Part shown: one piece after another, positions 1 to 64,000 of the stretch
Position numbering within the stretch: the stretch's first letter is position 1
Layout: every line of letters starts with the position of its first letter
Source: Ancylonema sp.
Taxonomy: Eukaryota
Assembly: GCA_050230475.1 (NCBI GenBank)
Contig: JBFLGF010000026.1
Span: 1-64,000 of the forward strand
DNA: 64,000 nucleotides
Reading direction: 5' to 3'
Translations under genes and position numbers: made by a program
The notes under the pieces: model-generated
What the model saw: the letters and a program-made list of their open reading frames with translations, nothing else
The model's database searches: none
What the model was told of the DNA's origin: nothing

Positions 1-239
1 TATATATGTATATATATAATAATTATATTTATAACAATTATTTGTATATAATAATAATAAAATTAAATAAGGAAATCGATGGTTTCGTGAGTAGGATTGC
101 GCTCATGAACGCGGAGGCGCGCTCATATGAGCGCATGAGCGCTGATCACATGAGCGCTGATCAGTGCCAGGCTGGGAGTGATCGGTGCTCATGATGGCGC
201 TCATATCGGCGATCATCGGCTTCATTTCTTTTACTACAA

Positions 240-3200
240 ATTACGAACTTAAAAGAGAGACGCATTTTATTAAAGCAGGATGGGAACCCGATCTGAGTAC
301 AACACCAACGTTATTGTACCAACTCAACGGAATAGAAGAAGGAAAACAACCCCAACCCCAAAACAACCGAGCAACAATCGTTAACTCTGCTGACGACAAT
401 AACCACCCCGGAGGGGGGGGGAGTAACAGAGCCATTCCCTCTTCCAATCGCAACGTCCTAGCATGGATTGCATGTGCTAGAGAACGTTGTAAAGCAACAG
501 AAACTCTCTGCCGAAACCAAGTAACTAACAAACTAACATTCAGCCCCGATCGCCCATTCAGTTGCGCCGCACGGTGAGCACAATCCACCAATAACCGATT
601 GCTTGCATCGGAAAGCGGCACCGTACGTCTCTCTAACGCAAACTGGATAAATTTGGTCCCTGTCGCGCGATCACGATAGTGAGTTTTTCTTTGCGCCGTT
701 TTGCATCTTCTGCGGCCACCAACCCTCTTGACAAGCCGCGCGCGAGATCCACCAAGTCACACGCCGCGTGGGGTCAGCAATGACCACATCCACCAAAATA
801 TGCCCCTCCACCAAAATCCGAAATAACAATATCCACTCGGCCCCCACGACCGCCAGGAGCGGAAGACGGAAGAAACCCCGTACGTTCACGTTGAACATGT
901 TGACCCGACTCGCGGAGGATGTGATATACGGAATCTCGCACCGAGTCATGAGATGAAGTGCGCCTCCACCCCTCGACTGCAGCGCATAAGATGCGTACCC
1001 AGGGCGTCCATAGAGTTGCCGCACGTGCACGTATCATAGGTAGCAAGGCAAGGGTGGGGAAACCCGAGGCGCAAGCGCACGGCAGTAAATAGGGGAGGGG
1101 GGATACGAAGGGAGGGAATGATGGGGGACGCCTGTAGCCAATGACCCGCACCGGGTCCACTGGCGGACCGAAGCCTCGCCCTCGATGTCGCGAGATCGGT
1201 GCTCGCCACCAGCACCTCAACCGCAGCAGCGTGGGTAGCATCAAGAAGTGTCGGTTGCAAGTGAGGAATAGAAGCCACGGCCAAGGTGGCATATGGAGGC
1301 AGTGCCGCGGAGTCTCTTGGGTGAAGAAGCTCTCGCGCTTCTCGAAGCACGAACTGTGTTCGTAGACCTCCCTCGACCACAGTGCTGAAAAACGGGCCGA
1401 ATGATAAACCGTGCTGCTGGAAAGCTGATGCGAGTGCAGGCGCGGCGAGAGCGGCGAGAGCATAAGAGCCAATAAAAGCAACTGGGGCAAGAGTACGAAC
1501 CAAACCCACGCCCCCCCGGGCGATCGGCAAACAAGCTTGGTCACGCGACAAACCAATATGGTCCGAAGTGCACCCAACCACCCCGCCCAACAGATCTGCC
1601 TCTACAACCCTCCACAGCGTCGCATCGTACTCCCCGAGCTGGTTGAGGAAGGAAGAGGTCGGGTGGCAAGTACGCAGCAGATATGATGGTCGAGCAGCAA
1701 ACACCTGCGTAAGTAGGCGGAGGGCCAGCGGATCCTCAAGGAGGCATAATTGTAGAAGACCCCGCGTATCTACCTCCAACGCAGCTGCCAGGAAGCCTCG
1801 CACAAACTCGTTCGTCCCAAAAGGCGCCCCCAACACACGAATGCCATCTGTAGCATAAGAGCACCCCTTCGGAAGAATCGGAAACACCTCCCGACCAGAT
1901 GGTGACCACGCCTACACACTTGGACGGCTGCACAGAAAGGCCGAGTTTTGCAGGCTCTTCCACAAAAAACTTAAAAGGCTCCACCACACGGGGAGGGGAC
2001 CCCACGATATGGGTGTCATCTGCAATTGAAGGGAAGGCGCAGTCCGGAAACGCCGCTGCGGTGGATCGAAGAGCCTGCTGGTGGTCCGAGGGCGAACAAT
2101 ACCCCTCCAAGGGGATCCCCCTGATGAGTCCCGGTCGAAGACGCCAACTCCACTACCTCCTCCTCCCCCCCCGCCAGATCACGAGCACGGAAGAATAGGG
2201 GGGAAGACCCCCCATAAAAAAAAGCTCGCACAAACGGGAACAAACTACTCAACCCCCCCCCCCCCGAATCACGAAGCTCCTCAAATCAAAGAACGCCTGG
2301 CGGGTGCTGAATGCGTTCTTCGCGTCCACCTGTATGACACCCCAAAATGGACGCGCTTCCAAAAGAAGTCACACCCCCCAGATTACCATCTCACACCCCC
2401 CTTTAAAAACAAAGCCGTACCGCCATTCGAGATGGTCGTGAAGCGCCTCCCGGATCTGAAGGCATATCGGGCTGATCAAACGATAAAACCCCTCCACAGC
2501 AAGGGGACGTACTGCCCCGCCACCCTTATCCAACGCCACCAGCCGAGATGCCCCCAATAGATGACAAATAGACGCCGGAATACGACCCCTCGCAACATGA
2601 GCAGCCACGTGGGCAAAACCACTAGCAGGGTCATCCGGATCGAGAATGTCACGAAAATATTCAAATACCATTCCAGACAACCCTGCAGCAGAATGGGCTG
2701 GGGCCCCTCGCAACGTCACAGCGAATGAATCCCTCTCGTGAATGAAATCGTCGGGAGGCCTGAAATCCCCAACAAAATTTGGGAGAGCAGCTGGAGCAAT
2801 GGGGTGCAAGTCACGCAGCCGTGCCACAGTCTCTTCCGTCCCACGCGCTAGTGTGACACTAGGGCCCGAGCTGACCGCGACAGCTCACCACTCTTTCCCA
2901 AGAGAAGCGCACGTTTAAGATCCCCCCCACCCACTCCACCTTCTCCAACTGTGCCTCCGACGCCCCCACTTCTTCCCGCCTCCCTCCTCCCACCATCCGT
3001 CCCCTCCCCCGCCCCCCCCCCTCCCCGCTGTTGCCTCTCTCCTAAAGGGGTGGGGTACAGCGAGCAATATGCTCATGAAGCAGCGATTCCCAATCCCCCC
3101 CAAGAAATCGAGTAATACGTCGCCTCGTTTCCCTATGGCCAGCCGACCCCCGTGGTCTGGGAGGGGAAGGCACCAAACAGGGACCATCAAAAATACCTTC

Positions 3201-3960
3201 CACGCAGCAATATCCCCAGGGTCATCCCTCAAGCGACGGAGCGGAAGCACAAAAGCCGCGCTAGACTTCTACCCGGATGGCAATAAGGGATCTTCCGAAT
3301 ATAGGCGGGGCTGGCACAATCCCTGTGGCAGTAGGATCGCAAAGTGTAGTATCGAGGGGCCCACGGACCCACACGAAGACGGAGGTGGGAGGCGGGGAAG
3401 GGCCTGAAGCATGTGCGGGGCCTCCCCCACTCAATGCAGGGGCCGGAACACATAATGCGACATGACGTGCCAACCATGCGGCGCCCGTATAGTGATTTCC
3501 ACAATTGTTGGGGCAGTAAATCAAAGGCCTACCCCTAGCTGAAAGCTGGGGGAGGGACCCTTGAGTCCCTCCTCCCCCTCCGGCCGTTGCCGTAGGGAAA
3601 CGAAATGACATTGCGGAAGTAATACGGCGACCCATAACACCTACTTGGGTTCAAAATATAGCCTGTACAAAGGGCTACTTAAATCCAAGAATGGACAAGA
3701 TGTAAAATCTAAGAATGAACAAGATATGCGACACTTCGCATCGCGTGTTAGAAAAGATCGCGTGACTGCCTCCCGGGCGCGGTGATTTGAATGCGGAGGC
3801 CAACGGATAATCACCACGCAGGCGATCCGTAGAATCACGTAACGTGGCGCAGCTTAAACTGAAGCTGGTAAAAATAAATACCCACAGCACTTTACGGCAT
3901 ATAAAATTAAGGCGTAATGAGGGCACTAGACGAAGACACGTGGCAGGCATCTTTCGTGTT
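240..3960 (-). mobile_element. Degenerate non-LTR retrotransposon of CRE-like clade (RT plus C-terminal restriction-like endonuclease), multiply frameshifted; ends approximate
   Basis: Minus-strand fragments in order: Zn-finger-like CPNNC..LARHVALC (~3460-3520); RT motifs SRLVALDKGGGAVRPLAV, GTHQGDPLGGVLFA, SIADDTHIVG, GIRVLGAPFG; Zn knuckle CTCG..GTHLMRC; SHDSVRD; RLE-type RVDIV...VDVVIADP; C-terminal RQRVSVALQRSLAHAI. Minus-strand AATAAA at ~266-271. Confidence 0.85.
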
Positions 3961-5774
3961 GAAAGAACATAAATCATTTTAATCATAATAAACGTTATAA
4001 TTATATATAAAATAAAATAAATAGACACATACGAAGGGAAGTACATGAATAAGACTTGCAATATAAGTGTCATGACGCTAGATATCGTTGAGGGTAAATC
4101 CCCTTCGTAATAATATCCAGACCTCTCTAGTAAAGTACCCTATTATTAGCAACCAGATTCGATATACCGAGAATATAAATATATCGAGATTTTGTGTGAA
4201 GTTAGAATTAGTACCCCGCAAAATCCAAACAACTTTTTGTAAACTCGAAAATAAATTGTGGCGTATTTTACGAGTATAGTATCCAGCAGTTGTACAATTT
4301 AGACTGCGTGTCGACTTTTCAGCGCTTAGCGCAACTTCGTTATCGAAGATAATATTTCTGACTTGTCGATATTATCTCGGCGATAAAATCCAGCCGTATA
4401 ATACTTGACGTCTATATTTGTAGCGCCAAGATTAAATAGAACTTTTTAGAGTACAGCCTGTCGATTAACCTTGTCGATTAACTCTCGTTAGTTTGCCAAT
4501 TTGACGATCGTAGCATAAAAACGTTTTCATTGTACAAATCTGCCAGCTTCCGCTATCAGATTGCGCTGTCAAGAAACTGTCAAGAATCTTTCTCAGAAAT
4601 CCTGTCAATTGTGTTATCTGAATTCTGCAACTCCTGGCTGACGCCAGTTCTTGCCATCATCTTTGTGTCTTGTCTACGATTGCTTGTGCGACTACCGTCG
4701 ACGAAATCTGTAAGTTGACCGAAGTGACCTTCGCAACTTCCTATAATTACTTGTGTTGTTTCGCTAACGCTCTCAGCCAGCCTGTAAACTTGCTTGTGTA
4801 CCATCACATCTTTGTGCTGACGCTCTTACTGAGCCAACAATATTCATATACCACGTTGCTGACGCTCTTACTGAGGCAAAACTGCTTTGTCGATTTGCAT
4901 CGATTCAGTGACGCTCGTACCGAGCCAGTACGATAACGACGCGCAACCACTTGCTGACCTTCTAACTCAACCAGCACCTCACATCCATCAATTACCATCT
5001 GTCAACACACCGTTTGACAGCCAAACTTTATACTCGAAAGTTTACCTTTCGGCCGTCGATCTTAATATTCGACACCAATAATCCTTTCCAGACTTTCGAT
5101 TGTTGATAATAATTTTCGACTCGCCCTCGGCGTCGAGTAGTGTTCCACACATTCACGCACGAGACAGTGTAATAGAACTAGCGTAACACCTAGTTCTCAG
5201 CACAGACTAAATCTGCAACCCAACTTCAATGTGATAGCGGAAGACTTTAGTGAGAGCAGCAGAGCCCTACTACGTCTACTATCGACATTGACACCAAGAC
5301 CAGTAAAGATCTACACCAACGAAGCAGATTATCAAGACAACCAATTGATAATCATGTAACCCAGATACCCATCAACAACCTCCTCATGAGCAACCGACTC
5401 CAAACCGCATGTCATAAGTTGTGACAAATCCGATTTCATTCTTTGAGGCTCAAAGTTTGAGCACTCCGTGAAAAACTTTGTTGTAGGTATAGACGTGTGG
5501 TAGCCATACTCACAAAACTCGAAAGCTAGAGTGCAAAGATTTGTCCCAGCTTTGTCGTCATAAAAGGCTAAAGTGTGATAAGAATGTCGTTCACAAAGTA
5601 TAAGTCAACATAAAATTGTCAAGATATTGATGTAGAGAGGTTAATTGCATGTTCATGACTCACCATAGAGAAAGTTTATAAAAGAAGCAAGAGGAGAATC
5701 CCACTTTAATACAACGAAGAAAAATCAATCACCAAAAGTAAAATACCAAGGTTCCGCACACTCAAGGGGAACTA

Positions 5775-6757
5775 CCGTACCGGCCAACTTTAATATCCCA
5801 CCCCTTTTTCCAAACAATATGTTTATTCACGCCCCACCCCCTTACCCCAGCCAAAAACAAATAGCTAATGTTATCCCACCCCCTTACCCTAGCCTATTTT
5901 TAGGTATTAATTACATTAACCCAGCGACTTAATACCCCAACCCGGTAACGGGTTTTTGATTATTTTTGGACCCTAAGTGGGTTCAATAATATCCCTTATA
6001 TCAAGTAAAGTTTGCAATAGGTTACAGCCGCGCTTCGAAAATTGAAATGCGTCTAGAATCATAACCTCGCAATCGATTTGAGGGGCTCTTGAGGTCCACG
6101 AATCGTAGGCTCTTCGGCTCATGGGCACACGGTATTTGTTTTTTTTGAGATTGTGTTTCGCATTTGTGTGGAATGACCATGCACATGTGCACGAAACAAT
6201 TTGAGGTTCTTCTAACTTCAAACGAAGCAATGTTTGTTAAAAAGCATGACTTATTGTAATATTTTTTCTTTTTTGTTGTTGTTAAGCTTGTCAAACACCT
6301 ACAAGAGATAATGTAGCATATTGTAGCACCTTGTGACACAATGGAGAATCGAATACATTTCCAAAAAAATCCCAGACCATTTGTCATATCATAAATACAC
6401 CATCATAGTGGTTTTACGAACACAAATACATACGTCAAATAAATAATCCAAGAGACGCACTCGATTGAAGACGTCATATCTATCTCATACCTCTTCCCAC
6501 TTTCGGCATGCCTCTTTCATTCCATGCTAGAACCTGGTACATGAATTCTACCAGGAACGGCAAACACCCCTGTTATTTAGAGCTTGCCGCCGCTATTACC
6601 CCGGCTGGCAGAATTTTAGGATAATACTCCACAAGTCCCAATAAACGAATTACCGGACCTACTTAATACCCCAAAATCTCAAATCTCGATTTTTTTTCTT
6701 AACCCCACCCCAGCCACAAATAATTAATTAGTGGGGTATCAAAGTTGGCCAGTACGG
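5775..6757. mobile_element. Non-autonomous Tc1/mariner-type (CCGTA-ended) DNA transposon/MITE
   Basis: TIRs CCGTACCGGCCAACTTTAATATCCCAC / GTGGGGTATCAAAGTTGGCCAGTACGG, with TA on both sides (5773-5774, 6758-6759). No transposase ORF. Confidence 0.85.
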
Positions 6758-8504
6758 TAAGCGACATATTTCCACCAACGAGATTAACGCTCTTACGGGT
6801 GAGGGGGCTAGTATAATATGGGAACAATAGTTTATCATACCGTTATTACCGATATTATTGGGGGATTTTGGCCGGTAACAAACGAAATCGAGAAATATAT
6901 ACTAGCGACGAAATGATTACAATAATGAAGCTTCTTATAACATGGTATTGCTTATATCTTCCTTGAGCCTTTTTTCATTTTTTCGCTCGTAATCGTATGA
7001 TGGCTACATGAGCCGCTCTTAAGAGTATTAGGGCATGAGCTCATGAGTGCATGCTTTCGGGAGCGCACTCTACTCAAATCTTGTCGGTCCATGCGACTCT
7101 GTCATCATTTGAGTCGATGGGATGTCATCGTGACCGTAGCTTAGGATATCGACACTTCATGATTGCTCACATATACATGTATATGGTTTATATGTTTTTT
7201 GCCACGCGTATTTCGGTAAACGTGCGAGTAGATAGTAGATTTGAATTTCCAACGTAAAGACCTTGACAAATATCTGTTTTCGTTGGATATGACGCAATAG
7301 AAACTTACTTCGCATATCATCTCTATTCTCAACTCTGTATTTTATGCTTTTGCAATAGTATGAGTCCATCGTGTTTTGCAATCTTGTTTCAAACGAGCCT
7401 TCGCCTTCCGCCTCGCTTTGATCTCTTTATGTTGTTGCATCAAGTTGTCGCTTTGCACATTTGTTCTTTGATTTCGTCGAAACTGGAAGAAAATGTTGAG
7501 TGTCTAACGTGTTGCGTGGTTAATAATGACGTGTTTGTTTACCCGAGCCAACGCTCATCCGTGCAATCAAATCGCACAACTCTTAGTTGTTATTGACAAG
7601 CTTCACTGAATTGTGCTTTTCGCAATAACTTGCACTTCACTGTGATTTTATGCCACTCTTATTACTATTACGTCAAGTAATTTGTAGTGTATGATGGCAT
7701 GCGAGCACCAAGTAGCATACCGAATCAAGCTCGAAAGTTGCCTCGTGTATATGATTTTTCACACGCACTGTCGCGACTCAAGCGAGCATTTAACGGTCAA
7801 CTCATTGAAAGGGTCTCTGACCATCAAGTTCGGGACGGTTCCAAACTTGAAAAAGGTACGTGAAAAGTGTGGTTGAGAAAAAAGAAAAAACTCCTCCGCA
7901 AGTTTATATATAATTGAATATGGAAGTAAAATTAATTTATTTTTTGAACATTTTGCGGTGCCGAGGAGTAAAATTTTGGTGCGAAAATCTTATGATGAAT
8001 TGTCGTCTGTAATTTGTCATTGACTCCTGTGACTTCTTGCATCATTTGTTGATCTTGAAGCTTGCAATCTTTTCATCGGTTATTTTTTACTCTACATCAC
8101 GTGAACAAGGTCAGCTCGGTTCTGATGGGTGTTGAATCGGATAGAGAGAGAGAGAAAGAGAGAGAGAAGAGATAGCTGAGCAATAACACAATAACGATAG
8201 CGAAAAAAGGTGAAGATATGTCCATATACTTTGATCTCCGTAAAATTTTCCTTACCCGTTATGTGTTCATCCCCCCGTCCACCCCCACCCGTACCCGAAC
8301 GTGATGAGGAGATTGTGCATACCTCGGAAGCGGATACATTGTCTTATCGTGTGGCATTATATGAGGGAAATAAAGAAAACGTGGGATAGATGATGTAGAG
8401 ATCATAAGGGGTGGTTTGATTGATAGCGGCATGTTTTTCTATGATAGACAAATCGCATTGTGACGTGTTGCGTCCTTTTGTGTTGCTATCATATTCAGGA
8501 GGAG

Positions 8505-8775
8505 CATATGATGGGGAGTAGTAAGTCCCGGTCCATCCCGATCCCGGATCCGCATCGGCCCGGGATCGGAGATCTCCCGATCCGATCGGGCCCAACGGGA
8601 AGAAAAACAAATTGATAAACTCGTTTCTGGGGGTTTTACGCCACAATGGGTGCATTTTTTTCATCGGTTTTCACCTCATGTTTGGTGCCTCCGATCCGGA
8701 TCCGGATCCGGTCCGATCCGGATCAGAGAATCATAAATTACCTGATCGAATTGTGACCAAATATGTGATGGGGTA
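8505..8775. repeat. GATCCG-motif-rich MITE-like repeat; related copy in opposite orientation at 63691-63958
   Basis: Dense GATCCG/CGGATC arrays. The block CCGATCCGATCGGGCCCAACG (~8572-8597) is matched in reverse by CGTTGGGCCCGATCCGATC (~63877-63895). Confidence 0.55.
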
Positions 8776-8789
8776 GGATTTGATGCGTA

Positions 8790-9278
8790 CCTGACTGACC
8801 AAATATAATGACCTAGAATATTTTCGAAGAGGGTGGGTCATTTGAAAATTATTAGGTGAAAGGGTGGGTCATTCTATATGTGGTCATCAGTTAATGATTC
8901 GAATTCAGGAATTCGGTATATTTTATATTGGGCGTGCGGTTGGGTCAACTGGTGGGTCAACCACGGTTCCAAAAATCCGGGTCATTACCGTACTGGGCAC
9001 CGTAAATGATTTCTGTTTTTCCAAAACGAATCATTTTTTTTTTAAGATTTGTAAGAAAGATTCCGGGAATCCGGAAGTTATTATTGATGATTTTTGGCAA
9101 CGATTTCTGGTAACCTACATACAAAATTCAAAACAAATCCAAAAGTGGTATTGATATCAATGATTTTTGGTTAATGATTCCGACCTCATAGGTATTTATA
9201 TAAATGATTGACTTCGGGTTCCAATAATTAATTAAAAATCATTTACGGTTCCCAATACGGTATTGCTGGCCTCTGCGG
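8790..9278. mobile_element. Older TA-flanked MITE (family shared with 33336-33573 and 62511-62777), interrupted by a younger MITE
   Basis: Shares AGGGTGGGTCATT, GGTGGGTCAACC and ATCCGGGTCATT blocks with 62511-62777. Degenerate TIRs around ATAATGACC; TA at 8788-8789 and 9279-9280. Confidence 0.6.
8988..9260. mobile_element. CCGTA-ended MITE nested in the right TIR of the 8790-9278 element
   Basis: TIRs CCGTACTGGGCACCGTAAATGATTT / AAATCATTTACGGTTCCCAATACGG; TA duplication at 8986-8987 and 9261-9262. Confidence 0.85.
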
Positions 9279-10079
9279 TATGTTGAAGTGGTGGCATGGA
9301 TCATGACGAAGGACAAAGCCCTATATTTTGGTACAGACTGAGCAAGCTCCAAATGATGAGGTACGGCTCTCTACATGAAACAAAACATTGGTTTTCTAGT
9401 ATTTGATTTGTGGGTGCTCATTACCTTGATACACAGTCAACAACACTTCTGGCTGTCTTGATATTCATGTAGAATTCAAAGACAGTCACGTTTCAAGTTT
9501 TGAATCTTAGACATTACTGATAGACACAAAACAAAACATTTGAACCATGTAGAGTTGCGCAATTTGCATGCAAGTCAAATCTCGCGCTGTTTTTCCTCGT
9601 CAATGATGTGCTAAGAGTGAAACAACACTGAGTTAAGAAATGACTTCTTATGTTAAAATTGTTTGCCAATTTGCACAACAATATACATACCCCACGTAAA
9701 TCAAGTAATAGAGCAACATTGTCAAACTGCCAGCATTTGCGGAATGCGGTCAGAGAAGAACACATACAAATAAGAGCACCCTATCTATGATACTTCCTGT
9801 CACGAATGATTCTCCCTCTCCAAATCCCTACACCACCAGAATAGGCACGCAAAAGGACCACCCTTCGGTCCTGAATTCTGGGCCAAAAAAAGTTTCTATG
9901 TACATGTACAAATCTCACACGTATCAGCAAACTTGTCACCGTAATTTACAGTAAAAACACAAACCGATAGGAGCACACCCAAGGACTAGTTTCTCTACTC
10001 AGAGGCTCATGCTCATAAATGCTATCTTGACCCATCATCATCAAACAAAAGTAGCACCTGTACATCCCTCCAGCGTCAA

Positions 10080-11648
10080 TTACGCCAAGTCCCCTGGTGG
10101 TCTCCAGACCCAAAAATGTTTCTTGACCCCTACAGCTGCTTCGAGGGTCGCCCCCGCCCCCGCCCCCGCCCCCGCCCCCACCCCTCCTATAGCACACGTA
10201 CACACAGCAGCTCTCTCTTTTGTCAAACACCCTCTGCCTGATTGGCCAAGGCTTCCTTCCACTAACACCTCTCCGTCCCCCAGGGTTTCCCTGGGGGTGG
10301 TGCAGGCAACCCCTCTTGCTTCCCAACCTGTCAGCCGTTCATGAATGCATTCATGCCCTTCAGACATACCGCCCGAAGTGTCCAAACTTCCATATTCGTT
10401 TTCTTCTGTCGAAAAGCTGCCACGCGGCAGATCTGCCACGTGTGCCGCCATAGAATGAACCACGTATCGCGTGAGCAGACCCGGGTACGAAAAAGACTCC
10501 CTCTCCTCCTCCTCCCGCACATAAGTTTCTCCCAACACGGTTACCCGTTCCCTTGAACCAAGTGTCGGCCCCAGTTCCTCGGCTATTCCCCTCAAGCAGG
10601 CCTCTGCTACCTGTTCCCCGGGTTTCATTTTCTCAGACAAAGGCCGATTTCTGGGCCTCACAGCCCCATTCGCCATTTCTTGGTGGGATTCCATTAGTAG
10701 ACCGCCGAAGTCGTTCCGAATCAGCACGCTTGCCACGTGTACGGTGCGCTTGGGTGGCCGACAGTCCTCTAATGAGATCTCGCCTTCTACGAGTTCTGTC
10801 CACAGGTTTGCGACCCGTTTTGTTGCAGCACTCTCGCTCCAGCTGGCCAACTGCACAGCGCCACCTGGCAGTCTGTCCGTAAGCCATCTGGCAAGTCCCT
10901 CTATCCCGCCGAGTTCCTCTGCTGACACGCAATTAGATGTAGAGGGACACAATTCCGCCGAAGGGATCTCTCCCATAAGGCATATCTCAGAGCCTTCGGC
11001 CACCTCCTCCGTTATCGCCACGGGCGCATCCATCGTTCGGGCGCACGGGCCGGTGTATTGACGCACAGATGCTGCGTTTAGACTGAAGGAAGAGTTGAGG
11101 CAGGTGTACAATCCCAGCTCTAGCCAGATGCTTGTCCTCTTTACTTCGCCTGGTGCGGGACGATCAGACGAGGTCTGTGTGCAACGAGCAGGAACAGGAA
11201 GGCGGAATGGTCTCAATACGCGTTGCGGTACTGGTGACCAGCAACCGATAGGTGGAGCCGAGAAGGTGTGAGTATCTAGAGGAGCGCGGGCTGGCTTGCA
11301 GTTGAGCGACTTCGTGAGGTATGTCAGCAGCGGCCAGGAAGAAAAATGAGAAATGGAGCTCGATGAGTGGGAAGGGTCTTGCAGGAGAAAAGGATGACGC
11401 GTGGGGAGGAAACCAGAAACAAATTTCCTCGAAGACTGGACGGCTCTCACGATTGATGACGGAGTCGTATTTAAATAATTGCGGTCTTGTCTGGTCAGAA
11501 TATGCCGTGAAGCGTCACCTTCCAGGAAAAAATCACCACACATCGAGGGATTGTAGGGTATGGCGGCGCATGGCGTTGTACTGATACGGATAGGCATAGC
11601 AGCACAGTGGCGCCAATGCCTACACCCCGTGCGACATTTATCTATCAC
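10080..11648 (-). CDS. Conserved plant Nudix-fold-like protein of unknown function; single ORF, true start uncertain (conserved part begins near ATG 11033)
   Basis: 522-codon ORF. The core NLWTELVEGEISL..PPKRTVHVASVLI...LMESHQEM..G.VRPRNRPLSEKMKPGE..EACLRGIAEELG...SYPGL.TRY..H...VKKHFWVW resembles a land-plant uncharacterised family with a degenerate Nudix box. Confidence 0.75.
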   Translation of the reverse strand: MIDKCRTGCRHWRHCAAMPIRISTTPCAAIPYNPSMCGDFFLEGDASRHILTRQDRNYLNTTPSSIVRAVQSSRKFVSGFLPTRHPFLLQDPSHSSSSISHFSSWPLLTYLTKSLNCKPARAPLDTHTFSAPPIGCWSPVPQRVLRPFRLPVPARCTQTSSDRPAPGEVKRTSIWLELGLYTCLNSSFSLNAASVRQYTGPCARTMDAPVAITEEVAEGSEICLMGEIPSAELCPSTSNCVSAEELGGIEGLARWLTDRLPGGAVQLASWSESAATKRVANLWTELVEGEISLEDCRPPKRTVHVASVLIRNDFGGLLMESHQEMANGAVRPRNRPLSEKMKPGEQVAEACLRGIAEELGPTLGSRERVTVLGETYVREEEERESFSYPGLLTRYVVHSMAAHVADLPRGSFSTEENEYGSLDTSGGMSEGHECIHERLTGWEARGVACTTPRETLGDGEVLVEGSLGQSGRGCLTKERAAVCTCAIGGVGAGAGAGAGATLEAAVGVKKHFWVWRPPGDLA

Positions 11649-11989
11649 TTTTCAAAGTATCTCATCCTGCGTAACATGACATCAGAACAAAAAATATGTA
11701 CTCCCGAGCTTCCGTCTGATGCGTGAAGACCTGACTCTTCGTGCAGAGCCCGCCAACCGCAAGAATAGGGACAAGATGGCAGATCAAGGTGCATTCGCAG
11801 TGTAGTTTCTTTTCGAGCAGCCAAGAAGACAGGCGTACCGTGTGGCCCTGGTGTGGAAGAGACGCCCGAGAAGCGGATCAACAAATCGAAGCGCATCCGT
11901 TTTGCTTTTTCAGCAGATCTCCCATGGATGACGTGGGCGCTCGACGTCCCTGGAATTCGGATGGGATTCCATTAGTCCACAACTATGCC

Positions 11990-13090
11990 CGGGCACCCGG
12001 GCTCCTGGGTAGGTCGGGCAACCGCCGTCCGGCCGCCATTTAAGCAGACCTCCTTTCGCCCGAATTTTCGCCACCCGCTCGCGATTGCGCCGTCCGACCG
12101 TCCGACCGCCATCCGCCATCCAACCGCGCCCCGACCGCCCCCCCCGCCGCTGGTTTCAGTTGTAATCGCGGGCGGGTGGCGGTAGGAACGGTCGGGTGGC
12201 GGTCGGAGGCGGCCGGACGGCGGTCGGGGCGGTCGGATTTCGGTTGAATGAGCCTTGAGGAGGTTCGCATTGACTGAAGTAGTTTGTTTTGTGTGTTTTT
12301 ATTTATTTTTATACTTTCTCATTCCGTTGGTTACATGTTCGGATTAACTTTTTGTGCGCATTGTAGTTGGAAGGCGGTGATGTGTAATATTAAAATCATT
12401 ATTTCTCTAAACAATGGTCGGATTTCCAACGTTTTGCCTCCCAAGGTGCCATCATTGCCGTTTTTATGAGTGCACATCATAACGACATGAGAAACGGAAA
12501 ACGACAAAAAATGCTAGGCTACACGCACAATTAATTGATTACTTTCACCATCTTATCTTATAAACTAGAAGTTACTCTAGTGCATAATATTTGTGGACAA
12601 AAAATTATGGGAAAAATCAAATGTGTGCGCCGCGATGTTTCCACGATTGTCAAACATCGATTCGTTTCTACATTATTTCTGCAAAGTGTTTCCAAATGCC
12701 ACCCGGTTCAACATAAAATATATTTCAAATCAAAACATCATGATGATTCGCAATACACGGGATCACAAATCAGCATTCACAATCGCGAAAACGCGAGTGT
12801 ACAATACTCGTATGACCTATGCGGAGCTACCATGAATATATTCAGTGTTCCATTATGTTTTAAGAAACGCCTAATGTTTTTTTTTTTTTTTGGGGGTCTC
12901 CCACCGCCATCCAACCGGTCCAACCGCCAAATAATGGCGGTCGGACAGCGGAATCGCGGCTGGACGGTGGAATCGCGGTCGCGGGTGGCGGAAATCCGGC
13001 CGGGCGGATGCCGGGGCGGTCGGTGGCGGTCGGTGGCGGTCGGCGGGCGGCCGATCGCCGACCGCCACCGATTCTGGCGAGCTCATGGGC
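11990..13090. repeat. Two GC-rich blocks of CCGACCGCC/GGCGGTCGG motifs (11990-12256, 12895-13090), partly inverted relative to each other; probable non-autonomous DNA transposon ends
   Basis: The reverse complement of ~12050-12110 resembles ~12940-13000 (GGCGGTCGGAC...AATCGCG..CGGGTGGCG.AAAT.CGG). An AT-rich spacer lies between the blocks. Confidence 0.5.
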
Positions 13091-14069
13091 TATGGGATGC
13101 GTGCTGCGCATCCCGCGGCCCAGAGGGTTTGGGTGGGCTCCCCGATCCCTTGTTGAAAGGGAACGTCGGACTTCGGACGAAGCAATTTCTCGTTTTAACG
13201 GGAAATTGTTTGTGAACTCGGAGCGGCTGGCCACATGAGAGCGGCTGGCCGCCGCGCGGCTTGGACGGGGGGGCAATATTAGAGCTCCTCATACCGAGGT
13301 GCTGTTTCATATACCGAACTCTTTGACTGTTGACTAAGTGCAGCTTCGTTGCAGCTTCGGCAACGAAAAGCTAGTCGATCGAAAAGCTGGCAGGTGTCGT
13401 CGTCTGCTGGTCACTTGACGTGAGAGATTCCTGCCGCAACCGTCCATAGCATTTTCCCACACATATTTCCCCTGCATAAAAAAGCTGCCGTGTACTTCTG
13501 AGAATTTTGTGCTGTAGGAAAGAGAACGCTTCCATTTTTTTCGACGTGAGGGTACTGTGAATCTATTCTGAGTCAACTTGTCCACTGCCCCGAATACTCT
13601 CCGTGACCTACAAATTTCAGAGAAGCCAGTCTTTGCAAGCTCTTTCGTTTCTATCTAACATCCCCATCCTTGTGTGGAGGCGGCCCAGCGATCTCGCGAT
13701 AAGAAGCATAGTCACCTCTGTCACCTTTGTCCTGTTCCAATTTTTGCGGCTGGCCCACTTGCAACTCATGCCAGAGGCCAGCAAGAAGACGTTGAAGGCG
13801 GCGCTTTGTTGTTATCCACCGACGATTTCCATCTTCGGAACACAGGTACGCCTTTCTCCGATCAGACCAACTTTTACAACTGTGTGCAAGCTCGTGCTCT
13901 TATTGTCCGAAAGAGCATCATCAGGCATCAGGCATCTTGAGTCTGGATTTTAAGACGTAGCCTCCGGTGCGCATATGCAAGAAGCTCATCTCGTAAGGAT
14001 GTATCTGTAAAGTCTAGAACAAAATTCATGACACATGAAGAGACGTTTCTTTAGGACAAGCTAGAAATC

Positions 14070-14873
14070 TTGACAGCCACACATAAGGACGACAACGATC
14101 GCCTCGTTGGAGCCCTGTCATTCGTCCAGAATGCTTTACACGAAAAATGCGAGGAGGTAGAGTTGTGGAAAAACTACTCTTTGGACTTAGAGGATCGTCT
14201 AGCAAAACAAGAGAGAGGAGCCGCTGCAGATTTTGAGGAGTTGGAACTGAAGTTAGAGGCAAGGCACAGGATGGAGGCTAGTAAAGTAGAAGGACACGCG
14301 TCGATAGTGAGTGCATTGATGAACACTTTAGGGAGGCGATTGCGAGAAGCAGAACAAGTTATCGCATTCCACAGAGAGCGCGATGCAACTCGGGAGCAGC
14401 AATTGGAGGGTGCTCAAAAGGTGTGGGAGCGACAAGGTTTGGAATTGGAGTGCGTAGGGAAGGCCAAGTCCGAGTTGGAAGGTCGCTTAGCTCTCACGGA
14501 GTCGGTGCTACGCTCCACCAAATCGGAGTTGAAAACCAAAGACAACACCATAGTGGAGTTGGGAAAGCTCGCACGTTCGCTGGGTCTCAAAAACTCTCAA
14601 CTGCGCGATCAACATTGTGGGATGCAAGTAGCCGCCGAGGAGGTCGACGAACAAGGTGGTTTGAACGGCGTTTACTTGGCTCTACAAAGTCCATCTTCTA
14701 CGCACACGGCGTCCGGCGTCTTGGAGGTTTGGGAAGGAGAAGCAGAGGGGGGGGGGTCATATGACGAAGATAGCAATGAAGAAGAGGTCGAAGAAGAAAG
14801 TGATGATGATTTCGGGGAGGATAGCTTGGCGGCTGTGTCTAGTTCGAGTAGTGCGGGAACAGGTGAGAGGTGA
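14070..14873 (+). CDS. Hypothetical coiled-coil protein with acidic tail, probably part of a decayed transposon-associated region
   Basis: 267-codon ORF with E/L/K/R-rich heptad-like sequence, followed by DEDSNEEEVEEESDDD. No recognisable family; flanks contain broken ORFs. Confidence 0.35.
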   Translation: MTATHKDDNDRLVGALSFVQNALHEKCEEVELWKNYSLDLEDRLAKQERGAAADFEELELKLEARHRMEASKVEGHASIVSALMNTLGRRLREAEQVIAFHRERDATREQQLEGAQKVWERQGLELECVGKAKSELEGRLALTESVLRSTKSELKTKDNTIVELGKLARSLGLKNSQLRDQHCGMQVAAEEVDEQGGLNGVYLALQSPSSTHTASGVLEVWEGEAEGGGSYDEDSNEEEVEEESDDDFGEDSLAAVSSSSSAGTGER

Positions 14874-17273
14874 AGATAGTAGTTACAAAGTGGTTGTTCT
14901 TTGTGTGGGTGTAGATGTATGTACCTGTGCTCAGTCACATTGACCATCACAAATTTATTCACTTCACTTCTAGGTCGTGAGAAGACGATTTCCCAATTAT
15001 TTCTTCTCGTTTTTGGTTGGTAAAATATTCTTTTGAAAGTGAGACGGGCTCTCTGTAATATGTTTTTTTAGGCAACCTTCTGGTCTTTGAATGCAGAAGA
15101 AGTTTATTGGATGGATGAAGAGGATCAGCCCTATGTCCCAGTTGTTGAGACATAAGAGGAAGTGGTCATATGTAGATATTGGGATGAGATTGCGAGACAG
15201 TATGAGGAGGTGGTCGTGGCAAAGGAGAGGGATATGATGTGTGGCGAGAGCCACCGTGCCCTCCACCACTTTCAAAAAAGGCAGGACATTGGTATGGCGT
15301 GGGCTCCTTATGAACAAGCCATATGGCCCACACAACAAACGGTGGCACCAACCTCCAGCCTTTATTTATAGAAGAAGTCAAGTGCGCGTTGGTAAGTGCA
15401 AATTATATCACTATGGGTGTCTTTTGGTTTTCTTATACACCGATACTATTTCATTTATACTATGACAAATTTCGAAGCCCAAGGACTAATTAGTTTGTGA
15501 TTTGTGATTTTTTATCAAGCAACATATGAAAGTGGTTGTGATTCTGGTGTTGGTGCCATATGCATATGTAATGTCGTACACTATCCTCTTCTCTCTATCT
15601 GACAACAAAATCCGTTTTATGTGCACTTGTGTGTGATCAACAAAATGCTACACAAATATTGGACTCAGTATGTTTATAGAGGGCCTGACCCGTTTCCCTA
15701 TTTTGTGTGATTATGTAGCCACGTTGACTTCCCTTCCGACTATGGCGACAAAATTAAAATCATTCACTTCAGTTGTAGAAAAATGTTTTTCGTTGTTTGG
15801 TAAAAAAATTATGACCGTTTGTGATTATTGGGCTAGGCTTATGTCATGCTTTGTTTGGTCTAGACGAGTGAGGACGTGTTCCTATGAAAGTAGAGTTAGC
15901 AAGAATTCAAAGATGTCGAGTAGGAACCATAGTGCTTAAGAGAGGTAATCTCTAATGTTTGGAGTAAGAGAGGTATGTGGGTTCGTCATGTGAATTTGCA
16001 GGCTTAAATGGTAGTAGAAATCACATTAGCAGACATTGTGTGGGGCAGTCAAGAAGACACAACTAGTATTTTTGTCGTTTCTTGGCGAAGACGATTGTTT
16101 GTTCGGATGACCCGTAGTCCATTGAATCGATTTTTATTGCGAGGGTGAGAGGAGTTCGTTGTGGGTTGTCGGAGAGGGGAGAGTGAATCAAAGTTCAAGG
16201 AAGAACTATTGAGACGAAGGAAATCGTTCCCTCAAGTGAGCTCAAGAAAGGACCCTAGCTCAAACTGCATGTTCACATAATAATTTTACATGAAAGTCGT
16301 CAGAGTTGTTGATGGCGTGCCCTTTCTTGCGTGCGGTAGATCCGGAGATTAACAAGGCTACAAAACGTGCATATATGTTCTCAATGGTCTCCTCATCCTA
16401 TCACCTTCACCTACATGGCATTACTCGCCTGAGGGGAAGTTGACTAAGACCAAGTGATAAAAGTACACGACAAGATAGTGTCTAGAGTGACGAAATGAAA
16501 CTCGAGCATGTCTTGTTGGTCCGTCAAGGCATTTAGATAATTGATCGTGTTCTGTGTCTCGCCACTACATCCAAGTTAAAGAAGCCCACTTGGAGTTGAA
16601 GGGCGAGAACAAACATGTTCGTAATAAAAGAATCAACCTAGAGACACTAAGTTGAGTGTTCACATTCGACCACACCAAGGAACTTGTACCCTGGGTCTAC
16701 CATGTGCCCACTAATTGTAAACTGTTGGTCTATGTTATGAGTTCGCGCTAAACATTCAAAATCAACATTCAAGGTATTCTCCACCTCATGCCCACGCCCG
16801 CTTGGCGACTAGCCGGATTATCGACGCGCGTCCTTTGCTTTGTTTACTCCACTTTGCTATGTATGGTCTTCCAACTCCTGCTTCTTAAGTATATATTTAA
16901 TCCTAATGAATGGATGTGGCCAAGAAATAGTAATCTTGCAAAAGTTTCCCCCCTTTATAGTGAGACTTGTGTCCCTAGCGGCCGCCTGGCCCCTAGGGAG
17001 TATTCTGTTGTGTCCTTAGCCATGGCAGTCGTGCATTTAGCCACATCTCTTGTGTTCTTAGACGACTTTGAGTTGGTTATCCCACATTGTTCCTAGAGTC
17101 GGCTAGGGCCAACTTTCCTATATCTAGCCGATAGGAACGCCTCTAGAGCATCCCTATCAACTCATGTACTTGCATATGACTTGTAACGCGTTCACACCAC
17201 ATTAAATTGTGTTCCTCCTTTCGCAATCGCGAAAGGAAGTATACGAAAGGCTCTGGCCAGAGCAATCCATATA

Positions 17274-17743
17274 CCGTACCGGTCAGGTTTATAGCCCCCG
17301 AAAATAATTACCAGAGGAAATTAATTCAAAAAAATGTAAATTGGGGCCTCAAGTACCGGTACAATCGGCCAATATTTCGACCTGGGGCATTATCCAAAAT
17401 TCGTTTTTCCCGCCTGGGGCTTTATCCGGTGAGCCTACGAGCCCGGAGACGGGAGCTCCCTCAAGCTTGGAGCCCACATATTTGTCGGGAGGGGCTCATA
17501 TTACAGGCTAACAGCAGATACGAGAGGTTTTTAAGTATTAATTTAACAAGAGCAAACCCCTTTACCCTGATAATGGGGTGGGGCCTTATCTTCGCTGGGG
17601 CAACGAAAACAATTGCCGGAAATGGGGTGGGCCTAAGGGTGGGGCCTAAAAATTAACTGGTACGGGGCTGGGGCTAAGGGGTAGGGCTAACGTAAGCTAA
17701 ATATTTTTTCGAATCGGTGGGGCTATAAACCCGGCCGGTACGG
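17274..17743. mobile_element. CCGTA-ended TA-flanked MITE
   Basis: TIRs CCGTACCGGTCAGGTTTATAGCCCC / GGGGCTATAAACCCGGCCGGTACGG; TA at 17272-17273 and 17744-17745. Confidence 0.85.
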
Positions 17744-18850
17744 TAGGTTGCTTGCTATATATTGTTACAAATACCGCTTTTTTGGCATGCACGGAATCGG
17801 TGAACGTCGTTTTCTTTTTTCCCTTTTTTTCTTTTCATATTTGGGGGGGGGGGGGGTGGATCTTTTAATTAACGTACTTTTGCCGATTTACGTACGTATG
17901 TTAATATTACACGCTCGCTAGACGGAGAAAAGAAAATATTCGGTACACAAAAAGTAGATCTAATAAGACTTACTCTTGAAGAAGAAATTCCGGGTTGTTA
18001 ATTCAAGTTTTTTTCCGTTTCTACAAATTATTTGTTATCACAAACATACACGTCACCAATGCCACGTCACCATAGCAAACAAAAAAACAAAACATCCAAT
18101 CAGGAATTGCCACCTGACACATAACGACAAAAAATGCGGGAAAACCGTACAAAAGTCATCCGTTTCAAAGAGACCCTATGCATTAGGTCTTAAAAAAATA
18201 CCTAAGGAAGAAGCTCACCACTAGAACATTGCGTTTGATAGGTGTTGATATTGCCTTCAATCACACAACTCCATGTCGAAAGCCACACTTGGTCTCTATG
18301 AAGTCCACAACTTCGAAGGGTCACTAGGATTGGCCATGACCATGCAATGGCATCAACATAGAGTAGTCCCAAATCTTGTAGCTCGCCCTCCGGATAAATC
18401 TCACCACTTAGCAATGAGACATAAGCGATTGAGATAATAATCAAAAGAGCATAGCATCATGCACCCTCAACACTTGGTATTCAAGAAAGGAGGTAGGAAA
18501 TTAAATTTGTGAGAGACTTTTGTACATGAACATATTTGACTAATCAAATCACCCCATCCAAGCACCCCGCGTCCTCACCAACGCCACTTCTACGGAGAAT
18601 AGAATGTCGGGGTATGTTCCAGCTCTTCAAATGAAAATCACTAAACTTCCACTTTGTTTGCATAAATCCTTCCACACAAAAAAAAACTACTACACACAAA
18701 CACACACATTCCTAGGTAAAGAAGACTCTCATAGTCATTTGCATGTATACAATATGAACACTAAACATCCACGTTCCCAATCTACACCCAAATCTCCAGA
18801 GTTTCCAAATGGAGTCTCAGCCTCCTAGAGGCCATCTTATTTCCAAGGAA

Positions 18851-18911
18851 CCAAACTAATGAGGCCAAACTAATGAGGCCAAACTAATGAGGCCAAAGTA
18901 ATGAGGCCAAA
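18851..18911 (+). repeat. 14-bp tandem repeat (CCAAACTAATGAGG) x4+
   Basis: Read directly from the sequence. Confidence 0.9.
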
Positions 18912-19103
18912 ATATATGTGTACATCCTACACAAATACAAGCAAAGAGTCACACTATCCCAAAAAATGCGCTTCTCAATGGCTGGCCTCTCCCCACCAAT
19001 CATGCTTTTCCTTCCACCACTCCCGTGCCAAGCCACAAATTTACCGAATTTACCGTCATGTACCGACCGGAAATCCGTCGGTACTCATGGCTACACTAGT
19101 CAC

Positions 19104-22100
19104 CTAATATTTCTGGTCTCTGAAGTCGGGGATCCAACCAGTGGAAATTCCTTTGGACCCTATTTCGTATCCCTCGGCGGAAAACAAATCCCCCTCTATT
19201 GATTTGCCCCCTTTTTCGACCCTCCCAACAACTCCTGATCCAGACCCCGACCCCGACCCCTCAGGCCCCTCGAAATCCATAAGATTTGGGGTTTCTACGG
19301 GGGGCTTTGCACGCTTGGGAGCGAATGAGAAGAAGAATCGTTTTGATGACGTGGATCCGGATCGGGGTTGGGAGTCCTCTGATTGGTTGGTCAGCAGAGG
19401 AGGATGGGATGGGCTGCTAGTGGTTGGTTGGGGGGCAGGCTGGCCGGACCAGAGGGTTTTCACGCTGTCTGCCCCGTACCTTGCGATACCCGCACCCGCT
19501 TCGTAGGACCGGTGGAGAAGTACAGCTGTGTTGCTCTGGGGGGACGGCACAAGGGACAACAGAGAGTGAGGGGCGATATGAGTGGCAGGGTCACAACAGG
19601 GCCAGGTGCCTCTGGTAGTTGGTTGCACAGAGCTGCGGTTTCGGTGTGGAGGTGTGGTTCAAGGGTGATTTTTAGTGTTCGAAAGGGTCAGGTAGAGTAT
19701 GTCTTCCTGCCAAATTCTGATACCCACGATAATAAACCGTCCATGGTTTCATGGTCCTCTGACCATTCTTGGCAGCAGACAGCCGAGATCATGGGTATCG
19801 ATACACATGGTGGGATGCTGACTGTTTTAAAAAGGGGCAGGGATTGTTTTTTTCCCTGTATAAACAAATTGGGATTCGATATATATATGAGGTATAAAAA
19901 AATTGGGATTCAATATATATATGAGGTATAAAACAGTAGGATGTAGTGAAGGTGACTCCTTTCATGGTCCTGTGACCTGGACCTGGACCTGGACCTGGCT
20001 CACAGGACTGGCATCCAGATACTTGGTGGGAAGGCAACATCATCACCATCTTATGCTTCAGACTACATCACTCTTTTTTTTAGCCTCTGTGACATGAGGA
20101 CTCGTGTAGACTTCCCCCGCCATATTTTTTACCACAGTGGACGTGGCAACACCCGACGCCCCCAGCAGCAAGCCAAGTAGGAGGGCTCCTAGGAGGAAGG
20201 AAGACCCTGACAAGAGTGGAGAGGGAGGGAGGGAGGGAGGGCGGGAGAGTGAAATGAGGGACGGAAATCCACGTGTATTGCAGAGCCTCGAACCACGATA
20301 TGCTCACAAACTGATGGCACATAATTTTACAAATAGTAACCAGCGTTATTCCATGAATATTCCAATGTAGTAACCACCAATTTATTGAACCCACTTACTG
20401 TTCTGTAGTACCAGCGGACAGCAGTTTCCGAAATTCTTAGGTCATAAATGAAAGCTGGTCAGGGGAAAATCGTTCTATTGATACCCCTTACAGTGACACA
20501 TGGCTACAGAGACACAATTTGCGGACATTTTCCAACATTCTCTGTACAATTGTACCCCTCATACAGTCACAACCGGATATTGTTACAAATAATTCTAAAG
20601 TTTTCCATATCATCACAACAGGGTTAGCCTGTACAACTGCCTGAAAGAAAAATAGATATTAAATATATGGGTGAATAAGATATAGTAAGATGTAATAAGA
20701 TATAGCACGTGAATAAGATATACTAAAGTGTAATTAGACATAGAGGGTGAATAAGATACAGCAAAATATAATAAGAAATAGCAAATAAATATATCAAATA
20801 TATATATTTACCGGCTAGCCAGGAGCCTTCAGTGCCCGGTTTGATGTCTCCGCCTGCTGAGGGCGAGCACTGTTTCCTAAGTTTCACCGCACGGATCCTT
20901 CTGCTCCCCTTCTCTGACACGAGCAAGGAACAGTTTGTCGGACTGTACACCAGAGAGGAGAGGCTTGAGAAGGCAGCCGCTTGCCCCGACCCATCCTTGG
21001 GTTTGGCAACTGTGGTGCTGCCGGCGACCGTGAGCACCTCTCCTGCATGCACCAGTAACAGGCCAAGATTCAGTTTGCGAGATGCAGCACTTTCTCGAAT
21101 GAGGTGCCATTCATGTGAGCTCCCTCATCGGTGTTTCCTTTGCTTTACAACGTCCACACCAGTTCTTGTATCGTGTTTGCTGCTTTATGCTTCATCCTAG
21201 CAGAGGAAAAAAAATGAAAAATTCCGGCCTTCTTTGGAACAACGCCTTGCTTGGTACCGTGGGGGGCTATGGATGAAATGTATAGAAGTTACCGGACAGG
21301 CTGATCCGGCGGATAGCTGTCCGGTTATCCACCACGTAGGCGTACCCGTCCTCATCTGTAGCCAAACTAGTGGGCTCACAGAAAAGAGCCTGAATGCCCT
21401 TCCCGTCTTTGTTCCCGCAGATGCCCGGCAAGCCAGCCACTAACGAGACAACACCTGCGAAAACAGAAAGCAAGCGGAGGAGGTCGTGTGAGGAAGTGAA
21501 GGCTCGTTCGATAACCGGAACTCAGCGCACCTCTAACGGAGGGTTATTCGCCTTGAGGAAGCATTGGAACGAAAGGTGAGTTTTAGAGCATTGGCTTGGC
21601 TTTCCTAGCAAGAATGTCATTTACAACAGCGATTGACGCGGCGTTTACTTAGATGACACTTCAGTCTTCGGGCAGAAGTGGAAAGTATAAAAGGAGACCA
21701 AATTATACGTGTCTGAACGAGCCTACCTTCAGAGAAACGTAGTATGCAATGCTTTGAAGTATCAACCAGTAGCAGGCCACCGTCTGGAAGTGCGGCGACA
21801 TCGCTGTACGATTCAGGTAGCTTGCTCCCATCGTATATGGTGTAGACTTCATAGTCTTCTTCTGCACCCATTCACACCCCCAGCCAATGCCGTCAGCTTT
21901 ATCAGAATGTCTGGCGGCACTGCAAGTGACAAGAATATTAGCACACAGTCTTCCATCAACCGTCTCCACACAAACGACCGGACGCCCTTCAGTCGCTGTA
22001 CCGTCACAAGTTCTGCTGTGAATACTGTGGTCGCGGATATGAAAGGGCTTACGGGCTTTCAGACAGGAGAGACAGCAGGCGAAAGTTAGGGCTGCGCCAA

Positions 22101-22131
22101 TTACGGCGACCCACATTCCGCTGAACTTCAT
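19104..22131 (-). CDS. Plant NHL-repeat (beta-propeller) single-pass membrane protein, multi-exon
   Basis: Signal-peptide exon MKFSGMWVAVIGAALTFACCLSCLKA. Further exons EDYEVYTIYDGSKLP..LPDGGLLLVDT, VSLVAGLPG..DGKG..ALFCEPTSLATDEDGYAYVVD..AIRRIS and VLTVAG..DG...AAFS....VYSPTNCSLLVSEKGSRRIR. TM exon SSFLLGALLLGLLLGASGV (~20135-20208); last exon ends at 19104. GT-AG boundaries are visible. Confidence 0.85.
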
Positions 22132-22444
22132 CTGGTCCGCAGTTTCGCGCAGACCGGAAGGCGCGAAGTCGTAGAGGTGCAGACAATAATTGCGAACGTT
22201 CTCTGCAGCTAGTTACAACGTACAGCTAGTTTGCTAGTGAACAGCAGAGTTGAATGGTAAGCACGGACGAAAAAGTAAAGACAACATGTAGCCCACCCAA
22301 GTCCCCTCTCACAGTGAAAGTTGTATCAACCCACGCTCATTACAAATGTACCTGTACGGACTCTTCTTCCGAGGGTCAAAGAAAACTTTGTTCTATCTTG
22401 GTCTGACAAAGACGACTTTTGGCCAGAAGTTCTTCGCTCGTGGT

Positions 22445-22705
22445 TAGGGTGGCGGTCTACCCTTAACCCGGAAAACCATTAACCCGTAACCCTGCGGTAT
22501 TGACCCGCAAATAACCAGGGAACCAGAAACCGGGTTAAAAACCCGCAATAACCAAGAATAACCCTCGTACCCGAAAACACCCGGAATACCCTTGGGTACT
22601 TGAGGGTATATGAGAGTATTTGAGGGTATTTGAGGGTATTCCAGGGTACATCAGAGTAGATTATGGTAGGTTGTTCCGGGATTTTTTTGTCATATATAAC
22701 CTATA
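22445..22705. repeat. ACCC/GGGT-motif-rich MITE-like remnant
   Basis: Starts TAGGGTGG. Repeated AACCC/TACCC motifs switch to GAGGGTA repeats; no TSD found. Confidence 0.35.
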
Positions 22706-23617
22706 AATGAAGTTGTCCCCACTCCTGCTTTCACCCAACTCCTAGAGTAGTACTTAGTTCCTGCGAATGAAGATGTCGTGGAGGAAATGGTGAGGGCTTC
22801 TACTGCTGTGGTGGCCGGTGATGGATCTGACGGGTGACAATTAGGGCGGTAGGCGGCTGGGGGCTGGGGTATTTATTTGTTCGCGATAGAGTGGCAGCGG
22901 GCGGGAGCCTGCAGGGGCCCGTCAGTCTATAAATTGTTCGATAGAGCGATCGAGATTCGATTGGTGTAGCGAGGGATAGTTACTAGCCGTTTGACTTTTG
23001 GTTGCGGTTCAGTATAACGGGTGTTAGGCCACGGGACGTTCCAGCGAAACGTGGGACGTTCCAGCGACACGTGGTCGGGTCCGGCTCCCGGGTTGTGGGG
23101 TCATATAGTGCCATGCTGGCATGAATGTGATTGGTCGATTGTGATCGTTAGAGATTGCGACGTTGGGTAGGATAGGCTTGGACTAGATGCATCCGATCGG
23201 ACGCATGCGTACGGCGTAGAGTCTATTATAGCGTACGGAAAGTACAAGTGAGTCGGAAGTGTCTTGTTGAACTTTCGGACTATGTATTCTGATGCATGAG
23301 GAGTGCATACCAACTAAGCTTTGGCAAGAGCGGTAACGTGTCTGTTTTGTGATTACGTTGAGCTTTGACTATGGCGATGTTAAAGGCTTATCATTGAGCG
23401 GATGCTGAATATTGTAGCGGTGATCATTTGCTGCGTACGATAGTGCGTTCGACGCGTCCAGAGAATGCGTTAGATATCTTGCCCAGTACGTTTACTCTGG
23501 CGTAATGCTACGCTAGTAAAATTTTCAAAACTAGATTTTGAACCAAATTTTCAGCGCGTGGTTTAGTTCTGACAACCAAAGATGGTAATTTTCGGTTTGA
23601 CTTAAACCAGTACGTTC

Positions 23618-24187
23618 ATGTCTGGTTGGTCTCGTGATCAAAACCAACGCTTAGTTCGAAGAGAAGCAAGCGTATGGGGAAGTGGTGGTGAAAACAGTAG
23701 TGAGTCATCGCGCGATAGATTGCGATCGCGGTCACTATCAGCAGGACTGCAAGAGTTTGTTGACTCTCAGGGTGCGGCTGGATTGCGAGATCTTCAGCTT
23801 GTTTTGTACCAAGCCCCGAATCCTGCGCCACAAGCGCCTTTACTAGCTGGTTATTTTTGTTTCCGGCTGGTCGGGCTTGAGGGGGACTCAGAGATGAACA
23901 GTACGGTGGCTATGCAAAAATATTCGGGAGGGGGAGGTGTGGTGCAGCGGCACTTTATTCAGACGATGAAAGACAAGTGGGACGCTATAAAGAGGAACCC
24001 ACCGAAATTCTTGAGTGGGGAGTATGGACAACTTGAATTCCTGAAGGAGTCTGCCGCATATCTGGAAGGGGAGGCTCGGCTGGTACATGATGATTACCGA
24101 CAATCACTAGATCACACTGATCCTGATAACCCGAGTCGAGCTATCGCCATCGCAGTGGAGGTGGTGCGGGATATATACCGAGCATAA
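23618..24187 (+). pseudogene. gag-like N-terminal fragment of the gypsy element
   Basis: KYSG..FIQ..KW...AAYLEGEARL resembles the retrotransposon capsid N-terminus (LxGxA motif). It is followed by a stop and an acidic linker. Confidence 0.45.
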
Positions 24188-25033
24188 TATGGGCAGAAGG
24201 CCAGCTGGTGCAATCTGACCTCTACAGCTCCGAGGCTGAGGAAGGTCAGTTCGAGGATGCGGAGAGCGACACTTCTTTCGAGTGGGAGGAGGTGGAGGAG
24301 GGGAATATGGGGGGGGGTGAGAGTGAGGGAGTGGTGGAGTTAGAGTGGGAAGGGGAGGTGCAGAATCTGGCACCACTCACTCTGCTGGAGCAGATGGAGG
24401 AGCAGGCAGCCCGGGGGTGGGATATAGATGGGGAGATAGCTAGAGGGGTGGCGCTCGATGAGGCCAACCTCTTGCTGGAGGAGGAAATGGGTGGAAAAAG
24501 TCCGGGGTGGGCTGAGGAGGGGGTATGGGGGGGGTAATGGGGAAGCCTGGGAGAAATTCCAGGGCATGGCGGTCACAGAGTTGGGAGATAGCCCAAGGGA
24601 GGGTGGGCCAACCGCCCAACCGCGGCTGGTGGAGGGCCAACCGCGGGTGGGACCCCAACCGCAGCAGAGGCTGGGACTGGGGGTGGAGGGGGAGATTCAG
24701 AACTGGGGGAAGCACACGAGGGTGGTGCAACCTGACCCTAGGGTGATGGTAGGGGGGGTGGCTGTGAAAGGCACACGACAAAGCCAGCCCCCACCGCGGT
24801 TGGGGGAGCTGACTAGAGCCCCGAGTGAGGCAGATCTGCAAGTGGTAGAAGTGCAGCGGGCGGATGCAGCACGTCGAGCGGCGGCAGCTTTGAGGCTGTT
24901 GAAGGCGAGAGAGAGCTTGCTGGGAAAAGAAAAAATACAAAGATCCTGGAAGTGGGTGGGGGCAGCAGTGAGAGGTGCAGCACCATTTAACACCAGGGTA
25001 GTGAGTCTGAGGGAGGAGGCAGCGGAGGAGGGA

Positions 25034-26037
25034 GTGCATATTGTCGAGTTTTTTAGTGGCATCGGTTTGAGCGCCACAAGAGCAGCCTTGGCGGCAGGAT
25101 TGAGGGTGCGGCTGGTGTCATGCGCCGAGAGGGACCCCATCTCTAACAAGATCAACGAGGGGGTGATCGAAAAGCTAATCCTCGAGTACCCTGCCAGATC
25201 AACAGGGGGGCTTTTATTGGCTGGGAGAAAAGGCTGCCACAAGATGTGGGGCTGATTGGAGAGATGGCGCTGGTTAACCTGATTGCGCACAACGGGGAGG
25301 TGGATATAGTGGGAGCTGGCTGGGAGTGCCAGAGCATAACCCGGGGGGGGAGGCAGGAGGGGTATGCAGACAGGAGGTTTCAATACTTCTACAACTTGGT
25401 GCGCATCCTGGGGTGGCTGCAGCACCATCAGGAGAGATCGCCAGTCTACTTCTTGGAGAACACCTACCCGGGGGAGTTGGCCAAAATGCCTGAGTCGGTG
25501 CAAAAGACTGCACGGCTGATAGAGTCCTTCATTGGGCTGGGGGTGGTTTTTGACGCGGGAGGGTTGAGAGCAGCCAGCCATCGGCTGCGCTATTTCTAGA
25601 CGAACGCCATGGATCGGGATGAGCTGCAGGAGGCAGTCCCACAGGATCTGCACCCAAGCCCACAATTGAGGGAGATCTTGAGGGAGTATCACATACCCAA
25701 GGCACGTGCTTTCACCGATTTCCCGCCTCAGGTCGTAAGGAATTTCCGGGGAGGGGAGAGGATCCTAATGCCGACAATCTTCAGCTTTCAAGGGAGCTAT
25801 GCCTTCAGAACTCAAGAGGATGGGAGCCCAGGGGAAGGGCAAGTGTACAACACCAACACCCACAGGTGGGAGGAGCCAGATGTGGGCGAGAAAGAGCAGC
25901 TGCTGGGGTTCCCGGAGGGGACCACTCGGGCGGAGGGGGTTTCCGCGAAACAACGAGCGGAGAGGCTGGGAAAGTGCATGGAGGGCAACACCATGAGGTG
26001 GCTGGGGGCTCTGTGGGGAGCCAGCATGAGCAACTAG
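25034..26037 (+). pseudogene. DNMT3-like C5 cytosine DNA methyltransferase domain (one frameshift at ~25193, TAG at 25597-25599)
   Basis: Motif I VEFFSGIG (FxGxG at 25052-25066); motif II AERD; motif III QDV; motif IV VDIVGAGWECQS (Cys 25327-25329); motif VI YFLENT; motif VIII DAGGLRAASHRLRYF(W)TN, like DNMT3 DA...AAHRARYFWGN; motifs IX-X EKEQLLGFPEGTT....SAKQRAERLGKCM, like EMERVFGFP..YT...SRLARQRLLGRSW. Confidence 0.9.
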
Positions 26038-27104
26038 GGAGGCGCTGCCACCCAACCCCTAAATCGGGGGGGCCAGCCGCAGTCCAAGGGGGGCTCCGGG
26101 AGGGTGCGGTTGGGGCGCGGTTGGGGGCAACTGGCCAAGGCACACATTATTAGAGATACTTGGATCTGGGGAGCTCAGGAACACGATGGTGAACACCAGA
26201 GGAGTGATTTCGAAAAGGCCAGCCTTCCAGCATACGGAATGTATGCTGGTCTCATAGGGGGAGGGGAGATGGCAAAGGCACAAAAAGTGGTGCAGGCGCT
26301 GCTAGACTTCGATGCTGAAGCTGAAACTTTGGGAGCAGCTAAAAGGCATCAAGATAAACCAGGAAAACAGCTGGGTGCAGCCAGATTCAAGGGGACCAGC
26401 TCAGGGCAGCATTTATCATTGGCAGCTGGCCTACCCGACATAAAAATAGCTGAGGGAGATGCTGATGGGGCGATTTTGCACCTCCAGCAAGAAAAATCTG
26501 TAATTTTGGGATATGGTAGAGAGGAGGCTAAGGAGCCAGGATCACTAAGCATATAATAATTTGGACAACTCAGCAGTCCAGGAGAGCTAGGTAGCTCAGG
26601 CAGCCAAAAAGGCCAGAATTCTGTCCAGAATTCATATAAAGAGCAGTTAAACCCTAGGGTTTTGTAACTAGCAGCGGTTTTTTGAGCTGGTAGTGAGGAT
26701 AGGGTAGGCATTTCCAAAAAGTCATCTCATGTACTCAGCAACGCAATATCAAGAATTTCCAGCCCTTTTTACTATTCTGAGTGTAAAATGGATTTGGCCA
26801 GATCTGAAATCCAAGATTTGGATTTGCAGACAGGGGTTTTGGGGGGGGATGGCATGGATTTGAAACATGATATAGGGGGGCAAGAGCTATCCATAGAACC
26901 ATTGCATCATTGAACTCTGGATTTGGAGCAAAACTAGGGCCTGCAAAGCTGCAGATGGGTGCTCTGGAGGAGAGGCAGCGGTTGGGGGAGGTTGGGGGTG
27001 GGGCGGTTGGGGCCCCACTGAAAACTTCAGAAAATCATTAAAAAAAAATAAAAAAAATACAGGGGGATTTTAGGGGGAATGGTAGACAGCACTCAGGGGT
27101 AGGA

Positions 27105-28570
27105 GTGAGCACTAAGGGTGGGACCTTAAACCCAAAACCTGATTTTTCTAAGAATTTCAAGAAAATCAAGGTTGGGGGGGGATTAAAGGAAAGGGACCAG
27201 TTGCTAGTCTTGGAGCTGCTGAGGGAGTACAATGATCGCTTTGCTTACAGCATGGAGGATCTGGAGCTGTTCAAGGGAGAGCCAATGAGCATTGGGGTGG
27301 TGTCAGAGGGGAGGGTTAACAGGCCGCCGCACAAACTCGGGGAAAAGGAGTGGGAGTTTGTGGAGAAGCAGTGCGAGAAGCTGGAGAAGCTAAAGTTCAT
27401 CAGGAAATCACTTCATACCAAGTATGCTTCGGCTACTGTGGTGGTGACGAAGAAGGACGATGAGGGGAACTACATTAACTTCAAAAAGTGCGGGGACTAT
27501 AGGCTAATTAATGCGCTGACTCCGCTCGACAAGTACCCGCTCCCATTGATAGAGGACATCTTCGATGACATGAAGAGGGCAAAAATCTTCAGCAAGTTGG
27601 ATCTGAGGTCGGGGTACCATCAGATGCCACTACTGGAGGAGGACCGTGCCAAGACAGCATTCTGGGGAGCTAGGCGGATGCTGTGAGAGTGGTGCATGGT
27701 GCCGTTCGGACTGAAGAACGCGCCGCCTTACTTTCAGCGCCAGATGGACCACATTCTGGGGGGGCTGCCATTTGCGAGGTGTTACATCGATGACATCATC
27801 GTGTGGAGCAGCACGCTGGAGGAGCATCTGAGACACCTGCAAGAGGTCTTCAGACGACTTAGAGCAGCAGGGTTGAAGGTGTACCCAGGAAAGTGTTTGT
27901 TTGTTGTAGAGAGCATCGACTTCCTGGGGCACAAAATCACTGCGGCAGGGTTGCAGCCACAAGAGGAGAAAGTGAAGGCAGTCAAGGACCTGCCCGCGCC
28001 TACAAACTTGTCATCGCTAAGGGGGGCGTTGGGGCTATTCAGCTACTATCGCAAGTTTGTACCGCATTTCAGCACCATTGCCTTCCCGCTCAACAAGCTG
28101 TTGCGGAAAGGAGAGGTCTGGGAGGGGGGAACAGAAGGAGGCCTTTTTGAAACTGAAGGAGGCGTTGTGTTCGGCTAGGGTGCTGAGGCTACCAGATGGG
28201 AGCAAGCCATTCTACCTTGCTACTGACTAGAGTCAGAAGGGGATGGGGGCAGTCCTGGGGCACAAGAACGAGCGGGGGCTGGACTACGCTGTTGTAACCC
28301 AGGTGAGAAGAACTATTCCAGTTTTGATGGGGAATGCTTGGCTGCAGTGTGGGCGACTTCACATTTAAGGCAGTACCTGATCGGAAACCAGTTCACACTG
28401 GTGACCGACCATGAGCCAATCTAGTGGATCCTGTCGACAGAGAAGCTGTCTGGGAAGCTGGCGAGGTGGGCTTTGCCGCTGCAAGAGTTCGACTTCAAGG
28501 TGGAGCACAGGGCAGGTGCAGAGAACGGCAACGCACATTGCCTTTCCAATTTCCCCATGGATTCCATGGG
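27105..28570 (+). pseudogene. pol: Gypsy reverse transcriptase and RNase H, with stops and frameshifts
   Basis: CGDYRLIN, DKYPLPLIED, FSKLDLRSGYHQ, KTAFW, PFGLKNAPPYFQR, YIDDIIV, FLGH, LGLFSYYRKFVPHFS. RNase H: FYLATD*S, EKNYSSFDGECLAAVWA, FTLVTDH, ARWALPLQEFDF. Confidence 0.93.
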
Positions 28571-28849
28571 AGGACCTGAGGTACCTGACCGGGAGCGGGG
28601 CGACATCATTTTCCGACCCGAGACTCTTTTGGCTATGATGGCACTAGGAGTGGGGGGTCAAGAGAAGGTGGATGAAACCACTAAAGTCGCCTCAAGAGAG
28701 ATGTGGGCTGACAGGCACTTGTTGGAATACCTGCAAGCAGGCAAGCATAGTGAGAAGTGGGATGCTCTGGAGAGAGATCGGGTGTACGGGAGGGGGACCA
28801 AGTAGAGGTGGCTGGGAACCAGCCTGTACAAGGTGGGAGAGAAAGGAAG

Positions 28850-30135
28850 GATGCTAGTGATCCCTAGACCGCGTGAGAGGGAGGGGTTGGGGAAGAAAGT
28901 GCATGAGGAGATGGGGCACTTTGGGGTCATGAGAATAGCAGACCTACTGGGGAAGACCTATTGGTAAGAGGCATGGTGGAGATGGTGGAAAAAGTGGTGA
29001 AGGAGTGTATGAGCTGCGCTCGGGGCAAAGCCGCTTTCCAGATAGTCTAGGAGGAACCTTCAGCCGCTTCCCATCAAGGGACCTATGTATAGGTGGGGGG
29101 TAGACTTTGCCAATGGAGGAGACAGATAGGGGGAACAGATATGTGTTGGTGTGCATAGAGCATTTCACCAAGTGGGTGGAACTCATCCCAACAACCTCCA
29201 AGAAGGCCGCAGAGGTGGCATACCAGTTCAAGTCTCAGATCTTATCCCGGTATTGCGCACCAAGGGAGGTGATCACAGATCAGGGTAGTGAGTTTCGAGG
29301 AGAGTTCGAGACACTCCTGGCCCGCCATGAGATCACCCACAGGACTGCAGCCAGGGATCACCGGGATCACCCGCAGGGAGATGGGATGGCGGAGAGGATG
29401 GTGCAAACAATGAAGAAAGCACTCGGGAAGTGCTTGCTTGAGGGAGGTGGGGAGCAGTGGGATTAACTGCTGCCTTACGTAGCTATCTACACGCTTTCAA
29501 AGCAGAAGTCATTGGGCTACTCGCCATACTTCTTGCTGTTTGGAAGGGAGCCGATCTTTCAGGCTCGGATCCAGGACGAGGAGGAGAGAGTCTTTGATGA
29601 GACTCAAGGGGAGGAAGCCATGAAAGTGTTCCTAGATAGGAGGGGTGAGATCTTTTAAGAAGTTCTGCCACTGGCATTCACGAACCTGGCGATTGCCCAG
29701 CAGAGGGATGTAGAGAGATACAAGCTAGTCCGTGGAGGAGGGTGGGATAGGCCAAAAGCGAAGTTCAAGATTGGGGACTTTGTGCTGCTGAAGCGGCCGA
29801 CGGCTAGCTCCCTGGAGGTCAACACAAGGCCACACATCTTGAGGATAGTGGAGCTTAGAGACTCAGGGATAGCAATTCTTGGGGGTAGAGATGGGACGAC
29901 AATGCAGGAGCAGGTGAAGCACATTGATCACTGCACGGTACCGGTGGGAGACAAGAGGGTCTACCCGGAGTTGTATGATCGCGGGGAAACAACACACTGC
30001 CGGGTTTGTGGGTTGCGGTCCTACCCGAAGCGGATGGTGTTGTGCGACAAATGCAACCAGGGGTATCACACGTGGTGTTTGACACCACCCTTGGTAGGAG
30101 TGCCGGAGGGAAGCTGGACTTTTCCTCGACACTAG
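28850..30135 (+). pseudogene. Gypsy integrase (HHCC, DDE core, GPY/F-like region) with C-terminal PHD finger (29998-30132)
   Basis: VHEEMGHFG...YW...VKECMSC; CIEHFTKWVELIP; ITDQGSEF; HPQGDGMAERMVQT; FKIGDFVLLK; then CRVC..RMVLCDKCNQGYHTWCLTPPLVGVPEGSW (C4HC3 pattern with the last ligand pair changed to F and H). Confidence 0.88.
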
Positions 30136-30177
30136 GTGAGCTACTTACTTCAGAGTGAAGTAGTCACAAAAGACTCT

Positions 30178-30513
30178 ACATCGGAACCATGCAATGTAAC
30201 AGCGGAACCATTGCATGAAAGAGCATTGAACCCCACATCGGAACCATGCGATGAAACATCGGACACATTGCATGAGAGGGGCTATGGTGATAATGGTGTT
30301 CCATATCACAGGATATGCAATGGAATTGGCTGATGCCTTTGCCGGAGGTATCTAAGACCTCCATAAGAGGCATGAAGACCTCCATGAGGGGCAAGTGCAA
30401 TGGATTGGGCATGTGCCAATGCCGGAGGCATTGAAGACTTCCATAAGGGGCAGTTATGCAATGGATTGGCGGATGCCTTTGCCGGAGGCATTCAAGACCT
30501 CCATGAGGGGCAA
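30178..30513 (+). repeat. Two short tandem-repeat arrays in the 3' untranslated part of the gypsy element
   Basis: 57-bp unit ACATCGGAACCATGC... at 30178 and 30235. ~60-bp unit TGCAATGGA..GCC..TGCCGGAGG..AAGAC.TCCAT.AGGGGCA at 30316, 30396 and 30457. Confidence 0.85.
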
Positions 30514-31208
30514 TAATCAACCTTTCTGCAGGGAGTGTGATTGGTCAACTTCTATGAAAAGTGTGACACTAACCTAACCTCAATTCACTAAGTCAATAAA
30601 AACATTGAGAGTGAGAGGAGGTTGGCGCATGTAGCGCGGAGGCTCAATCAAGTTTGAGGCCTAGAGACCAAAGGTGGATCCTTTGGTGGTAACAAACTAA
30701 ACTTGCGGGACTTGTTTGGGTGTGGGTGATTTGACCAACTCCTCTTGGATAAGTGGGTGAGGGGCTAGCTACCCCAAACCCACCAATATCTTGGAGGAGT
30801 AGGTGTTCTCTAACCATTGTGCAAACGGTGTTTGGCAATGATGGGAAGTGCAGATCAAACATATTTTTTTCTCGGTGATTCCGAGCCGGGGTCGCGGGAG
30901 CTTTTCCCGTCTTGGGGGGGGGAGTGAGCATTAATTTGAAGCGCGTTGTGGTCGCGCGAGTTGCGGCACTGCATGCCGTCTAGGCGCGGTGATGGGGAGC
31001 GGTGCTCGGTAACTGCATGCCGTCTAGGCGCGGTTATGCGAGTACGGAGTGTGCCTAGGGAGATGGTCTTGCTATGTGTGATAGCTTGTACGGTCGAGTG
31101 GACCTTGTTATAGTCACGATGTGTACGGTGTGCCTATACGGTGTAGTGCTTACACGTGTAGCCGTACAACGAATCGATATAGGTACGACAAACAACGCTA
31201 CTCTCAGG

Positions 31209-31887
31209 TAGGGTTGTGAATTTTACATTTACGTATTTTTTTACATGACGTAATACGTCAATTACCGTTTTTTACGGTAATTTTACCGTAATCTAACAAA
31301 TTACATCGATATGCTCAATTACATAATACATGGCCAAACTGGAGATTACACGTAATATGCAAGGATTTCAATTAAGGTTTTTGTAAAAAAAAAAAAAAAA
31401 AAAAAGATGTGTGAAAAGTTTTTCTGTTTCGTTCCCCGTTGTAGATCGTGTATTTTCTAATCAATACTAGAACTATGTAGTTTGCATATTATTTGTCCAA
31501 CATGGACGGAGTTCTTGATGTTATAACCTAGATGTGTACCAAAATAGCATATCTTCTCTTCTCTTCTCTTCCCGTTGAAATCGGTACACCATGTTTTTCC
31601 TTTCCACCCATATTTTAGTGCATCATCTCCCCTCAAGTCCAATATTCCATTTCTTCCTCAACCTACTTATAGTGCTACTTGTGGCCATTTCTCCTTCACA
31701 AAATGCAATGTTAACTTTACATTTTAATCGTAAAGACTGTAAATTGGTAATTATCTCAATTACGGTTACATGTAAGGCCATCGTCAAATTACATGGGTTT
31801 TTGTCAAATGACGATATTATGGTAATTCGTACATTACGGTTGTATTACTTACGTCGAAACCCGGATTACGTTATATTTACAACCCTA
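31209..31887. mobile_element. Non-autonomous hAT element with intact 8-bp target-site duplication
   Basis: TIR TAGGGTTGTGAA / TTTACAACCCTA. TSD CTCTCAGG at 31201-31208 and 31888-31895. Subterminal TTAC/GTAA motif arrays. Confidence 0.92.
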
Positions 31888-32329
31888 CTCTCAGGCCACA
31901 ATGGCTGTTCGAGCCGTATCTACGGTCCCCGTAAGTTCTGACGGCGGAATCTCGGGAAAATCTCCATTGGCATTAGGAAATTACATATGGCAGTAGGGGC
32001 TCCCTTATCTTCATAGCTTAGATAAGGGGTTATCCATACACTGCTAAATTGCTAAGGTAGACATGCTTTCTGAAATGTTTTCATACTCCACATTTGGAAC
32101 GAGAATTAAGCAAGTATTGTCTGAAACGTATAAGAAAATCAAAACATCTTAAGTGACAAACAAGGCGAGTACGAATGGAAGCATTGTTGATTGCGTATTC
32201 ACTCAATAATGAAGTCACCATATTTTCATATTTTTGCCATATTTTCTCTACACATTGACACTTGTTTTACTACAACCACGAAGTAATGAAGTAAATAAAA
32301 ATTGTCATCACAACTTGGAGGGGACCTTA

Positions 32330-32710
32330 GCGTGCCTAAGTAAACTGTCGTGCAAGAAACTGATGGCCTTTATAAAACCATTCATACAATATTTATATCG
32401 CTGCATCATCATCTCCCTTCGAAGTGGCGCATGTTTCATCATTTAGGACCACAAGTGTGGGCATAAATATTTCCGGAAGCTTCCCTCTCGTCAAGAGTTC
32501 AGGCGCACTTTGAGATGCCTCGTTCATTGTCGCAACGCCTTCCAATTCGATCTCAATAGCCCACATTTTTGCTTCCGCATTAAAATCTTTTTGGTCGAAG
32601 ATGAGGCCGGGAAATGTGATGTCTTCAATCTCGTGAACCTCGGGTGCGGATATGGGCGCGCGCTTAAGGCAAGGGAAACGCTCTACAATTGATGCCAAAT
32701 GTCCGGCCAT
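32330..32710 (-). repeat. Dispersed repeat with protein-like minus-strand frame; diverged second copy at ~51055-51268
   Basis: GTCGTGCAAG.AA.TGATGGC...TGTTTCATCATTTAGGA...AAATATTTCC..AAGCTTCCCT...CTTTGAGATGCCTC occurs at both loci. It overlaps ORF 32393-32710. Confidence 0.6.
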
Positions 32711-32898
32711 CCCTGACGTGCCAGAGAAGGTTGTTGGGAGAACAAACCGGTCTTCACTTTCACAGTTCTGGTCACACGCTCCGGGTCAAGCCGGTTCCGC
32801 GCCTTCAAATGCACGATCCTCGATATCGAGCAAAACCGCTCGTTGCACGCAGCATTCACGCAAATTTAAAACACCCGTAACGCGAGTCTTGCGAGTTC

Positions 32899-33041
32899 CA
32901 TAGTTGCACGGGTCGGTGGACCGGGGTTCCGAGGTTCCAAGGTCCCGGTTCCGGACGAGGGACGTGTCCCGGACTAGGACGTGTCCCATACGTGTCCGGA
33001 ACGTGTCCGGAGATTCCAGGACACGTCCGGGGCCAACTATG
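32899..33041. mobile_element. Short CATAGTTG-ended MITE (hAT-like family also at 43673-44644)
   Basis: Termini CATAGTTGC / GCCAACTATG; internal ACGTGTCC repeats. The left end matches the reverse complement of 44581-44644. Confidence 0.6.
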
Positions 33042-33335
33042 ATCTTAGGGGAGGGATTCATACCGTAATGCACACAATGGTAACTCATCGACTGTTCAAC
33101 TGACCTCATGCCTACACACGTTGTGTGTCATGCACATTGTTTGCAATATCAAAATTGTAAACGGTCGACACCCATACAACCGTCTTGGCGTGAGCAACCC
33201 ATGCGTACATCCCTCTTTTCCGCGAATTTAAATTAAGTGATCACATTGTGTGACAAAAAATATTCGAGAATTTATTTTTCAAAAACTGTACAAACATGCA
33301 CATGATTTTGTGTAATGATCACAACTACACTAACT

Positions 33336-33573
33336 ATGTAGTGGCCATACATAATGACCCGGGTTTTTTACATGAATAAATCTAATTGATAAACCACTAT
33401 TTGACCCAACCCGCGCACCCAATAGAAAATTCAGAAAAATCCTGGAAAACATTTATTATCTGGTGACCCACATCATAGAATGACCCTTAGAAAAACAAAA
33501 AACAAAATATTTAATTTCACCCGACCTACTGTTTTCATAATTATTTGAGGGTCACTATGTATGGCCAGTACGG
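33336..33573. mobile_element. TA-type MITE (same family as 62511-62777, opposite orientation)
   Basis: TIRs TGGCCATACATAATGACCC / GGGTCACTATGTATGGCCAGTACGG followed by TA. Confidence 0.7.
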
Positions 33574-33871
33574 TAGTTTGGATACAATTCAGGGTTGGCG
33601 TACGTCTTTGCAACGGAATGCATCAAAAATCCTTGATGTAGAAGTGTACAAGCCGAAGGAGAAGCCTACGAAAAGATAGGCTTCGCGCTACTAAAGTTAT
33701 CTTTGATATGTACTCCTAGAGGTGTGAAACGCATTTGAGAAATGATATACTACCTAAACAAAAGTATTCACGTTTCTCAGCTGACAACCTTGCAAAAAAA
33801 ATCGCCTCAATTGTGTACAAGAACCCTAAATATAATGTTTGGTCTCCAAAACCATGTGCGGGTCCCTCACA

Positions 33872-36106
33872 CTATGGCAAAAGCAAAATGTCACCTGCAA
33901 GGCATGATATTTTCGACATTTAAAGGCAACAGAATTGGCCACATACTATTGTACAATCCAAATCACATTGATGACAACTTCATGGAAACTCCCTCCAAAA
34001 AGGAAAGGGAAAAAAAGGAAAAGAAGAAATAATGAACATAAGACTTTTGACGAACTTACATGATGTTCAAACAATAGCCAAAAAGATAGCAGCTCTTGAC
34101 ATGCTTCATAGCACGGGAAGCCAACAACATTGCACATTTGGATAAAAGTTAAGAGTCACATCAACACATTCAGAGGTCCAACATGGTTCTTGTTGTGGTC
34201 ATATCAATATTATTACCTGGGTTGATTTGATTGGGATCCTTGATGTTGTTGACCTTGAGAATATCATCAACCGTTAGGTTGAACTTTTTTGATATTTGGT
34301 ACAAAGTGTCCCCCTGCGAAAAAAGGAGAGAATGTTTAACAAAGAAAACCATCCCAGAAGAAGAACACACACGATCTACACCCATGAAAATGCAAAAACA
34401 CCAATTCTCTAACACGTACTCAAAGCTCATATCTCAGGAGGACAAAGACCAACAAAATAGAAGTTAAAAGCAAGCTATCGATCAAGGTTTTATATTTAGT
34501 GTTTATTTCTATTTATCTATATAATGATGATTATGTATTACCTTCACAATGACATAGGTCCTTGGCACCCAAATCTTTTGTTCTGGGTATATGTCATCGC
34601 CTTTGAGGTCGTTCACAGTCTTCAAAACAACAACGGAGGAGCCGAAGTGTTGAGCAATGGACGTCAACGTGTCTCCTTTCTTCACCTCGTACACTTGCCC
34701 GCTTTCAGATGCTAGTAGCAGTCAACCACCCACGAAGAAAGAAAAAAACGAACAATCAACAAAGCTTTCAGCAAACGAGTCCTCTCACGGACCTCTATCT
34801 ACATATATTTTTCGTCGTATTCGAGGTGAACACCGAAAACACATTCCTGACACCACTCGTATTGCCCCAAGTAGAGACCAGACACAATTGAGAGGAAGTG
34901 ATACACTAACTCCGAAAAGTGATGAAGTCGAAAGGTTTTAGAGCACAAGGTACAATCTGGGCCATTGACAGTGGTCGGAAATTGCTTGAGTTATTGTCAG
35001 CCTCGAGACCACGCTACCTATACGAGGTTTCTGCATGTCATCCTGGGCGTGCGCAAAAATCTATCCATCCCACCATTTGAAGCTGCAGCTTTGTCGCCCA
35101 CCCCATGATTGAAAGTTTTCGCGCCTAAAAGAAGAGCACCAGCTCCAGCCGCAGCAGCGAATTTCAGAAATCGGAACTCGTCGCTGCAGAGACCACAGAG
35201 CTGCCACAGTCTCAGGAAGGAAGGAAGGAAGCACAAATTGCACAGAAGTTGTACCACAGCTTACTCTATGCTAGTACGCTCACTTTCAAAAGTCAATAAA
35301 AATCCAGCGTTGCCCCGGTACTAGTTTGTCAGGCACGATCACAGGGGGGTGCAGTGCCGGAAAAAAATAGACACTCTCTGACAGTGTAACCTAAGCAACA
35401 TTAGGCAACGTAGTCGTATTCCGTTCTATAGTTCTCCCTCATTGATCGCTCTACATCATTCACTCAGCCCGCATTTAAGGTTCAAAAATATATTCAGTCG
35501 CTGTAAAATTAATGAGGGGGCTTTCGGCTCGATGTAAAAAGACGACAGACACACACGTGAATGAATATACACAGGAATACCAAGTAACCAGAGCGGATGT
35601 GCATTTACAAATCGTGGAATTTCAAGTGACGACCAGGACGCATCAGTTGTGAAGAATTAGCAAGGAATTACAAAATTAAGCGTGAAATTCAGGCACCCGC
35701 TGTACCCGCTGGATTTTTGAAGATAGCTGTGATCGGCCATCGAATGAAAAAGCAGCAACTTCTAGGCACAGACTGAATTTGAAACGAGAATGTCTGTCTG
35801 TCTCACTGGAATATGATATGTGAATGAAGTCTACAGTGAATAAGGTATCTGGATTTCCTATCTCTGAAATATGGTATGGGGATGTCAACGACTTCTTTCT
35901 CGGATTGAATAACTGAGCTGGCAGTACTCCTCCGCTCATGCCACCTCTGCTTCCGGCGTCATCTTCCACCCTGCAACTACCGCCACGCGTCACATCAAAA
36001 GAAAAAAACGTACGGCTCTCGATGTCCCCGGCACCCGTACAACGCCCTCGATTTGAATCCCGCCAAATTCACCCAGCCCCTCAGTCGTCGCGGGCTGGGC
36101 CGCCAT
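33872..36106 (-). CDS. Tandem LysM-domain protein with a hydrophobic anchor N-terminal to the LysMs; multi-exon, 5' exons and start tentative
   Basis: Spliced exons 34711-34542 (QVYEVKKGDTLTSIAQHFGSSVVVLKTVNDLKGDDIYPEQKIWVPRTYVIVK), 34313-34217 (GDTLYQISKKFNLTVDDILKVNNIKDPNQINP) and 33894-33872 (GDILLLP*) give two complete LysM repeats with GT-AG junctions. An upstream exon at ~35102-35183 reads FLKFAAAAGAGALLLGAK. Confidence 0.8.
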
Positions 36107-36558
36107 TCAGTTGCCTGCCAGCTCGCAGCCCGGTCGGAACTGGGACCGTTAGTTTGTGCCCGGGGCTGGCGGTACGGCCCATACGGGCCTTTTCCGGAAT
36201 TACCAGCCCGTCAACTTTTTGTTTCCTAGCCGGCCGACATTAAACAAGCCCAACGCCCATCCACCAGCCTCGTTTCAGACGCGCTGGGGCTGGGGCCATG
36301 ACCCACGAGCTGGGCTCCGAGTTCTCGCACTGCTCGTGCAGTGTGAGAAAGCTCGCTCGTTCTTGGAACCAGCAAAGCAGCTCATGACGAGATGAAATGT
36401 TAGCCGACGTTGGAACAGAAGCAAATAACCCTGCATCTGCGCCATTCTGTCGACGGGACTGCTTCGTTGGAGGAGAATTTGCCGGCTTCCGAGCCGCTGC
36501 TCTATGCACCTTCTGAGCGGCAAATTCACATCGAACGGTTCTCTACACGCTTGTTGAA

Positions 36559-43163
<6,605 letters not shown>

Positions 43164-43672
43164 CGTGGTGGGCTCATGGGCTCTGTGCCCCCTTGCACGT
43201 TTGTTGGTTGGCATAGGGTGGTTTGGGCATGCTTGAGACTTGTTTGTTTTGCGAGGAATTTATTATTTCATTGTTGTGGCCCGTTACTAAAAGCATCCTC
43301 ATTATGCATTTGTTTTTTATTGATTAGACTTTAGGACAACGAGTGTTTGGTGCTTTGATTGACAATTTGTACTCCGAAGACGGATTTGTTGTTTTATGCT
43401 AGGTAGCAAACGTTATATTTTGTTTGTTTTCATTGTACATGTGAGTGCATAGAATGTCATGAAACGACGAAGACACTGAGTTGAAGAATCACACCCAGCC
43501 ACAAGCACGTTACATACCATCTACAACGTAGTGGATGTGGCATGGTGAAAGGTTGGGGCAATTGTGTCTCAAAACCCAAATGCCTCAAGCCTCGAGCCCC
43601 AATCATCACCATCGTTAATCTACTGCCGTCATAGGTGTTGTCATTCTCGCGTCAACACAAGCCATTGTGACC

Positions 43673-44644
43673 CATAGTTGCATGAGCCTTCGGAACAGGT
43701 ATCCAGGGTCCGCAGTTTAGACCAGGGTCCGTCCATCGAGGCCAAAACCTAGGACCGGTGGGAGTATGGTACTCAGCGCTTTGAGCTTGTATAGGTGGAG
43801 AAACAATTCCGGAATATGTCTTTCGTGTATCGGTGGGTCATTTGCATGGTACACAAATGTCATATATATGTATAGGCTAAAATTGCCCGCCATGTCCGCT
43901 TTTGCCCCCAAAAATGTCCACCAAAGAAAAAACTGTATGAAACGCAGGCCGGCCTGGTCGGCGTCTCGGACCCTCGCACACCTCGAAACCAAAATTTGGT
44001 TTTGCGGTTCCACTAACTATGTACTTACCCGGAACGACACCAACTTGTTTCTTGATCGTGGTCCGACGGTCGGACCACGATGGGTCGGACACCGACCGAG
44101 TACCAAAAACGGACCGGGAACTACACCTCTACCCCCACTAGTTTTTTATACTTCCACCAATCGCGAGCCTCATCCCGACCAGGCATGGCTGGGCTACCCG
44201 GGCGGGAATTAAAATGCGGCTATCGAGGTCCAACAAGTCACGTAAATCGGTCGAGTACATGAGTAAGGCTTCCACATGCTGCTCACGGCGCACCAGAGTT
44301 GCACCCGGAGTCGGGACGCGGTGGGGCTAGGGATCTTTTGAGGTTTTTATGAATCCCGGAAATTTTCGGGGGGGGAATGGACATGCTGGGGTTTTTTTGG
44401 AGGTGCAAATTTGCATATCATTTTTAAACAATGCACAAGCCTTTTTGTTTTTTTTTTTGTTTTTTTTTTTTGTTTTTTTTTGTTTTGTTATGTTTTTTTA
44501 TTCTATTTTTTACTCTAGAAAACCGAAAATATCCTACAGTAGGATTCCTACTATCGCCGGTCTGGCACTTTTTTACCTTGAGGGATGCACCTCGGTCCGG
44601 AATCGGGACCTCGGAACCCGAGTCCGCCGGTCAATGCAACTACG
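43673..44644. mobile_element. Non-autonomous CATAGTTG-ended (hAT-like) element
   Basis: Termini CATAGTTGCATGA / TCAATGCAACTACG; subterminal CGGACC/CCGG motifs; TSD not preserved. Confidence 0.6.
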
Positions 44645-45326
44645 AGACGCGGTGGGATCAACCCTACGTCAGCGGGGAGCCCACCCGAAACCTCTGGGCT
44701 CCGGGCTCCTTAAGCTCCGGGTTTCAAGATCGGTGCCTCGATCCCGGATTCTGTATTCCATTGTTTCGATCCAAACAAAATGTTATTTAGATGTTCTTTG
44801 TTGAACGCATATCCCTAGAACAACATGGTTTTCAATTTTTTTTCTAGCTGCTTCTAGATGCTTATGCTAAAAATGCGATGACAAATTCCGAGTCTCCAAT
44901 GTTGTTTTGTTATTTTCGTATTGGCATTCCATTCACCCATTCATTCATTTACATTACCCAAACGCTCCGTCACAAATGCCTCTACTTCTATGCTTTTTCA
45001 TTTTTTCTTCAATGCTCCCCATGAGATTTTGTTTACAAAGTTTTCCCACGTCTTGGAATGGCAAAATCAAGCAAAATAGAACAAAGAAAGACCGCGCCAT
45101 ATTTTCACGACACCAATACTGCTATCCAAAGCGATGGAAGCCGTTGGATGCGTAGAAGCGCCGTGAGGTGGCGATCTATTGGGCTATGTGGGTCTTTCCT
45201 CCCAACAAACTACTCTTAAGTAGCGCTACGATGTGACGCAAACTAGCATGCACATGTGCGAGGAGAAATAGTATGTTCCGGGAAGTTATCCAGAAAGTTA
45301 GCAGTACAAAGCTACTTCATGACGAT

Positions 45327-45764
45327 TGTTGGAAAAACACTTAATGCTTGAGTATGCATTTAGGGCCCTTTGGTGGCTTTAGGAATAATTGTGTGCCTAT
45401 AGCGAGTTAGTGACGTTGTATCGGATTATTGCGTGTGGTTTGTGTGGTCTGACTCAATAGTCGTGTTGTGTGTACGAAGCCGGAAATGTGTTGACCTACT
45501 TGTACGGGCCGGCAATAGTTAGCATGACATGTGGGCCGGACGTAGTTAGCGTAAGATGTGGGCCGACCGTTGTTCGGCAAGCCGGCCAATAGGGTGTGAT
45601 GTTATCTAGGCGACTATAAGTGGGTCATTTTGTACCACTCAAATTAATTCATTCATGTCGTTACATTGACCCCACGTGTCGAGTGTCATTGTTTTGAATT
45701 CACTTGAGGCGGTTGAGCAAATCTCGCAAGTCGAGTTTGGATTTCCCCAATAGACGATTCAACA
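45327..45764 (+). repeat. 5' LTR of copia element
   Basis: TGTTGGAAAAACAC...GACGATTCAACA; matches 50006-50565. Confidence 0.92.
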
Positions 45765-45766
45765 AT

Positions 45767-45778
45767 TGGTATCAGAGC
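45767..45778 (+). promoter_or_regulatory. Primer-binding site complementary to the initiator tRNA-Met 3' end
   Basis: TGGTATCAGAGC 2 nt downstream of the 5' LTR. Confidence 0.92.
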
Positions 45779-48700
45779 GGACGAAGGGTACGCGCGGCTC
45801 CGATTGGTCCTGAAGGAGGAGTCAACGTTTGGTCAACCGTGATCGAACAGTTGTTCCGGGAGAAGCGAATCTGGGGACACGTCCAAGGGACGATGCCACA
45901 CCCGGGCCCGCCCTTAATTGTGGGGGCGGGAGCCACAGCGGGGAGCCCCAGAATCCCTGCCATCCCAGAAGCCATGGGCGTCGTGGGCGTGCTAGAAATT
46001 GTTGTCGTGATTGCGAATCCCGGCGTGACGCAGGCCCAAGTGGATGCGCAGCAAATTCTGATCGAGAAGTGGGAGGCGAATGAAGCGAAGGCTACGGCAA
46101 TTCTGCTTCAAAGTCTGCGGCCAGTAGACGTGATTTCGATTCGCGCGCTACCGACAGTTCACGCCACATGGGCGAAGCTAATGTCAGACTACGTGCCAAG
46201 ATCGAAAATTCTGGCCATGAACGCGCACAATCGGCTCGTTAACTTAACAATGTTGCATGGCAAACGAGTTCTGGCCATGAAACAACGTCTGGAGTCCTAC
46301 GTGGACAAATGCGCGACGCAGCTGGTGGTCACGACGGAAATTGAGCGCACTAATGCGCTTTTGACACGTCCGACACCGAAATGGCAGAATTTTTGCGACT
46401 CTACGGCCGCTCAGAATCCTCTCCCAACGCTCGCGATGATCTTCCAGACCATGCTAGGCCTTGAGGAGAGGTGGAGCACGCGAGAGAAGGAGTCAGAGCA
46501 CGCGGAAGCAGCGTACGCCACGTAGGGCAGAGGCGAAATTCTGGCGGGGGAGGCGCAATATGCGCAAATGTGCGCTCTAGCGGGAGTCGCGGAGATCGCC
46601 AGAAGCAGAGGTTAACGCAGAGGTCCTGGAGCAGGCTTGTCCAAGTCAACGTGCTACTGCTGCGGGAAAGAGGGACATTTCGCACGTGACTGCACGCATC
46701 GAGACAAGGCGTGCTCTTCCTCTGGCAAAACGGGGCACCTGGCAGCGACCTGTCGATCAGCGGGCGCATCAGTGGCGGAAGCAGCGGCGGCGCAGACGAG
46801 CGAAGGCGGAGGCGTGAAGAAACCCGCCAAGAAGGTCACTTTTGCCGCCCTCGGCAAGAAGAAGCGGGCGGCCCTGGCGGATGCGCGGTTGGCAGAGGTT
46901 GGGGAGACGGAGGTGTATGTGGCGGAGGCGGAGGCGCACTCCGTCCAGACAAGCGGGGGCGAAAGCAGCGACATCGTGTGGGTGGGCGACTCAGGGGCGG
47001 ACCGGCACTTCGCCCGCTCGGCGGACATTCTGTGGGACCTCCAGCCGTGCCCGGAGCCTGTCATCATCCGCCAGCTGGTGGGGGAGGTTATCGCCACGCC
47101 CCAGAAGACGGCGCATCTGATCTTCGAGGACAAGGAGGGGGAAGCTGTACACGTGGCATTGGCCAATACCCTTCTCGTCCCCGAGATGGCGATCAACCTC
47201 TTCAGCATCCAGAAGATGCGACATGCCGGGATTCTTCGGGAGTACCCCCAGACGGTGGGACGCGTGTGGATGCGCAACAAGGAGTGAAGCTTCGACGAAG
47301 CTGCGAGGGGGAGGCCGACGATGAACTGCCGCACCCTGCTAAGGGAGATCGGAAGCCCCAACCTCTCCCCTCCCCTGCCCCCTCCCCCTCTCCCACCCCC
47401 AGCAGAGGTCCTGGTAGCAGCGGTGGATGCCAACCTTCTACTCCTGCGGACGGGGCATACTGCCCTCCCCTCCCTCCAGCGGTTGGCCAGAGGTGGCCTT
47501 GTCAGGGGTGTAACGAAACGCTAGGAGCCAATTCATACTTAGAGCCACTTTTGCGGCTAGGTATTAATTGCCAGCATCGGATATAAGGCGCAGCCCTTAT
47601 ATCCAGGGGTGGGCTCATGGATATGAGTCCACGGGTTAATCGGACACGTGGGAAGGATGCACCGCGTGCATCCTCAGCCAGTGTCTCGATTGCCCGGTTG
47701 ACTGCGAAACGACATTGACTGTCGACAGGAATAAATGTCCTAGAGGTTACAGGACTAAGGGTGCGTACCCTTGCGCCCTCGTAGCTGCCTCTTCGGACAT
47801 CTAAGCGCAATATGTATATTGACCTGCTCCGACTAGCTTCGACAGCTCGCGCAGAACTCTGAGTATGCGTCTATTTCATACAACTCGAGAGGATGCCTTA
47901 GACTCAATTGAGCCCTATATAGCTCATTATGCTAACCTTTAACAGCGCGCGATCAGGCCCTCATCAGCCATGCGCGTGCTTTGGGATGAAGCTGTTGAAA
48001 CAAGTCCAATATGCGGCTGTATATTCGAACGAGAATCGGGACTGACGATTACGCTACCGGTACGTCGGAACCCACAAGGCAACGGAGCTGCCGAGCTCGT
48101 GCAAAGTGCGCAGCATAATTGACAGCGGTCGCGCCCCCTAGTAACCTGCGCGCCTTCGGCTGACGCTCCGGGACTGTGCGCACATCTGAGTGAAAACAGC
48201 TATTTCATACAACTCAGGCCGAGAGGATAGCGCCTTAGACTCAGGAGTGCTGACCTATATAGCTCATTATCCCAAGGAGCTCAACGTTTCGGGCGACCCG
48301 ACCCATCGACCTCGTCCATGCCGACCTTGCGGGCCCGATCAGGCCCTCATCATGGGGCCATGGCTCGTTTGTCTTCGTGCTTTGGGATGATTTCAGCCGC
48401 AAATCTTGGGTCATCATTCTGAAATCCAAGTCCAATGTTGAAATGCGGCTGAGACAATGGATCGCATTGGTCGAACGAGAATCAGGGGAGAAATTGGGTC
48501 GATTTCGAACTGACAATGGGGGGGAATTTGTGAAGGAGACCCTCAAGGAGAGGCTGAAGCTACCGGGCGTGCAACAGGAGTTCACCCCCCCTCGGAACCC
48601 ACAAGGCAACGGAGCTGCCGAGCGTCTGAACCGGACCCTCCAGGACAAAGTGCGCAGCATGATGGCGCAGGCGGGGCTCGGGGGCGGAAGCTGGGGGGAG

Positions 48701-50005
48701 ACATTTTTGGCGGCATCCTATCTTCGCAACCGGGGGCCAGTCAATGGTCTGGAGTTGACTCCGCAAGAATTGTGTGCAAAGTCTTCGCCCCTTTGTAGAA
48801 GCCTCAGAGGAGCGGGAAGCTTGGGGCGGTGCGCTGGGAGGGGGTTCATCTCGGGTATGCTGAAAATAGCCCCTCCCCTGCAAGGTTCTCAACGTGGCGG
48901 GGGCAGATTTCGACGAAGGGGTGGAGAGGGGCTGGTGGCGCAAGGAGCTGCAGCAGGAGGGGCCAGAGATGGAGGCAATCGCCTTCCCTGAGCTCGCCGC
49001 GTGTCCAGATCCCCCTCCCCCACCCCCTCCCCCACCCCCGTTCCCACCCCCACCCACAGATCCCCCGCTGGAAGACGACCTCCCCGACCTGGTAGAGGAC
49101 GAGTCCGGCGACGGGGGGGGGGATGGCGATTCTGACGGGGATTCTGACCCCGGTGATGACTGGGGGGCGGGCGGAGGGGCGGCTGGAGGGGCGGAAGTGG
49201 CAGAATTAGGGGCGGGAAGGACGGCAAGGGGTAGGGGCCGCCCTAGGGGCGCTAGGGCCCCAATTTTCACCAATTCTCCTCGGAGAAGTGCTAGGGAGAA
49301 CCGGGGAGTGCCCCCATTGCGATTTGTGGAAGCTTTCACCGCGACAGTCGTCATTGCATGCCCCGGATCCGTGTCCGAAGCGCTTAGTGGACCCGAAAAA
49401 GAAAAATGGGAAAAGGCGATTAATTCCGAATTGGAGAGTTTGGAGGAAAATAACGTGTACGAGGTAGTGGAAAGGCCTCCGGGGAAAGTCATCGGGATGA
49501 AATGGGTGCTTCGGGAAAAAACGGACGCAAAGGGGAAAGGCGCGGGTGGTGGTGAACGGGCTTAGTGAAACGGTGGGAGTCGATTACTCCAACACGTTTG
49601 CACCGGCGGGACACCATGAAGGACTTCGGGGGTTGGTGAACGCGGGAGGATCCATGAGTGGGGGTTTGAGCATCAAGAGGGGGTTCTTTGTGACAACCAA
49701 AGTGCTATGAAAATAGCAAAGAACCCGGTGTTTCACAAGAGGTCTAAGCATATTAACATCAAGTACCACTATATTCGGGAGAAGGTTGAGACGGGTGAGG
49801 TGGAACTTGTGTATGTGCCTACAAAGGCAATGGCGGCCGATCAATTGACGAAGCATGTGGGATTGAGTGTGTTTATGGAGGGGAAGGACTTGGGCTTGAT
49901 GGGAATGGGATAATTGGAGTAGAAGGTTGTGACAAGAGTAGGACAATGGGAGTTTGTCATATAGCATGGGGATGCATAAACTTTGTCATTAATTGAGAGG
50001 GGGAT

Positions 50006-50565
50006 TGTTCAAAAACACTAAATGCCTAAGTATGCATTTAGGGCCCTTTGGTGGCTTTAGGAATAATTGTGTGCCTATAGCGAGTTAGTGACGTTGTATC
50101 GGGTTATTTCGGGTGGTTTGTGTGGCTTGACTCAATAGTCGTGTTGTGTGTACGAAGCCGGCAATGTGTTGACCTACTTGTACGGGCCGGCGGCAATAGT
50201 TAGCATGACATGCGGGCCGGACGTAGTTAGCGTAAGATGTGGGCCGATCGTTATTCGGCAAGCCGGCCAATAGGCGGTGTGATGTTATGACCACTCGAGG
50301 CGACTATAAGTGGGTCGATATCTAGTTTGTACTCACTACTCAAATCAATTGCATTCATGTACGGCCCCGCGACATGTACTCACGTATGAGCTACTTTGGT
50401 TATGACGCATATCCGCCAGTAACCTATCCTCTCGAGTGTCGATCCATGACAACTAACGTTTTCACATATAATCATTGCGGACACGTGAGTGGCGGTACAT
50501 CATAGAAACGGCTGCTACGTGCACGCAATCTCGCAGCTAGTGCACCCCCAATAGACGATTCAACA
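50006..50565 (+). repeat. 3' LTR of copia element (interior 50360-50530 scrambled)
   Basis: TGTTCAAAAACAC...GACGATTCAACA, preceded by the PPT. Confidence 0.9.
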
Positions 50566-51583
50566 ACGATATCTAGTGCAAAGGGTGAGGCACCCCCGCA
50601 CGTGCGAAATCCAGCGCCAAACTCACTACGTAAAATTTACGAGCAAATCTCTCGCGGCCAATCAGATTGCACGGTCAGCGGAGGGTCATCTGTCTTACGG
50701 CCCCGCGTTAAAGGGACATGTAACTCGTTATAACGTATGCAAGCTACTTTGGTTATGACAGGGCATATCCGCCAGTAACCTATCCTCTACAACGGGGGCG
50801 TATCCGATATAAGCTACCGATCCATAGCGCAACGACAACTAACGTACCCATAGAGACCGGTGACGTCACATACGTGCGGTTAATAAAAGCACACTCCAAA
50901 CACAGTGCGGACACGTGCGGATAGTGATCCGTCCACGTTTTGTACATCATAGAAACGGCTAGCTACGTGCAACACAACACACACCAAACACACACGCACA
51001 TCTAGCAAGCAAGCTAGCATGCACCAGATTGGTTTTACTCCCCCCCCCAAGCGTATCTAAGGTAACAGTCGTGCAAGGAAATTGATGGCATTAATTAGAT
51101 TATCCAAACAAAACTTAGATCGCTACATCATTATCTCCCTACGAAAAATACCACGTGACGCCGCGTAGGTGACGCGTGTTTCATCATTTAGGATTCCAAA
51201 GTTGCATCACAAATATTTCCTAAAGCTTCCCTTTCATCAAGGAGACATGCGCGCTTTGAGATGCCTCACTGAGTGTCTCTTCGCCTGAAGCGAAGAGACA
51301 CGTTTTGGAAACAGGCGACCCCGTCCCCCCCCCCTCCCTTCCCCCCCTTTCTTGTTATGGTAGAGCCTGTTGGGGGTGGGATATCATATCCCGAATATGC
51401 CCCTAAATCGTCCCGAAATTGAAAGTTATATATTTGGGATTTATAGGGGTGCTTTCTTAGCGTACCCTTATTATGCTTTTGTTATTACGGCCTAAATACC
51501 CCTGATTACGAAGAGCCTGCCGAAATGGGTGAAAGACACCGTGGTCGCTGACATGGTCCCGAGGATAAGAGGGTGTGCGTTTA

Positions 51584-53483
51584 GCAACCGTTCGGTAATG
51601 ACGCAAGAAGGGCCAATGACGCACGAAGACGTGGCCTTCATTGATGACGAGGGGGTAGCAGCAGACACGTGATACGCGTCAGACAATGAGGGATCAATAG
51701 ATGCGCCTCAGGTGACTTGATTATGGGTGTGGCAGAAATGATATGGGTGAAGGTATGTAGGGTGTGATAGAACAAGGCGGAAATATGGTGGCAGAAAGGG
51801 GGCACAGCGGCAAAATAACAGAATGTGGCAGACCACAACACATGTTTGGGGTTTGGGGAACAGGCAGAGGAGGGGGAGGCGGAGGAAGAGGATGATATCG
51901 ACTCTTTGTTCAAGAAGAAGAAGAAGAAGAGGGCATAAAGTTCTCAGGAGGACCTGGAAATGTTTTTCGAGAACAATGTGACAGCCTTCATGCGCGCTCC
52001 GGTGCTGGATGCGGAATTGAATCGGAAGGAGCAGCCGGCCATCAACAAGCTAAAGATGCTTCCAGAACTGAAGAAGCAGCTGCTCACGTAGGGGATCGAT
52101 CTCCCATTCGAAACGTGTGAATTGGTTTCATTAGTTTCATATATATGTTTTGGTTATTTTGGGAGAAGAATAATGGCTGGAGGGGGAACGGGTCCTTCTA
52201 TAAACATCCGGGGGGGGGGGTGGTGTTCTTTGAACTCAGAACTCATCTGCGTGCTGGTTATTTAGAGAGGGGCATTTTGGGGGTCCCCAAACAATGGCTG
52301 GAGCCCATGCCAGACCAGTCCTTGCCCAGTCTAGCCGTGCGAACGGGAATCCTCGAGATCCTGGGGAAGGTAGGGAGGAGGGGGACTGACTTGCGGATCA
52401 ATGCTCTTCCGTTTCCTACTTCAGTCGCCTGAAATCCCTGGGGAGGGTGGGGTTGGGGGCTGGGGGCTGAGTGCTGGGGGCTGGGGCTAACAGCTGCAGT
52501 TGGACGTGGGGCAGATGGATGAGAGGGAGCAGCTGGTAGAATCCAGTCTCGGGAAGGTACTGAGTTCGTGCCATATTGGCAGTGTACCCGCTCATTGTTT
52601 CGCTCCTAAGGTTGTTCTTTCAAGGGGGTGGGGGAAAGGGTATTGGCCAATCATGCAGGCTTTGGCGGGTGGGGGGCTGGGGTTGGGAATAGATTGTGAT
52701 GTTTTTGTCGCTTTCTACGGAAGAGACGGCAGTCAACCGAAAGTTGGCAAAGGCGCTGGTGGACGCGTGGGTGAGCATGCGGGGAGGGAGGAGGATATAT
52801 CAAAACTGTTTGTCGGTGGCGGGTATTGGGAGATACTTATTGTTTTCAGAAGTTGGAAGGTGGTATACGAGTGTGAGACTGAGGGGTGAGGCCATGGAGT
52901 TGGGATTATTGAATATAAGGAGAAGTGGCGGGGAAATGGAGTGTGAGGAGGAGTAGATTCTGTGCAGTCAAGATCCACTCACCCTCACAGCACATCACTT
53001 TTCCACATCACTTTTTACCCGAGGGACATGGTCGAGGGGGTAGAAATGAGTGGTGCCACCATAGCCCCACCAATCGATACCAGGACCTCCGCGAGCAAGG
53101 CAAGGAACACGTCCCCCCCCCCCGCAGACCTGGACCTGTGGCTCCAAGGTACGGGAGGGGGGGGGGCGGCGCGGAAAGCTGGGATGTTTCCCTACATAAT
53201 CCAGCTCATCCTTGTATTTTTTTTGGAGGGGGGCGCGTTTGCAGGGAGGCTTCTAAAGAGTATAAGGACGACGATATGGAACTGGAGGCCAAATCCTCGT
53301 AAGCCCCACTGTGCCCCATCTAGGATGTGCCTTACATACAAAACCATGCATCTCTGTGAATGAACCGTCTCCCCCCCCCCCCCCCCCACAGCGACCCAAG
53401 GCAGGGCGAGAAGGGGTATCGCGTGCACGCTGCGGTTCCCCGCCCCATGGTGTTGGATTTCAAGCACAGACCCATGTCCAAAG
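51584..53483 (+). pseudogene. IWS1: IWS1/Spn1 transcription elongation factor homologue; intron-containing, partial, with in-frame stops
   Basis: Exons encode AFIDDEGV..T*YASDNE..DAPQ, AEEGE..DIDSLFKKKKKKRA*..DAELNRKEQPAINKLKMLP, GILG..KQWLEPMPDQSLPS, REQLVESSLGK, VMFLS..EETAVNRKLAKALVDAW and RVHAAVPRPMVLDFKHRPMSK. Stops at 51670-51672 (TGA) and 51936-51938 (TAA). Confidence 0.8.
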
Positions 53484-55224
53484 TGACGGCGGCACAGGCG
53501 CAACAGAGGAGGCCTTTGAAGGAGGAGGGACGATATGGGGTGGGGGGTGGGGGGGGAGTGAGGTTATTGTGAAGGTGGATTGAGTACATTGCAATGTCTA
53601 GTTTCGAAAGAGGTGATGCAAAGAGATGGGTGAATGTGCGCGGTATTGTACGGATGAGTGATGAGAGGACGGAAGTGTAGAGACTTTTGTTTTAGTGGAG
53701 TGTGTCACCATTTGTTATTATTGGTGTGTGGAGTGTGACATCATTTGTTATTATTGCTTTTTGAGGTATGGGTGTGTGGTTTTGATGTGTGGTGTGGTGC
53801 GTGTTGATGCAGATGTTGAAAAAAATGCAGAAGATGGGGGGAGGAAAGTCGAAAAATCTGAAAGCGGAGAAACTAAGCGTCGAGGGTAGAAATCTGACCA
53901 AGTACATATAAGGTGTCTCCCCATAGGCACGTGCGTCAAAATCGTAATTTGAGATGAAAGATAGTGTTGATGAAATGTCGAGGATTTCCATCGATGTATT
54001 TTTGTATATTATCGGTTTGTTCGGTTTTGGCAAAGTTTTTTGAGAGTCGGCCATTGAATTGACACACAAACTTCAGATTGGGTTGGATTGGCCCTCTCAA
54101 ATTTGTTTATCTCATGTTCTGAGCCAAAATGATGCGAAAAGTGTGAGAACTTTATTTTTCATCGATGCAAGAAAAAAGTTAAATCCTCATAATCTCTTTG
54201 AATCTAAGGATCACATCATTACAAGCGTCGACACAACAAAAATGAAAGCTTGAAGTGGAAAGTATTGATGAACGAATTATGTGTACAAGTCCACACCTAG
54301 TACAGCCGAATGTAATCGATCGAACGTCTTAGTCAAAGATTTTCTGATATCGACACTGCCTTTGTCAACACCAATTACAACGAAGCATTTTGCCACATCA
54401 TCTAATCTTATCGATACTTGTGCCAAATAGCCATAAACTCCTATTGCCTTCTTTAATGCTTTTAGATGTGGGGGGGGGGAAATACGGGTCGGGTCAACTC
54501 TCTATTTTTTTTAGTGTCACAATATTGTCATGTTTCGGTTGCGTTGTAGCGGCCTTTGGCACATGTCACCATGCTACGACATTGCCACCATGCTACGATA
54601 TTGGCATGTGTTTGTTATCACCCCCACCCCGCAAGAGTCAATCACATCGTCGGAGTTACGAGTTGTAGCTCGGTTATCCCGGAGTGTGTGGAACCTTGTT
54701 CCATTACAAGCCCCTACATTTTTTTTGGGTGATTTTTTCTTTGCTGTATGTTGCTAGGAATCCTACCGTGTTTCTTTAATAATCTTGCAACAAATTAACG
54801 AGACCAACAAAAAAAGAGAAAAAAATCGCAGGGTGTCGTGTTTAGTGATTACCCGTATAAAGTGATTTTTACATAAAAAGTAAAACCCTTCATTGTAGTA
54901 TTAACCTGATGAACCACAACCTATATTCTTAGGGCCTAAACATACAACGCTTCCGGGAGACCGGGAATCCCAAGGGAGCGGGGATCCACCCTCCCCCCGA
55001 CGGCTGTTCCGCGGCGGGGACCAAGCAGACCGTCTGACACAAACCTCTTTGACGTCCACATTGGCCGAAGGGGCTGTTGTAGGAAAGGCCCGGTGCAAAT
55101 TTTACCCTCCTCGGCCTAGGCTCCCGGGTCCACTTACTGTCCTCCATCTTATAGCTACTACAAGTTCTCAAAGCTTCTGCGTGGCCACTGTACGTCTCAC
55201 GGTTCGAAATCTGGACTCAGAAAC

Positions 55225-56720
55225 ATGTTGCGATGCATCCTGATCACTAACCGAACTGGAAATGTGCTTTTGGAACGGTATGTTCCTCTTTTAGCAAAAA
55301 AAATACGATCTTCGCTGTTGCAACTGAAATTACGCCAGCATACATACAGTGGGAAATAATCTGTTGATTTTTTCTTGGCGTTGTGAGTCTTTGCAGTTGT
55401 ATGGAATGTCTGAGGGATAGCATACGTGCTGCTATCCGGAGTCTAATTTTCACAAGCTATGCCTTGCAGTTTCCACGGTGTGCCTCCTGAGGAAAGGAGT
55501 CAATGGCGAGGCTACCTTATAAAACTAGGGACAGACAACCTGGTGGGCGCGAAAGATGAGGAGCAATTTATCGCGTGCTTTAGGTCCGTTCACCGACGGG
55601 CAGAGAACTCTGGATTACTTTGTGAGCCTGGAAACACCAATGTTCCCTGTTTTGATAGTTTCCCAATCGCCTGGTCCCTAAAAGTTCTTGTGGTTGAGGA
55701 GATGGGGCGCTCTGAATTCACGAATCATAGCTGTTTGTTAATCGCTGTGATCTACGTTCAGCTTCGTCATCTTTAATTTCCTGAAGGCATCTGCAGGAGA
55801 AGATGTCGCTAGTTCGAACTGGAAACTGAGATTGTGTATGTGTGTTCGAGGAGATGCCCCTGACTTGAGGCACGTGTAGGAGCACTCTAACGATCGTAGT
55901 ACAGATTGTTGTCGCTCACACACGGTGTATTCTCAACAGGACCACCTGGAATCGAAATTCTAGATCCAAAATGTAGATTTGATCCAACTTTTGCCGAAGA
56001 CATTATCTTGTAAATTCTTACCTACTTGTCTGCAGGACTGTCTTCATATGCTACTGTACGGTGTCAGACCTGCAGTTCTACGTGGTCGGGAACAACGAAT
56101 ATGACGAGCTCGGGTGTAAGGATTTTTTCTTCTTCCTTCATATCATTTCCGCAGCTTATCAAACAATTTACCTAAATGTTTTATCTCGGCGCAACAAATT
56201 CGTTTTTGTGGTGGTATCCATCAGATCGTTTGGAGCAATGGCATGCTCCAATGGCATCGCTTCTTGGTGGCACTCATGGGGATGCTGGGAATTACGATTT
56301 CCGCATCAAAGAAGGTCGCAAACAATATCTATAAAATTGAATGCAAGCACTTGTGGCCTTGAGTTACAGTGTCTGAGGTGCTGAACGCAATCATCGCGAC
56401 CTCCAAGGATATTTGTAGAAAGGGATTGCGAGAATCTGTTCTTCTGGACCGCTACGGAAGAGTCTGCTTGGCTTTGGATGAGATAACATCACAGGTAGGC
56501 AAGAGGCCGTTAATAAAGTTAATACTTGTCTTCCTGTTTGACTGCAATAGCTCTCTTTAGAAAATTCTGGTTTTACACTTCGTGTTTGTTACGTGATGCT
56601 TGTACACACCAAGCCAACCTGATCAATTAAGGCGAATTGGCCGTGCAGGGAATCGTGGAGCATCTAGACAAAGATAGAATAAGGAGACTAGCAAGATTGA
56701 AGCCATTAGAGACATATTGA
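55225..56720 (+). CDS. LOLITA: TPLATE/TSET complex small longin subunit (LOLITA/TSPOON), 5 exons
   Basis: Spliced product MLRCILITNRTGNVLLER|FHGVPPEERSQWRGYLIKLGTDNL..|..VVGNNEYDELG|LSEVL..LLDRYGRVCLALDEITSQ|GIVEHLDKDRIRRLARLKPLETY*; GT-AG introns. Confidence 0.9.
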
Positions 56721-57132
56721 TAAGAGAACATGGTTTGAAGAGGTCTAGCATTATTTTCCTCAATGTTCAAAGAAGTCACATTTGTGTCTCGAAAATTATT
56801 AGGCTTGTCGCTGAAGTGCCCATTTTTTCGTACATATACCAATCCGTGATCTCACGTACAACTACATTATTGGTTTGCTAGCGTGGTATAACACATACTC
56901 ATCTTCGATGGAGGCGCTGCACCACTACTCTGGATGGTATGAATGTAACAATGTCAATTGTCAATGAATGTTATCTTTGGGTTATCTATACATACATAAT
57001 TGTTGTTATTCGCCCTCGCAATAAAAAATGCGTGTACCATGTCCGGGTCAAGGAAAAAATAATATGCTTGGTGATTGGCCACAAGTTTCCCACTCTTGTA
57101 ATGTATCATGTTATCCTCTTGATATGATCATA

Positions 57133-59570
57133 TCATTTCTCAACACGTTCCTCTTGTGATGGGACGTTTCGTATTCTCTTTGCCATGAGCACTCTTGTAC
57201 GCCTCCCAAGGAGTCTAGAACTCCATTTTGGGTCAGTCGCTAAAGCAAGATAACCAGAATTTTGGTACAACTTCCTCGCAGGGATGTTGTCCTCGTATAC
57301 ATGTAACACTAAATAGTGGAAACCCCACGCTAATGCTCTCTTCTCAACACCGGCCAACAACAAAGACCCAACTCCACCACGTCTGCAAACACTCCAACAA
57401 ATGCTTGTGAGTGTATTGAAACATACTACACCACCTCCTCTTCACACCTCCTCTTTATTTCTCAACATTCATACATGGTTACGAAAGAATGCAATGGAGA
57501 TTTACCGTGCGTTTTCTGCGACTGCCATGCCGGAGACGTAAAGATACTCATCGACTTCTTCAAGCTCGCGAAGCACACTCGAGTCTCCCAAAGCTGCAAT
57601 GTCTACAATGCCTACAACATCTTGTCCGGAACTCATATTATGTGGAGCTGAGTTTTGGGCCTCCTCTTCAGATTTCTTCAGTTGTTGTTGATCCTTCCGT
57701 ACCGCAACTAGACATGCGTATCTGAAGGAAGTGAGGTGACACACTAGTCAATGATTCCAAAACAGACTATTCGGAGAGTAGTACATCACTCCATACTCCC
57801 TACCGAGATACCTCCAGTAATTTGCCAAACTTACCACAAGAAGAAAAAAATGGGGCATTCAACAATTTCATGAAGAAATAAAAACATAAAACAACATCAA
57901 TAGTGTTGATTGTGTTTTTACAGCTACTCAAAGACTCAAAGGCTTGTGGTTTGTAGCAAACCAACAACCACCAAAGCACACATGAGGCGTAAACACTCGA
58001 AAAGTGTTCAGAAACACTCGAAAAATGTTAAGAAACACTCGAAAAGTGTTTAGAAACACTCGAAAAGTGTTGAGAAGCACTCGAAAAGTGTTGAGAAACA
58101 CTCGAAAAGTGTTGAGAACCATTAACCAGAGTTGGGTACACAACGCGTTGGGTCACAGTTTGTAGTGAGAGCACAAAGCCTAGGTAAATTCGAGGTTAGT
58201 GGTTCAAGGATTATCTAAATTTCGGCATGCATTGATTGCTTGTTGGTCTTGATATCTCTAGAGAATGAAGTATGGATTCGGTCTACTTCAGACCTTGACT
58301 TCTTACTGAAGTGACATCTTTCTATATACCAAAAAAGTGCAAAATGCATTACTATTTGTGACATTATTACTTGTGACAGGCTTTGGTATCCCGAGAAGTA
58401 CATAAGGAAATACAACATTTTAAAACGAAGAAAAAAATCAAAAGTACAATAGACATTATCGAGTCTTTGGAACTGCATTGCACTTCGTTGTTTTTATTAA
58501 CATCGGCCCTAGATGTTGTAAGTGTGCGTGCAATACTTCACTCCATTTCAGTCCTTTTCGACAAATCTAACTCTCAATCATTTCAGACTACACATCGAGA
58601 TTTTATGTTGGTTCTAAGTTCCTTCCGGGAGGACACAAAAATAGGGATACTTTGAGAAACTTACCTCCCAGACGGAGAGTACCGCACTTTTTGAAGCAGA
58701 GAGTCGTAGACTTCCGCCTGGAGTTCAGAACTCAAAAAAATATAAATCACTCATGGAGAGAGTGGTTGTTTAGGCATGTCAACTAACAACCAAAATGCAA
58801 AAATATAAAGAGTACGGACTTGTAACGCCACTGCCTGCCTTTACGGGACAAACCCCTAATCCATGATTATTGAGGTGATAATCTTCGCCCCCCTGGACAC
58901 TTGGTACCTGGAAAAAGTTTAGGAAAATGCCGTCCCACGCAGGTATTGGCCCTCCTTCAAAGAACTCATCTGCCTGTATCCTTGCTGCGTCCCGCAGGTC
59001 TGTGAATATAGCCTCCCGGATTTGAAAGGCATGCCCTTCGGCAAGGATGCCCTCAGAGGGTGTCACTGAGTGTAAATCGTCCTGAAGTAAAATTTCTTCC
59101 TGTGCCCCTGTGTTCATATACTCCTCTACTTCGGAAGTAGCGAAGTCAAGGTCTACAGCTTTAGCGTAGCTCCTTGCACCGCTCGAGCGATTTTGTGCTG
59201 CACAGCAGAACTGACCTCTCGAAGAACGAACGTCACAGCTTTTTGTGTCTAATGAGAGATGACGGCCCTGGCCAGTCTTTGAGATGGACACCGAGTGGGA
59301 TGGAAAGTTCGCATTTGGATTGCTACACAACACTTTCAGCAGCATTCGACGTTTGCTAGGACACAAGCTGCGGGACATAGCTCCTGCAAATGCATGCCCT
59401 GATTTGGACTGATTACTGTCTCTACTACAGTAATGCGACCCATAATACTCAGCCCCAGTGCCTACGTGGCTGCGGACTGATAGATCAAGAAGGAACGTGG
59501 ATTTATACACTGATAAAAGCTGCATCCGTGGAACAACGGAAGGCATCATTACAATGATGTGTTGCTTCAT
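57133..59570 (-). CDS. GNAT-family N-acetyltransferase with transit-peptide-like N-terminus (plastid GNAT type), 4 exons
   Basis: Exons ~59570-58908 (FQIREA...ARIQADEF), ~58718-58665, ~57722-57505 (YACLVA..VVGIVD..YLYVSGMAVAENAR) and ~57382-57133 (LVLHVYEDNIPARKLYQNSGY...LMAKRI). Start codon uncertain. Confidence 0.85.
57991..58116. repeat. Intronic minisatellite, six 21-bp palindromic units (AAACACTCGAAAAGTGTTNAG)
   Basis: Units start at 57991, 58012, 58033, 58054, 58075 and 58096; the consensus contains the AACACT..AGTGTT dyad. Confidence 0.93.
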
Positions 59571-60188
59571 TTATGTTTGCATCAAGCAAGATCACCACAG
59601 ATTCAATTTTTGTGTGATGCAAAGAATTACTCAAGCGCTGCTACTGACAGACTCTTGGACCATGGTAACAATTCTCCTACACCGCGCAAGGGGTGAAACT
59701 AGTACATTACCCAGCCTGGCCATAACTTATTGCTGCTTCAGGAAAAAACATATTGCTGGGGAGGGCAGCATCACAAGCCTCTGCTCAACCACCCATCAGC
59801 AGTCATGGCTCCTCCAGAACGGGGTTGCACCGAAGACAAGCGAAGTGTTTGGGCAAACGTGGGCCACAGCTACTTGAATTCGCGTGGCAATCCCAGGGGC
59901 CCAACTTCGCAAGATCGGAGCAAGGTAACGACGCAAACTTCGATATAAAGATCCCGTTGTAAAGAAACAAGTCGCTGTGAGAAAATTTACCTTTTTTGTT
60001 TGCAACAATTTCAGTCAGGTTCTACTGTACGTCGACGTGCCTATAAAGACGCATCTGCAGCTTTCCCAGCTCTGGTGGTGTCGTCGATCGTGCTTCCACA
60101 ACGCATGATTTTCACTTTCAGTCCAGAGGGAACTCTTGGAATTAGTTTTTATTTTTGTATATTCGTACACATAGCTCGATAGTCAACG

Positions 60189-61633
60189 ATGTTCAAGAAG
60201 CCATCGACGGCGAGGAATATCCGCAAGCGCCCGGCTGCTGAGGAGGGAAGTGAGGATGAAGGCAGCGAAAGTGTCGTAGTACAAAAAAACAAATCTTCTC
60301 GGAAGGCGGATGGGAAGCTTGCCTTCAGTACAGAATCAGGGAGCCAACGACGAGATAAGAACAGAGAACTTGAGGGGCCTGAGGAAACTAATGTGCCAGC
60401 GTCTTACACGTTCGCCTTCGAATCTGACCGTCAAGTTCAAACTGCCAATGACAGTAATGCTACTGCCACGCTTGAAATAGACACGGAGAAGGATCGTGAT
60501 GCTCGTGCAATTCGTGAAAAGGTGCTGAAGCAGGCACAGCAGGCGCTGGAAGGATCTACTTCCACAGATTCCAAGGTTTACAAAGGAATAGCGGGGTATA
60601 CTGATCATAAAGCAGGTTTCAGGAGAGAACATACTGTGGGAGGGGATAAAGCTCTTGGGACACACGGGCCTCTGAGAGCCTCTGCACATATACGGAGGTC
60701 GGTCAGATTTGATTACCAGCCAGACCTGTGCAAGGACTACAAAGAGACTGGTTACTGTGGGTATGGTGACGCATGCAAGTTTTTGCACGATAGAGGAGAC
60801 TACAAGTCTGGTTGGCAGATGGAGAAGGAGTGGGACGAGAAAGAGAAGAAAAGAAGGGACAAAGTGGCTTCAGGAAGAGGGGGTGAAGATGGGGAGGAGG
60901 GTGACTCAGAGAATGATGGCAGCGAGGAGGAGGAGGATGAGCTGCCGTTTGCTTGCTTCATATGTCGCGAAGCTTTCACGGACCCTGTAGTGACACGTTG
61001 TAACCACTACTTCTGCGAACATTGCGCTCTAAAGGTATGACAGACTTTCCTCTGTTGCGGATCATCTGCTTATACCACCTTTTTCATGTGTTCGTTAGCA
61101 TCCATTCTCGTATTTGAAGCAATTCGGTGTATCTAGGGGCGGTGCCTCATAGTTTTTTTTTTTGTGGGAGGCCAGTTTTTGCCACGGCGTTGTAGAAAAG
61201 GACATGCATGCAAGGCTAGTTCATGTAAAAACTAGAATGGTCGTGATAGCCTGTCTTCTATGAGTTTGCCGCTGGAGTCAGCCTGCTGCTATTGCAAAGA
61301 ATGGATGACATTACACCAAGATGACATTACACCAAGGTTTGTTTTGCATAGTTTTCAGATGAAGATGCTTGGTTCCGGTGGGTGGTGTGGACCTCGGGAT
61401 GTCAATCTCTGTTTGTGCATGCATGTATGCGTGCATGTATGCATGCTTACCTCTGATGTGAAATTCATGCACACATGTATGTTTCCTAATGCGATACATT
61501 TAATGTTGTGCAGCACCACAACACAAGCAAAAAGTGTTTCGTTTGCAACCAACAAACAAACGGAGTTTTCAATACTGCGACGGCAATCTTGGTCCGAGAG
61601 AAGAAAGCTAAAGCAAGTGCCGCTGCCACATAG
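60189..61633 (+). CDS. CWC24: CCCH zinc finger + RING spliceosomal protein CWC24/RNF113, 2 exons (60189-61034, 61514-61633)
   Basis: [105 protein letters not shown]. Confidence 0.95.
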
Positions 61634-62510
61634 AGTTTAATAGTGAATGATGGAGCAAGGGGGTGTGGGTCAAAGTTCTAGTGTACAAATCCGAAGTAAT
61701 GTTTTGTGTGGCACATTTCCCGTGTTTGTGTGGAAGGTGAAAATAGGTCAATCGGCCTTGTATGTATCATTACAAGTTATGTACTTTTTCGTACTTCCCA
61801 ACGGTTGGGAGGTCTGACAAGACATGTCCACATTATCTTTTATTTGTGTTTCTTGGTATGCTTTTGAGAGGTCGGCATGTATACAATAGAGAATATGATC
61901 TCGCAGTGTAACGGTTTTGGTTGTAGTAGTCAATGTCACGTGTCACGTTCGATCACGTTGACTATGTCCTGGTTCGAGCTATGTTTGGTCAAATGTAGCT
62001 CAAGTTTTGTAATAGAGATAGATCACACCTCCCAAGTAAAGCTTCACAAATTTAACACCGCGGTGTGATGGAAGGGTGCTGACATCTTGACATATTATTC
62101 AACAAACTTGAAGACAAGCATAAGAGCGACACTGATCTCGGTCACCTAAAGTTTGTGTGTGAAGAGAAACTCTACTCCTTCCCCTCAAAGATTCCACAAC
62201 TTGCTCGGGAACAAATGACGATGCTTTGGAAAACGCATCAATAAGTGGAAAAAGTCGGAGGGAGAGGTGGCATCATAGTATCAATTTCGGAAGATATGTG
62301 TAAAACTTTGTAACAATGCTTTCCTCAAAAGTGGGTAAAGAAACAATAACACCAAGGTTACTCAACACACAAACGTATCCGATGGGCACAGTCCAAGATG
62401 CGTGCACATCCGATTTCACAGTGTACTTCGTAAGTAATATGTGAACATCCATATGACGTCGGATTAGGCTCCATGTTTTCTAATGCTTAAGATATGCGCT
62501 AAGAAGCATA

Positions 62511-62777
62511 CTGTATCGGCCGAAGATGATAACCCGGGAAAATTTCCGAAAAGGGTGGGTCATTAAAAATATTAATTGGTGAAAGTGTTGTCATTTTATA
62601 TTTGGGAAATTGAAATAATAATACTAATTGAAATCGGGAAATTATTATCTGGATATCTGGAAATCGGGATGCTGATATCGGGGTTCTAAAATCCCGAGTG
62701 CACGGGGTGGGTCAACCGTGGCAATTCATTGTTTTAGTTGTTTTAGTAATCCGGGTCATTGTCTTTGGCGAGCACGG
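62511..62777. mobile_element. TA-flanked MITE with degenerate TIRs
   Basis: TA-CTGTATCGGCCGAAGATGATAACCCGG ... CCGGGTCATTGTCTTTGGCGAGCACGG-TA; internal similarity to 8790-9278. Confidence 0.7.
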
Positions 62778-63690
62778 TAATCACAAACCTTGCAACAAGT
62801 AATGTCACCCTCCTGGGCAAGACCACGCAATTCGGCCTCAAAACTATACATGCGAGGCGGTGGAAAGCATACACGTAAATAATAACACCCTTTCAAAGGC
62901 ACCGCTTGTTAAGGTGTTCAAAATCAAACGGCCCTTATTTCGGGAGTATATCGTCGTTGCATTCATTGTGTTGTTGGAGGTTGTTATACTCGGTTTTAGT
63001 CTAGTGCTTATTGCATAGTCATGTTCTTAGCTTGTAGCATGCAATTTGCATATTCGTGATTGCGTTTCAAGAGTGTTATCTCGTTGGCTCGTTCTAAACC
63101 CTTGATGATTTTTGTTGCTTTTGAGTACGCTGAAAAGTTTGGGGAATAGAGTGTCGTAGCTGGAAGTAAAGAGGAACGGGGGCACATAGCCAAGACACAT
63201 GCGCAAAAAGATGTCCACCTCGTCTGTGCAAGAACTTTGTGCATGGTATCGACCGGCTCTTGTCATCCTTATTAGTCGGTTTACGTGTGTTCAATAGTAT
63301 CACTTATGAACTCTAAGTGAACGAGTGGAACTTTCGGTGGTGAATGCCCAAAAAGTCATGGATGTCATGGTCATGCATGTCGATATGTCTGGCTTGCTCA
63401 ACAGGTTGGATGGTTAGGCGGTCGCGTGCAAGTGGTTTTTGTTTGCTTCTAAATGCTCCAATCGGAACTTAATGCATGTTTCAAAAGCCGTGTACAAGTC
63501 TTGTGTGATAGGTGTTTATTTGAGTCAAATCATTTGACGACTTGGTCTAGCGACATCGTCTTTAATGGTGTATATTATGTATCAACCGCTAACAAAACTT
63601 CGCTATGCCTGACGACCGAGTGCCTAACGTGAGTTGTTCATACGGGGTCTTGGTATTTATTGTTTTTGTCTATGATAGTGTATTGGAGAC

Positions 63691-63958
63691 CATAGTTGCC
63701 CCCCATCGAATTGGGGAATCTTCGATCTGGCGCAAATACGGATTGAATCCGATCCGGATCCGATAAGGACCAAAGGTGAATATCGGTAAATAACCAAAAA
63801 ATAATTGGCATGCACATCATGTGCTGTAACACCTTTTTTTTTTTTTTTTTTTTTTTTTTGGGGGTATGAAATGTCTCGTTGGGCCCGATCCGATCAGGGT
63901 ATCTCGGATCCGGCGCCGTTCCGGATTGGGGATTTTTGGGTGGTTGAGCCCAACAATG
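63691..63958. mobile_element. CATAGTTG-ended GATCCG-rich MITE
   Basis: Termini CATAGTTG / CAACAATG; flanks TTGGAGAC / CTGGAGTG may be a decayed 8-bp TSD; related to 8505-8775. Confidence 0.55.
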
Positions 63959-64000
63959 CTGGAGTGGTACTTCAATCCTTCCATGGAAGAGGTGTCATGC

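Follow-up and report, generated by a model that had tools for sequence, protein, structure and literature searches.

A decayed Ty3/gypsy retrotransposon of Ancylonema sp. joins a DNMT3-type methyltransferase domain to a PHD finger, as do intact relatives in other green lineages

In a stretch of 64,000 nucleotides of Ancylonema sp. DNA (assembly GCA_050230475.1, contig JBFLGF010000026.1, positions 1 to 64,000; hereafter, the window), a decayed Ty3/gypsy copy carries a DNMT3-type cytosine methyltransferase (DNMT) domain at 25034-26037, between a gag fragment and an RT-RNaseH-integrase-PHD region. The original prediction, made from the letters alone, had placed C5-methyltransferase motifs I, II, IV, VI, VIII, IX, and X in an intronless domain co-oriented with the element, and all the parts it named were found where it had put them, on the + strand. 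The presence of both a DNMT and a PHD finger in one Gypsy element is thus confirmed, and intact relatives hold the two together in one ORF. The element spans approximately 22842-31915, wider than the 23618-30135 first proposed, and has the following features.

22842..23492, + strand: 5' terminal repeat A, CpG-rich; left edge uncertain (from depth and copy joints)
23894..24187, + strand: N-terminal gag fragment; matches the N-terminus of P0001 (33% identity over 91 aa, E 3e-8)
24188..24919, + strand: acidic low-complexity linker; no match to P0001
24920..26037, + strand: DNMT3-type C5 methyltransferase with a conserved upstream helix; motifs I-X begin at 25034
25034-25066, + strand: DNMT motif I
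25118-25135, + strand: DNMT motif II
near 25190, + strand: DNMT frameshift
25312-25332, + strand: DNMT motif IV, G-W-E-C-Q instead of P-C
25450-25464, + strand: DNMT motif VI
25579-25596, + strand: DNMT motif VIII, with stop 25597 directly after
25888-25911, + strand: DNMT motif IX
25963-26004, + strand: DNMT motif X; the DNMT closes at stop 26035
26038..27158, + strand: DNMT-RT spacer; all frames closed in the window copy, sister contigs at element-level depth
27159..28560, + strand: reverse transcriptase and RNase H; YIDD at 27783, Pfam RVT_1 (E 1e-19)
28700..29950, + strand: integrase with HHCC zinc finger and DDE core; Pfam rve (E 3e-11)
29998..30135, + strand: PHD finger at the integrase C-terminus, predicted unmodified-H3K4 type; Pfam PHD (E 9e-10)
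30136..30913, + strand: 3' untranslated region with short tandem repeats at 57-80 bp spacings; high depth
30914..30922, + strand: G-run (polypurine tract) immediately before repeat B
30923..31208, + strand: 3' terminal repeat B, non-homologous to A; right edge uncertain; highest depth bin, A-to-B joints
31209..31887, no strand assigned: later insertion, a miniature DNA transposon that ends in short terminal inverted repeats, flanked by an 8-bp target duplication

The Pol order RT-RNaseH-integrase and the Ty3-type RT, whose closest solved counterpart is that of Ty3 itself (E 3e-28), identify the element as Ty3/gypsy; the chromodomain of chromoviruses is lacking, and a PHD finger sits at the integrase C-terminus. 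Neither a chromodomain nor an adenine methyltransferase was found by Pfam in the window pieces or in the scanned intact relatives. The window element is a dead copy of a high-copy family and makes no functional protein. It contains at least 7 stops and about 6 frameshifts, far exceeding the two breaks named earlier (the frameshift near 25190 and stop 25597): the RT-RNase H region, 53% identical to P0008, is interrupted by stops 27684, 28228, and 28422 and two frameshifts, and the integrase by stops 28803, 29464, and 29656 and three frameshifts. A zinc knuckle and a protease gave no tblastn match in the window copy. Intact relatives have an aspartic protease before RT, and this, the zinc knuckle, and the remainder of gag are missing just before the linker. 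This is the likely point of the protease deletion, and other copies differ there: 8 contigs of run X2 carry different sequence before 24209. The gag fragment that is left also matches P0009 and P0036.

The suggested Pfam check succeeded for RVT_1, rve, and PHD, all of which were clear in the window copy, and fell short for the DNMT, whose match there was weak (E 0.023, below the curated cut-off), yet PF00145 passes its cut-off in P0008-P0011. The window domain is nevertheless far beyond chance, because it matches those of intact relatives at 47% identity over 281 aa (E 1e-94).

It was also proposed that the idea would fail if the DNMT occurred only here and sister copies lacked it. Sister copies carry it, so this test failed to refute the prediction, and the DNMT is no private insertion of the window copy. 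Sister contigs cover the DNMT region hundreds of times deeper than the flanks, and repeat A reaches a summed depth of 128,000-237,000 against about 120 on the flank (run X1); this contig depth stands for abundance and is no copy count. Runs X3-X7 hold small shares, and X4 covers no single-copy flank.

The DNMT domain is matched by 268 protein clusters (E<=1e-30), the named hosts being Closterium, Mesostigma, Marchantia, Chlamydomonas eustigma, and Monoraphidium; no K. nitens protein is among the named matches. Single intact ORFs ordered PR-DNMT-RT-RH-INT-PHD are present in P0008, P0010, and P0014, and the ORF of P0008 and P0010 ends 4 residues past the PHD. The DNMT shares an ORF with RT in P0008, P0009, P0010, and P0036. 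The window copy and P0001-P0006 stop shortly past motif X, and since the ORF of these six near relatives ends 7 residues after that motif, DNMT and PHD can occupy separate ORFs. Both domain orders are represented among the 44 of the best 150 DNMT matches that also have a PHD; another 62 of the 150, mostly short fragments, show the DNMT alone, and the DNMT-bearing relatives P0200, P0243, P0248, and locus L006 show an integrase but no PHD. For the 67 matches of at least 1,000 aa, domains were assigned by a Pfam scan in 30 and by custom profiles in the rest.

Scanned with a narrow DNMT alignment, metagenome and viral contigs gave no matches. With a broader one, viral contigs were again empty, but 219 metagenome stretches matched, 80 of which we retained. 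Among these 80 related loci, many of which come from few samples and some of which are one insertion, 26 carry DNMT, RT, integrase, and PHD arranged as in the window, and a second order, with the DNMT directly before the integrase, is seen in 9. The only match in an Atlas search with the second order fell under 0.9. The DNMT tree and the RT tree each separate the two orders (FastTree local support of 86 for the RT split; both trees are without a proper outgroup), and both place the window sequences with DNMT-bearing relatives. This DNMT-bearing Gypsy family is much wider than the Klebsormidium report described below, and its green-lineage-wide range, two domain orders, and W-E/P-C motif were not found in the literature searched.

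The window-type DNMT is intronless, of the non-permuted Dnmt3 type, and keeps its key residues. The catalytic Cys is retained in 137/137 aligned domains, in which the residue before it is usually Glu rather than Pro (motif IV reads W-E-C in 72 and W-P-C in 32), almost no variation is seen in the motif VI Glu or the motif VIII R-x-R, and most have the F-x-G SAM motif. The predicted fold of a relative's domain reached a pLDDT of 97 (an earlier prediction from 6 sequences, at pLDDT 49, was unusable) and matched DNMT3A/B/C best, with DNMT3A at the top (Z 28.6, rmsd 2.6 A over 269 residues) and M.HhaI at Z 23.6. In related loci, as opposed to the host's own copies, median dN/dS was 0.37 for the DNMT, 0.42 for RT, and 0.41 for the integrase (dS 0.15-0.5), showing that the DNMT is under purifying selection with a constraint like that of RT. 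Stops are present in 45 of 50 DNMT copies in related loci and are scattered at Q/R columns, at a density (1.27 per 100 aa) close to that in RT (0.96). Judging from the conserved residues and fold, the DNMT of this clade is probably catalytically active.

The PHD finger is of the canonical C4HC3 kind, although the window copy has Phe as the seventh zinc ligand where 65/65 relatives have Cys. Across those 65, the position two residues ahead of the His ligand is Gly in 60 and Trp in 1, and Asp follows the third Cys in 57. The closest solved PHDs are those of ATXR5 (best, E 7e-12), CHD4, DPF, and KDM5B (PHD1). By its residues, then, the finger has the pattern of putative readers of unmodified H3K4, and the ATXR5 PHD and KDM5B PHD1 are reported to bind unmethylated H3K4 (PMC5499861, PMC4225485). 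The original prediction likened the pairing to the PHD-like ADD domain that steers animal DNMT3 enzymes. This analogy does not hold, since the PHD sits at the end of the integrase, with about 1,100 residues between it and the DNMT (P0008, P0010).

The two ends of the window element are unrelated sequences that share no A/B similarity and do not resemble direct LTRs. A search of the window copy for an LTR pair, a tRNA gene, or a target duplication came up empty, and a short motif that lies beside repeat A in other copies is absent from the window. The arrangement is A-body-B, with A-to-B joints in sister contigs, where 23464/23492 is joined straight to 30923. Repeat B is broken on its right by the later insertion, whose 8-bp target duplication we read from the sequence at 31201-31208 and 31888-31895 and which is presumably hAT-like, given that duplication and its TAGGG ends; single-copy DNA resumes by 31916. 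The context CTTTTCCC...G-run lies upstream of repeat B in 6 of the 7 related loci examined. Full A-body-B-A-B split repeats occur in 8 related loci, two of which are one insertion. Where both ends were available (11 related loci), an exact 4-bp target duplication was present in 7, two of these being one site, with 3/4 letters duplicated in 2 and none in 2. Integration probably proceeds through a cut at a small palindrome within the family's end repeat, a step that would produce the observed A-body-B-A-B ends. An origin of the A-body-B copies from one-LTR circles was set aside: L014 and L045 share flanks and differ as A-B-A-B versus A-B, and such copies are accounted for by recombinational loss or a collapsed assembly.

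CpG across codon boundaries is at 0.56 of expectation in the element, compared with 0.85 in a nearby Copia, 0.95 in a LINE-like remnant (each of these two controls being a single element), and 0.78 in host ORFs of the window. We rejected this loss as proof of self-methylation, as the flanks of related loci are as depleted as the element (median CpG o/e 0.25 and 0.355, respectively), and such depletion can come from host silencing. Unlike the body, which shows loss of the kind that long-term methylation causes, the end repeats are CpG-rich (o/e 1.31 in A and 1.4 in B) and show none.

Self-methylation of cDNA combined with histone-guided integration, as originally proposed, is our best reading of these observations. 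The DNMT would be packaged with Gag or Gag-Pol, freed by the protease, and brought together with cDNA within the particle or integration complex, where it may methylate the newly made cDNA of the element itself at CG sites. Through the PHD, the integrase may be tethered to nucleosomes whose H3K4 is unmethylated and kept away from active promoters. Taken whole, we rate this account slightly better than even; action of the DNMT on its own cDNA is a balanced proposition, and guidance of integration by the PHD, going by its residue pattern, is reasonably probable. We are fairly confident that the DNMT and the PHD act as separate products and do not form a single allosteric unit. The latter arrangement, in which the PHD guides the DNMT or switches it on at insertion-site chromatin, as ADD does in animal DNMT3, so that the target region and flanks become methylated, seems rather improbable. 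ADD reads unmodified H3K4, the mark to which the PHD pattern points, the domains co-occur in both orders among the best matches, and the second order puts the DNMT immediately before the integrase; against this, protease would separate domains so far apart in P0008 and P0010, the DNMT closes its own ORF in six near relatives, and several DNMT-bearing elements show no PHD. PHDs are also common in algal transposons for which the available text mentions no DNMT (PMC9940879, PMC8557442).

Alternatively, the DNMT fold might be kept for binding, attaching to cDNA or RNA, flipping cytosines, or shielding sites from host enzymes without catalysis. Dead DNMT folds usually lose first such residues as are retained here, so we consider this unlikely, despite the unusual W-E-C motif and the negative yeast result for KnitGypsy-Dnmt3 (PMC5890265). 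An active DNMT could instead silence the element's own end repeats, which are CpG-rich and therefore offer methylation targets, and so hold copy number at a level the host tolerates rather than camouflage cDNA, a possibility raised in the discussion of the same report. We give self-restraint little credence: the ends lack the methylation-driven loss seen in the body, and the family reached hundreds-fold depth in its host. The missing protease and the frames closed both before and after the DNMT might have suggested a host DNMT3 retrocopy that landed by chance in a single Gypsy copy, but this is refuted by the element-level depth of the DNMT in sister contigs, its in-frame presence in intact relatives, and the grouping of both the window DNMT and RT with those relatives.

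Why a transposon retains the enzyme with which hosts silence it has been a question since 2018, and the only Gypsy example assayed so far gave no activity. Our analysis offers a large set of naturally intact versions, a catalytic Cys that never varies, a high-confidence fold, and a predicted reader specificity (unmodified H3K4), which make both halves testable at the bench. On this evidence, several "genes" in Marchantia and algal annotations appear to be ORFs of transposons, and chlorophytes appear to possess DNMT3-type domains within elements, even though a transcriptome survey reported no DNMT3 in green algae (PMC9998398). More tentatively, an ancient Gypsy clade spanning chlorophytes, streptophyte algae, and liverworts might have long kept a three-part kit: an active DNMT3-derived writer with the W-E/P-C motif that marks pre-integration cDNA, an integrase-borne H3K4me0 reader, and a permuted end repeat that is opened at a palindrome within it. 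This writer would have moved once between two polyprotein positions, and where algae are reported to have no DNMT3 of their own, the clade could be a source of de novo methylation that has been overlooked.

The degree of surprise initially attached to this element must be lowered, as DNMT capture, PHD-bearing Gypsy elements, and LTR elements with a methyltransferase plus a reader have all been published. The animal DNMT3A/3B/3C catalytic domain is the best structural match, at about 20-22% identity, and the motif order I-X is non-permuted as in animal DNMT3 and unlike plant DRM2. The present DNMT has neither PWWP nor ADD and reads W-E/P-C rather than S-P-C in motif IV; ADD lies directly N-terminal to the animal methyltransferase, whereas the canonical PHD here follows the integrase.

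The charophyte precedent to which the original prediction appealed exists: KnitGypsy-Dnmt3 of Klebsormidium nitens, for which a captured DNMT, split repeats, and a proposal of cDNA methylation have been described (PMC5890265, de Mendoza et al. 2018), and which the window family matches. As described there, it shares with the window family an intronless, non-permuted Dnmt3-type domain in a green-plant Gypsy element, DIRS-like A-coding-B-A-B repeats, and purifying selection on the DNMT. That report places the acquisition in the K. nitens lineage, whereas the present clade extends to Mesostigma, Closterium, Marchantia, and chlorophytes and has two domain orders; this comparison with K. nitens is by description, not by sequence. 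The DNMT lies in the RT ORF of KnitGypsy-Dnmt3 and often terminates the Gag-protease ORF in the nearest relatives here. A PHD is absent from the text on KnitGypsy-Dnmt3, though its domain figure 4c may show one. In yeast, no methylation was obtained with the Klebsormidium DNMT, a result that its authors called inconclusive, while SymbioDIRS, with related retrotransposon Dnmt3 domains, methylated CG there (PMC5890265).

For the reader half, Gypsy-7a_cRei and other Chlamydomonas transposons bear a PHD (PMC9940879, PMC8557442). Gypsy-7a_cRei shares with the present family a PHD within the Gypsy polyprotein, and its new insertions are reported to be intergenic 2.6 times above chance, with targeting suggested; unlike in our family, no methyltransferase is among its listed domains. 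The pairing itself, a cytosine methyltransferase with a histone reader in an LTR element, is shared with the EpiLTRs of Cymbomonas and Euglena (bioRxiv 10.64898/2026.05.21.726589). As reported, EpiLTRs have a DNMT sister to DNMT4, an additional adenine methyltransferase, and a chromodomain reader, in contrast to the DNMT3-like domain and PHD described here, and their authors regard them as distinct from streptophyte Gypsy-DNMT3 elements.

The original prediction placed a full C5-MTase motif set (I-X) at 25034-26037, between a gag-like fragment and RT-RNaseH-integrase-PHD. Six-frame reading and motif mapping bore out the motifs, which are collinear and intronless, and all parts of the layout were located. 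The features of the window are as follows.

241-2884, minus: several open frames without a Pfam match, which we take to resemble pieces of a non-LTR retroelement
10080-11651, minus: 523-codon open frame without a Pfam match
22445-22745: high-depth short repeat with a TAGGG start and 10-bp tandem units, just 5' of repeat A; probably a miniature DNA transposon
about 22842-23492: repeat A, a high-depth block
23894-24187, plus: gag fragment, matching relatives
25034-26004, plus: methyltransferase (DNMT) motifs I, II, IV, VI, VIII, IX, and X
27783, plus: YIDD of the reverse transcriptase (RT), 3' of the DNMT and followed by RNase H and integrase
29998-30132, plus: PHD finger (Pfam), after the integrase
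from 30923: repeat B, a high-depth block directly 3' of a G-run
33338-33571: short element at high depth, bounded by terminal inverted repeats of 23 bp; probably a MITE
34173-34433, minus: LysM domain exon (E 7e-12)
40118-40590: (TA)n run of 473 bp
45698-49565: decayed Ty1/copia element with gag, zinc knuckle, protease-like barrel, and integrase; CpG depletion far milder than in the Gypsy element
60183-61040, plus: host ORF encoding CCCH and RING fingers, presumably RNF113/Cwc24-like

The Pfam search upheld the named domains in part: RVT_1, rve, and PHD were clear, and the DNMT match was weak (E 0.023). The methyltransferase frame is broken by a frameshift near 25190 and by stops at 25597 and 26035. 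Between DNMT and PHD, in-frame stops number at least seven and frameshifts about six, so the window element is a dead copy. No zinc knuckle or protease was found in it, and eight contigs of one run have different sequence upstream of 24209, which together fit a deletion in the window copy or its subfamily.

Many sister copies carry the DNMT. Two DNA runs from a single sample, which may be the source of the window, have contigs whose summed depth over the DNMT, which does not equal copy number, was 28,657-62,389 (flank about 120) in the first run and 1,335-2,580 (flank about 9.6) in the second. Seven contigs diverge from the window copy at the frameshift site. Protein searches returned 3 and then 11 relatives, including P0008, P0010, and P0014, in each of which a single open frame encodes protease, DNMT, RT, RNase H, integrase, and PHD. 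The ORFs of P0001-P0006, some of them partial, run Gag-knuckle-protease-DNMT and stop 7 residues past motif X, near the window's own frame stop. Since sister contigs cover the DNMT and the three long proteins hold it in frame, it is, as predicted, a family feature and not a lone insertion.

The best solved matches of the family DNMT profile were DRM and DNMT3. A model of the P0008 domain, built from 83 sequences (pLDDT 97), was closest to DNMT3A/B/C (Foldseek E 2e-19; Z 28.6, rmsd 2.6 Å, 269 residues); the top bacterial enzymes scored Z 24.1 and 23.6. All 137 domains keep the catalytic Cys, and motif IV reads W-E-C in 72 of them, W-P-C in 32, and S-P-C in 4. Across related loci, dN/dS was 0.37 for DNMT, 0.42 for RT, and 0.41 for integrase, calculated from pairs at dS 0.15-0.5 after many saturated pairs were dropped; the copies in this set are mostly decayed, with scattered stops. 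We infer that the family DNMT is catalytically active.

CpG observed/expected is poor in the element body (0.29-0.54) and rich at the ends (1.3-1.4). With the protein held fixed, cross-codon CpG in the Gypsy element was 0.56 of expectation, against 0.85 for the Copia element, 0.95 for a LINE-like remnant, and 0.78 for host ORFs in the window. The loss in the body fits self-methylation, and host silencing explains it equally well, because the flanks of related loci are as CpG-depleted as the element. On the sense strand of 24190-30920, the CpA excess (1.3-1.5) is larger than the TpG excess (1.0-1.3), as in most related loci of the window's order; this could reflect minus-strand cDNA deamination or composition.

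No LTR pair was found in the window. A-to-B joints are present in other copies, and eight related metagenome loci show the full layout A-body-G-run-B-A-B, with A-body-B in others, some loci being one insertion counted twice. Related loci end in TG...CA, and 7 of 11 show an exact 4-bp duplication. In all 12 inner B|A joints, 2 letters separate the facing ends (CA-NN-TG exact in 5, one transition in 7), consistent with a decayed CAGCTG palindrome. Because a purine tract precedes B, reverse transcription would be expected to yield B-A ends; the inserted ends sit within the B-A repeat. We infer that the internal palindrome would be the integrase cleavage site, probably in a circular form. Two related loci, L014 and L045, have near-identical flanks and the same target duplication, one with A-B-A-B and the other with A-B, from either recombination between B copies (loss) or assembly collapse.

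The family PHD found its best solved matches in ATXR5, CHD4, DPF2/3, KDM5 PHD1, and UHRF1. Among 65 distinct family PHDs (4 others are off-pattern), 60 have Gly and 1 has Trp at the cage Trp position, two residues ahead of the His ligand, and 57 have Asp immediately after the third Cys. In the ATXR5 and KDM5B structures, an Asp of the PHD region contacts H3R2, and a methyl-lysine cage requires Trp (PMC5499861, PMC4225485). This residue pattern and these structures lead us to predict that the family PHD reads unmethylated H3K4. The proposed analogy with the ADD domain of animal DNMT3 did not hold: the finger sits at the C-terminal end of the integrase, a position held by a chromodomain in chromoviruses, and some DNMT-bearing relatives show no PHD.

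Among 1.84 billion representatives, the DNMT profile matched 268 clusters at E<=1e-30. Within the best 150 of these 268, integrase and PHD accompany the DNMT in 44, and in 29 of the 44 the domains follow a second order, RT-RH-DNMT-INT-PHD. The window's order (DNMT before RT) is partly present in 13, and 62 have DNMT alone. Pfam detected PHD in 19/30 long matches scanned. Named matches place the window's order in Closterium (three strains), Mesostigma viride, and Marchantia polymorpha, and the second in Chlamydomonas eustigma and Monoraphidium neglectum; the first Atlas cluster is mostly Streptophyta. The window's own host is likely a streptophyte alga or bryophyte. The two orders form separate groups in the DNMT tree (137 rows; SH-aLRT 98, with two long rows uncertain) and, weakly, in the RT tree (70 rows; 86), and the second nests within the first when two distant DNMTs serve as a (poor) outgroup. 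From these trees, a single DNMT capture followed by relocation between orders is possible.

Three proteins of the Marchantia polymorpha annotation, P0284, P0286, and P0287 (MARPO_0204s0011, MARPO_0008s0049, and MARPO_0020s0163), are Gag-like-protease-DNMT ORFs of the Gypsy-DNMT clade whose motif IV reads W-P-C, which places the clade in land plants. Many second-order elements (P0126, P0102, and others) have tails of 100-500 residues C-terminal to the PHD; one PTM/DIR17-like Tudor domain and one G-patch in these tails hint at further reader modules.

The element is real and very likely belongs to the published streptophyte Gypsy-DNMT3 kind. PMC5890265 describes KnitGypsy-Dnmt3 of Klebsormidium nitens as having Dnmt3 within the Gypsy Pol ORF, DIRS-like repeats, and purifying selection, with a negative, inconclusive yeast assay and a proposal of cDNA methylation. 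The term "PHD" is absent from its available text and three supplements; since Pfam detects the finger readily, Fig. 4c or the main supplement may depict it. For DNMT3 inside retrotransposons, passages of PMC12344493 name only streptophytes and dinoflagellates, and PMC6317226 mentions neither PHD nor methyltransferase. Among titles and abstracts of the literature searched (most subscription papers, theses, and Repbase being outside its scope), none concerned DNMT3 with PHD in Gypsy, the members from chlorophytes or from Marchantia, or the existence of two orders.

What the present analysis adds is the wide span of the clade, natural intact copies suited to assay, and sharply defined predictions about the PHD and the ends. 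Of the writer-plus-reader idea in the original prediction, the pairing is real at the element level, which carries both, and the DNMT and PHD are probably not one coupled unit. The pairing also has precedent: EpiLTRs already combine DNMT, DAM, and a chromodomain in one LTR element, and Gypsy-7a_cRei contains a PHD.

What the first reader, a model, noticed from the sequence alone, without database searches (positions are those of the whole stretch)
29998..30135. PHD finger at the integrase C-terminus, where chromoviruses carry a chromodomain
Seen: CRVC-x8-MVLCDKCNQGYHTWCLTPPLVGVPEGSW in frame with the integrase tail. Known: this spacing and the LCDxC..YHxxCLxPPL..VPxGxW pattern typify BAZ2/KDM5-PHD1-like fingers that bind unmodified H3 N-termini; chromoviral integrases use C-terminal chromodomains for targeting. 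Inference: an alternative integration-targeting module that avoids H3K4-methylated promoters. The last ligand pair reads F..H, so this copy may be damaged.
Basis: partly seen in the sequence, partly recalled or inferred. Interest (0 to 1): 0.7.

Follow-up and report, generated by a model that had tools for sequence, protein, structure and literature searches.

The report
PHD-tipped integrase of Gypsy-DNMT3 retrotransposon
A dead jumping gene ends its integrase with a damaged PHD zinc finger that is intact and conserved in hundreds of relatives from the green lineage, where it likely grips histone H3 to steer where new copies land, a known kind of add-on in a little-described family.

Summary
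The PHD finger is real (Pfam E 9e-10). It ends the integrase of a decayed Ty3/Gypsy element that also carries a DNMT3-like methyltransferase. The Phe at zinc ligand 7 is this copy's own lesion: a 92%-identical sister protein and about 99% of sister-contig depth have Cys. The His at ligand 8 marks its subclade (13 of 13). The finger is a family trait: 87 of 92 relatives with this integrase tail carry it at nearly fixed spacing. They form one RT clade apart from chromodomain elements, with chlorophyte and streptophyte labels. The DNMT sits in two different places; the finger never leaves the integrase. It lacks the methyl-K4 cage (0 of 209 fingers) and keeps the H3 Ala1/Arg2 contacts, so integrase tethering to H3 is likely. 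The Lys4-reading acids are patchy (5 of 13 in this subclade), so 'avoids H3K4-methylated promoters' is unproven. No binding or insertion data exist. PHDs on Gypsy polyproteins and Gypsy-DNMT3 elements are in print; I found no paper on this fusion. This scan noted the same family on other DNA four times before.

The parts
23747..24229 (+). N-terminal gag fragment. The rest of gag and the protease of intact relatives have no match in this copy.
   Evidence: tblastn with P0060 and P0063-P0066, E 2e-7 to 3e-14; P0064 residues 204-1094 find no collinear match on this strand
24848..26037 (+). DNMT3-like C5 cytosine methyltransferase domain, broken by a frameshift near 25190-25240 and a stop at 25597
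   Evidence: 41-47% identity to P0057; a family profile ranks DRM and DNMT3 structures first, E 2e-12 to 1e-10; stop positions
27168..28130 (+). Reverse transcriptase with its N-terminal lead-in, one stop at 27684
   Evidence: Pfam RVT_1 E 4.5e-6 and 9.9e-20; 53% identity to P0061 over 27168-29111
28130..29110 (+). RNase H, integrase zinc-binding domain and start of the catalytic core; several stops and frameshifts; limits approximate
   Evidence: tblastn; three-frame translation; stops at 28422, 28803, 28965
29104..29658 (+). Integrase catalytic core (3' part) and long helical linker; stops at 29464 and 29656
   Evidence: Pfam rve E 2.9e-11
29761..29934 (+). Integrase C-terminal SH3-like barrel; no GPY/F letters, an RPH motif in their place
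   Evidence: In the model of relative P0027, strands 266-316; retroviral integrase core-plus-CTD structures align out to residues 318-325; alignment
29998..30135 (+). PHD finger of the C4-H-C2-H variant with ligand 7 lost (Phe), followed by the stop codon
30914..30924 (+). Probable polypurine tract followed by TG; the 3' non-coding stretch up to about 30867 is shared by sister copies
   Evidence: sequence; contig depth stays high to about 30867. The role is inferred.

Best explanation
This is a broken copy of a PHD zinc finger fused to the end of a Ty3/Gypsy integrase; in working family members the finger likely binds the first residues of histone H3 and so likely tethers the integration complex to nucleosomes, biasing where new copies land. 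Shown: the fusion, its fixed position about 18 residues behind the C-terminal barrel, its conservation across one large clade, purifying selection in two distant subgroups, the kept Ala1 pocket (Pro, Trp) and Arg2 acid, and the missing methyl-K4 cage. Inferred: H3 binding, action as part of the mature integrase, and any effect on target choice. A preference for unmethylated Lys4 is probable for the acidic fingers of the RT-RH-DNMT-IN clade. It is weaker or uncertain for this window's subclade, which may read Ala1/Arg2 with little regard to Lys4. This copy is dead.
For: Fusion in single ORFs: P0059 and P0061 are PR-DNMT-RT-RH-IN-PHD. Of the 120 best relatives by RT-RH-IN (a query region without the finger), 92 have this tail barrel and 87 of those a PHD 14-23 residues behind it. 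In a second, PHD-biased set, 134 of 143 have the pair, with spacing 18 in 113. The DNMT lies before RT or between RH and IN, the finger always on IN. One RT-RH clade of 96 rows, SH-aLRT 99. Mean identity of the finger 0.45, against 0.42 for the barrel and 0.53 for the core; finger and core distances correlate, rho 0.31, 0 of 999 permutations. Finger pN 0.07-0.15 with saturated synonymous sites in 6 of 6 pairs; omega 0.14 and 0.19 in 2 further pairs. Cage Trp 0 of 83 and 0 of 126; Asp/Glu after Cys3 77 of 83 and 121 of 126. That Asp and the Trp are essential for H3 binding in KDM5A/B PHD1 (PMC4225485 passages; 10.1101/715474 section 13). Best solved relatives: ATXR5, DPF2/3, KDM5B/A PHD1, WSTF, CHD4, UHRF1. 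Precedent: Gypsy-7a_cRei has a PHD in Gag-Pol and 2.6-fold intergenic insertion bias (PMC9940879 passages).
Against: No binding assay or insertion map exists for this family. The Lys4-contacting acids (KDM5B D308 and E321 positions) occur at either site in only 41 of 83 relatives, 79 of 126 in the second set and 5 of 13 in this subclade; the window keeps one of two. In KDM5A their loss lowers affinity about 6-fold and flattens methyl discrimination. Mean net charge is +1.1 in the subclade and +4 in the window, against -3.6 in the other clade, which is unfavourable for a basic tail. Five of 92 relatives lack a detectable finger behind the barrel (three Closterium-labelled rows, P0078, and P0083 with a degenerate one), so it can be lost. 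The 60 solved matches shown include EHD3 (E 3e-6), listed as an H3K4me1 reader (abstract start). Selection was measured only in distant subgroups. The model is modest (pTM 0.43).
Confidence: 0.6

Rival explanations
1. The finger serves the methyltransferase, as the ADD domain does in DNMT3A/3L (recalled): it would direct DNA methylation to K4-unmethylated nucleosomes at or near the new copy, rather than choose the target site.
For: The two domains co-occur: 66 of 120 relatives have the DNMT in the same ORF. In one clade of 49 rows the DNMT lies directly before integrase, so a DNMT-IN-PHD chain is possible. The DNMT is DNMT3-like and shows no ADD or PWWP by Pfam.
Against: The finger keeps a fixed distance to the integrase barrel while the DNMT moves. 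In several relatives the DNMT ends one ORF (P0057, P0058, P0062) and RT-IN-PHD ORFs lack it. DNMT-bearing Closterium-labelled rows lack the finger. The KnitGypsy DNMT gave no activity in yeast, which the authors call inconclusive (PMC5890265 section 10).
Confidence: 0.15
2. In this subclade the finger has drifted from histone reading to binding DNA or RNA, or to a structural role in the intasome.
For: Basic first loop, net charge up to +5, His as last ligand, loss of most Lys4 acids.
Against: The Arg2 acid (12 of 13), the Pro (13 of 13) and the Trp of the Ala1 pocket are kept in the subclade. Several members are neutral or acidic (P0059 -4, P0066 -2).
Confidence: 0.15
3. The finger strictly reads unmethylated H3K4 and keeps insertions out of active promoters.
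For: No cage Trp in 209 fingers; closest solved relatives are unmodified-H3 readers; the window's subfamily keeps Glu four residues before Cys1, as P0236 does.
Against: The Lys4 acids are patchy. No insertion data. This is a narrower version of the best explanation, and its probability is counted within it.
Confidence: 0.3
4. A chance fusion or a captured host exon in one dead copy.
For: The copy is decayed and the finger has lost a ligand.
Against: 87 of 92 relatives have it at the same place; a sister is 92% identical; purifying selection.
Confidence: 0.01

Closest known systems
KnitGypsy-Dnmt3 of Klebsormidium nitens / streptophyte 'Gypsy-DNMT3' (PMC5890265, sections 9-10 and passages; named so in 10.64898/2026.05.21.726589, passages)
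   Same: Ty3/Gypsy Pol with an unpermuted DNMT3-like domain. DIRS-like split repeats are described there and seen here in relatives L004, L012/L013 and L015.
   Different: The paper's main text has no 'PHD'; its Fig. 4c and main supplement were not visible to me and may label one. No KnitGypsy sequence was available, so kinship is by architecture. Here the lineage also holds chlorophyte-labelled members and a second DNMT position.
Chromoviruses (for example MAGGY; chromodomain at the integrase C-terminus; PMC2774666 and PMC6673714 passages)
   Same: A histone-reader module behind the integrase C-terminal barrel; likely the same tethering logic.
Gypsy-7a_cRei and REM1 of Chlamydomonas (PMC9940879 passages; PMC2774666 passages)
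   Same: PHD in a green-algal Ty3/Gypsy element, proposed to guide insertion; Gypsy-7a shows intergenic bias.
   Different: The Fig. 6 legend lists the Gypsy-7a PHD between RH and INT, a layout seen here in P0153 and P0162 outside the clade. REM1 is a chromovirus with a truncated, reversed integrase module. No DNMT is listed for Gypsy-7a in that legend.
KDM5A/B PHD1, ATXR5, BAZ2A/B, UHRF1 and DPF PHD2 fingers (PMC4225485, PMC5415848, PMC3241642 passages; 10.1101/715474 section 13)
   Same: Best sequence and fold matches; same Ala1 pocket, Arg2 acid and no cage Trp.
   Different: Lys4 acids often missing; His as eighth ligand and a basic surface in this subclade.
Other transposons with captured readers: Ginger1-9_HM (PHD after an integrase-like transposase, PMC2836005), CopiaMBD (PMC6673714), EpiLTRs (DNMT + DAM + chromodomain, 10.64898/2026.05.21.726589), cnidarian PHD fusions (10.1101/2021.11.30.470311); all seen as passages
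   Same: Reader domains, alone or with a methyltransferase, on mobile-element proteins.
   Different: Different element classes or readers; none of the passages describes a DNMT3 + integrase-terminal PHD Gypsy lineage.

Membership tests
PHD finger (PF00628) | Profile match above the curated cut-off | tested here: met
   38.9 bits against 24, E 8.8e-10
PHD finger (PF00628) | Eight zinc ligands C4-H-C3 | tested here: not met
   This copy has Phe at 7 and His at 8. Subclade relatives are C4-H-C2-H (13 of 13); the other 70 parsed relatives are C4-H-C3. It is a damaged member of a variant.
Unmodified-H3 reader PHDs (KDM5 PHD1 / BAZ2 / ATXR5 type) | No aromatic-cage Trp two residues before the ligand His (position recalled from ING/BPTF/TAF3; invariance of the Trp from PMC3241642) | tested here: met
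   Gly in the window; Trp in 0 of 83 and 0 of 126
Unmodified-H3 reader PHDs (KDM5 PHD1 / BAZ2 / ATXR5 type) | Ala1 pocket (Pro, Gly, Trp) and Arg2 acid after Cys3 | tested here: met
   Window VPEGSW and Asp; relatives Pro 78 of 83, Gly 61 of 83, acid 77 of 83
Unmodified-H3 reader PHDs (KDM5 PHD1 / BAZ2 / ATXR5 type) | Acidic residues that contact unmethylated Lys4 (before Cys1; acidic wall before Cys3) | tested here: inconclusive
   Window has the first, not the second; either in 41 of 83, 79 of 126 and 5 of 13 in the subclade
Unmodified-H3 reader PHDs (KDM5 PHD1 / BAZ2 / ATXR5 type) | Measured binding to H3K4me0 over H3K4me3 | not testable with these tools
   needs a binding assay
Ty3/Gypsy retrotransposon | Order RT - RNase H - DDE integrase with H2C2 zinc finger and SH3-like tail | tested here: met
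Ty3/Gypsy retrotransposon | Two LTRs and a target-site duplication | tested here: inconclusive
   No terminal repeat found around this copy; relatives show split repeats
Chromovirus | Chromodomain at the integrase C-terminus | tested here: not met
   No Chromo hit in the window tail; 5 of the 120 listed relatives carry PF00385 and none has this clade's barrel-PHD tail
Chromovirus | RT falls in the chromovirus clade | tested here: inconclusive
   3 chromodomain rows lie outside the 96-row clade, but no named reference lineages were in the tree and the root is a midpoint
Gypsy-DNMT3 (KnitGypsy-Dnmt3 type) | Unpermuted DNMT3-related domain within the Pol region | tested here: met
Gypsy-DNMT3 (KnitGypsy-Dnmt3 type) | DIRS-like split repeats (A ... 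B-A-B) | tested here: inconclusive
   Not found in the window. Full pattern in L012/L013 (one element); 3' B-A-B in L004 and L015. These belong to another subclade.
Gypsy-DNMT3 (KnitGypsy-Dnmt3 type) | Sequence kinship with the K. nitens element | not testable with these tools
   No sequence in the supplements I could read. The one K. nitens-labelled hit, P0164, lacks DNMT and PHD and was dropped from the tree.

The most novel reading that the evidence does not exclude
An unnamed, old Ty3/Gypsy lineage spanning chlorophytes and streptophytes runs a 'read, insert, write' cycle: the integrase-terminal PHD docks on H3 tails, the element inserts through TG...CA ends built from permuted repeats (A ... 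PPT-B-A-B), and its own DNMT3-like enzyme methylates the new copy or its site. It would be a PHD-based counterpart to chromoviruses, with hundreds of sub-lineages, in which reader specificity has been retuned between clades (acidic C4HC3 against basic C4HC2H fingers).
Probability: 0.2. Interest if true: 0.75.

Novelty: new variant of a known kind. Interest (0 to 1): 0.4.

Why it matters
Chromodomains are the classic case of a retrotransposon reading histones to choose a target. This family offers a large natural parallel: at least 370 clusters at 50% identity match the tail profile at E up to 1e-30, with natural losses of the finger and two chemical types of it. That makes PHD-guided integration directly testable, and it links to the open question of why retrotransposons carry DNA methyltransferases. 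The surprise is limited: PHDs on Gypsy polyproteins, the targeting idea and Gypsy-DNMT3 elements are all published, and this copy is dead.

Tried and rejected
No whole genome is held, so copy number, insertion sites and flanking chromatin could not be studied. Terminal repeats: none found around this copy by exact seeds, blastn or local alignment (score 32 against 27-44 for shuffles); no coverage profile across the whole element was obtained, so its ends stay open. No RNA holder was listed, which says nothing on expression. Runs X3-X7 hold small shares; no habitat is inferred. The viral-contig scan gave only 1 PHD-only match. A single-sequence search of the DNMT against solved structures found nothing; a profile was needed. 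A PHD-only tree was built but not read; nearest-neighbour scores were used instead (86 of 87 tail fingers are nearest to another tail finger, against 39 other PHDs; biased by set size), so the host donor is unknown. The L015-L014 pair failed in the selection script. Look-ups of earlier findings by sequence and by relatives gave nothing. Rejected: chance fusion; chromovirus membership; reading the last His as damage. Literature searches found no paper describing a PHD at the integrase C-terminus of Gypsy-DNMT3 elements; the library lacks most subscription journals, Repbase and theses.

Full report
Observation. The stretch 29998-30132 encodes a PHD finger: Pfam PHD at E 8.8e-10, above the curated cut-off. 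Ligand codons fall at 29998, 30007, 30043, 30052 (Cys), 30067 (His), 30076 (Cys), 30121 (Phe) and 30130 (His), then a stop. The finger closes a stop-free frame from 29659 that holds the integrase tail. Two stops separate it from the catalytic core in the same frame, and a frameshift near 29110 splits the core.

The element. Upstream lie a gag fragment (23747-24229), a broken cytosine methyltransferase (24848-26037), RT, RNase H and integrase, 53% identical to the intact protein P0061. Most of gag and the protease are missing. Intact relatives encode PR-DNMT-RT-RH-IN-PHD in one frame (P0059, P0061). A profile of the methyltransferase ranks DRM and DNMT3 structures first, and its motifs are in the unpermuted order. 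No terminal repeats were found around this copy. A probable polypurine tract lies at 30914-30924. The host is probably a streptophyte: a nearby CWC24-like gene is nearest a mostly Streptophyta cluster. This is a lead only.

Damage against variant. The Phe at ligand 7 is private. Sister contigs read G at 30122 in about 99% of depth in X1 and all depth in X2, X3 and X5 (X1 and X2 are one sample). P0236 matches the tail at 114 of 124 residues and has Cys; its first 112 residues do not align to the window's tail. The His at ligand 8 is a subclade trait: all 13 proteins in the window's RT clade have it, and the other 70 parsed relatives have Cys. It also appears in 5 of 126 fingers of a second set; two of these look unrelated to the subclade and one is a misparse.

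Family. A search with RT-RH-IN of P0059, without the finger, gave 1141 hits, of which 120 were listed. Of these, 92 have this family's tail barrel and 87 of the 92 have a PHD 14-23 residues behind it; 66 of 120 have the DNMT in the same ORF. An RT-RH tree of 115 of the 120 plus the window (P0096, P0140, P0154, P0164 and P0174 dropped for incomplete RT-RH) puts all barrel-PHD rows in one clade of 96 (SH-aLRT 99; quick search, no bootstrap, midpoint root, no named references). The 3 chromodomain rows lie outside. Of the 95 proteins inside, 86 have the finger, 5 have the barrel without a detectable finger, and 4 end or diverge after the core. A 49-row subclade (support 100) has the DNMT between RNase H and integrase in 48 rows and includes rows labelled Haematococcus and Monoraphidium; Closterium-labelled rows have the DNMT before RT and no finger. 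A profile of the tail found 370 clusters at E up to 1e-30 among 1.84 billion representatives. Of 143 new proteins among the best 150, 134 have barrel plus PHD, with spacing 18 in 113; this set is biased because the profile includes the finger. The Atlas has a cluster of 80 with rve and PHD, commonest recorded phylum Mollusca; I did not test whether it is kin.

Selection and inheritance. Over 86 relatives the finger is as conserved as the barrel (0.45 against 0.42 mean identity; core 0.53) and its distances track those of the core (rho 0.31, 0 of 999 permutations). In six pairs of metagenome loci, synonymous sites are saturated while the finger's pN is 0.07-0.15, below the integrase's in all six. 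Two more pairs give omega 0.14 and 0.19, against 0.33 and 0.38 for integrase. These loci are from distant subgroups.

Structure. A model of relative P0027 (mean pLDDT 66.6, pTM 0.43; 74-87 in the finger) shows catalytic core, long helix, beta barrel and PHD. Foamy-virus and Ty3 integrases are the best matches. Retroviral core-plus-CTD structures align to about residue 320; the finger matches ATXR5 PHD (Z 9.3), UHRF1 (Z 8.0, rmsd 1.3) and ORC1b (Z 7.7). So the finger sits where chromoviruses have the chromodomain.

What it would read. The 60 solved sequences shown (of 63) are led by ATXR5, DPF2/3, KDM5B/A PHD1, WSTF, CHD4 and UHRF1; ING, BPTF and TAF3 are absent, and EHD3 appears low down. Mapped on KDM5B PHD1 (PMC4225485 passages), the Ala1 pocket and the Arg2 acid are kept: acid in 77 of 83 and 121 of 126 parsed fingers (4 of 87 and 8 of 134 did not parse; the Trp is required by the first parsing pattern). 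The cage Trp is absent in all 209 (its position is recalled). The Lys4 acids are patchy: either site in 41 of 83, 79 of 126 and 5 of 13 in the window's subclade. In KDM5A, losing them cuts affinity about 6-fold and flattens methyl discrimination (10.1101/715474 section 13); in BAZ2A/B the acidic wall also matters (PMC5415848 passages). Net charge averages +1.1 in the subclade and -3.6 in the DNMT-middle clade. H3 N-terminal binding is therefore likely, but strict avoidance of methylated Lys4 is not established here.

Mechanism. Most likely (0.6) the finger stays on the mature integrase and tethers it to H3 tails. Its fixed link to the barrel, while the DNMT changes place, argues that it serves integration and not the methyltransferase (0.15). 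A drift to nucleic-acid binding in this subclade remains possible (0.15). All functional steps are inferred.

What is known. KnitGypsy-Dnmt3 is a Gypsy element with a DNMT3 domain and DIRS-like repeats (PMC5890265; I read sections 9 and 10, passages, supplement 3, and a term search of three supplements; Fig. 4c and the main supplement were not visible and may show the PHD). Relatives L012/L013 show A ... B-A-B, and L004 and L015 the 3' B-A-B; in L004 it follows a G-run directly, and A starts with TG and B ends with CA. PHDs on retrotransposons are called widespread, with the targeting idea stated (PMC6673714 passages). Gypsy-7a_cRei carries one and inserts with an intergenic bias (PMC9940879 passages). 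Ginger1-9_HM has one after an integrase-like transposase (PMC2836005 passages), and cnidarian fusions are reported (10.1101/2021.11.30.470311 passages). EpiLTRs pair methyltransferases with a chromodomain (10.64898/2026.05.21.726589 passages). Seven searches found no description of this fusion. Four earlier notes of this scan report the same family in other DNA; they are unchecked AI notes, seen after I had reached the same reading.

Verdict. A real, conserved, clade-defining fusion in a dead copy; a new variant of a known kind. Interest 0.4.

Noticed in passing
window 31209-31887: Small non-coding DNA transposon with TAGGGTTGT terminal inverted repeats and an 8-bp target duplication (hAT-like by recalled signature), just 3' of the element.
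   Followed up: partly
window 45324-50360: Copia-type LTR element: LTRs 89% identical, gag, zinc knuckle and integrase hits, no RT hit among frames of 105 residues or more; CpG O/E 0.90 against 0.50 in the Gypsy pol.
   Followed up: partly
window 60183-61037: CWC24-like CCCH-RING host gene, nearest Atlas cluster mostly Streptophyta.
   Followed up: partly
window 26090-27100: About 1 kb between DNMT and RT, longer than the linker of intact relatives and largely unmatched; may hold an insertion.
   Followed up: no
L004 1810-2460; L012 1585-1956 and 10542-11216; L015 1069-1819: Relatives with a DDE integrase end in PPT-B-A-B with only A at the 5' end (seen in L012); the layout equals a two-LTR circle opened between B and A, which hints at an unusual replication route.
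   Followed up: partly
L003, L005, L007, L010, L011; proteins P0101-P0167: The DNMT-middle clade mostly carries a 300-400 residue extension after the PHD, less conserved but under some constraint; P0121 has a weak Tudor hit there.
   Followed up: no
proteins P0140, P0153, P0162: Other PHD placements in Gypsy Pol: after a chromodomain (P0140, Haematococcus label) and between RNase H and integrase (P0153; P0162 also has a Dam domain).
   Followed up: partly
proteins P0126, P0338: Family members deposited under bacterial names, probably eukaryotic contigs in metagenome bins.
   Followed up: no
window 38838-39251, 40123-40646, 57970-58137: Tandem and AT-rich simple repeats.
   Followed up: no
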